A stretch of 64,000 nucleotides of DNA from a virus (IMGVR_UViG_3300026274_000001); one strand, 5' to 3'. Shown: positions 1 to 64,000, counted from the stretch's first letter. Notes: generated from the letters alone by a model not told the origin. Program-made: numbers and translations.

Positions 1-17056: not shown

Positions 17057-17544
17057 TGAATGAATTGTATCTATACACCCCAAAACCATATTGGAGTTTT
17101 GAGGTTAATAATATTGAAGAGCGCCGTAATTGTAAGTATGTAGGTGACTTTGCAATCAAAGATCGTAATGGTAATTGGGGTGAAGTGCCTTGTGCTATTT
17201 TCTGGCAGGAGCAACCACCAGTAGCTGGCTATTCACATTATTTTGCTGTGTTTGCGAAAGCTGGTGATAAGAATGCGTATATCACCAGTGCTGCATCAAT
17301 TGAAGATATGGTGATGACGGGAATGGTTGCTGATAACGGTGAAGTAATTTATAGTCGTTATCGTCATGACTGCGTTTATAGTACTGATGGGACAGCAATG
17401 ATCGACGGTGGGCGAGATTACGTTCGTTCGCTGTTTCCGTGCAGACCAGTAAACGTTAAGCTGGTAGGTCCCAATCTAGTGATCGAGGAGGTGCCTCTTG
17501 ATGAACCAGGAACTGACGACCAAGTTATTCAACAAGTATCCTGA
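17056..17544 (+). CDS. conserved phage hypothetical protein
   Basis: GEVIYSRYRHD...MIDGGRDYVR motif. Confidence 0.75.
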   Translation: MNELYLYTPKPYWSFEVNNIEERRNCKYVGDFAIKDRNGNWGEVPCAIFWQEQPPVAGYSHYFAVFAKAGDKNAYITSAASIEDMVMTGMVADNGEVIYSRYRHDCVYSTDGTAMIDGGRDYVRSLFPCRPVNVKLVGPNLVIEEVPLDEPGTDDQVIQQVS

Positions 17545-18016
17545 ACTGTTTGCAAGACATACTGATCCCAAGTCAGATATGTCACATGGTATCTTTTGTG
17601 ATGACGGTTGGTATCAATTGATTGAAACCACGTGCAGAACGATTCAGAAATATATCAATACTGCTCATTTGTTTCAAAGCGGTCGGATCAATATGCCTGA
17701 GTCAGTAGCGCAAATTGAGTTTGACAGCGTAAAAGAGAAATTCGGGAAGTTGCGCTTTAGCGTGTGGGAATGTCCCGATCCATCAATTCTCAATATGATG
17801 CAATTGATCGAAACACTGTCCGGTCATGTATGCGAAGTGACTGGTAATGTCGGTGAGACCTATTTGATCGATGGTCGGCAAGTGAAGACTCTTTGCAAAG
17901 AAGAGGCGGAAAAGCGTGGTGCGGTGTTGATGGAACACAGTCCGTTCCATGATGACTACGGGCTGGAAGCGCTTCGCCTAATTGCAGCCAATCCAGCTGA
18001 CTATAAGAAAGATTAA
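17501..18016 (+). CDS. conserved phage hypothetical protein
   Basis: CDDGW..LI...C; VKEKFG.LRF; CEVTG. Confidence 0.75.
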   Translation: MNQELTTKLFNKYPELFARHTDPKSDMSHGIFCDDGWYQLIETTCRTIQKYINTAHLFQSGRINMPESVAQIEFDSVKEKFGKLRFSVWECPDPSILNMMQLIETLSGHVCEVTGNVGETYLIDGRQVKTLCKEEAEKRGAVLMEHSPFHDDYGLEALRLIAANPADYKKD

Positions 18017-18031
18017 GAAACCAAGTTTTAA

Positions 18032-18059
18032 AAAGGCACAAGTCAAGGCTTGTGCCTTT
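18032..18059 (+). terminator. intrinsic terminator overlapping the next -35 box
   Basis: AAAGGCACAAG-TCAAGG-CTTGTGCCTTT. Confidence 0.75.
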
Positions 18060-18106
18060 CGCCATTCGAGTGTATCATATGAATAAGCTAAAACACCGGA
18101 GAATAT

Positions 18107-19333
18107 ATGAGCACGTTTGCCGTAAAAGTTCGCAAAATCAAACTGATGCCCCACCCGAAGGCTGACCGCCTAGATATCGCAGTAGTCGATGACTACCAAT
18201 CGTGTGTTCGCAAGGGCGACTTTGCTGACGGCGATCTGGCGGTTTATATTCCAGAGGGCGCCGTTCTCCCCGACTACGTTCTCAAAGAAGTTGGTTTGTG
18301 GAACGAAGCAGAGAACAAGGGTATGGCTGCTGGCGAACTGGGCGACCGTATTCATGCTGTGCGACTCCGTGATGTGTTAAGTCAAGGTGTGCTGCTGAGC
18401 ATTCCAGGTTTCTGGCGTGTGGGTGACGCACTCGAAAAACAAGACAAACTCACTGCTGAACAGATAGTTGATTTCAACTTTTACCATCAAGCTGGTATGA
18501 AAGAAGGCGAAGACGTTCAGCATCTAATCAATGTGATCAAGTACCAGCCTGAACTGCCTCCCTTCATGGAAGGCGATATTATGGAATTGTTTGATCATAC
18601 ACGACACTTTGATTTGGAAGATGAAAAGCGTTTTCCCAATGCGCTCATCCCCGGCGAAGAAGTAGTTATGACGGAAAAGCTGCATGGTTTATTCTGCCAG
18701 ATTGGTGTTATTCCCAGTCTCAAAGATGAACGACTGCTTGATGGTCATATGTTCGCCACCAGCAAGGGCTTTGCTAATGACGGTATCGTGTTCGAAAATA
18801 CTGAACGCAATACCATCGTGAACGTGTACCACAAGACCCTTCTGCGTTTGCAAGATAAGTTCAAAGCGCTTGCGATGCGTGTGAGCAATATTGAAGTGCT
18901 CAAATTGATGCGTGATAGTGATACCATTGTTGAAGATCAGCAAGTGTTTATTCTTGGCGAAATCTTCGGCATGGGCTCTGGTCAGGATTTGCATTATGGT
19001 CTGACTGAAGTTGATTTCCGAGTATTCGACATTTACGTTGGTCCACCAACGCAAGGTCGATATCTTGATTACGATGAAGTTGTGGTGGGATGCAAAGACA
19101 TTCTTGAAACTGTTCCGCTGCTATACCGAGGCCCGTACGATAAAGCTACTATTCTCAAACACCGGGAAGGTAAAACTACGTTCGGTGCCGCTAATGTGCT
19201 GGAAGGTGGAGTAGTGAAGCCCACTACTGAACGGCGTGATCTAGAACTTGGTCGAGTAATTTTGAAGTTTATCAACCCAGACTATTTGACTCGTAAAGGT
19301 AAAAAGGGGCAGCAGGTAACTGAATTTACCTAA
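18107..19333 (+). CDS. RNA ligase (Rnl2/DRB0094-type)
   Basis: N-terminal HP.ADRL...GDLAVY.PEG..LP; motif I TEKLHG; GEIFG; F.VFDI; EGGVVK; LK.INPDYL. Confidence 0.9.
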   Translation: MSTFAVKVRKIKLMPHPKADRLDIAVVDDYQSCVRKGDFADGDLAVYIPEGAVLPDYVLKEVGLWNEAENKGMAAGELGDRIHAVRLRDVLSQGVLLSIPGFWRVGDALEKQDKLTAEQIVDFNFYHQAGMKEGEDVQHLINVIKYQPELPPFMEGDIMELFDHTRHFDLEDEKRFPNALIPGEEVVMTEKLHGLFCQIGVIPSLKDERLLDGHMFATSKGFANDGIVFENTERNTIVNVYHKTLLRLQDKFKALAMRVSNIEVLKLMRDSDTIVEDQQVFILGEIFGMGSGQDLHYGLTEVDFRVFDIYVGPPTQGRYLDYDEVVVGCKDILETVPLLYRGPYDKATILKHREGKTTFGAANVLEGGVVKPTTERRDLELGRVILKFINPDYLTRKGKKGQQVTEFT

Positions 19334-19398
19334 ACGCGTATAATCTGTAATTCTATACCGTAGATCATAAGGCAATTCCATTCTTTTTGGAGCATGCT

Positions 19399-19758
19399 AT
19401 GAACCACAGCCCGTATAAGATTACAGTTGTTACGAAGAAGGCGAAATCAAAGAAAGATGATTTGATGCATCACCTGGTTTATTCTGATCAACTTGAATCG
19501 TTAGCTACCACGGTTTATAGCACGCTGAAACAGTTTGAGATCTACGGTGGGAATGATGAAGAACTGTACGAGATCGGAAATATGCAGCCGGGTGCTCTTG
19601 CTGGCGAAGATTATGAAACACTAGAAGGTGATTGTAAGATTCGCAGTGAATGCTTTATTGATGACGTACACGTATTGTTGATTGATTTGATTTCAAAGGG
19701 TGAATTGCCCGCTGGTCAATATCATGTTCGAGTGAGGAAACCGCATCATGCAAGTTGA
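19399..19758 (+). CDS. hypothetical protein
   Basis: GGAG upstream; start approximate. Confidence 0.65.
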   Translation: MNHSPYKITVVTKKAKSKKDDLMHHLVYSDQLESLATTVYSTLKQFEIYGGNDEELYEIGNMQPGALAGEDYETLEGDCKIRSECFIDDVHVLLIDLISKGELPAGQYHVRVRKPHHAS

Positions 19759-20029
19759 CGACGATTCAGTTGACAGTTCCATTCTCACAGATCTGCGTAA
19801 AGCACAGCATCGAGAGTGGAAAGACGAAAACCTGGACGTGATACGATCGAGTCGTATTCCATATCGAAGCACTAACAACGGTGAGTCATTGTTGTTTCGA
19901 GAACCAGGTAAACCGAAAGTTGATTTCTTTCCATCAACTGGGCGGTGGCGTGTAGTTAGCGGTAATGCAAGGACTATGGGCGGGCATGCCATGAAGTTTC
20001 TTGAGTGGTATGCTGAGCAAACGGTGTGA
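19748..20029 (+). CDS. hypothetical protein
   Basis: 93 aa. Confidence 0.65.
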   Translation: MQVDDDSVDSSILTDLRKAQHREWKDENLDVIRSSRIPYRSTNNGESLLFREPGKPKVDFFPSTGRWRVVSGNARTMGGHAMKFLEWYAEQTV

Positions 20030-20310
20030 AGAAATTACTTAGTTATTCCATTCAACAGACTGATGATTGGATTTATGTCAATCTAATTGGGTACACGTTC
20101 AAAGACTTTTACTATTGCGAAGATCAATTAAATTGGCTCGCTGACTATTATGGTTCGCCAACTTACGAACAAGCAAATATGAAAGTGTTTGGTGGTAACT
20201 CGGCCTTCATCACACTAGTGGATGGAAAAACAAAAGAAGATGATCCCGTATATCGCTTTGGTTTCAAACAATCAGCTGATGCGGTGAATTTCTATTTGAC
20301 GTTCATGTAA
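20026..20310 (+). CDS. FKLxW-family protein (dispersed member)
   Basis: LNWLADYYG...FGFKQSADAVNFYLTF. Confidence 0.7.
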   Translation: MKKLLSYSIQQTDDWIYVNLIGYTFKDFYYCEDQLNWLADYYGSPTYEQANMKVFGGNSAFITLVDGKTKEDDPVYRFGFKQSADAVNFYLTFM

Positions 20311-20401
20311 CTGATTAAAAATAGTTGTTGCCAGTTCACACAACTGGCAATTAGGTGCTACAATTGCGTTGCCGTAAATACAAACCACAAAAGGCAATGA
20401 T

Positions 20402-20674
20402 ATGAGTATCCTAAAATATTGGCGTATTTTTGCAACAATTATTGTTATTGCTGCTGCTACGCTGGTAAGCAACATCGTAAGTGGCATTTCTGGCACGCTT
20501 TCTGGTGCTATCGCGGTAAATCAAATGAATGGTGGGAATGCAGGTTACATTGCTGCACGAGCGGCAAATGGCCCATCATTCGCAATCGAACTCTTAGTTA
20601 CGCTGATGGTAGTGTTGCTAATGATCGCAATCTGGGCCCCTGCTGTAAAGCGGTTGGTCAATAACTCAAAGTAA
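20402..20674 (+). CDS. two-TM membrane protein
   Basis: Two hydrophobic segments; lies upstream of the SPFH gene. Confidence 0.75.
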   Translation: MSILKYWRIFATIIVIAAATLVSNIVSGISGTLSGAIAVNQMNGGNAGYIAARAANGPSFAIELLVTLMVVLLMIAIWAPAVKRLVNNSK

Positions 20675-20691
20675 AGGTATCATCTAGCATC

Positions 20692-21687
20692 ATGAAAAAG
20701 CTTATCACGCTTTCGGTCGCACTCGCACTGCCATTCTTACTCGCTGCTTGTGGTCCCCCAAATCTTGAAGAAGTACATGAAATCAAGCCGAACGAAACTG
20801 CATTTTTGATTCAATTGGAAGGCAATGCTAACCAGCAGAAACTCCCAAGCGAAGAAATGTTGCAGAAGAATATGGTTGCAGCAAAGCGTATTTCCATTCC
20901 ACACCGAGAGTTGGTAACTGGTCGTGGTATGGGTTCCTACGAATGGATCCCAACAGCACGTTTGATCGTTGTTGATCGTTCGCCAATTACCCGTGAATGG
21001 ACATCTACTGATCGCAGCGCAACTAAGCGAGATCAGATGATTGGTGTTGAATCGTCCGAAAGTATTGGTTGGCATATGGGTGTTACTATCACGGCTTCCA
21101 TTCCAGAAGATATGGCAGCAAAGTTTTTGTATAACTTTGGTGGCAAAACTCTTCAAGATGTGGCTGATAACAACATTCGTAACTTTGTGCAGTCACAACT
21201 CAGTACTGAGTTTGGTGAGAATCCACTTGACTACGATACGAAGCACAAGAAAGAAGTGTTTGCCTCCGCGGAAGCTGCTACTAAGAAGTTCTTTGGTGAT
21301 CGCGGTGTAGAGATTGATAATCTTGGCTATACGGAAGGTATGGTATACGACAACAAGAATATACAAGATTCTATCGATGCAAACTTCCAGAAGGAAATGA
21401 GTATCACTGCTGCACAAAATGAAGCCAAAGCGCAAGATCAGCGCAATGGTATGAAAATTGCAATGGCAACGGCCGATCGACAAGCTGCTGAACAGTTTGC
21501 TCAAGCGCAAGCTGCTGGTGAAGCTAAGTTCGATATGGAAACTCGTCGTATGTATGCCCAAGCTGCTCTGAATATCTCAGAGAAATGGCAAGGTGGTGTA
21601 CCACAATCCATCACAACTATGGGTGGACCAGGTGGTGGAGTAAATCCGCTGGCTATGTTCAATGTTAACCCACAAGCCAGTAAGTAA
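20692..21687 (+). CDS. SPFH/band-7-like lipoprotein
   Basis: Lipobox LLAAC after a signal peptide; band-7-like core followed by an Ala/Gln coiled coil. Confidence 0.75.
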   Translation: MKKLITLSVALALPFLLAACGPPNLEEVHEIKPNETAFLIQLEGNANQQKLPSEEMLQKNMVAAKRISIPHRELVTGRGMGSYEWIPTARLIVVDRSPITREWTSTDRSATKRDQMIGVESSESIGWHMGVTITASIPEDMAAKFLYNFGGKTLQDVADNNIRNFVQSQLSTEFGENPLDYDTKHKKEVFASAEAATKKFFGDRGVEIDNLGYTEGMVYDNKNIQDSIDANFQKEMSITAAQNEAKAQDQRNGMKIAMATADRQAAEQFAQAQAAGEAKFDMETRRMYAQAALNISEKWQGGVPQSITTMGGPGGGVNPLAMFNVNPQASK

Positions 21688-21703
21688 TTTAGAGAAGTAA
21701 ATA

Positions 21704-22240
21704 ATGATGGCTGCTAATAGCAGCCATCATTCATTCATAAAAATGCTAATCCACTTCATTCCCTTTTTCGTAATCGCTGCTGTCTTTGCATCATACTGGG
21801 GCGGTGTAAAGTATCGTCAACATTTATCCCATGTAAGACATACTGATTGTCAACACATTTTACTTAACGAAATAAATCACGACACTACGGTCACCGTAGC
21901 TGCCAATAGTGGCATTGTCCTGATACTCGAAGATATTCCAAGCACTGGGTATCAATGGTTCATGGTCAATGCAGCCAGTTCTATTCTCACGTTGATGAAT
22001 GATGGGCAACACACTCCATTGGAAGGTTCTGATCCATTTGGTGGTGAATTATCTGTTGGTGGTGGTGGCACAATGCTGTGGCGCTTCTGGGCGAACAACA
22101 TTGGTGTCGAGACTCTTAAGCTACGTTACCGTCGGCCCTGGGAGTCTTTTGATCAAACACACACCGACTATAACGTGACTATTGCAGTGGTACCTGAAGC
22201 AAAAGTAGCCAATAAAACTTTCAAGTTGAAAATTTGCTAA
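21704..22240 (+). CDS. membrane-anchored chagasin / I42 cysteine-protease-inhibitor domain protein
   Basis: L...PSTGYQW, VGGGG...WRF, L.L.YRRPWE motifs; N-terminal TM. Confidence 0.8.
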   Translation: MMAANSSHHSFIKMLIHFIPFFVIAAVFASYWGGVKYRQHLSHVRHTDCQHILLNEINHDTTVTVAANSGIVLILEDIPSTGYQWFMVNAASSILTLMNDGQHTPLEGSDPFGGELSVGGGGTMLWRFWANNIGVETLKLRYRRPWESFDQTHTDYNVTIAVVPEAKVANKTFKLKIC

Positions 22241-22335
22241 CTGGCAATATATTGTGCTTGTATATGTTGCCATATTGTGTAGAATTGGTTTGTGGCAAGT
22301 AACACATAAACCAACTACTCCGAAACTCAGGCACC

Positions 22336-23001
22336 ATGCAAGCACTCCAAGCAATTAACTTTTCGCAAGAAGTTTTCAAAACCATCGTTCAGTACGGCCC
22401 TATCAATTATGCGGCAATCGCAAGCCAACTCGAATCGACCTCTTCAGTAGTAAGTAAAACCGTGTATGAGCTGGTTAAACGCGGGTACGTTGCACGCACT
22501 GAAGACACCTTCGGTAACATCACGTTTACCGCGCTTGTTGAAGAACAAGATGTGACGTTCTACGTCAAACGTAAGCCAGCTGCTACGTTGTTTGCTGGTC
22601 GTGCGCTTAAAGCAAAGCAGACTACCAATGCAGTGGCAACAGTAGCCAAGGCGCAAATCACGCCAGAGAAGAAAGTCACACAACTTGAAGAAATTTTCAA
22701 CTATATCGCAGACTTTGCCAAGCCCAGTCTGAACCCCACCGAAGTGCATGATGCATTTCCGGAATTTACATACAGTATGGTTTCCAGTGCTATGTGGAAG
22801 CTAGTCAATAAGCACAAGTATCTGATCAACAATGACGGTCAATACTCGCTGGCTATCAAGAAAGCAGATGCGGTGTTTAGTAACGGCGGTCGGCCTGTAG
22901 GTTCATACAAGAATGTGATTAATGTGAACGGTCAGGAAATCAAGATCAAAGCCACGGAAGCTATTCGTCTGTTCAAGCAACTGAACAAGCATTACGGTTA
23001 A
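22336..23001 (+). CDS. protein with two winged-helix-like segments
   Basis: GPINYAAIASQL....SVVSKTVYELVKRGYV and a second VSSAMWKLVNK segment. Confidence 0.6.
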   Translation: MQALQAINFSQEVFKTIVQYGPINYAAIASQLESTSSVVSKTVYELVKRGYVARTEDTFGNITFTALVEEQDVTFYVKRKPAATLFAGRALKAKQTTNAVATVAKAQITPEKKVTQLEEIFNYIADFAKPSLNPTEVHDAFPEFTYSMVSSAMWKLVNKHKYLINNDGQYSLAIKKADAVFSNGGRPVGSYKNVINVNGQEIKIKATEAIRLFKQLNKHYG

Positions 23002-23060
23002 TACTTGAACGTTATTTCTGGCGCTATACTGACAGGCAGACAAACCTCTCGGAGCGCCAG

Positions 23061-23291
23061 ATGTATACCATGGATGAAAGCACTTGGGTACGATGTGATC
23101 GAGTTCCCAATGAAGCTGGTTGGTATGAAGTGACTAGATTTTGCGAAGACGGAACTCGGTATAAAGTACAATGCAAGAAGCTTTATTGGTGTGTATCCGG
23201 TTGGTTTTATGATGAAGATTGTTGTGTACCTGCCGCAATGAATTCAGAAAACCAAGATTCCTGGCTGAGCAAAAATCGTCCATTCATGTGA
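23061..23291 (+). CDS. hypothetical protein
   Basis: GGAG SD; W/C-rich. Confidence 0.6.
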   Translation: MYTMDESTWVRCDRVPNEAGWYEVTRFCEDGTRYKVQCKKLYWCVSGWFYDEDCCVPAAMNSENQDSWLSKNRPFM

Positions 23292-23473
23292 CTTCGCTAC
23301 CTGAAATAAACGCAATACTCACCCTAGTTGCATTCTCATTTGGAATGGGGATGCTGTTTGCCTCATGGTTAGTGTGGCGTTCATCTAGGTATGTCCCACA
23401 CTTCGCATTCAATGCAGGGTTGCTGTTCGTCATCTATGCAGTAATTTCAATAATAGCATTTATTGCATCCTGA
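23288..23473 (+). CDS. two-TM membrane protein
   Basis: GTGA overlap; hydrophobic. Confidence 0.6.
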   Translation: MTSLPEINAILTLVAFSFGMGMLFASWLVWRSSRYVPHFAFNAGLLFVIYAVISIIAFIAS

Positions 23474-23505
23474 TTTACCCGCTTCACCAGTCAAAAATAA
23501 TAATA

Positions 23506-24075
23506 ATGAAAACGGCTGAACTACGATACTCCAACGTCTACGATTCACTTGAATATAGAGCCATCAAGAATTTCTATGGCAAGCGAACTGCTGAACGTAG
23601 CCAAGTGCCCTTGATTCATCATATACTTGAAGGGTGTAGCATTATGCTTGCTATTGGTGCAGACAGTGATGCGTGTAATGCATATATGCTACACCCCCTG
23701 TTTCAAGCTGATGCAGAACTCCATACAGTCGGTTACGACTATGCACGATATGCCACGAACGCAGTACCAGTCGCACTAGCGTTTGAGTATCGCATTTACG
23801 CAAATGCTTGGTTGTCAGATAAGGTGATCCGTCAAGGAGCCAGTCTGATGCAAATTGGAAAACCAACACCAGGTCCCAATCCGTTGATCAAGCAAATGTT
23901 GATTGCTGATAAGGTTCAAAACAAGAAAGACTTTGATTTGTATCACAAAGGCAAGCATGCACGTTCGGATGAATTGGAATGGTACTTCAATGAATGGTTG
24001 AATGTTCTAGATATCGACCAACAAAAATACAACGAATTGGTTGCCATTGCATCTGCGGTTACACCAGTTCTATAA
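23506..24075 (+). CDS. conserved phage protein, HD-like metal-binding fold (tentative)
   Basis: RSQVPLIHHI.EG, LHP..Q.D, LIADKVQN. Confidence 0.6.
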   Translation: MKTAELRYSNVYDSLEYRAIKNFYGKRTAERSQVPLIHHILEGCSIMLAIGADSDACNAYMLHPLFQADAELHTVGYDYARYATNAVPVALAFEYRIYANAWLSDKVIRQGASLMQIGKPTPGPNPLIKQMLIADKVQNKKDFDLYHKGKHARSDELEWYFNEWLNVLDIDQQKYNELVAIASAVTPVL

Positions 24076-24108
24076 AGTAAATTACAATAAGTCACTGGCA
24101 ACTAATTC

Positions 24109-24786
24109 ATGCACACGATAACAAGCGGAAACGAAGGCATCATCAGGTCTTTTAACACAGCGATCTCAGAGTTGAGAGAGGTTTTAGAAGAGTCAGGAGA
24201 ATTCATGCTTGCCAAATCAGTTGAAACTATTAATCTTACAATTGCTAATCTACAGAGAACAGTAACCAATTTAACTGGTGATGGATATATAGCTAATGAT
24301 CGCATCGAAGATGTGTTGGATGCCTATGGCATGGCCGAAATGACCTTGGATGACATTAAGAATATGGCTGCTCGATATTCTTACTCCTTTCCTGATGGTC
24401 AAATTAGGGCAATCCTGCATATCATTGGGCATTCCAGCACCATAGTCACAGTGCCACAAGGATGGATGGTGGTACCGGTTAGACTTAATCATGCAATGCG
24501 TACCGCAGCAGTAGAAGCAAGTGATGCAGATGACGGTATGGGTGACTTCTTCGATAGCGTCTACGAAGCAATGCTCGCAGCGAGTCCTAATCTGGGACAG
24601 CTGGTTGACAAACGATCAGCAGGCAAGATGGCTTTATTGGTAGGTGCCGAACCAGTGTATGATCTTACCGGAAACGGTCCCCAATCCAGTAACTCACGAT
24701 TTCTCCCAATCGAATCAGTTACTTTTACCGCTAAGCAACTGGATTTCTTTGTTGATGCGGTGGTCGGGTTAGATCGTGTGAGTTGA
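24109..24786 (+). CDS. hypothetical protein
   Basis: 225 aa. Confidence 0.7.
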   Translation: MHTITSGNEGIIRSFNTAISELREVLEESGEFMLAKSVETINLTIANLQRTVTNLTGDGYIANDRIEDVLDAYGMAEMTLDDIKNMAARYSYSFPDGQIRAILHIIGHSSTIVTVPQGWMVVPVRLNHAMRTAAVEASDADDGMGDFFDSVYEAMLAASPNLGQLVDKRSAGKMALLVGAEPVYDLTGNGPQSSNSRFLPIESVTFTAKQLDFFVDAVVGLDRVS

Positions 24787-24977
24787 TGTTCAGAATACGA
24801 TTATGGATACGTTGGTGGCAATGTGATCGAGCAATGGCAAAGTTGCTCCGAGATTATCCGTATGACAATGCAGAGACAGGTCTTGTTGAACTATATTACG
24901 TGCTTCACCGAAAAATGAATTTGATCGACGAATTGCTTGGTCGAGTGACAATAACAAAATACAAATACTGGGACTAA
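24783..24977 (+). CDS. hypothetical protein
   Basis: 64 aa, overlapping junctions. Confidence 0.55.
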   Translation: MMFRIRLWIRWWQCDRAMAKLLRDYPYDNAETGLVELYYVLHRKMNLIDELLGRVTITKYKYWD

Positions 24978-24981
24978 TGCA

Positions 24982-25407
24982 ATGTTCGATAACAAACTGT
25001 TCAGCGTCAATGGGCGCGGTGTTGGTACCTTGGCAAAAGCCCTCGAACTTTCATTGTATCAGGAATTCGGTGATGACAAAAGCTACGGTGGTGGAAATCA
25101 CACATTTACGGGCTTTAAGTTTAGCCCAACGGCAGGTCTTATACTTACGACTACGTTTCACCCAGATCCATCCAAGTATAGTACCTTCAACACACCATTG
25201 AATTGTCAAGATACTGCAGAATTCATTCATCACTGGCTACATGGTGCAGATGCGAAATCAGTACCTTTGGGAAGTTGGGAAGATGATTGCGATCACGATG
25301 GTCATAACACAATCGGCTGGCGAGTTTATGTGGGCGATTGGGGACAAATTGATGACTGGCATGGATTCATTGCGGTCAAACGCGTCTACCTCTGGCATGG
25401 AAAATGA
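24982..25407 (+). CDS. hypothetical protein
   Basis: 141 aa; DG...GWRVY...WG motif. Confidence 0.7.
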   Translation: MFDNKLFSVNGRGVGTLAKALELSLYQEFGDDKSYGGGNHTFTGFKFSPTAGLILTTTFHPDPSKYSTFNTPLNCQDTAEFIHHWLHGADAKSVPLGSWEDDCDHDGHNTIGWRVYVGDWGQIDDWHGFIAVKRVYLWHGK

Positions 25408-25775
25408 ATATACCCTTTTACCTTATTGCAATTATTACATTCGCGGTGTTTTTCACATTAATGATGACACCAGTGATGTTCACCTCATGGGTCTGCAAGT
25501 ACCACGAACGATTTAAGCTTGCAAAATTATGCTTTGATTGGTACTTTACCTATGAGCATCTGATTACCACCAAGACCGCAAGGATCATTGGTGCCGTTGG
25601 TATTGCTTTTGGTATATTGACTATGTTTGGAGCTAAAATTCAACAGTATTGTGGTGATACCACAGCAGTAATATTTGCTAGCTTGGGACTAGCTCTCATG
25701 ACTATCTTTGCTGCAACCACTGCACTTGTCATGGCTCAAGCTGAATTAATAACCAAGCGTCGCCAAGGCTCTTGA
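25404..25775 (+). CDS. membrane protein
   Basis: Three hydrophobic segments, ATGA overlap. Confidence 0.7.
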   Translation: MNIPFYLIAIITFAVFFTLMMTPVMFTSWVCKYHERFKLAKLCFDWYFTYEHLITTKTARIIGAVGIAFGILTMFGAKIQQYCGDTTAVIFASLGLALMTIFAATTALVMAQAELITKRRQGS

Positions 25776-25976
25776 TATTCAAATATAACTGCTAGTACTA
25801 AGTTAGGCTACCATCCTGCCAGAACGTCTAGTAGCCAGCGGTAACAATAAAAGGAGAGCGTAATAGTTCTCCTTTCTACCAACCACCGTATGATAAATTC
25901 CTGGTAAGGTACTAACTCTATTCGTCTTCTTATAGATACAGTACAACTAACCACCTCATATCATCACGGAACAATT

Positions 25977-26453
25977 ATGTTCAAGAAGATCCTCCGCAAA
26001 CTTACTAATCAACACGACGATAGAGTCGTAGATTACCTGACTTTACTGGTTAACAATAAACTAGCAGGACACAACCACTTCTGCTTCGCCAATAACTGTA
26101 AAGTCTGCAAGAAATCAAATAAACTCGAATGGCCACTAAACCAACAAGCAACCCTGGAACTGGCAGCACAAACATTCGGCGGCATGGACCTGTACGAAAC
26201 TGAACTCAACTTCAATAAGGACGAACCCAATACCATCACCACATTCAGATTGGTCGCCTTCGCAAATCTACTAGCCGTACACCTACATGACACCATCCCG
26301 TCAGAAGAAATAGTACGTAAATCATATTCCAATCCACCAAATAACAACATAACGGATTTCCCCGAATACCAAGAAATGCTACAAAAAATCAAGAACTTAG
26401 AGGACGAAAACAAAGGCCTCCAGGTACTAATGGCATTGAATAAATCTAAATAG
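25977..26453 (+). CDS. hypothetical protein
   Basis: 158 aa. Confidence 0.65.
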   Translation: MFKKILRKLTNQHDDRVVDYLTLLVNNKLAGHNHFCFANNCKVCKKSNKLEWPLNQQATLELAAQTFGGMDLYETELNFNKDEPNTITTFRLVAFANLLAVHLHDTIPSEEIVRKSYSNPPNNNITDFPEYQEMLQKIKNLEDENKGLQVLMALNKSK

Positions 26454-26510
26454 AAACCACACTTGGCAACAAGAAGACGTTATAGTCGAGCCTATCAAGG
26501 ATGTTCCATT

Positions 26511-26623
26511 GGTGGCTATTCCCCTAAGAACCAATTCCTCACGAAGTATTCAATGAGGTTATTAACTCTGGAAATAGCACCGTGGACTCTGGCTGAGAGT
26601 GACGAAACCCAGAGAGAACTCTC
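26511..26623 (+). ncRNA. candidate structured intergenic element (second copy at 63499-63566)
   Basis: Nested stems GGTGGCTATTCC/GGAAATAGCACC and CCTCA/TGAGG; TGACGAAACCCAGAGAGAACT shared 20/21 with 63543-63563. Confidence 0.4.
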
Positions 26624-26652
26624 GATACTCAATTAACAGGAAAAGAAACAGG

Positions 26653-26946
26653 ATGAACAATATGATGAACCCAAAACGCTTTGACCCCGAAGTAACTGAC
26701 GACGCTTTTGCCGCAATGGTCGAAGTCGATGCGGGCGAGTTTGTAAAGTACGAGACGTATGTTGAATTGGTTGCTCATGCTATCGATGGTGCCGCTAATA
26801 AGGAATTCCTGGAAAAGCAAGTACCCGAGCTTAAGAAAGCCCTGGTGCAGATTCTGATGTTGGCCGCTACCGGAGAACTTGCTGGTGATGGCAAGACTGC
26901 GTTTGCTGATATCGCTCACTTGGCCAGTAAGGCATTGTCAAAGTGA
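26653..26946 (+). CDS. hypothetical protein
   Basis: ATG after AGGA; start adjusted from the ORF track. Confidence 0.65.
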   Translation: MNNMMNPKRFDPEVTDDAFAAMVEVDAGEFVKYETYVELVAHAIDGAANKEFLEKQVPELKKALVQILMLAATGELAGDGKTAFADIAHLASKALSK

Positions 26947-27164
26947 GCGCGCCCGACGACTTCAAGAAGAACTGCGATGATTTGCTTGATCGTCTGAAGT
27001 CGGGCAAACCACTTGAGATGAGTGAAGAAACTCGAGCATTGGCTAAAGAGGTAGTGGCATATCAAGCCACTCAGCAGAACCTGTCGCTTGACGAGATCAA
27101 GGCCTGGGCTACGGGGTTGATTGATAGTATGTATGGTAAAGACGTTGACTCTAACGGTGAATGA
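26943..27164 (+). CDS. hypothetical protein
   Basis: GTGA overlap. Confidence 0.6.
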   Translation: MSAPDDFKKNCDDLLDRLKSGKPLEMSEETRALAKEVVAYQATQQNLSLDEIKAWATGLIDSMYGKDVDSNGE

Positions 27165-27484
27165 ACTTACATTTGCACATTCTATCCGGAGACTGTATGA
27201 ATAAGCATCATGACTTGTTGATTGCCTTTTCTCAAGCACCAGAAGACCAGATTGATTCTAGAATTACCGAAATGCTGGCTGATATGGCAAAGCAGGATGT
27301 GGTGACTTCTGATGAAATGTTATCGATATTGGATCAATGTGCATTTGCTTCATTAGCCAGTGCATTTGCTATGGTGGCCATGAATCGTTTCTTCATGATG
27401 TTATGTGAGGACGAAGGTATCACTACTGAGCAAGCTTACCTTGCAGCTGAACCACGCCGTACTTCTTGGGATGCGGTAAAGTAA
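27161..27484 (+). CDS. hypothetical protein
   Basis: ATGA overlap; alternative start at 27197 with GGAG. Confidence 0.65.
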   Translation: MNLHLHILSGDCMNKHHDLLIAFSQAPEDQIDSRITEMLADMAKQDVVTSDEMLSILDQCAFASLASAFAMVAMNRFFMMLCEDEGITTEQAYLAAEPRRTSWDAVK

Positions 27485-27520
27485 GACTTAGACTAAACGT
27501 TTTAAACTGGCAAAAAATGC

Positions 27521-27549
27521 TTGTGTGATAAAATGGCAACACGTAGAAT
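27521..27549 (+). promoter_or_regulatory. sigma70-type promoter heading the paralogue array
   Basis: TTGTGT-N17-TAGAAT with TGGCAA at 27508-27513 and 27534-27539. Confidence 0.6.
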
Positions 27550-27560
27550 AGGCAGAAACG

Positions 27561-27845
27561 ATGTTTCTGCCTTTTTACCATAAGAACAAAATGAACGGTG
27601 TAAAAATAGAATGGTATCGCTTTGTCGATACTTACGATATGTTTCATAAGAACGGATTTCGATCGGGTCACAATTTTATTATTTCGGTGGAAAAGGAAAT
27701 AACAAAAGATTTGATTGTTCGTATGACCGACATTGCTCCAGACTTAAAGATTGTTGCCAAGCAGCCAGATTTCGATAACAACCGACTATTCGTTTCTGTG
27801 GAAAGTGATGCTGAAGCGGTGGCATTGAAGATAGGGCTCGTATGA
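27561..27845 (+). CDS. array member 1 (divergent)
   Basis: VSVESDAEAVALKIGLV. Confidence 0.6.
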   Translation: MFLPFYHKNKMNGVKIEWYRFVDTYDMFHKNGFRSGHNFIISVEKEITKDLIVRMTDIAPDLKIVAKQPDFDNNRLFVSVESDAEAVALKIGLV

Positions 27846-27862
27846 GTTACATCATACCCAGT

Positions 27863-27906
27863 TGGAGTAAAATGATCTCAGGTGGAGTAAAATGATCTCA
27901 GGTGGA
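27863..27906 (+). repeat. 20-bp perfect tandem duplication containing SD and ATG
   Basis: TGGAGTAAAATGATCTCAGG x2 plus TGGA. Confidence 0.95.
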
Positions 27907-28248
27907 TTTCCTATTGGCATGATACCTATGCTTACCGCTGTTCAGGGTCGTCAGACGGGTAAAACATCAATGATGCGTGACTTCTGGGCTTACACTTTGA
28001 AAGAAAAATGGAATACTTTACGAAGGCAGAAAAACGGCACCTGGAAGATCACCATTTCTAATGACATCGAAGAAAAGATCGAATGGTGTCGTAATGCTTT
28101 GGGTGATGGTGGTAACGGTAAGAAAAGCCTATGGCGTATCAACTGGATTGAATATAGGGCTCTCCAAGGCTATGAGGGAGAGTCGATTACACTTTGGCTT
28201 AAAGATGACGCGGCGGTGCTCTTTAAGCTTCGTTGGTGTGTAGGATGA
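27892..28248 (+). CDS. array member 2
   Basis: LWLKDDAAVLFKLRW. Confidence 0.75.
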   Translation: MISGGFPIGMIPMLTAVQGRQTGKTSMMRDFWAYTLKEKWNTLRRQKNGTWKITISNDIEEKIEWCRNALGDGGNGKKSLWRINWIEYRALQGYEGESITLWLKDDAAVLFKLRWCVG

Positions 28249-28508
28249 GGTTGTATCAATACAAAGCAGCAGGTAGTAACTGGTATGTCATAGCAACGTT
28301 CAATGTTATTAAACACGGTGACTATAGCGTTCAGGATATGATCGAGGCTTGGTGCACTGACACGTACGACGCAACCACAAAAACCAAATGCTATGTTGGG
28401 ATGGATGCTCCAGTTGAGAGCACTTGGGGTTTTGGTAGTGGTGACTATTATTTCAAAAACGAATCTGATGCATTTATGTTCGTACTTAGGTGGTCTGGTG
28501 AAAAGTAG
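28245..28508 (+). CDS. array member 3
   Basis: YFKNESDAFMFVLRW. Confidence 0.75.
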   Translation: MRLYQYKAAGSNWYVIATFNVIKHGDYSVQDMIEAWCTDTYDATTKTKCYVGMDAPVESTWGFGSGDYYFKNESDAFMFVLRWSGEK

Positions 28509-28806
28509 CTATAAAGTTGATGTGACCAACTATTTTTCTGTTGGGTGTAAGAACAAGAGTAATCGTATGGTTATTCGTCAAACGATAGTAGACTGGTTGG
28601 AAGCCCACGTTGGTTCAGTGGTTAAACGATTTGCAGACGGTACGCCCAACGCAGGTGATGGTTGGCAGTTTATCAGTAAGACTGAAATAGCTTCAATTGA
28701 ATATGCAGATAACATTGGTCAAACCTACAAGGAAAAGCTCTATCTTGTATTTGATGATGACACCCAAGCAATGCATTTTAAACTGTCATGGAGTGAACGA
28801 TTATGA
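28498..28806 (+). CDS. array member 4
   Basis: LVFDDDTQAMHFKLSW; GTG start inferred. Confidence 0.75.
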   Translation: MKSSYKVDVTNYFSVGCKNKSNRMVIRQTIVDWLEAHVGSVVKRFADGTPNAGDGWQFISKTEIASIEYADNIGQTYKEKLYLVFDDDTQAMHFKLSWSERL

Positions 28807-29120
28807 ATGAAGAACAGGTGAAGTATAAATTTTGGGTCCCTATTTTCGCTGAAGATTCTACGCGTCTTGCCCTGCAACGATGGTTGACTACTCATGTGGG
28901 TCCACTAGTCAGCAGCAACATGAAAACCCAGACCTATGAAGGTAATGGTTGGAGTATGACCGCAGTTGATGGTGATCAACAATACGTAACTATGGATTGG
29001 ATGTTTGAACATGACGAACCAGATCCTAGAGTGTTCGTTTCCGCATATGACGTCACTATCACACACTCTTCACACGCACTACAGTTCAAACTAACGTGGG
29101 CGGATGCACGCGAAAGCTGA
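28803..29120 (+). CDS. array member 5
   Basis: ITHSSHALQFKLTW. Confidence 0.8.
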   Translation: MNEEQVKYKFWVPIFAEDSTRLALQRWLTTHVGPLVSSNMKTQTYEGNGWSMTAVDGDQQYVTMDWMFEHDEPDPRVFVSAYDVTITHSSHALQFKLTWADARES

Positions 29121-29167
29121 TAAACAAAGGCGAGGCGTAGAATTGCGGTGTTATCATATAGTATCAA

Positions 29168-29470
29168 ATGAAGAGGCCTATGATGATAGACATCACTGAA
29201 AATATTCTAGAAGCCCCCGCCCCCAATCAGGATCGACTGCAAGAGATACTTGATTGGTTAGAACAGTGCATTGGGCCGAAGTTATCAGATTCGATCGTAG
29301 TAGAGACGGGTACACAGCAACACAAGGGGATAGGATGGGAGTTGGGGTGTATGCGACCTCCCGGGAAATCCAAGCGGAATACGCTGACGTTCTATGTCAA
29401 ATTTGACGACGAACGAGATGAATTAATGTTCAAATTGATATGGTCGAACTCGACATCACAGATTACCTAG
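29168..29470 (+). CDS. array member 6
   Basis: VKFDDERDELMFKLIW. Confidence 0.8.
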   Translation: MKRPMMIDITENILEAPAPNQDRLQEILDWLEQCIGPKLSDSIVVETGTQQHKGIGWELGCMRPPGKSKRNTLTFYVKFDDERDELMFKLIWSNSTSQIT

Positions 29471-29754
29471 ATGAAAATGAAGGTAATATTAAAATAATAA
29501 AAGAGTGGTTGCAGGTAAATGTGGGTGGATTGGACTTAGATTGGTATCTCAAATTCGGCCAATCAGCACATGAGTCAGAAGGACGAGGTAAGGGTTGGCA
29601 AATATCATTTGCGATTGGTAAAACTTTTCGTGCTCATCGATATCCCCTTACATTACTCAGCTGGATATTAAAAATAGAAGATGATCTGGTTGCGGTACAA
29701 TTCAAAATGATCTGGCCTGAATCACCAGTAATCACATCAACCGTCTCATCATAA
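29440..29754 (+). CDS. array member 7
   Basis: KIEDDLVAVQFKMIW; ATG lies within the upstream A|TGG. Confidence 0.8.
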   Translation: MVELDITDYLDENEGNIKIIKEWLQVNVGGLDLDWYLKFGQSAHESEGRGKGWQISFAIGKTFRAHRYPLTLLSWILKIEDDLVAVQFKMIWPESPVITSTVSS

Positions 29755-29756
29755 TC

Positions 29757-30023
29757 ATGAAGTTTGATATTAAAGAAACATGGAACACTTTCTTTTCTGG
29801 TAGGGCCGGAAAAGAAAAATGTCTAGACCTATTGGAATGGTTAGATGAATATGTTGGTTGGAGGATGTCAGATTCTATTCACGTTTTGCCAATTATGGGT
29901 AGAGGATGGAGGATTGAATCTGGTATTGTTCAAAACCCAGATTCACAATATCCGTCATTCGGTGTATGGCTGGAGATCGACGATGATACTTGTGCTGTAC
30001 AATACAAATTGGCATTTGAATAA
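29757..30023 (+). CDS. array member 8
   Basis: EIDDDTCAVQYKLAF. Confidence 0.8.
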   Translation: MKFDIKETWNTFFSGRAGKEKCLDLLEWLDEYVGWRMSDSIHVLPIMGRGWRIESGIVQNPDSQYPSFGVWLEIDDDTCAVQYKLAFE

Positions 30024-30337
30024 TGCAACGAATTAGAATTAATAATTTCCAGATGTTGCCAGAAATTATAGAATGGCTTGACGAGCATGTTGGTGACACT
30101 GTAGATATCACAAAGCGTTACGATGTGATACATGAAGCTATTGGTGAAGGTTGGTCGATAGTTAGAACGTTGATTAGTTATCCGGCATCAGACGCGGTAT
30201 TGCGTGAAATTGGATTCAAAAATGTCAATGAAGTTAGCTCTGAATATCGTAATAATTTGTATCCAAAGGCTATTCATTATTATATCAATTTCGATGACGA
30301 TACACAAGCAGTTCAATTTAAACTAAGCTATGATTAA
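30023..30337 (+). CDS. array member 9
   Basis: INFDDDTQAVQFKLSY. Confidence 0.8.
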   Translation: MQRIRINNFQMLPEIIEWLDEHVGDTVDITKRYDVIHEAIGEGWSIVRTLISYPASDAVLREIGFKNVNEVSSEYRNNLYPKAIHYYINFDDDTQAVQFKLSYD

Positions 30338-30632
30338 CGTTGATAAGTACCTTTTTACCGGCAAGTACAAGGATTTGGTGCTGGAAGAATATTATCGTAT
30401 GATCGATTGGTTGGCTGAAAATATTTCTGAGCCTGCACAGGGTTACGAATACGCTTACAACAAAACTGCTCTTGGTCGTCATGGTCCTGGTTGGGAATTG
30501 AGATTGCATTGGATCGGTGAAAAAAGCCCAAAACCCACCGACGGCTTTGGAGTGTCGCGTCGTTCTGTTGAATGGTGTATATTTATTGACGATGACCAAT
30601 ATGCGGTAATGTTCAAATTGATGTGGCCATGA
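30330..30632 (+). CDS. array member 10
   Basis: FIDDDQYAVMFKLMW. Confidence 0.8.
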   Translation: MINVDKYLFTGKYKDLVLEEYYRMIDWLAENISEPAQGYEYAYNKTALGRHGPGWELRLHWIGEKSPKPTDGFGVSRRSVEWCIFIDDDQYAVMFKLMWP

Positions 30633-30874
30633 CGTTTGACATATCTGAATATATAGATAATCAGTATACCATGGAGTCGTTGTTTAAGCTCCGTGATATT
30701 TTGATCAATGAAGTTGGAATACAACATGAATATAAATCCCAGTATCAGTTATCTGGTGATGGCTGGTGGATTAGTGCTCAGAGCCGTAATCGGTTGGTTA
30801 CTGACCCAATTAAATGGGAACTATATATACAGGATGATAACCTTGCATTGATGTTCAAATTAAAATGGCTATAG
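30629..30874 (+). CDS. array member 11
   Basis: YIQDDNLALMFKLKW. Confidence 0.8.
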   Translation: MTFDISEYIDNQYTMESLFKLRDILINEVGIQHEYKSQYQLSGDGWWISAQSRNRLVTDPIKWELYIQDDNLALMFKLKWL

Positions 30875-31101
30875 AAATAACAAAAATTATAAACAAGCAT
30901 ATGGTGGGTCGTCCAGTCGATTCCATGCCATTGTGCATTAGTTGGCTTTACGACGTAATCGGTAAGCAACGAAAACCAGAAGCCAAACTCGAGGGAGTTT
31001 GGTGTGGCCGCGGTTGGGTTGTATACGAGCGTGATACTCGATACATTCTAGAATGTATCGAACCACACAGTGAACAGCGATTTTCTCTTATTTGGTTATG
31101 A
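30865..31101 (+). CDS. array member 12
   Basis: CIEPHSEQRFSLIW. Confidence 0.75.
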   Translation: MAIEITKIINKHMVGRPVDSMPLCISWLYDVIGKQRKPEAKLEGVWCGRGWVVYERDTRYILECIEPHSEQRFSLIWL

Positions 31102-31406
31102 CTCCCGTCGATGTAAAACGATGGACGCTGCGCGATTTTCCGATGATGCACAAGTATACGGAAGCAGTCATACTACAAGAAATAATAGACTGGCTATATG
31201 AATATATGGGTCCCGGCAAAAAGGGTCCATATCCTACCGACAACGGTCCTGACTATACAGTTGCTCACTATGGACCAGGCTGGTTCATGGAAGTTCGAGC
31301 ATATCAGGGATATTGGTCGGATGGTACGTATCACCCTTGCTGTGCTCATTTTATACACTTCGACAGTGACGCACATGAAGTTATGTTCAGGTTGATATGG
31401 CGCTAG
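31098..31406 (+). CDS. array member 13
   Basis: HFDSDAHEVMFRLIW. Confidence 0.8.
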   Translation: MTPVDVKRWTLRDFPMMHKYTEAVILQEIIDWLYEYMGPGKKGPYPTDNGPDYTVAHYGPGWFMEVRAYQGYWSDGTYHPCCAHFIHFDSDAHEVMFRLIWR

Positions 31407-31621
31407 ATATAACAAAGATGGGATTAGCTGGTATAGGTCTTGATGTAATAAAATGGCTATGCCAGAATGTAGGTGGCTTCCATAATCTCAAAAACACTTG
31501 GTTGTATGATCATGAAATGATGAAAGGCGATGGATGGAAAATTTACACCTATCACAAAACCACGTTCATCTCAATTGATGATCCGCTACTTGAAATGCAA
31601 TTTAAACTCGTATGGCTTTAG
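31397..31621 (+). CDS. array member 14
   Basis: SIDDPLLEMQFKLVW. Confidence 0.8.
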   Translation: MALDITKMGLAGIGLDVIKWLCQNVGGFHNLKNTWLYDHEMMKGDGWKIYTYHKTTFISIDDPLLEMQFKLVWL

Positions 31622-31905
31622 AAATAGAAAAACTAACAAAGTGTGTTAGATCTCAAATGGGTGTCCCAACCGTAACTGGGATAATCATGAAGTTGCCAGA
31701 CGATATACTATCTTGGTTAACGGGTCATATTGGACCAATTGAACGTGAACGTTCTGAACCATACAATAACGTGTGGAAGAATGTCGTTTATAAAGGTAAT
31801 GGCTGGCGTACCTCAGCTCACGCCGAATTGTATTCAAGGTGCGGTTATTGGCTTTATATAGATGACGATGCATTGGCACTACAGTTCAAATTAACATGGC
31901 TTTAG
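31612..31905 (+). CDS. array member 15
   Basis: YIDDDALALQFKLTW. Confidence 0.8.
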   Translation: MALEIEKLTKCVRSQMGVPTVTGIIMKLPDDILSWLTGHIGPIERERSEPYNNVWKNVVYKGNGWRTSAHAELYSRCGYWLYIDDDALALQFKLTWL

Positions 31906-32180
31906 ACATCAGTACCCTTTCAGAAGTTCGAGTCATTGACAAAGCGCGAGGTTTGCATGTACTCGAAATCAATAATAGGGTCATCAAATGGTTACATGAT
32001 AATGTTGGTGATATGACTAGTGTAAAGGAAACTTACTATCTGACCCTTTGCCATACTATTCACTATCGTGGTGATGGTTGGCAAATTGAACCACCTGACA
32101 GCACACGATTGGAGAAAGGCTATCGAGTTACCATAATCAATGATACGCTTGCTCTACAATTTAAATTAACATGGCTATAG
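31896..32180 (+). CDS. array member 16
   Basis: TIINDTLALQFKLTW. Confidence 0.8.
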   Translation: MALDISTLSEVRVIDKARGLHVLEINNRVIKWLHDNVGDMTSVKETYYLTLCHTIHYRGDGWQIEPPDSTRLEKGYRVTIINDTLALQFKLTWL

Positions 32181-32524
32181 ACATAACGTACAAAATCCTT
32201 GGTGAAGTGTTTCGAGGATCGAAATTGAGTGATGACGACACTAGCATAATTAAATGGCTAGTCAAGAACGTTGGACCTACTACAGAGCAGCCAGATATGG
32301 AAGTAGTTCCTACTGGTACTGAACATCGTATCTATAATTGTGGCGTGGGTTGGGTGATTGACTATCAGAATATTAGGATTGATAATCCTTCCAAACGAGA
32401 AGAACATAATGTTGGACTATGTGCACCCTTGGGGCCGTGGCAACCAACTATTACTATTTCACAATACCGCTTGCATATAGCGGATGAAACATTAGCAGTA
32501 CAATTTAAACTTCGGTGGATGTAA
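32171..32524 (+). CDS. array member 17
   Basis: HIADETLAVQFKLRW. Confidence 0.8.
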   Translation: MAIDITYKILGEVFRGSKLSDDDTSIIKWLVKNVGPTTEQPDMEVVPTGTEHRIYNCGVGWVIDYQNIRIDNPSKREEHNVGLCAPLGPWQPTITISQYRLHIADETLAVQFKLRWM

Positions 32525-32778
32525 TGAGTGACACAAAGACGGTAGTTGAGATCACGAAATATATTGTTCAAACTGATAATCAACTAAGTGCAATTCGAGA
32601 TTGGCTATTAGAAAACGTTGGGCCTTCTGAGACGGCAGGTTCGCCAGTATGTCGTGAGGGTGAAGGATGGCGTATTGAATACAAGAGTGAGATGGTTGGG
32701 GTCGCCTATACCTATCACATCTTGGTTGAATTTGCAAGAGCAGACGAAGCGGTGATGTTCAAGTTAATGTGGCCATGA
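32524..32778 (+). CDS. array member 18
   Basis: EFARADEAVMFKLMW. Confidence 0.8.
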   Translation: MSDTKTVVEITKYIVQTDNQLSAIRDWLLENVGPSETAGSPVCREGEGWRIEYKSEMVGVAYTYHILVEFARADEAVMFKLMWP

Positions 32779-33041
32779 AAAAACAAACGCGATTCAACCT
32801 TACCAAAAAGATTGCAATACACGATCCGATAGTAGAAGAAATTTATCAATGGTTGAATCAGCAAGTTGGCTTAGAAACAGCGAAACCCAGATTGTCAAGT
32901 GGTTATGACTATGTGGGTTTAGGATGGAAGATATACATATCTCCACTAGCTCACGGTAGCTTTAAACCCCAATACTACCTAGTGTTTGATGATTCCAATC
33001 AAGCGCTAATGTTCAAATTACGATGGTCAGCGTTAATCTAA
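32775..33041 (+). CDS. array member 19
   Basis: VFDDSNQALMFKLRW. Confidence 0.8.
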   Translation: MKKQTRFNLTKKIAIHDPIVEEIYQWLNQQVGLETAKPRLSSGYDYVGLGWKIYISPLAHGSFKPQYYLVFDDSNQALMFKLRWSALI

Positions 33042-33274
33042 ATATTCTCTCGCGAGATGTCCCCCTACATAAACGAATAGAACATCGAAACGAGATGCGT
33101 GCTTGGCTGGCCATGAATGTGGGGCCGCGCGGGGTTACACCTTATGGACAGGATCTACACAATTCTGGTGCCGGTTGGCATATACGATGCGATCATGAAG
33201 TAACACCAATCACTTGGTATGCTGATATTGACGACGAGCAATTGGCATTAATGTTCAAACTATGTTTTTCTTGA
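33023..33274 (+). CDS. array member 20
   Basis: DIDDEQLALMFKLCF. Confidence 0.8.
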   Translation: MVSVNLNILSRDVPLHKRIEHRNEMRAWLAMNVGPRGVTPYGQDLHNSGAGWHIRCDHEVTPITWYADIDDEQLALMFKLCFS

Positions 33275-33276
33275 TT

Positions 33277-33510
33277 ATGATAGATCTCACACGTCACCTT
33301 AGCTGTGTCAACTTTTCCGAACGATTGTACAACGTCGTGAGCTGGCTCATTACCAATATTGGACCTATGAAGTTTGATAAGCTTGGGCACACGCAAGGTC
33401 ACGGATGGCTACTAATTAGTAAGACTGACACCGAGTATTCATATTACGAGTACAAGTTATATTTTGATGAACCAAATGATGAACTTATGTTTAAGCTAGC
33501 CTGCTTATGA
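33277..33510 (+). CDS. array member 21
   Basis: YFDEPNDELMFKLAC; start 33262 or 33277. Confidence 0.75.
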   Translation: MIDLTRHLSCVNFSERLYNVVSWLITNIGPMKFDKLGHTQGHGWLLISKTDTEYSYYEYKLYFDEPNDELMFKLACL

Positions 33511-33767
33511 CATCATCCGTTTATCGACTTACTGATATCAATCAAATTATCAACCCTAGTCCAATGCTTTCATGGCTTGATGCCAATGTTGGCCCCCTTA
33601 CCTTCCAATACAAAACACTGCTGGATAACGATATTGCGGCTGAGGGTATCAATTGGCGCGTAGTGAAATTGTATCAACGTATTGGCGATGGTTCATATCA
33701 ATATTCAATATTCATTGAATTTCAAAACTCCACCGATCTTATTCACTTCAAACTTGTATGGGGATAA
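33507..33767 (+). CDS. array member 22
   Basis: EFQNSTDLIHFKLVW. Confidence 0.8.
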   Translation: MTSSVYRLTDINQIINPSPMLSWLDANVGPLTFQYKTLLDNDIAAEGINWRVVKLYQRIGDGSYQYSIFIEFQNSTDLIHFKLVWG

Positions 33768-34045
33768 TCGATGTCACCAATATGTTTTATGATGGACTGT
33801 ACAGCCCCAAATACGATACGATGCTTGCATGGTTGGAAGAGTGTTGTGGTCCTAGAATATTCGGAAAACGAGAGCCAAATGCAAGTGGCATAATTCCAGT
33901 GTGCCAAAGTAGCAATTGGCGGCTATTTGCTATATCATACCCCTTACGTAGAGCATACCCCGATATACAATTTCGATCATCTGGATGGGTCATTGAGTTT
34001 GATAACGATAGTGACCTTCTGATGTTTACGCTTAGATGGAAATGA
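33758..34045 (+). CDS. array member 23
   Basis: EFDNDSDLLMFTLRW. Confidence 0.8.
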   Translation: MGIIDVTNMFYDGLYSPKYDTMLAWLEECCGPRIFGKREPNASGIIPVCQSSNWRLFAISYPLRRAYPDIQFRSSGWVIEFDNDSDLLMFTLRWK

Positions 34046-34052
34046 TAGACGC

Positions 34053-34394
34053 ATGTACGCAATTGATGTTAGTGATAGGACTGATGGGCGAGCCGATGCA
34101 TTTATTAAAATGCTTGATTGGTTGAACGAGGTAGTCGGCCCTCTTATATCGGAAGATCAGAGAACGGCAGAAATTAACGACAATGGTTCAAAACGTTTTT
34201 TCAAAATTGAAGGTACCGGTTGGTATTATGAGTACTGTTCAATACGTATTGGCGCCAATGATACTCGTGAATTTAAACTTCCAAAATTCTTCCATGACGC
34301 TGGTCAACGTGCAGGTGGTAGCACCCTATATACATCTAAAGTCATGTACATAGAAGACCCTATTCATGCTGTGGCATTCAAATTGACATGGTAA
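34053..34394 (+). CDS. array member 24
   Basis: YIEDPIHAVAFKLTW. Confidence 0.8.
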   Translation: MYAIDVSDRTDGRADAFIKMLDWLNEVVGPLISEDQRTAEINDNGSKRFFKIEGTGWYYEYCSIRIGANDTREFKLPKFFHDAGQRAGGSTLYTSKVMYIEDPIHAVAFKLTW

Positions 34395-34732
34395 GAATAG
34401 ATCTACATGGCATACGCACCCAGACTAGTCTTGAATGCTGGTTCGAGTGGCTAGATCATAATATTGCGCCGCGAACGGTCACCAATCATGATCCTAACGA
34501 GTCATTACCTAGCGATGTTGTCGATCATCATTTTTACACCGGTGGTCCTGGGTGGCAATTTCATTATGTAATGACGACATTGGCACCAGCAGATTGTGAT
34601 AGAAATCTTTATGAATGTGTTTTTGCTGCAGAGGAACGCGGACCAGCAGAATTACATTATGTTGCCATGTATTTTGAATTCGAAAATGATGCAGAAGCCG
34701 TTATGTTTAAACTAATAATGAACGAGATCTGA
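34388..34732 (+). CDS. array member 25
   Basis: EFENDAEAVMFKLIM. Confidence 0.8.
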   Translation: MVRIDLHGIRTQTSLECWFEWLDHNIAPRTVTNHDPNESLPSDVVDHHFYTGGPGWQFHYVMTTLAPADCDRNLYECVFAAEERGPAELHYVAMYFEFENDAEAVMFKLIMNEI

Positions 34733-34734
34733 CC

Positions 34735-35064
34735 ATGCATGTCTTTAATGCATTCTTGCTTGGTGACGTAACAACTTTGTTTGATTGGCTTGAAAGTAAC
34801 GTAGGTGACTTTGAATATGAAAGCCCCAAACACCCACCAGAGCCGCATTCATACTACTTTGAACGTCGTGGTGCTGGATGGCGATTTAAGTACATTACCA
34901 CCTTGAATCATATGGACATTTACCCAGACGATTTTGCACATAAGCAATGGCATGTTGTGGGTGCCGAATCGTTTGATGTTCGCCATTATGCAGTAGTAGA
35001 ACTTGATAGTGATGCCGATGCAGTTATGTTTAAACTTCGGTGGACCGGCCATGCATCTATTTAA
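34735..35064 (+). CDS. array member 26
   Basis: ELDSDADAVMFKLRW; closest to member 25. Confidence 0.8.
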   Translation: MHVFNAFLLGDVTTLFDWLESNVGDFEYESPKHPPEPHSYYFERRGAGWRFKYITTLNHMDIYPDDFAHKQWHVVGAESFDVRHYAVVELDSDADAVMFKLRWTGHASI

Positions 35065-35317
35065 TGTAACTAAATGGGCTAGAGAGTACGATTGGTTTAC
35101 GTTCGAGAATTGGCTAAACGATAATATTGGTCCTAGAACTGCTCTCACGATGCAAAGCAAGCGCCGCTTCATGACTTATATTGGCGACGGTTGGCAGATG
35201 AAAGTCGTTTATGGTACACGACCACAACGAGAACGATGGAATATAGTACAGGCTATTGTTAAAATAGGCGAAGAGTATGATGCGGCTGCTGTGATGTTTA
35301 AACTTCAATGGATGTGA
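35051..35317 (+). CDS. array member 27
   Basis: EEYDAAAVMFKLQW. Confidence 0.8.
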   Translation: MHLFNVTKWAREYDWFTFENWLNDNIGPRTALTMQSKRRFMTYIGDGWQMKVVYGTRPQRERWNIVQAIVKIGEEYDAAAVMFKLQWM

Positions 35318-35318
35318 A

Positions 35319-35576
35319 ATGGCGACGTTTGAAAACTTCATTGATGGATGGGACATTGCAAAGGCCGAGATGGTCAAGGCATGGTTGATTCAAAACATTG
35401 GTCCGCAGCTTGAAAAAGTTAAAGGATATGAATCAGTTGGTGCTGGTTGGAGTTTGACTGCATCTTCTCCTGGGTTCGTGCATAATAACCATACCCTTGA
35501 CTTCGTTGCTCCATTGTGGATACTATCTATCGAAGATGATGTATTAGCATTGCAATTCAAGCTAACCTGGCTGTAA
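35319..35576 (+). CDS. array member 28
   Basis: SIEDDVLALQFKLTW. Confidence 0.8.
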   Translation: MATFENFIDGWDIAKAEMVKAWLIQNIGPQLEKVKGYESVGAGWSLTASSPGFVHNNHTLDFVAPLWILSIEDDVLALQFKLTWL

Positions 35577-35591
35577 TTAGTTAGAAACAAG

Positions 35592-35616
35592 AAAGCCACC
35601 CGAAGGTGGCTTTTTT
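35592..35616. terminator. bidirectional intrinsic terminator
   Basis: AAAGCCACC-CGAA-GGTGGCTTTTTT between convergent genes. Confidence 0.85.
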
Positions 35617-35630
35617 ACAACTAGACGGGT

Positions 35631-35756
35631 TTATTGACCCTTGTATACAGCAGCTGGTGTGTTTGTGTCTACTGGAGTAGCTTTAACGTGCACCATTACG
35701 TATACCAGACCGACCACCAAAACAGCAGCAACGATCATAGCGATTTTCTTCATCAT
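35631..35756 (-). CDS. 41-aa signal-anchor microprotein (not in ORF track)
   Basis: MMKKIAMIVAAVLVVGLVYVMVHVKATPVDTNTPAAVYKGQ*; TAAATA upstream at 35803-35808. Confidence 0.65.
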   Translation of the reverse strand: MMKKIAMIVAAVLVVGLVYVMVHVKATPVDTNTPAAVYKGQ

Positions 35757-35854
35757 GATGAAATTCTTTTAGAAGTTTGAGGGCCAAAATTAGCTCTCCT
35801 TCTATTTAAGGTGAAAATCGAGTAGGTAAAATCATTATTTTATATTGTAACCAA

Positions 35855-36130
35855 ATGGCAACAATTGACATATCTGAGTTGGCGACATCAGATATACATA
35901 AGTACTACGATTTGCTAGATTGGCTTGAAACTGAAGTAGGTCAGCATGTAAAGAAGGGTAACAACCATGCTATTTGTATTTTTGAATCAAAAGACTATTC
36001 GATTCAAAGATCATTTGGTATTGGCTGGCATCTTGATTACATCGTTAACGAGGATATGACCCATCGTGTCCTAACGGTGTATGACGAATTGAAAGCATTG
36101 ATGGTTAAATTGATTTTTTGCGGCGCATGA
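35855..36130 (+). CDS. array member 29
   Basis: VYDELKALMVKLIF. Confidence 0.75.
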   Translation: MATIDISELATSDIHKYYDLLDWLETEVGQHVKKGNNHAICIFESKDYSIQRSFGIGWHLDYIVNEDMTHRVLTVYDELKALMVKLIFCGA

Positions 36131-36414
36131 CTACTACTTTACCTATAAAGATAACAAATTCGATAGCATTAATTCCGTTCACTATGCATTGTGATAGGAA
36201 TAATCCTAATCGAGTAAACAAGTTTGGAAGAGAATTGCTTGAGGGTGGTTGGACTATTGTGCCGGCCCTTCGACACAATTTTCTGGTGTTAACTGATTGG
36301 TGTGCCGCCAATTTTGATCATGCTGACTTTGGTTACAATCTAGTAGTGCGAGCGTTCATCTTCAAGCATATAGCCGAGGCAGTCCAGTTCAAGCTTGCTT
36401 GCTTGGGGTCTTAG
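36127..36414 (+). CDS. array member 30
   Basis: IFKHIAEAVQFKLAC. Confidence 0.75.
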   Translation: MTTTLPIKITNSIALIPFTMHCDRNNPNRVNKFGRELLEGGWTIVPALRHNFLVLTDWCAANFDHADFGYNLVVRAFIFKHIAEAVQFKLACLGS

Positions 36415-36423
36415 TGCTATCAT

Positions 36424-45864: not shown

Positions 45865-46497
45865 TTATACTGTGATCGACTGGAATACTTGCGTGATAGC
45901 ACTGCCCGAGCTATCTTTAATAATAAAGCCTAAAGTATGGGTGCCAGAACTAAGTGTTAATGCAAAATTTGCTGGTGCACCATCCAGTACAGCGAAAGAT
46001 GTAATTGGTGTATTAATCACACTTCCATCAGTTACGTAACAAGTGTATTGTTTAGATGTGGTTGAACCAGAAACACTTATCAATGTTCCAGTATATTGGC
46101 CATTAGATAAATTGGTATTCGTAAGATACGCACCAGAGCTTGCGGTGAAAGTACTAGCAATGGAAGTTGCCGGATTATCCAGACTTAAAGTTACATTGAA
46201 CAGTTGACCAAGTGTTGGATAATAAGTATTTGGCAAAACCAATGTAACTTGACCGTCATTTACGTTGGTTTGTTGATATGTACCAACGCCATCTACGGAA
46301 AAAGTAAGAACACTAGCGTTAGTTCCAGTGTATTTTGAAAATTGTGCTGTAAAATTACCATTGAAATTCAAATATGGAACATTAATAGGTGGTGCAACTT
46401 CACCTACAATCGTAGTTAGCTTGACTACCATAGCTGCTAAGTCTTCAAGAGTAATGGATTGAGTGCTATTTGTTGGTATAACTGAAATATTAGCCAT
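45865..46497 (-). CDS. beta-rich virion surface / fibre-associated protein (putative)
   Basis: T/S/N/G-rich Ig-like composition; adjacent to the fibre gene. Confidence 0.6.
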   Translation of the reverse strand: MANISVIPTNSTQSITLEDLAAMVVKLTTIVGEVAPPINVPYLNFNGNFTAQFSKYTGTNASVLTFSVDGVGTYQQTNVNDGQVTLVLPNTYYPTLGQLFNVTLSLDNPATSIASTFTASSGAYLTNTNLSNGQYTGTLISVSGSTTSKQYTCYVTDGSVINTPITSFAVLDGAPANFALTLSSGTHTLGFIIKDSSGSAITQVFQSITV

Positions 46498-46580
46498 TTG
46501 TAATTTCCTGTATTAAATATTTTATTAATTTATGAAGGCATGGAAAGTGTTATGTTTTCCATGCCTTGTTTACTTACTAA

Positions 46581-47114
46581 TTACGTTGCTGACATCAAAC
46601 CCGCATTGATTAGCTTGGTCAACAATGCGTTGAAAGATCCTTGTGCTGATGCATCTGTCCAGCCTGAACCTTGTGACTGCAATGCTGCCATCTTAACAAC
46701 ACCTACTGTTGAAGTAGTTGCTGCTGGAGTTGCTGGAATAGCTGCGATAGCTGCTGCAACGAATGCTGTTGAAGCTGCGCCAGTTGTGCTGTTACCAAGA
46801 GTCAATGTTGGTACTGTTACTGTACCTGTGAATGTTGGTGATGCCAATGGTGCTGCACCAGTTACGTCAGCGATGGTCAGAACAACCGCACCTGAACGAC
46901 CAGCAACTGATGTAACACCAGATCCACCTGTTGGTGCTGTTGCTACGTATGCCAGTGATGCCCATGCTGTTGCGCCGTCACCAATCTTTGACTTGCCTGA
47001 GTCGGTTTCAACGCCGATTTCACCGTTTGCCAAAATTGTGTTTTCTGCTGTCCAATCTGCGGCTGTACCTGCACGACGCAGTGCTTGAACTCGATAAATG
47101 CCTGTAAGTGCCAT
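46581..47114 (-). CDS. short tail-fibre-like protein with Mtd-N/hyaluronidase-N-type domain
   Basis: RRAGTAADWTAEN.ILANGEIGVETDSGK.KIGDG.TAW..L.Y; VTSVAGRSGAV; APLASPTFTG. Confidence 0.8.
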   Translation of the reverse strand: MALTGIYRVQALRRAGTAADWTAENTILANGEIGVETDSGKSKIGDGATAWASLAYVATAPTGGSGVTSVAGRSGAVVLTIADVTGAAPLASPTFTGTVTVPTLTLGNSTTGAASTAFVAAAIAAIPATPAATTSTVGVVKMAALQSQGSGWTDASAQGSFNALLTKLINAGLMSAT

Positions 47115-47168
47115 TTTAAATCTCCGCATATTTGAGTAAAACCATTTTTACCCATACAATGCTTCTAT

Positions 47169-47174
47169 TATTTA
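47169..47174 (-). promoter_or_regulatory. T4-like late promoter core TAAATA
   Basis: TAAATA upstream of the fibre gene; the same core precedes 57685, 58497, 59994 and 35756. Confidence 0.5.
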
Positions 47175-47226
47175 CCTTTACTTAGCATATGGTAAAAAGA
47201 GGACTTTCCTCTGGTTTCAAAATACA

Positions 47227-47937
47227 ATGAAAACTAACGCATTTTTATATAAATGGACACAGCTTACCACTGGAAAATGGTATATAGGTTCAAGAACTAG
47301 AAAGGGTTGCCACCCAAATGATGGTTACTTGTGTTCTAGTAAAACAGTAAAACCGTTGATTGTATCCCATCCTGAAGAATGGAAAAGAGATATTCTGGTT
47401 GTTGGAAATCCGATTTATATTAGAGAAATAGAAACGACTTATTTGGTTAAGTTTGATGCGGCCAAGGATACTAATAGTTTTAATTTATCCAATTCTCATG
47501 GCAAATATTCTTTTACTGGACAAACTCATTCTGAAAAAACGAAATTAGCTATAAGTTTAGGTAATAAAGGAATAAAACGACCTGGTAGCGGTAATCGAAC
47601 CTCTAATAGAGGAAGTAGCGAAAATAGAGGAAATAAAAAATGTCACAAAGGCAAAAATAATCCTTGCTACGGTCGCACGGGCAAACTAAATCCGATGTTT
47701 AATAAAAAACATCCACCAGAAATGAAAAAGGTGCTATCCGATATCAAAATGGGTGGCAAGAATCCAAATTCTAAACGAGTACTAACACCCTTTGGCCATT
47801 ATGACACTCTGAAAGAAGCAGCACTTGCTTACAAAGTTTCGTCAAACACAATTAAGTATTGGATTACTACTAGTAGACTTGGATTCAGTTTTATAAATTT
47901 AGAAAAGAATAAAGAAGAACAGAGAAATGACAGATAA
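47227..47937 (+). mobile_element. free-standing homing endonuclease (GIY-YIG/Seg-like, NUMOD3 + NUMOD1)
   Basis: FLY.W....GKWYIGSR; HSEKTK..IS; NP.YG/NPMF repeats; C-terminal YDTLKEAA; AT-rich. Confidence 0.8.
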
Positions 47938-48697
47938 TACCAAGAAAACAGGTATGACAATTACAGTATCCGATGAATTGGTTGCTGACCTGAAGACCCT
48001 GCATGGCATTGATGCCGTTACCGAAATTGTTAATTCGGTAACATCAGAGCTTGAATTGGAATTAGAACAACCAAAAGAACCAGAACGTCGTGTGTTTTCT
48101 ATCGATGTTGGTAATATGACTCCTGAACAAGCCAAGGAAGCAATCACCGCAATTCAAAACAAATATGCCGCGCTTGATAGTGCATATAACCCCATGACTA
48201 TGGGCGAAGACTACTTTTTTGCACCTGCGCCAAAGAAGAAGTTTATGTCTACTAAGACATTTAATACTGATCGCGGATTGAGCTGCTGTTTCCGTCAATG
48301 GCGTGCCACCCATTCACATTGCTCAACACTGCACGGCTATTCAATCGGTGTGAAGTTTGTATTTGAATGTGAAGAACTGGACGAACGCAACTGGGTATTC
48401 GACTTTGGTGGTCTGAAGGATATTAAGAAATGGCTTGAGCATATGTTTGACCATACATGCTGTGTTGCAGAAGACGATCCATTGTTGGAACAATTTAAGG
48501 CATTTGCAGCAACTGGCGTTATGGACTTGCGGATTGTCCCAGGTGTAGGCTGTGAACGTTTTGCCGAAATGATTTTTGATCATGTCACTAAGGTGTTAGA
48601 TGATTCCCGCGATACTATGTTGAACAAGACTGCACGACTTAAGTCAGTCGAAGTCTTCGAACATGGTGCTAATTCGGCGATCGTTGAACGCGACTAA
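47927..48697 (+). CDS. queD: QueD-like 6-carboxy-tetrahydropterin synthase with portal-like N-terminal extension
   Basis: SCCFRQWRA.HSHC..LHGY, NWV.DFGGLK, FDH, GCE.FA, VEVFEH..NSA. Confidence 0.85.
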   Translation: MTDNTKKTGMTITVSDELVADLKTLHGIDAVTEIVNSVTSELELELEQPKEPERRVFSIDVGNMTPEQAKEAITAIQNKYAALDSAYNPMTMGEDYFFAPAPKKKFMSTKTFNTDRGLSCCFRQWRATHSHCSTLHGYSIGVKFVFECEELDERNWVFDFGGLKDIKKWLEHMFDHTCCVAEDDPLLEQFKAFAATGVMDLRIVPGVGCERFAEMIFDHVTKVLDDSRDTMLNKTARLKSVEVFEHGANSAIVERD

Positions 48698-48710
48698 TTC
48701 CAAATAGTAC

Positions 48711-48743
48711 TTGACTGCCATACTAGATGAACCTAGTATGGCA
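48711..48743 (+). promoter_or_regulatory. sigma70-type promoter inside an 11-bp perfect inverted repeat
   Basis: TTGACT-N17-TAGTAT; TGCCATACTAG/CTAGTATGGCA. Confidence 0.7.
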
Positions 48744-48777
48744 TCGTTACACACAAACTAACTGAGGAGAAAACAAA

Positions 48778-49470
48778 ATGGGCTTTAGCCTTACTGCTTC
48801 ATCCGTAAACTCGGCAATGATCCGTGTTTACAACTATGTCTTTGCTGCTCTGGTTCTCACTGGTGCGGTTGCATTCGGCGTAGCAAGTCAGCCGGCGTTT
48901 CTGAAGGTGTTGATGACCGGCGCCGCACAGATCGGTCTGATCGTACTGACGTTTGTATTACTGTTCAGTATCTCGTCGGTCCGTGAGTCAGAAAACGCGG
49001 TTGCTGCGAAGGTGATGTTTGGTGCATTTGCTGTTGTATGGGGACTTTTGTTCTCTGGCATTTTCGCCGCATATACGACTGCAAGTATTTTCGCTGCTTT
49101 GTTCTCTGCTGCGGTATTATTCCTGACTATGTCCGGATACGGTTACTTCACCAAACGTGACATCACGTCGTTCGGTCAATACTTGTTTATTGGCTTGATT
49201 GCAATCATTATCGCAAGTGTCGTTAACTTGTTTGTCGGTAGCAATACTGCATCATTGGTGATTTCAGGTTTTACTATCCTGTTGTTTATCGGTATCACCG
49301 CATGGGATGCGCAAACGATTCGTGATTCTTTGATGGCAGCTGAATCGCAAGCCAATCTTGATTACGTTGTTGTCAACGGTGCGATGTCCCTGTACTTGGA
49401 CTTCTTGAACTTGTTCTTGAGTTTCCTGCGCTTTATGGGTGTTCCAGTTCCTTCGTCAAGTAACGATTGA
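48778..49470 (+). CDS. Bax inhibitor-1/YccA family membrane protein
   Basis: MIRVYNY..., YGYFTKRD, TAWDAQ.I, GAMSLYLDFLNLFL..L; 7 TM. Confidence 0.92.
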   Translation: MGFSLTASSVNSAMIRVYNYVFAALVLTGAVAFGVASQPAFLKVLMTGAAQIGLIVLTFVLLFSISSVRESENAVAAKVMFGAFAVVWGLLFSGIFAAYTTASIFAALFSAAVLFLTMSGYGYFTKRDITSFGQYLFIGLIAIIIASVVNLFVGSNTASLVISGFTILLFIGITAWDAQTIRDSLMAAESQANLDYVVVNGAMSLYLDFLNLFLSFLRFMGVPVPSSSND

Positions 49471-49750
49471 TACAAAAGTAACACGGTAACAACTGGCATG
49501 GCCCCCTAGGGGGCCATCATACCATTCAGCTACTGGGTACTGAACTAATATCACCAGAGTAACCATGAGGGTTTGCTGACTTCTAATATATTCCAATATG
49601 GCAACAAAAACTATTGCATAGTTGCCACATATCTGTAGAATACGATTTAAGGTGCAGACATGCACTAAGCAACTGGCAAGTAAGCGCTCCGCGGCCAAGT
49701 TGTATCCTAAAAAGTGAGCGTTAGCAGTAACTGAGTAATTTTTAAAACAA

Positions 49751-50038
49751 ATGGCAACAAAGCAATCTACCCGTAGTGATCTGGAAAACTTCCTGGCTGG
49801 TCTTGACCTCGCAAACAAGCCTGTCATCCATGTAAATGGTAAGGAACACCCAACCGCAGTAGTCGTAGTTGACTTCGGTTCACCCCTCACGCAAGTCAAA
49901 CTCTCCCCTGAGCAAAACCAAGAACTCGCAGGCAAGCTGCGCAAGTTCGCCCGTGAACTAGTCAACAAGGATGCAAACCTGCGCATCTCGTCGGACAACT
50001 ACTTGGGCTTGATCTTCTGGGCGTCATCAGCACACTAA
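49751..50038 (+). CDS. hypothetical protein
   Basis: 95 aa followed by a terminator. Confidence 0.7.
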   Translation: MATKQSTRSDLENFLAGLDLANKPVIHVNGKEHPTAVVVVDFGSPLTQVKLSPEQNQELAGKLRKFARELVNKDANLRISSDNYLGLIFWASSAH

Positions 50039-50059
50039 GCTGAAGATAGCAACGATAAG

Positions 50060-50082
50060 AAACGCACTACGGTGCGTTTTTT
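50060..50082. terminator. bidirectional intrinsic terminator
   Basis: AAACGCAC-TACG-GTGCGTTTTTT between convergent units. Confidence 0.8.
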
Positions 50083-50368
50083 AATGAGCCAATGAATCAC
50101 AAAAGGTGAGTTTGAACATGACAGCATAGCTGATGCTACGAAAGCGATATTCGATCTTGTTTTGATTTGATATAGATGTGATGACGTTACAGTCATCAGT
50201 GTGGACGGTGAACTTGTAATCCACCCATACGTCATACTTGCCTACGTTCTCGTCAATCCAATCAGCAATCGTAGCTTGAACTTCAGGCAGGTTAGTAACC
50301 GTGACTGAATGTCGCCATACGTGCTTGGCGACATAGTTGGCGAAACGATTGCTAGATTTGCGAATCAT
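50081..50368 (-). CDS. FKLxW-family protein (minus cluster)
   Basis: IADWIDENVG...RFRSISYAVMFKLTF. Confidence 0.8.
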   Translation of the reverse strand: MIRKSSNRFANYVAKHVWRHSVTVTNLPEVQATIADWIDENVGKYDVWVDYKFTVHTDDCNVITSISNQNKIEYRFRSISYAVMFKLTFCDSLAH

Positions 50369-50400
50369 CAGAGCGGATACACAATAATACTACAGTATAG

Positions 50401-50643
50401 TTACTTTTGATCAGACCATGACAGTCTAAACATCATACCGCTAGCATCGGACTCGAACTTAACGTAGAACTTCATTTCTTCAGGCTCAACGTCTACTTCA
50501 TAGTCGGTGATGTTGTGCTCACTAGCCCAGGTCTTGAACGTGTCATTGAGTATTACTGTAACATTCAACAGATCGCTTGCCTCTTCAACTGGATCCAATT
50601 GAATGCGATATAACGAATCGGGTATAAGAAATTTCATGACCAT
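50401..50643 (-). CDS. FKLxW-family protein (minus cluster)
   Basis: KFESDASGMMFRLSW; ATG lies within the upstream A|TGG. Confidence 0.8.
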   Translation of the reverse strand: MVMKFLIPDSLYRIQLDPVEEASDLLNVTVILNDTFKTWASEHNITDYEVDVEPEEMKFYVKFESDASGMMFRLSWSDQK

Positions 50644-50891
50644 GTTAATTTGAACCTGATGGCTTCGGTTGCATCGTTAAAGTAAACATCTATAGCATGA
50701 CTCCCAGACTTCGATACTTCCCAGTCCCAGTCAACCCATTGTGCCCCAACAAGTTCTTCAAGCTCAGGCCTTATAATTTCATTTGGATCAGAAGTCACAA
50801 ATTCATTATCATTATCATCCTGTATTATACGCTCGCTTGGCCACGGCACGGTAACTGAATATGAATAGGCAGTAAATTCTTTTAATTTCAT
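50634..50891 (-). CDS. FKLxW-family protein (minus cluster)
   Basis: YFNDATEAIRFKLTW; ATGA overlap. Confidence 0.8.
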   Translation of the reverse strand: MKLKEFTAYSYSVTVPWPSERIIQDDNDNEFVTSDPNEIIRPELEELVGAQWVDWDWEVSKSGSHAIDVYFNDATEAIRFKLTWS

Positions 50892-51553
50892 TGTATGATT
50901 GGCTTGACTCTTGCTCGATCGTTCCAAGCAAGCTTGAACATTAAAGCCTCGTTTTCACTCTCAAATTCCGCGGTGAGACCAACATGAAACGTATTTATGG
51001 CATATTTTGAATCTAGCCGTTCAGTACACCATTCTTTTATTTCTTTGACAAAGGCATCCCACTCAATCCGTTCATTTTTGGTATCGAATGGGTACATCAC
51101 CTCCATTTTTAATCCCCTGGGGGCAAACCACCAGATCCTGAACGCCTCGTAGTCTTCCAAGTCCACAAACGTTAGGGTCCAGCATGAGTTTACTTGAGTT
51201 TGGGCAAATACGACATTCTTGCATTCAGTCTCAAACCAGGTATCAAACTCAGCACGTCGCCATACTCGATAGCCTTCAATCTCGCTAATTTGAAATGTTA
51301 GCTGTCGATCGTAAAACGCTGTCCTTCCGTACCAAGCCATATGATCTATTAATGGATCATATATCGCATAATAATTATGCTGGTTATGGGTAATATTACC
51401 CATAACAGGAAGATGCACTCCGTCAGTAGACATTACGAATAAGTTTGACGGACTATGACTATATGACTTAATAGGAACATGCGAGCCATTAACCATAATG
51501 GCATCCTGAGAGAAGTGCAGTGACCCAGGAATGATAGTAAGCTTGCTTGCCAT
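50888..51553 (-). CDS. FKLxW-family protein with two tandem domains
   Basis: TFVDLEDYEAFRIWW and EFESENEALMFKLAW in one ORF. Confidence 0.8.
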   Translation of the reverse strand: MASKLTIIPGSLHFSQDAIMVNGSHVPIKSYSHSPSNLFVMSTDGVHLPVMGNITHNQHNYYAIYDPLIDHMAWYGRTAFYDRQLTFQISEIEGYRVWRRAEFDTWFETECKNVVFAQTQVNSCWTLTFVDLEDYEAFRIWWFAPRGLKMEVMYPFDTKNERIEWDAFVKEIKEWCTERLDSKYAINTFHVGLTAEFESENEALMFKLAWNDRARVKPIIQ

Positions 51554-51915
51554 TATCCGTGCGTCAATTTAAATTTGATAGCATCCGTATCATCCATAAT
51601 CAGTCGATGAGATGACATCTGGAAAGGAATCTTACCATCCGTGATCCAATTCGGATCATCACCAATAGCCCTAACTCCCTTTTGGTATTGCAGTGAAGGA
51701 TATTCTTCCTTCAATTCTGCATAGACTGGGGCGGTCCAATCGAATGTTTCAGTAGTCATGTTGCGTGGATATGGCCGAATGATCCAAACCGTGAACGGAT
51801 CAATATCAACTTGCACGAAGTGATGAAGGCGATCACCCAAATAGTAATTCTTGTTTTGATGGTAGTCGTTTTCATTTTTGTAGACAACCAACTCATATTC
51901 TCTAATCAGTTTCAT
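51553..51915 (-). CDS. FKLxW-family protein (minus cluster)
   Basis: IMDDTDAIKFKLTH; start adjusted to ATG 51915. Confidence 0.75.
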   Translation of the reverse strand: MKLIREYELVVYKNENDYHQNKNYYLGDRLHHFVQVDIDPFTVWIIRPYPRNMTTETFDWTAPVYAELKEEYPSLQYQKGVRAIGDDPNWITDGKIPFQMSSHRLIMDDTDAIKFKLTHG

Positions 51916-52300
51916 AATTGGTATTGGATAAAAGGAATTGAACTTGTTCGGCCTCGTCATGAATTTCCACATGAAGATATTCACCGTCGTATGCATATTC
52001 AACACTGGTGTAATGACCGAACAGTAGTTTGCATATTTCACTATTCTCAAAGTCATGACATTTTTTCCATAGAGTCTTGTTGCGTATGACTTCTACTTTG
52101 GAATGCTTGATCACTTGGAACCGCAGTGGCGCACCATCAAGATGCGGGCAAACTTGAATAACTGTTGGAGTTGCCTCGATTTCCCAAGCAGGTATACCAC
52201 GAAATAGATAGCTATAGCTGGAACCTTGATGCATGGGAACATACGGATGCATTATCAGCAGACTGTGATGCTCTGGGAAACTTATTATTTTTCTTTTCAT
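51902..52300 (-). CDS. FKLxW-family protein (minus cluster)
   Basis: LHVEIHDEAEQVQFLL; start uncertain. Confidence 0.65.
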   Translation of the reverse strand: MKRKIISFPEHHSLLIMHPYVPMHQGSSYSYLFRGIPAWEIEATPTVIQVCPHLDGAPLRFQVIKHSKVEVIRNKTLWKKCHDFENSEICKLLFGHYTSVEYAYDGEYLHVEIHDEAEQVQFLLSNTNYETD

Positions 52301-52364
52301 ATCATAACGATGCACGTTTGTACCATTATGACATAGATGGCAAGTAATGTCTAGCCAGTTGTGA

Positions 52365-52721
52365 CTAGCAATACTTTAATTTGAAGTGAAGCGCCTCGGT
52401 ATCATCTTTGAATACCAAGTAATCATTGACTTCGCCCTCTAAGTAGGGAGCGTCTGGGTACAGATGCCGTTCTATTGTGATGCTAGGGAAATCTTCTTTG
52501 AAAAATGCAATGAGGGAAGATTCATTAATTGGTTGATATCTGGATTTGACCACAATCAACCGAAATTCAATCTGCTCCTCAAGCCGCAACACCAGTTCGG
52601 CATGATTCATCATTGCTCGCGAAATTGGTTCCACTTCTGACATTATCAGAACCGAATTGCCAAATTCCCTAAACATATGCAGCATGTCAGCTCCATCGTA
52701 ATCGAAACAATACTGCTTCAT
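52365..52721 (-). CDS. FKLxW-family protein (minus cluster)
   Basis: VFKDDTEALHFKLKY. Confidence 0.8.
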   Translation of the reverse strand: MKQYCFDYDGADMLHMFREFGNSVLIMSEVEPISRAMMNHAELVLRLEEQIEFRLIVVKSRYQPINESSLIAFFKEDFPSITIERHLYPDAPYLEGEVNDYLVFKDDTEALHFKLKYC

Positions 52722-52938
52722 TTTCCTGTGGTAGCTCTATGCGGATCCGTATAGAGCCGATAATTGCGAATGGATTCACGTACTCAAAAAGAATGCGATA
52801 TTCAATCGCATTCTCCTGTAACCACTGGTGAACTAATGGGAATTTATCCAATAGCCATGAATCACCAGGGTCACCTTTGTACGATCTATCCCAAAACGCG
52901 TCTTCATCTACGGTTGCTAGGATAAAGTTATTGCTCAT
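52687..52938 (-). CDS. FKLxW-family protein (minus cluster)
   Basis: VHQWLQEN...ELPQENEAVLFRLRW. Confidence 0.8.
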   Translation of the reverse strand: MSNNFILATVDEDAFWDRSYKGDPGDSWLLDKFPLVHQWLQENAIEYRILFEYVNPFAIIGSIRIRIELPQENEAVLFRLRWS

Positions 52939-54300
52939 TTACTTAATTTTCTTCAAGTCGTCTAATTCAGTCTTGTAGATTTCACGCAAACGCGCAGGAG
53001 ACTTCAAGATCGCTTTGTGTTCCTTGATATTACCTTGCAAGCGAGCAATGTTTTCCTTTGTAACACCAAGGAAGTCAGTAGCCCATTTGAAAGTTGGCAA
53101 ACTCACAATCTTATCAATCTGTGATGCATCAAGACCAATCTTCGATGTCAACATATCAACATCACTTTCCACTTCAGCCTTGTTTGCTTTCTTGCTCAAC
53201 CGTTCTGGTAGCTTACCATCAAAGCAAGCCTTGATACCTTGCCAATACTTGAGTTCGTAGCTGTCATCGTCCAACATCTTTGCATAACGGGTCGTGTACC
53301 ACTTCAGACGCCATTCCACAAATTCTTTGACTAGCGTTTCTGCACTGGTGTATTGACGAATACTTGTGCCATTCCAATCAATAACCACTATACGCTCAGT
53401 TGCACGTTGGCGCAACTTAAAGAATTCAATTACGTCCTGTTCCGTCCAGCCCTTCAACTCGCCACGCTTGAATGTGATTCGAATATCAATAACTTTGGTA
53501 CTGTCATCCACGAAAGTAACAATCTTATCCTCTTCTTCCATCTTGACTAGACGCTTACGGAAAGCTTCTAGGGCTAAGTTTGGAGGAAGTTCCGTAATCT
53601 TAACCAATGACGTGTTGACAATCTCAACCTTACCAGTAAACTCCCAGACATTTGGCTCGAGGTTCTTGACTGATACGTCCAAGTAATCGAAACTTGGTTC
53701 CAAACCCTTTGGTTCCTTACCATCAAGTGCTTGCTGTGTGGCTGCAACCAATTTCTTGAGGTTACGGGGTAGAATATCAGTAGACCAACCCACAGCAATA
53801 CCACTAACGCCGTTCAACAGAACTAACGGGATGAGTGGCAGAAAGTGTTCTGGCTGTTTCGTTGAACCGTCATAGTTGTCCTTTACTGGGACAATATCCA
53901 AGTCCTTGTAAAGCAACATGTCACTTGACTTGTTCTTCTTTACATAGGTATAACGTGGGGCACCGATGCCTTCCACTGGAGCAACACGCGTACCAAATGC
54001 ACCAATGCCATCAAGCAGTGTTACATTGTTGACGTATGGTGCAGCCAACATACTGATGGCCATTGCAGCTGAAGTGTCACCAGCCAGATATAGACCACCG
54101 GAAATCATTTCACCAGCTAGTGAAATTGTCTTAATCTTTTCTGATTTATTTCTAATAGTCCAAAGTGCCTTTCTTTGACTGTCTTTTAGACCGTCAGATA
54201 CGTTTGGAATGGCGCGCTGTTCGCACACATAGATAGAATAATCTCTTGAAGTGTCTTTGATGTAGTCACTAGTGGTAGGGATTTTTATTTTAGTTGTCAT
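52939..54300 (-). CDS. type II DNA topoisomerase, DNA-cleavage subunit (T4 gp52/GyrA-like)
   Basis: RAIPNVSDGLK.SQRK, G.GAFG, catalytic PRY, P.VL.NG..GIAVGWST.I. Confidence 0.95.
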   Translation of the reverse strand: MTTKIKIPTTSDYIKDTSRDYSIYVCEQRAIPNVSDGLKDSQRKALWTIRNKSEKIKTISLAGEMISGGLYLAGDTSAAMAISMLAAPYVNNVTLLDGIGAFGTRVAPVEGIGAPRYTYVKKNKSSDMLLYKDLDIVPVKDNYDGSTKQPEHFLPLIPLVLLNGVSGIAVGWSTDILPRNLKKLVAATQQALDGKEPKGLEPSFDYLDVSVKNLEPNVWEFTGKVEIVNTSLVKITELPPNLALEAFRKRLVKMEEEDKIVTFVDDSTKVIDIRITFKRGELKGWTEQDVIEFFKLRQRATERIVVIDWNGTSIRQYTSAETLVKEFVEWRLKWYTTRYAKMLDDDSYELKYWQGIKACFDGKLPERLSKKANKAEVESDVDMLTSKIGLDASQIDKIVSLPTFKWATDFLGVTKENIARLQGNIKEHKAILKSPARLREIYKTELDDLKKIK

Positions 54301-54328
54301 AATACCTATTATAATTGTTTTATTTTGG

Positions 54329-54709
54329 TTAACAGTACTTTAATTTGAACATTATTGCGTCTTCTACATTCTGAAATGACCAATAGCGATTCAATAAATT
54401 ACCTTGAATCTTGGTTGCGATATGACCTGGAAAATTGGCATTCATCCAATAACCAGAACAATGTTCAGCACACCAAGCGCTGAACTCTCTAGTCATATTT
54501 CCCAGCTCTAACAGATTGTTATTCTTAATTCCTCGATTGGACACATCTATAATACAAAGATGCGGACAGACCTCGAAAAAGGCTTTACATATCGTCTCAT
54601 AACCTAAAGTGGCATAAAGCTTATTATCAACCGCGTAACGAGAAGATAGACGAAATTTCAGATACTTGTCTTCAAACAGACTGGCATCAAATGTTACGAT
54701 GTTGCTCAT
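54329..54709 (-). CDS. FKLxW-family protein (between the topoisomerase genes)
   Basis: FSAWCAEHC...SFQNVEDAIMFKLKY. Confidence 0.8.
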   Translation of the reverse strand: MSNIVTFDASLFEDKYLKFRLSSRYAVDNKLYATLGYETICKAFFEVCPHLCIIDVSNRGIKNNNLLELGNMTREFSAWCAEHCSGYWMNANFPGHIATKIQGNLLNRYWSFQNVEDAIMFKLKYC

Positions 54710-55095
54710 AATGAGATTATTGGTGGTAACTTGTCATATGTAAGTGCGGTTAAAACGGCATCAATGTCATTATCGCAATGTACGATAATTGATATTTGAT
54801 TCTTTGCTGGAGTCATGGGTACAGAAACTACAGTTACCCAAGCTGGTTCTTGCAATGAGCGCTTAACCCATAGATTGATGTCATGTACGGCGGCAACTAA
54901 TTCCAATACGATGTCACCAATACGACTCATTGAAGTTGACCAATATGAAACACCATAACGTGCCACGGTAAAAGCGTGTTTACCGGTGCGTTCTGGCGTT
55001 CCAGTGTTAATGTCAACCAAACAATTACTGATCATTACGTCGTAAAGCATATCTAAGTCCATGTTTACACCCAATCTGTTAAGAGGAGTTGTCAC
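54706..55095 (-). CDS. FKLxW-family protein (divergent)
   Basis: INLWVKRSL...HCDNDIDAVLTALTY. Confidence 0.6.
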   Translation of the reverse strand: MTTPLNRLGVNMDLDMLYDVMISNCLVDINTGTPERTGKHAFTVARYGVSYWSTSMSRIGDIVLELVAAVHDINLWVKRSLQEPAWVTVVSVPMTPAKNQISIIVHCDNDIDAVLTALTYDKLPPIISL

Positions 55096-55145
55096 TCCTC
55101 TTACTTACACAGCCAAATTCTGGAATATCTGGTGACGATCTTCAA

Positions 55146-55631
55146 TCAGAGTTCATATACTTTGTGACTATTCGATTGCATACCATTTAGCTTCATATAC
55201 ATGCCAATCATATCCAAATCATCCTGTGTATCAACATGAATTGAGAGAGTTAATTCGTAAGGAGTAACTTGTGTTTTCTGATCAATCTCAAAAAACAAAT
55301 GGAATTTACCCATTACGTTCCCTTCTGCTATTTCCCATATTGGCATACAATCTTGCAGCAATTCAATATCCACAGCGTCATAGTCAATGTCGCCATAGGG
55401 ATTGTTTATGTTAAACGCTGACATCGAATCCACCGATGCAGTTAAGAACACAAGCGAAAATTTACGAACTACCGTGAATGTTGTGAACTTGTGCAATCTA
55501 GGGAATGGATGTTTACCCTGTTGCACCAGCTTTCGATTTTGTTCTTGTGATTGAATAGTCAGATAATACTTTTCTGCCGCACTTTTACGCCATTGTTCTT
55601 CGAAAAATGCGTCTTGCGCCGCTCTATCCAT
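55146..55631 (-). CDS. hypothetical protein, possible divergent family member
   Basis: IHVDTQDDLDMIGMYMKL; ATG 55631 abuts the topoisomerase stop. Confidence 0.55.
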   Translation of the reverse strand: MDRAAQDAFFEEQWRKSAAEKYYLTIQSQEQNRKLVQQGKHPFPRLHKFTTFTVVRKFSLVFLTASVDSMSAFNINNPYGDIDYDAVDIELLQDCMPIWEIAEGNVMGKFHLFFEIDQKTQVTPYELTLSIHVDTQDDLDMIGMYMKLNGMQSNSHKVYEL

Positions 55632-55632
55632 C

Positions 55633-57513
55633 TTACAATCCGATCCAAGCTTTACGATCATCTGATCTCTTGGAATTAAAAATCAAATCCAATGTTTCTT
55701 TCATATCGCCGTTTTCATCAGTCAACGCCATAAGCTTTGGTTCAGCAAGAGAATATGACCAGTCATCTTCAGTCAATGTTCCCAATCCCTTAGCTCGGGT
55801 AATACCCCAGCCCTTGTATTGCTCTGAATCGAAATCCAAGTGGTTATCACTGTACCAATACTTTCTAGTCTTACCCTTTTCAGCAATAATAAACGGAGTC
55901 ATAAAAATATGAACTACCGGTTCCTGCTTGGGGTCGTACAATTCTGGCCAGTACGTGAAGAAAAAGTTATTCAATAACGCACCAATATTCAGACCGTCTG
56001 GATCCATGTCATGAGCGATATAAATCTTACCAAAGCGCAGATTTTCACGCTTTGCTTTCTGACCTGGAATCAGACCAACCGCATTCATGATATCCTTCAA
56101 TGCGCCATCTTCCAGAACGTCCTTGATTGCTGCTCCATGAACATTCATAACTTTACCCTTCAATCCCAAGCCCCCGTGGATCTTTGGATCGCGTACCGAT
56201 GCCATACCACTGATAGCTGACAATCCTTCGGCCAGGAACAAGATGCACTTTGTACGATCGGTACCGCTTGCATCCATCAGACCAGCTACCTTGCTGCGCA
56301 GAACTTGCTTAACTAGCTTATTGGTATCAGCCGCATCTTTCTTCATCGTGCGTTCAGCACAGCGAGCATAGATTGCGTCTATCCAATCGCCATACTTCTT
56401 GATAATGTTCTTGAAGAAGTCAGGATCCTCTAATGCTTTACGCACGTGAGTGGAAGTTTCTTCGTTATTCAGTCGAGTCTTGGCTTGAGAGTTAAAGTTT
56501 GGCGCATCCATGGTTGTGATGTTATACATCAAGAGACCATCGGCTAAGTCACTTCGGTTTGGTTGCAACTTACGCTTCTTGCTTTCACGCTCTAAGGCAG
56601 ATAACAACCCGGAGAAGAAGTAACGCTTGAAAGTGTCCATGTGGACACCACCGTCAAATGCTGGAATGGAGTTGACTAGTGAATGTTGATGCTCACCATC
56701 TTCAAAGAAATGTGGGATCAACCAAAAGTCACTAGTGAAAGAACCTTCCTGTACACCAATATGAATTGGCTTAAAGCCTGGGAACAAATTCTTTTCAAGA
56801 CCTGGCTTAACTTTAACCTTAGTGCCGTTATAGTAAATGCTGATTTTTGGATTACACAGAGCGGCTTCGTAGATACGAGCTTGCAAGAATTCTTCAGGCA
56901 ATGTCATATCTGGGAATACTTTTGATGACAGTTTAAATGTCACCATAGTGCCTGTTGCTTTGGCAGTATTCTTTTTCTTGATTACTGGGGCCTCGACGAT
57001 TAGATCTGAATCTAATTCGGCACCTTCAGTAAATTCTTGACGGAAATGTTGATTATCGCGTTCTACATCTAGATGAAACCACTCTGAACAGAAGTTCACC
57101 ACAGACGCACCAATGCCGTTTGTGCCTCGAAGCTGTCCACGTTCACCGAAGTTACGACCAGCCCTGGCATGGCTCAATGCCAGCGTCGCAGCATGTACGC
57201 CGTGCTCTTCGTTAAAGTCGATTGGAATACCACGACCATTATCAGCAACGCTGAAGATCATAGTGGTTGGATCATATGTGATATCAATTCGATCGCCATG
57301 ACCATGACCTGCAACTTCGTCAAGCGAATTATCTAAGATTTCACGGAATGCAACGAATACTGACGGAATCCACGTTTGTTCGGTGGCGTAGGGTGCACCA
57401 TTTTCATACTGTAGAACTATTTGTGTATGAGGATCACGAGAACCCAAATACATCTCAGTTCGAACCCGTGCGTGTCCTGCTTCTGTTAGCTTAACAATTG
57501 TGTCGTTTGCCAT
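55633..57513 (-). CDS. type II DNA topoisomerase, ATPase+TOPRIM subunit (T4 gp39+60/GyrB-like, unsplit)
   Basis: EILDNS.DE, DNGRGIP, GRNF...GTNGIG, LAEGLSA, HDMDPDG, RAKGLG. Confidence 0.95.
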   Translation of the reverse strand: MANDTIVKLTEAGHARVRTEMYLGSRDPHTQIVLQYENGAPYATEQTWIPSVFVAFREILDNSLDEVAGHGHGDRIDITYDPTTMIFSVADNGRGIPIDFNEEHGVHAATLALSHARAGRNFGERGQLRGTNGIGASVVNFCSEWFHLDVERDNQHFRQEFTEGAELDSDLIVEAPVIKKKNTAKATGTMVTFKLSSKVFPDMTLPEEFLQARIYEAALCNPKISIYYNGTKVKVKPGLEKNLFPGFKPIHIGVQEGSFTSDFWLIPHFFEDGEHQHSLVNSIPAFDGGVHMDTFKRYFFSGLLSALERESKKRKLQPNRSDLADGLLMYNITTMDAPNFNSQAKTRLNNEETSTHVRKALEDPDFFKNIIKKYGDWIDAIYARCAERTMKKDAADTNKLVKQVLRSKVAGLMDASGTDRTKCILFLAEGLSAISGMASVRDPKIHGGLGLKGKVMNVHGAAIKDVLEDGALKDIMNAVGLIPGQKAKRENLRFGKIYIAHDMDPDGLNIGALLNNFFFTYWPELYDPKQEPVVHIFMTPFIIAEKGKTRKYWYSDNHLDFDSEQYKGWGITRAKGLGTLTEDDWSYSLAEPKLMALTDENGDMKETLDLIFNSKRSDDRKAWIGL

Positions 57514-57684
57514 ATTTGCTCTCAATTAAAGGTTGTATTTGTAACATTGATTAGTTAAAGGTGTCAAAATGCCATTTAGGCATGGCTAATATTACTTTTC
57601 ACCATTCCATTTATACCGCGGCATAATATTATTTACTTTGGCGCTTTAGTCATAAATAATCTGATTACGGATTAGGAGTCCTAT

Positions 57685-58242
57685 ATGCAAACAATTTACA
57701 ATGTATCAATTGCGGCCTTTACTGGTATGTCAACTCAGGCTACGCTGGGATTTGTTGACAACACTACGGTTGCACAATATTTGGCATTAAGTCCTGCCCC
57801 AACCAATTTTACTCTGGGACAATCAGAAGCTAAAACGCAAGGCAACTGGCGCTGGAAATATATTCTGCAATCGCTAGCTCTAATGGCAAACCCATATGTG
57901 ATGAATATGATCGCTACTGGTGGTGCAGCGAACACAGATCCAACGAACTTTAGTTTTGACGTTTATTTCGAACGCGATTCAGCTGTTACTACGGTTGACA
58001 ATAATGGCAATATTTTGGTTGGTGCCCCAGCGGTGCAATTTGTGGTGGCTAGCGCATTATCTGTTACGCAATCACCAGTCCTTGAATATTATGACCCAAC
58101 ATTGTCAACTACCGTACAAGATGACTTAACTACTGGCCCTTGGGATTATGATGATCAACGTGTTGGTACCTTGGTTATCGGTGCCCTTGCTGCCAATGCT
58201 GCTGCGGCATTGTCAAATATTACAGTTACTGTGATCGCGTGA
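57685..58242 (+). CDS. putative late/virion protein
   Basis: ATAAATA at 57652-57658, AGGAG SD; T/A/N-rich. Confidence 0.65.
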   Translation: MQTIYNVSIAAFTGMSTQATLGFVDNTTVAQYLALSPAPTNFTLGQSEAKTQGNWRWKYILQSLALMANPYVMNMIATGGAANTDPTNFSFDVYFERDSAVTTVDNNGNILVGAPAVQFVVASALSVTQSPVLEYYDPTLSTTVQDDLTTGPWDYDDQRVGTLVIGALAANAAAALSNITVTVIA

Positions 58243-58406
58243 AGACCTTTCATACACTCACGAAGATTTACGAAGTCGCAAAAGAATTATTCGAACGCGG
58301 CATCATTGATCGAGACAAATTACGTGAGTTTTATGAATTGGTTTATCTAAATCAACTTAACGTCGTCCGCGAAGCTTATAAGGCCAAGCGTGACGCACGT
58401 AAGTAA
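58239..58406 (+). CDS. 55-aa helical microprotein (not in ORF track)
   Basis: GTGA overlap; KIYEVAKELFERGIIDRDKLREFYEL. Confidence 0.55.
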   Translation: MKTFHTLTKIYEVAKELFERGIIDRDKLREFYELVYLNQLNVVREAYKAKRDARK

Positions 58407-58496
58407 CCAAATTGCCAGTTTCAGCTACGATAAATATTTTATGCTGGTGCACACACTCGCTTTATACTCTATCTAAACTAAAACAAGAACAAAATA

Positions 58497-59945
58497 ATGA
58501 AACTCTTTTCTGGCATAATTACAATACTTTTTGCATTACTCATATCGGCAACTGCCGCATGGTTTTCCGTAGCTGGTCTTATTGCTTTGTTTGCAGCGAC
58601 CGCTATTCCGGTTATGATCATGGGTACCGTTCTCGAGACTAGTAAGCTCGTAGCCGCAGGCTGGCTACACGCTAATTGGAAAAACCGTAATGTCAATTTT
58701 CTACACAAGTCATATCTAACATTGGCCGTACTTGCTTTGATGTTAATTACATCTATTGGTATATATGGCTTTCTGTCAAAGGGTCACTTGGAACAATCTG
58801 CTCCAGTTGCTGGTATTGAACTACAAGTCAATGCAAAGCAACAACAGATACAAATGTTGACCGATACAAATGCACGATTGACTACTGAGCTTAAACAGCT
58901 TGATGCAAGCGTTGATTTGTTCCTTCAAAGTGGCAAAGCTACCGCTGGGCTTCGTGCCCGTAAAACCCAAACATCAGAACGTGCTGACATTCAGAAACAG
59001 ATGAATGACAACAATGATCAGATCTCAAAACTGAGTGCCGATATACTGCCACTCAAGCAACAGACTGCAGAAGTCGAAGCTAAGTTGGGTCCAGTCAAGT
59101 ACGTTGCACAGTTGTTTGGATGGCAGGATACCGACAAGGCAGTCCGTTTGGTTATTATGGTCATTATGTTCGCATTTGACCCATTAGCCGTTATTTTACT
59201 TTTGAGTGCCACAATTTCTTTTGCTGAATATGTAGAAGAGAAAGCGGCAAAGAGAGAAAAAATGGCCAAGGAGCCCTTGCCATCAAACGAAGACATGCGA
59301 GTGGTATCACCAAGTATGGCGTATTCATCAGAATATCGATTGTCAAAAGGTCAACTTATTGATCCAGTCCTTAACAGTAACAGTGTTACTGTAACAGAAC
59401 CTGGTTTTGATATTACTGGCAATCAAGCAATCACACCTGATCCGAGTTCTCAGGATGAGGTGGCAACAAACGAAAACAATGTTGAAGTAAAGAACGCAAG
59501 TGAAAATACTATAACATCAATTCGTCACGACCTAGAAGATTTACAAGGTCGTATTGAACCCACTTTCGGTACTCCTACAACAGTAGTTGATACCGAAGAG
59601 CCAGTCTTCCAACAAGAAGAACCAGCGCAAATTCACGAAGATAAGCTCGCGGAATTGCGTGCGACTGACCAAATGTCTCCAGAAGTTGGAACTATTGACG
59701 AGGTTGCCCCAGAGACTGCGCCAGAAGCTCACCAAGAGCCCACTGTCGTATTCACTACTCCTGTTGTTGAACTGGCACCTAATGATAAGGAACGTCTTAT
59801 CGAGATCCTCGAGAAACGTCCTGAAATTCTCCAAGACTTAATTGACGTGATTAGTTCACATCGTCAACAAGAAGAAACAACGGTTGCGAAAGCTCCAGTT
59901 GTTAATGCTCCAGTGGTTAATCAGCCAAAGCCTTGGATTAGCTAA
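58497..59945 (+). CDS. conserved large-phage membrane protein with coiled coil and acidic tail
   Basis: ISATAAWFS..GL..LF...MG..LE..KLV.A.WL; GP.KY.A; FAFDPLAV.LL. Confidence 0.8.
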   Translation: MKLFSGIITILFALLISATAAWFSVAGLIALFAATAIPVMIMGTVLETSKLVAAGWLHANWKNRNVNFLHKSYLTLAVLALMLITSIGIYGFLSKGHLEQSAPVAGIELQVNAKQQQIQMLTDTNARLTTELKQLDASVDLFLQSGKATAGLRARKTQTSERADIQKQMNDNNDQISKLSADILPLKQQTAEVEAKLGPVKYVAQLFGWQDTDKAVRLVIMVIMFAFDPLAVILLLSATISFAEYVEEKAAKREKMAKEPLPSNEDMRVVSPSMAYSSEYRLSKGQLIDPVLNSNSVTVTEPGFDITGNQAITPDPSSQDEVATNENNVEVKNASENTITSIRHDLEDLQGRIEPTFGTPTTVVDTEEPVFQQEEPAQIHEDKLAELRATDQMSPEVGTIDEVAPETAPEAHQEPTVVFTTPVVELAPNDKERLIEILEKRPEILQDLIDVISSHRQQEETTVAKAPVVNAPVVNQPKPWIS

Positions 59946-59993
59946 TCGTTAGGACTACATAAATACCTTTACAGGACTTTTAAGGGAATTTTG

Positions 59994-61256
59994 ATGTCAG
60001 ACGTCGACCAAAATCTACATTGCTCTTTTTGTAAAAAAGGAGCCCAAGAAGTAAAGAAGCTTATCGCTGGCCCAGAGTCAGTTCACATTTGTGACGAATG
60101 CGTATCATTGTGCTACAGTATTCTTAATGATACAGAACAGGCCTCATCTAAGCCAGCAGAAACGAAAACAGATTTGGGCGATATTCCAAGTCCGGCAAAA
60201 ATCAAAGGGTTCCTTGACCAATATGTTATTGGTCAAGATTACGCTAAGATGGTTATTTCAGTTGCCGTTCATAATCATTATATGCGTCTCCAAAACCCCA
60301 TCATTGATGAGGTTGAAATCGAGAAGAGTAATATCCTGGTGCTTGGTCCGACCGGGTCAGGTAAGACATTACTTGCGCAGTCAATTGCTCGTTGTTTGAG
60401 CGTTCCGTTTGCTATCGCGGACTCAACTGGCCTCACAGAAGCTGGTTATGTTGGTGATGACGTGGAAAGTATTGTCAGTCGTTTGTTACAGAACGCTGGT
60501 GGTGATGTGAAGAAAGCTGAACAGGGTATCATTTACCTTGACGAAATCGACAAGAAGAGCAAGAAGGATTCAGCTTCTGGCTCACGTGACGTTTCCGGCG
60601 AAGGGGTACAGCAAGCACTGCTGAAGATTATTGAAGGTTCTGATATTATGGTATCGGCGGGTGGCAAGAAAGGGCCAAATGCTGAACAAGTTAAAATCAA
60701 TACTAGAAATATTTTGTTTATCGTTGGTGGTGCATTCGTGGGTGTTGAGAAGGTAGTTGAGAAAGCTTTGAACAAAAACAAGGGTCTTGGATTTGGTGCA
60801 AACTTGAACGACCAGAAGATTGACATAAATGATTTACTGCGTAAAGTTGAACCATCACATTTGATGAACTACGGTATAATTCCTGAACTTATTGGCCGTT
60901 TGCCAGTTATTGCTCCTTTGCAAGAATTGTCAACAGATCAAATGGTTCGTGTATTGACTGAACCCAAAAATGCAATTGTCAAACAATTTGCAAAAATGTT
61001 TAAACTTGAAGGCGTCGAACTTGAAATCACACCAGAGGCCCTGGCTGAGATATCAGAAATCGCAATCAAGCGCAAGACTGGTGCTCGTGGATTACGTTCC
61101 ATCCTCGAAAATAACCTGATTGCAACACAATTTAAGTTGCCAGATCTAGTTGCTGCGGGCGCGACTAAAATTCTAGTAACTCTTGAAACAATCCGTGAAG
61201 GGAAAGAGCCGCAAATCCTTTATGGCAATGATAACAAATCAATTGCGACTCAATAA
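59994..61256 (+). CDS. clpX: ClpX ATPase
   Basis: CSFC...HICDEC zinc-binding domain, GPTGSGKT, GYVG pore-1 loop, DEIDK, RDVSGEGVQQALLK, LGF loop, TGARGLR. Confidence 0.96.
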   Translation: MSDVDQNLHCSFCKKGAQEVKKLIAGPESVHICDECVSLCYSILNDTEQASSKPAETKTDLGDIPSPAKIKGFLDQYVIGQDYAKMVISVAVHNHYMRLQNPIIDEVEIEKSNILVLGPTGSGKTLLAQSIARCLSVPFAIADSTGLTEAGYVGDDVESIVSRLLQNAGGDVKKAEQGIIYLDEIDKKSKKDSASGSRDVSGEGVQQALLKIIEGSDIMVSAGGKKGPNAEQVKINTRNILFIVGGAFVGVEKVVEKALNKNKGLGFGANLNDQKIDINDLLRKVEPSHLMNYGIIPELIGRLPVIAPLQELSTDQMVRVLTEPKNAIVKQFAKMFKLEGVELEITPEALAEISEIAIKRKTGARGLRSILENNLIATQFKLPDLVAAGATKILVTLETIREGKEPQILYGNDNKSIATQ

Positions 61257-61266
61257 CGAGGAAATA

Positions 61267-61803
61267 GTGACACCAAAATTGGAAATGAACGAGCGAATCA
61301 CAAGTCAAAAGGTTCGCTTGATTGACGCACAAGGCGTTCAAAAGGGCGTAGTCAGCATTCGAGACGCCCTGTATCAAGCACGACAAGCTAATCTGGATCT
61401 GGTGAAGATTGCAGAAGCAAACCCGCCCGTTTGTAAGATTGTCGACGCTGGTAAATACGTCTATGAGCAAGACAAGGCAAAGAAAGAACTTGCGAAGAAG
61501 CAGCGTGCAAATGCTGTGGAACTCAAAGAGGTTCAGTTGCGTCCAACCACCGACCTGAATGACATCAAAATCAAGGCACGTAAAGCACGTGAATTTTTGG
61601 AAGATGGCGATAAGGTGAAAGTTGTCATGCGTTTCCGTGGTCGAGAAATCACCCACAAAGAAGTTGGCCAAGCAGTCATCAACCAATTCATCAAAGAACT
61701 TGGTGAAGTGCGTATGGAGCAGCCTGTCACCCAGCAGGGCAACCAAATTACGGCGCTAATCGCCCCGGCAAAGAAAGAAGCCAAACAGGAAAAGGCAGCT
61801 TAA
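61267..61803 (+). CDS. infC: translation initiation factor IF-3
   Basis: NERI....VRLID, LDLV.I....PPVCKI.D.GKY.YE, KEV.LRP, DKVKV..RFRGRE; GAGG SD then GTG 61267. Confidence 0.95.
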   Translation: MTPKLEMNERITSQKVRLIDAQGVQKGVVSIRDALYQARQANLDLVKIAEANPPVCKIVDAGKYVYEQDKAKKELAKKQRANAVELKEVQLRPTTDLNDIKIKARKAREFLEDGDKVKVVMRFRGREITHKEVGQAVINQFIKELGEVRMEQPVTQQGNQITALIAPAKKEAKQEKAA

Positions 61804-61820
61804 CCAACTTTTAGCTGTAC

Positions 61821-61872
61821 AAACAACCTGGAATTGCTTACCGTTAACTCTGTAGGTATTTCCAGGTTGTTT
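61821..61872 (+). terminator. long hairpin after infC (terminator-like)
   Basis: AAACAACCTGGAA/TTCCAGGTTGTTT 13-bp inverted repeat. Confidence 0.65.
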
Positions 61873-61883
61873 TCATTTGTGGC

Positions 61884-61917
61884 TTTACTTCTAGACTAGA
61901 TGAACATATCATCTAGT
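61884..61917 (+). promoter_or_regulatory. sigma70-type promoter inside a 9-bp inverted repeat
   Basis: TTTACT-N17-TATCAT; ACTAGATGA/TCATCTAGT. Confidence 0.6.
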
Positions 61918-61939
61918 ATCATTGCATAGGGAGTGAGTT

Positions 61940-62308
61940 ATGGTTGTTAAAATGATCATTAAGGAAATCGAGAAACGCGACGTGCTGGAACTAGCACCTG
62001 ATGAACTATCTGACGCGTTCGCTAACCGTTATGTGAATGATTTGTATAACGGTCGACATCTGAGAATCACATGTGAGGAAGCTGTCGATACCTTCATCTA
62101 TGTTTCCGAAACCGCCCACCCGAAAAGCAGAAATTCAATCTCCGACGACCACCGTCTGAAACTCATTTACGATCTCGAGAGCAACCTCAAATCTGGGCTG
62201 CTCAGCAACGGAATCGAAGGAGCAAGCAATTCAATCTATCATACAATTTCAATGGTCGCTCGCGCGGTCTTGTCAACCGAACGCAAATTGAAGGTAGTTA
62301 GGCGCTGA
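61940..62308 (+). CDS. hypothetical protein
   Basis: GGAG SD. Confidence 0.7.
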   Translation: MVVKMIIKEIEKRDVLELAPDELSDAFANRYVNDLYNGRHLRITCEEAVDTFIYVSETAHPKSRNSISDDHRLKLIYDLESNLKSGLLSNGIEGASNSIYHTISMVARAVLSTERKLKVVRR

Positions 62309-62310
62309 AT

Positions 62311-62691
62311 ATGACCATCCCGTTCACCCACAAAGCTTTCGAGGATCTCCTTATGGAAGATTCCGAACGAGGTATGAAGGCCGTGGGTAGAGCATTGATA
62401 GCGCTGACCGAACTGCAAACTGAATACGAACGACGAACCAATCAATCGGTTAATCACAACCATAAAGGGTTCAATGCAGTTGACGCTAGGATAGGGATGG
62501 ACAATGCAGATCACTTCAGACGCTTTGGTTTCCTGCAACCCGTGCAACTTCGGTACTGGCGAAAACAAGATAAATTCGGAAATGTAAGAATTTGTAAATA
62601 CATTGAACAGCTCATAATAATCGCAAAAAGAAAAGCTGGCTATGTGGAAAAGCAGGAACCACAGGCTGTTCAATTGAGCTTACCGTTGTAA
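62311..62691 (+). CDS. conserved phage hypothetical protein
   Basis: RAL.AL...QTE.E....S...N..GFN..DA pattern. Confidence 0.75.
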   Translation: MTIPFTHKAFEDLLMEDSERGMKAVGRALIALTELQTEYERRTNQSVNHNHKGFNAVDARIGMDNADHFRRFGFLQPVQLRYWRKQDKFGNVRICKYIEQLIIIAKRKAGYVEKQEPQAVQLSLPL

Positions 62692-62715
62692 CCAGACATA
62701 CTACCGGGGACTATA

Positions 62716-62916
62716 ATGACAACAGTACAGAAAAGCCTTGACTCAAGTGAAGATTCATCTTACATTGACTACATGGCAGCAGAAATTTACGGTGATGCAA
62801 GCTTGTTAGGAAGAGCAGACATCATCTACAGTAACGGACATGCAACAGAACAGCTTGATATGCGCGAACGTGTTGATATTTTTGCAACACCACACGACAA
62901 TCTCAAGAATCTTTAA
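62716..62916 (+). CDS. hypothetical protein
   Basis: 66 aa. Confidence 0.55.
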   Translation: MTTVQKSLDSSEDSSYIDYMAAEIYGDASLLGRADIIYSNGHATEQLDMRERVDIFATPHDNLKNL

Positions 62917-62948
62917 TTCCGAAAGGAGCAGCAAACGGAGGTGCGTAT

Positions 62949-63402
62949 CATGGGTGAACGATTGGGTGCGGAAATTGCAGGTGGTGTGGTCGGCGGCGCC
63001 GTGTTCTTCGCTGGATGGGGCCTGGCAAAACTGCTTACCGCTCCCTTCCGTCATTCCCATAACGCAATGAAGAACGAAATCCACGCTAGTCAAGAACGAG
63101 TGTCCCAAACTCGAACAGTGACGAAGACATGTTTCTTCTTCCAAGCAACGCAAAACACCCAAGAGTACGACGAATACGATATCGGTAATATGATCGAAGC
63201 AGATCAGAAATGGAAAGCTGATGCACCCCGTCGTCAAGCAGATGCAGAACTCAACATGGTGTTCGCCCATGCAAGAGAACAACAAATCCAAGCAGAAGGC
63301 GGATACCCGTGGCAACGTCAAGCAGCTTGGGATGCTGAAAAGGCAAGAAAACAAGCAATCAGGAAAGAAAAAGGCTGGATCGTAGCACTGTTCGCAAAGT
63401 AA
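62949..63402 (+). CDS. single-TM hypothetical protein
   Basis: GGAGG SD; N-terminal hydrophobic segment. Confidence 0.65.
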
Positions 63403-63413
63403 TTCGTAGCATC

Positions 63414-63461
63414 GAAGACCTCCTAGCTTCCGGACCATTACGGATTACTCAGGAGGTCTTC
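63414..63461. repeat. 11-bp perfect inverted repeat
   Basis: GAAGACCTCCT/AGGAGGTCTTC. Confidence 0.7.
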
Positions 63462-63652
63462 ACCATTCAATCCACCCTCACTAAAATCTTTCACGAATCC
63501 TTCAGGAACATTCATGGAGGTTAATGATAGCTCTCTTTACTATGACGAAACCCAGGGAGAACTATCAATTCTGGTCGACATAAACTATGTGTTCTCTCAT
63601 ACGCCATAAGCCATAAATATCCGTTGGGAGATTGTAACCCTCAGGAGAACAT

Positions 63653-64000: not shown

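Follow-up and report, generated by a model that had tools for sequence, protein, structure and literature searches.

The Trp-start junction, at which the TG of a conserved Trp codon near the end of one gene lies within the start codon of the next, is real and recurrent, and represents a fairly ordinary variation on the theme of overlapping genes coupled in translation. It was analysed in a window of 64,000 nucleotides (the whole stretch of DNA under study) originating from an uncultured soil jumbo phage, the kin of which are Sinorhizobium phage Phosso and Agrobacterium phage Atu_ph07, and in which a tandem array of about 48 small genes (~75–137 aa) of one family lies head to tail on the plus strand (27892–41687). 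The explanation that we regard as likely combines starts on A-TGG, an initiation signal in the gene tails that takes two forms, and a presumed coupling of termination to reinitiation, with its attendant polarity.

Common to the family are a C-terminus DDxxA(V/L)xFKLxW, the middle motifs WLxxNVGP and GxGW, and an N-terminus M-x-phi-(D/E)-(I/V)-(T/S), the protein being a small alpha/beta protein which opens with the beta-strand M-x-phi-D/E-I-T/S. The model of one member (pLDDT 88.5) gave a best E-value of 0.2 with Foldseek against the PDB and a best Z of 5.7 with VIA-align (wide), neither giving a clear fold, and its structural matches in the ESM Atlas were viral hypothetical clusters only (TM 0.63–0.66). 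None of 32 family members matches Pfam-A, and PHROGs yielded one weak match (E=0.0036) falling short of the profile threshold; megablast with 7 kb of the array and tblastn with one member found no match among 50,697 phage records, and a literature search found no description of the family in jumbo phages. Relatives were located by a degenerate DNA pattern for A-x-M-F-K-L-x-W, an alternative alignment-derived pattern having given 32 matches of which tblastn confirmed none. The cultured relative Phosso has only a few dispersed weak members, with no -10 junction in the two regions inspected.

Genes of the array overlap at 31 of 47 junctions and are separated by 1–2 nt at a further six, all being co-directional as in stop/start-overlap systems; with curated starts, 12 junctions are at -4, five at -1 and seven at -10, the rest (apart from the six short gaps) belonging to other classes. 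The step between neighbours is to the -1 frame at 24 of 29 junctions in the window and at 89 of 113 overall (~80%). In one run of 27 consecutive genes every gap is at most 50 nt, no promoter or terminator signal within this run rises above background, and no terminator-like site stands out on the plus strand between 27.9 and 35.6 kb. The sole long gap of the array (35577–35854) contains a GC-rich palindromic hairpin of 9 bp (35592–35613), which is probably a terminator separating two transcription units within the array. Many junctions are bridged by contigs from four metatranscriptome libraries, one contig being 12.5 kb long, but these may derive from DNA and a contig is not a transcript; their depths differ 4–15 fold from one another, where again DNA carry-over is possible. 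Identity is 42% between the closest pair of paralogues and 22% at the median, meaning that recent duplicates are absent and that the paralogues are ancient.

The preliminary description listed twelve junctions in which the Trp codon's TG falls within the next start codon, and the arrangement N-TGG is present at all of them. Ten plus-strand sites (29440, 30865, 31397, 31612, 31896, 32171, 33023, 33758, 34388 and 40312) read NNA-TGG, the upstream frame continuing from Trp through 0–8 codons to its stop, and these look like genuine ATG starts. Start sites were assigned by conservation only: the next in-frame start at all ten lies 7–61 codons downstream, and its use would cost the protein its conserved N-terminal x-phi-D/E-I-T/S strand, so that A-TGG is the only start preserving it. 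The two remaining sites are less secure. At 40049–40055 (plus strand, GTGGTAA) the claimed GTG start is doubtful, as GTG 40127 gives an N-terminus in family register (M-Y-V-N-L), and at 50634–50643 (minus strand, ATGGTCATGA) an ATGA start (-4) 6 nt downstream is as possible as the ATG on Trp (-10).

Overlap length at the ten plus-strand ATG junctions is 10 nt in seven cases and otherwise 7, 19 or 31 nt. The five stereotyped junctions, ATGG-C(T/G)N-TAG encoding M-A-(L/I)-(D/E)-I, are as originally described, and all lie on the plus strand: ATGGCTATAG at 30865–30874 (W-L-stop/M-A-I-E) and again at 32171–32180 (W-L-stop/M-A-I-D), ATGGCGCTAG at 31397–31406 (W-R-stop/M-A-L-D), and ATGGCTTTAG at 31612–31621 (W-L-stop/M-A-L-E, a junction also called in the relative L001) and at 31896–31905 (W-L-stop/M-A-L-D). 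Further plus-strand overlaps of 10 nt are ATGGGGATAA at 33758–33767 (W-G-stop/M-G-I-I-D) and ATGGCTCTAA at 40312–40321 (W-L-stop/M-A-L-K). At 34388–34394 (plus strand) the overlap is the 7-nt ATGGTAA, with Trp as the final residue, and at 33023–33041 (plus strand) it is 19 nt, the upstream tail reading W-S-A-L-I-stop; some orthologues of the 33023 gene begin M-F and must therefore have a different junction there. The longest overlap, 31 nt at 29440–29470 (plus strand), has an ATG using the TG of the Trp codon at 29441–29443, and the upstream tail S-N-S-T-S-Q-I-T is read as M-V-E-L-D-I-T-D-Y in the other frame. A start of the 29440 type also occurs in L041 and L082 with stops at other positions; in one orthologous subfamily, the Trp start persists across three divergent contigs despite a shifted stop (tails of 8, 15 and 20 codons).

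Judged from sequence comparison, the Trp-start pattern is a property of the family. Of 30 members in the window, 16 have A immediately before the family Trp, where codon usage predicts 10.4 (binomial P=0.027). Family junctions in the window comprise -10 and -4 in a ratio of 8:8, compared with 1:13 for non-family junctions (P=0.017). In other contigs the corresponding ratios are 33:93 and 30:321 (odds ratio 3.8, P=2e-6), where about 20 of the 30 supposedly non-family -10 cases are in fact family members missed by the HMM. ATGG-NNN-stop is the second commonest junction of the family after ATGA in unrelated huge-phage contigs, at about four times the non-family rate. Of 91 external family junctions, 24 were assigned a Trp start (15 of them -10), and ATG falls on the Trp in 23 of 27 members that end W-x-stop, have the -1 frame open and lack another start nearby. 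Comparing arrayed with other members outside the window, as had been proposed, shows no excess of A before TGG (34% vs 33%); the bias emerges only when junctions with and without an alternative start are considered separately, a division that is partly circular.

That the last codons of the family carry nucleotide-level signals for the next gene is supported by synonymous codon choice, which follows one of two encodings. Where the -1 frame is open and a -4 or -1 start is absent, the codon preceding Trp has A in third position irrespective of the residue (ACA 11/14, AAA 7/7, GTA 5/5, GCA 4/4, ATA 4/4) against a background of 19–47%; pooled over cases with no other start, this amounts to 35 of 43 against ~30% (P=5e-12). 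Where a -4 or -1 start is present, Arg-Trp is written AGG-TGG in 34 of 49 cases (69%) against a background of 11%, and internal Arg-Trp pairs in long ORFs use AGG in 7%. Leu before this AGG is NTG in 81% vs 39% (P=1e-7), and relatives with an ATGA or TAATG next start have Leu-Arg-Trp mostly as NTG-AGG-TGG, forming a Shine-Dalgarno-like (SD-like) GAGGUGG, though its spacing to ATGA is only 2–3 nt, a short distance for a classical SD. Both encodings occur together in six loci. Three junctions of the window, all on the plus strand, have related signals: AGG-TGG (Arg-Trp) at 28488–28500 contains AGGTGG, 4 nt before the candidate start GTG 28498 (-6.4 kcal/mol), and CGG-TGG gives GGTGG both at 32514–32526, 5 nt before the TAATG start at 32524, and at 35039–35053, 7 nt before ATG 35051 (each -5.1 kcal/mol). 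Two other candidate explanations were rejected: an A/G excess with an open -1 frame (P=0.0007), considered as a signal of GTG starts, is mostly AGG instead, and phages with Trp starts do not differ from those with GAGGTGG in overall SD use (29% vs 30% of long ORFs at -6 kcal/mol or below, with equal GC).

No SD lies 3–10 nt upstream of the Trp starts themselves, the anti-SD duplex there being -3.2 kcal/mol or weaker and mostly about 0; an SD at this distance is found instead in the GAGGTGG encoding of relatives and at the three window junctions. The scarcity of SDs among members noted earlier is real but does not single out the family, as use is low throughout the genome, with duplexes reaching -4 kcal/mol at 25% of family starts, 26% of large non-family genes and 15% of all ATGs. 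The Trp-start regions have, by prediction, a more open structure than positions drawn at random from the array (0.54 vs 0.44 unpaired probability, P=0.009), and a model of coupling through RNA unfolding is without support, since the starts are predicted not to be sequestered.

It had also been suggested that conservation of the Trp and of the N-terminal motif partly reflects dual coding, and neither part is borne out: Trp is kept in 90% of cases with the -1 frame closed and in 94% with it open, and D/E-I-T/S is also present after gaps (35855, 29168 and 34053, for example). The constraint runs the opposite way, the -10 overlap restricting the next protein's N-terminus by confining residue 2 to A/V/G/D/E and residue 3 to L/I/V/M, with D/E at residue 4 only when the stop is TAG. 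The sole shadow of dual coding is the post-Trp tail (TSQI/TSHL) of one subfamily. In reading conservation, this tail mirrors the next gene's N-terminus, which the Trp itself does not.

These observations may be brought together as follows. The protein would require Trp one residue before its end (FKLxW-x-stop), and where neighbours follow one another in the -1 frame a start codon has to share its TG with the first two bases of an upstream TGN, for which only Trp and Cys codons qualify, so that the conserved Trp offers a start; its cost would be one synonymous A in the preceding wobble position. Ten genes of the window, and many in other huge phages, would use this ATG with overlaps of 10 and also 7, 19 and 31 nt, the family tail presumably bearing the initiation signal of the next gene either as A-TGG or as GAGGUGG. 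A ribosome terminating at the stop with CUN in its P site would slip back 4 nt to the AUG and reinitiate there without an SD, which would allow serial translation of long gene runs from a polycistronic RNA. The built-in coupler proposed in the preliminary description is thus retained as regards realistic A-TGG starts and codon signals in the tail, while termination-reinitiation itself is what we infer; the further statement that any new tandem copy is expressed automatically is trivial, as it would hold for any tandem duplication.

Free ribosomes might alternatively use the A-TGG starts de novo, independently of an SD and of the neighbouring gene, the overlap being a matter of tight packing. 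We consider this unlikely. Low SD use throughout the genome, the predicted openness of Trp-start regions and the G-poor, A/U-rich stretch formed immediately upstream by the FKL codons are what it would lead one to expect, but a terminating ribosome is only 4 nt away from the AUG, the 27-gene run has neither a gap above 50 nt nor an internal promoter or terminator signal above background, and tight coupling has been the rule in the overlapping pairs examined to date (PMC6728339). Decidedly unlikely is a stronger version of coupling, in which L-x-W plus stop is an evolved portable initiation cassette, up to about 27 genes are serially reinitiated from one entry, a single nonsense mutation is polar on all genes downstream and the junction serves as a seam along which members of this hypervariable family of small proteins are gained, lost and shuffled by huge phages. 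If serial reinitiation is true, at least 27 genes would depend on one entry point and their stoichiometry would thereby be fixed.

Passive descent, whereby tandem duplication multiplied one original junction that has since not decayed, so that the five stereotyped junctions represent a single event and no separate selection, is very improbable. These five do fall within a block of six neighbouring genes, those at 31397, 31612, 31896 and 32171 are the most similar four paralogues (33–42% identity), and an ML tree of 30 paralogues is star-like and unresolved; however, the paralogues are saturated (the 22% median being accompanied by terminal branches of ~3 changes/site), and an unconstrained wobble A would therefore have been randomised. 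The genes with Trp starts, moreover, do not cluster on this unresolved tree (9 rows need 8 changes, a value that shuffles also give), the junction type recurs in many contigs without DNA similarity to the window, and an A-ending codon is chosen for five different residues. It is hardly credible that the Trp ATGs are not starts at all and that downstream or non-canonical starts, or else frameshifting or read-through into multi-domain proteins, take their place. Alternatives do exist at 40049 (GTG 40127) and 50643 (ATGA), but at the ten ATG sites the next start would cost the N-terminal strand, no in-frame slippery heptamer X XXY YYZ occurs within 45 nt upstream of these ten junctions, a second in-frame stop follows within two codons of TAG in four of the five stereotyped junctions, and database homologues are single-domain proteins of 70–130 aa with the same N-termini as array members. 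Four-base decoding of UAGG has no bearing on the Trp junctions, whose TAG stops all have A as the next base.

The mechanism that we favour, termination followed by reinitiation on the Trp codon, would be a member of a well-known class. Experiments in E. coli and Haloferax have demonstrated coupling at overlapping gene pairs (PMC6728339), and its stop/start-overlap forms are ATGA at -4, TAATG or TGATG at -1 and NTGNNTGA at -8 (Huber et al. 2019, PMC6728339; Huber et al. 2023, PMC10666635; PMC12548453), these being the enriched spacings given in a review that does not list -10 (PMC12548453). As in such systems, the genes are co-directional, the downstream gene is in another frame, its start is a few nt from the stop and an SD is often dispensable; most other junctions of the array are indeed of the -4 and -1 types. 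In contrast, the Trp starts of the array lie at -10 (also -7, -19 and -31), outside the canonical spacings, and require an upstream Trp or Cys codon together with what would be a short backward move of the ribosome. Anchoring of the start on a conserved family residue, unlike in stop/start-overlap systems, accounts for recurrence across the family.

For the coat-lysis gene junction of the RNA phages MS2 and fr, reinitiation at nearby starts after termination is described by a scanning model (PMC12548453). The likeness is that a terminating ribosome takes the nearest start, possibly one upstream of the stop; the difference is that MS2 and fr have one regulatory junction in a tiny RNA genome, whereas here the junction is repeated in a 48-gene DNA-phage array and is known from sequence alone. 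The backward reach of the terminating ribosome in RNA-phage reinitiation was reportedly addressed by Adhin and van Duin in 1990. The NTG-AGG-TGG of relatives, giving GAGGUGG before ATGA or TAATG, resembles the SDs that coupled pairs carry at the 3' end of their upstream gene (PMC6728339), but differs from them in that the SD is written into three conserved residues by rare-codon choice and is so close to ATGA.

A protein motif and translation signals can share three codons, with selection visible in synonymous choice (A-ending codons and the rare AGG). Gene calling in these huge phages should look to the Trp codon for the starts of this large unannotated family, and overlaps of 7, 10, 13 nt and so on deserve no penalty if the upstream codon is TGG; gene callers do report 10-nt overlaps in the relatives L001 and L002.

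The array is flanked by large T4-like replication genes, including those for the large and medium subunits of topoisomerase II, RNA ligase and ribonucleotide reductase, and since the topoisomerase large subunit shares 62% identity with its counterpart in the 469-kb Sinorhizobium phage Phosso and 54% with that in the 490-kb Agrobacterium phage Atu_ph07, the window is a piece of an uncultured jumbo phage of the Phosso/Atu_ph07 clade. The window is present in public metagenome and metatranscriptome runs from soil and peat. A tmRNA-like gene with the tag peptide ANDNSFAIAA was found by ARAGORN at 1133-1524.

About 48 small genes of one family occupy the + strand from 27,892 to 41,687. A profile built from clear members recovered 37 family reading frames in the window, among them one outside the main array at 20,038-20,307 (+ strand) and a group at 50,081-52,736 (minus strand). 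In the family alignment (A1) the N-terminus reads M-x-phi-(D/E)-(I/V)-(T/S), the internal motifs are WLxxNVGP and GxGW and the C-terminus is DDxxA(V/L)xFKLxW; searches of Pfam and PHROGs returned no match. The paralogue alignment gave an AlphaFold model of high confidence (pLDDT 88.5), with an alpha/beta fold whose first strand consists of residues 2-4 and whose C-terminal helix finishes at the Trp. No clear match to this model was found among solved structures (best Foldseek E-value 0.2, best VIA-align Z 5.7), and its ESM Atlas matches were viral hypothetical clusters only. An exhaustive profile search yielded 441 representatives at 50% identity with an E of 0.001 or better. Family matches number 9-25 per genome in complete phage genomes of 400-470 kb, and Phosso has five weak ones. 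The last six genes of the array (40312-41687) constitute a sub-family that shares with the core only the C-terminal G-F-(R/K)-F..(E/D)A..F.L.(W/Y), their N-terminal half being different and Trp-rich.

In the preliminary description the family's Trp codon was said to double as the start codon of the next gene at 29440, 30865, 31397, 31612, 31896, 32171, 33023, 33758, 34388, 40312 and 50643 (minus strand), with a GTG version at 40049, and all twelve positions did show N|TGG, with the TGG in the upstream frame. For the ten ATG sites on the + strand, every in-frame start of the downstream frame was enumerated: in all ten the first is the ATG at the Trp codon, and use of the next, 7 to 61 codons downstream, would delete the conserved first strand. 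Five junctions have the stereotyped form TGG-C(T/G)N-TAG, giving M-A-(L/I)-(D/E)-I, exactly as described. The other two starts are less certain: the GTG at 40049 is doubtful, a rival GTG at 40127 giving the family-register M-Y-V-N-L, and that at 50643 is ambiguous, because the local sequence, ATGGTCATGA, makes an ATGA start equally possible. One orthologous subfamily (29168/29440 in the window and its counterparts in the IMG/VR stretches L041 and L082) has kept the start on Trp despite a moved upstream stop, the tails after Trp being 8, 20 and 15 codons long in that order. The gene at 33023 starts M-V-S-V-N-L and its orthologues from other samples M-F-S-V-N-L or M-F-Y-V-N-M; as M-F starts cannot sit on a TGG codon, the junction type switches between these orthologues.

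The pattern is real, recurs across unrelated huge phages and is backed by synonymous-codon statistics. With curated starts, the array junctions comprise 12 overlaps of 4 nt (ATGA), seven of 10 nt (ATGG-NNN-stop) and five of 1 nt (TAATG), six gaps of 1-2 nt, single overlaps of 7, 8, 11, 14, 19, 29 and 31 nt, and ten larger gaps. Since a review of coupling names overlaps of 4, 1 and 8 nt as enriched and others as disfavoured (PMC12548453), a family in which the 10-nt overlap ranks second is unusual. Counted without gene calls, with both frames open for 60 or more codons, 10-nt and 4-nt overlaps in the window stood at 8:8 where a family member was upstream and at 1:13 otherwise (P=0.017), and A preceded the family Trp in 16 of 30 window members, where the codon usage of the array itself for these residues predicts 10.4 (P=0.027).

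An external set of 120 IMG/VR contig stretches, many of 400-600 kb, was collected with a degenerate DNA pattern for A-x-M-F-K-L-x-W that put no constraint on the wobble base or on anything beyond Trp; at the DNA level, similarity to the window is limited to L001 (94% identical) and L042 (about 77%). An iterated profile identified 332 members there, and in the 91 adjacent-member pairs the most upstream near-stop ATG lay on the Trp codon in 24 (15 with a 10-nt overlap), an ATGA junction being present in 27. The gene-call-free ratio of 10-nt to 4-nt overlaps was 33:93 at family junctions and 30:321 at all others (odds ratio 3.8, P=2e-6), with about 20 of those 30 'non-family' cases ending ...FKLxW-x-stop and thus being members missed by the profile. 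Overlaps of 10 nt are also present in the public gene calls of L001 and L002.

The expectation that A would precede TGG more often in arrayed members was not borne out, the share outside the window being 34% in arrayed members and 33% in others. Members were also split by the starts available to the next gene: where the -1 frame was open for 50 or more codons and had no ATGA/GTGA or TAATG-type start, the codon before Trp had A as its last base whatever the residue type (ACA in 11/14, AAA in 7/7, GTA in 5/5, GCA in 4/4 and ATA in 4/4 cases), against a background A-ending fraction of 19-47% (pooled, 35/43; P=5e-12 against 30%). Similarly, of the 27 W-x-stop members whose -1 frame was open and that had no alternative start nearby, 23 had the ATG on Trp. 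Splitting the members in this way is partly circular, because any gene needs some start; what it shows is that the start is placed on Trp and not further downstream.

The downstream gene is in the -1 frame at 24 of the 29 junctions in the window and at 89 of all 113, a relation implied by overlaps of 4, 1 and 10 nt alike. In this frame an NTG start must take its TG from the first two positions of an upstream TGN codon, and since only Cys and Trp codons supply TGN in sense, overlaps of 7, 10, 13 nt and so on are normally rare; a conserved Trp separated from the stop by a single residue (a tail of length 1, as in 177 of 308 members) meets the requirement for free. Within a 10-nt overlap the genetic code forces downstream residue 2 to GNN (A/V/G/D/E) and residue 3 to NTA or NTG (L/I/V/M), and permits GNN (D/E) at residue 4 only with a TAG stop, limits which account for M-A-(L/I)-(D/E) and the preference for TAG. 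Of the array's nine TAG stops, seven fall within overlaps of 7 nt or more. All TAGs at the Trp-codon junctions are followed by A, and that of the family gene at 38289-38531 by G; decoding this TAGG (38529-38532) as a single codon would lengthen the protein by only nine residues before the next stop.

Some shared descent of these junctions is likely, since the four paralogues with the highest similarity all belong to the five stereotyped genes. Genes starting on Trp did not cluster on the paralogue tree, which is itself unresolved. The paralogues are old, the closest pair being 42% identical, the median 22% and terminal branches about 3 changes per site, and with divergence so high a wobble base free of constraint would have been lost. 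No recent duplicates were found in the array by paralogue comparison, and the automatic expression proposed for new copies would hold for any tandem duplication. Dual coding, previously suggested as a partial cause of the conservation of Trp and the N-terminal motif, holds only for one subfamily's post-Trp tail. Trp is kept in 90% of members with a closed -1 frame and 94% with an open one, the D/E-I-T/S motif is kept in members starting after gaps (35855, after 278 nt; 29168; 34053), and both are predicted structural elements in the AlphaFold model; being kept without overlap and structural in the model, they do not owe their conservation to dual coding, and the protein motifs happen to be compatible with overlap. 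The tail of the 29168 subfamily (STSQI, LTSHL), a region elsewhere variable, is conserved, being the shadow that the F-D-I-T of the following gene casts in the other frame.

Shine-Dalgarno (SD) signals are few, as had been noted, the anti-SD duplex energy at starts on Trp being -3.2 kcal/mol or weaker. Low SD use is not specific to the family: -4 kcal/mol is reached by 25% of family starts, 26% of large non-family genes and 15% of all ATGs. Where the next gene starts by a 4-nt or 1-nt overlap, Arg before Trp is AGG in 34/49 cases, whereas AGG accounts for 11% of the remaining Arg codons of these genes and for 7% of the Arg codons that precede an internal Trp in the contigs' long ORFs, and Leu before AGG is TTG or CTG in 81% versus 39% otherwise (P=1e-7). 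The resulting GAGGTGG stands 2-6 nt before ATGA or TAATG, six of its bases, GAGGTG, being complementary to the 16S 3' end. Because Thr, Lys and Ala codons before Trp have no comparable G bias, it is an SD-like signal and not a GTG start. In five external stretches (L057, L077, L118, L100 and L011), runs of family genes have Leu-Arg-Trp tails written TTG/CTG-AGG-TGG directly before ATGA or TAATG, and GAGGTGG there would be an SD spelled by three conserved residues through a rare Arg codon. The window has three junctions with a weaker (A/C)GG-TGG form, 4-7 nt before the start. The use of either encoding did not track the contigs' overall SD use, and both are present at six loci.

The idea of a built-in coupler is partly right and can be broadened to cover both encodings (a start codon placed on Trp; an SD spanning Leu-Arg-Trp): signals for the next gene do lie in the tail of the preceding one, while coupling itself is what we infer from them. 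On termination at A-UGG-CUN-UAG, the P site would hold CUN and the A site the stop, with the AUG 4 nt back; the AUG would be 1 nt back in ATGG-TAA and 2 nt forward in ATGA, and the same ribosome would reinitiate on it without an SD. Such reinitiation probably takes place at starts on Trp: it fits the lack of an SD, the absence of slippery sites at these junctions and start regions that are more open than average, and agrees with what is known of overlapping pairs (PMC6728339; PMC12548453). The mechanism would belong to the well-known class of coupling by stop/start overlap. The openness of the start regions argues against coupling by RNA unfolding but equally allows de novo initiation.

The only long gap in the array (35577-35854, 278 nt) contains a strong 9-bp GC-rich palindromic hairpin at 35,592-35,613, terminator-like on both strands; the gene that follows, 35855, has no SD, and the 27 genes ahead are separated by no gap above 50 nt. 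The whole array is covered by assemblies of four soil metatranscriptome libraries, with one contig of 12.5 kb, and in all four the contig depth over about 39.2-43.2 kb is 4-15 times that over 26.5-38.5 kb. These contigs and depth differences hint at RNA, DNA carry-over being possible and a contig being no proof of a single transcript. The deeper region (39200-43200) comprises the divergent F-x-F...DA..F.L.W members and the genes following them. In two of the RNA-library assemblies (X3 and X5), the family gene at 30629-30874 carries a 27-nt in-frame insertion after 30775, a between-strain length polymorphism of a family member.
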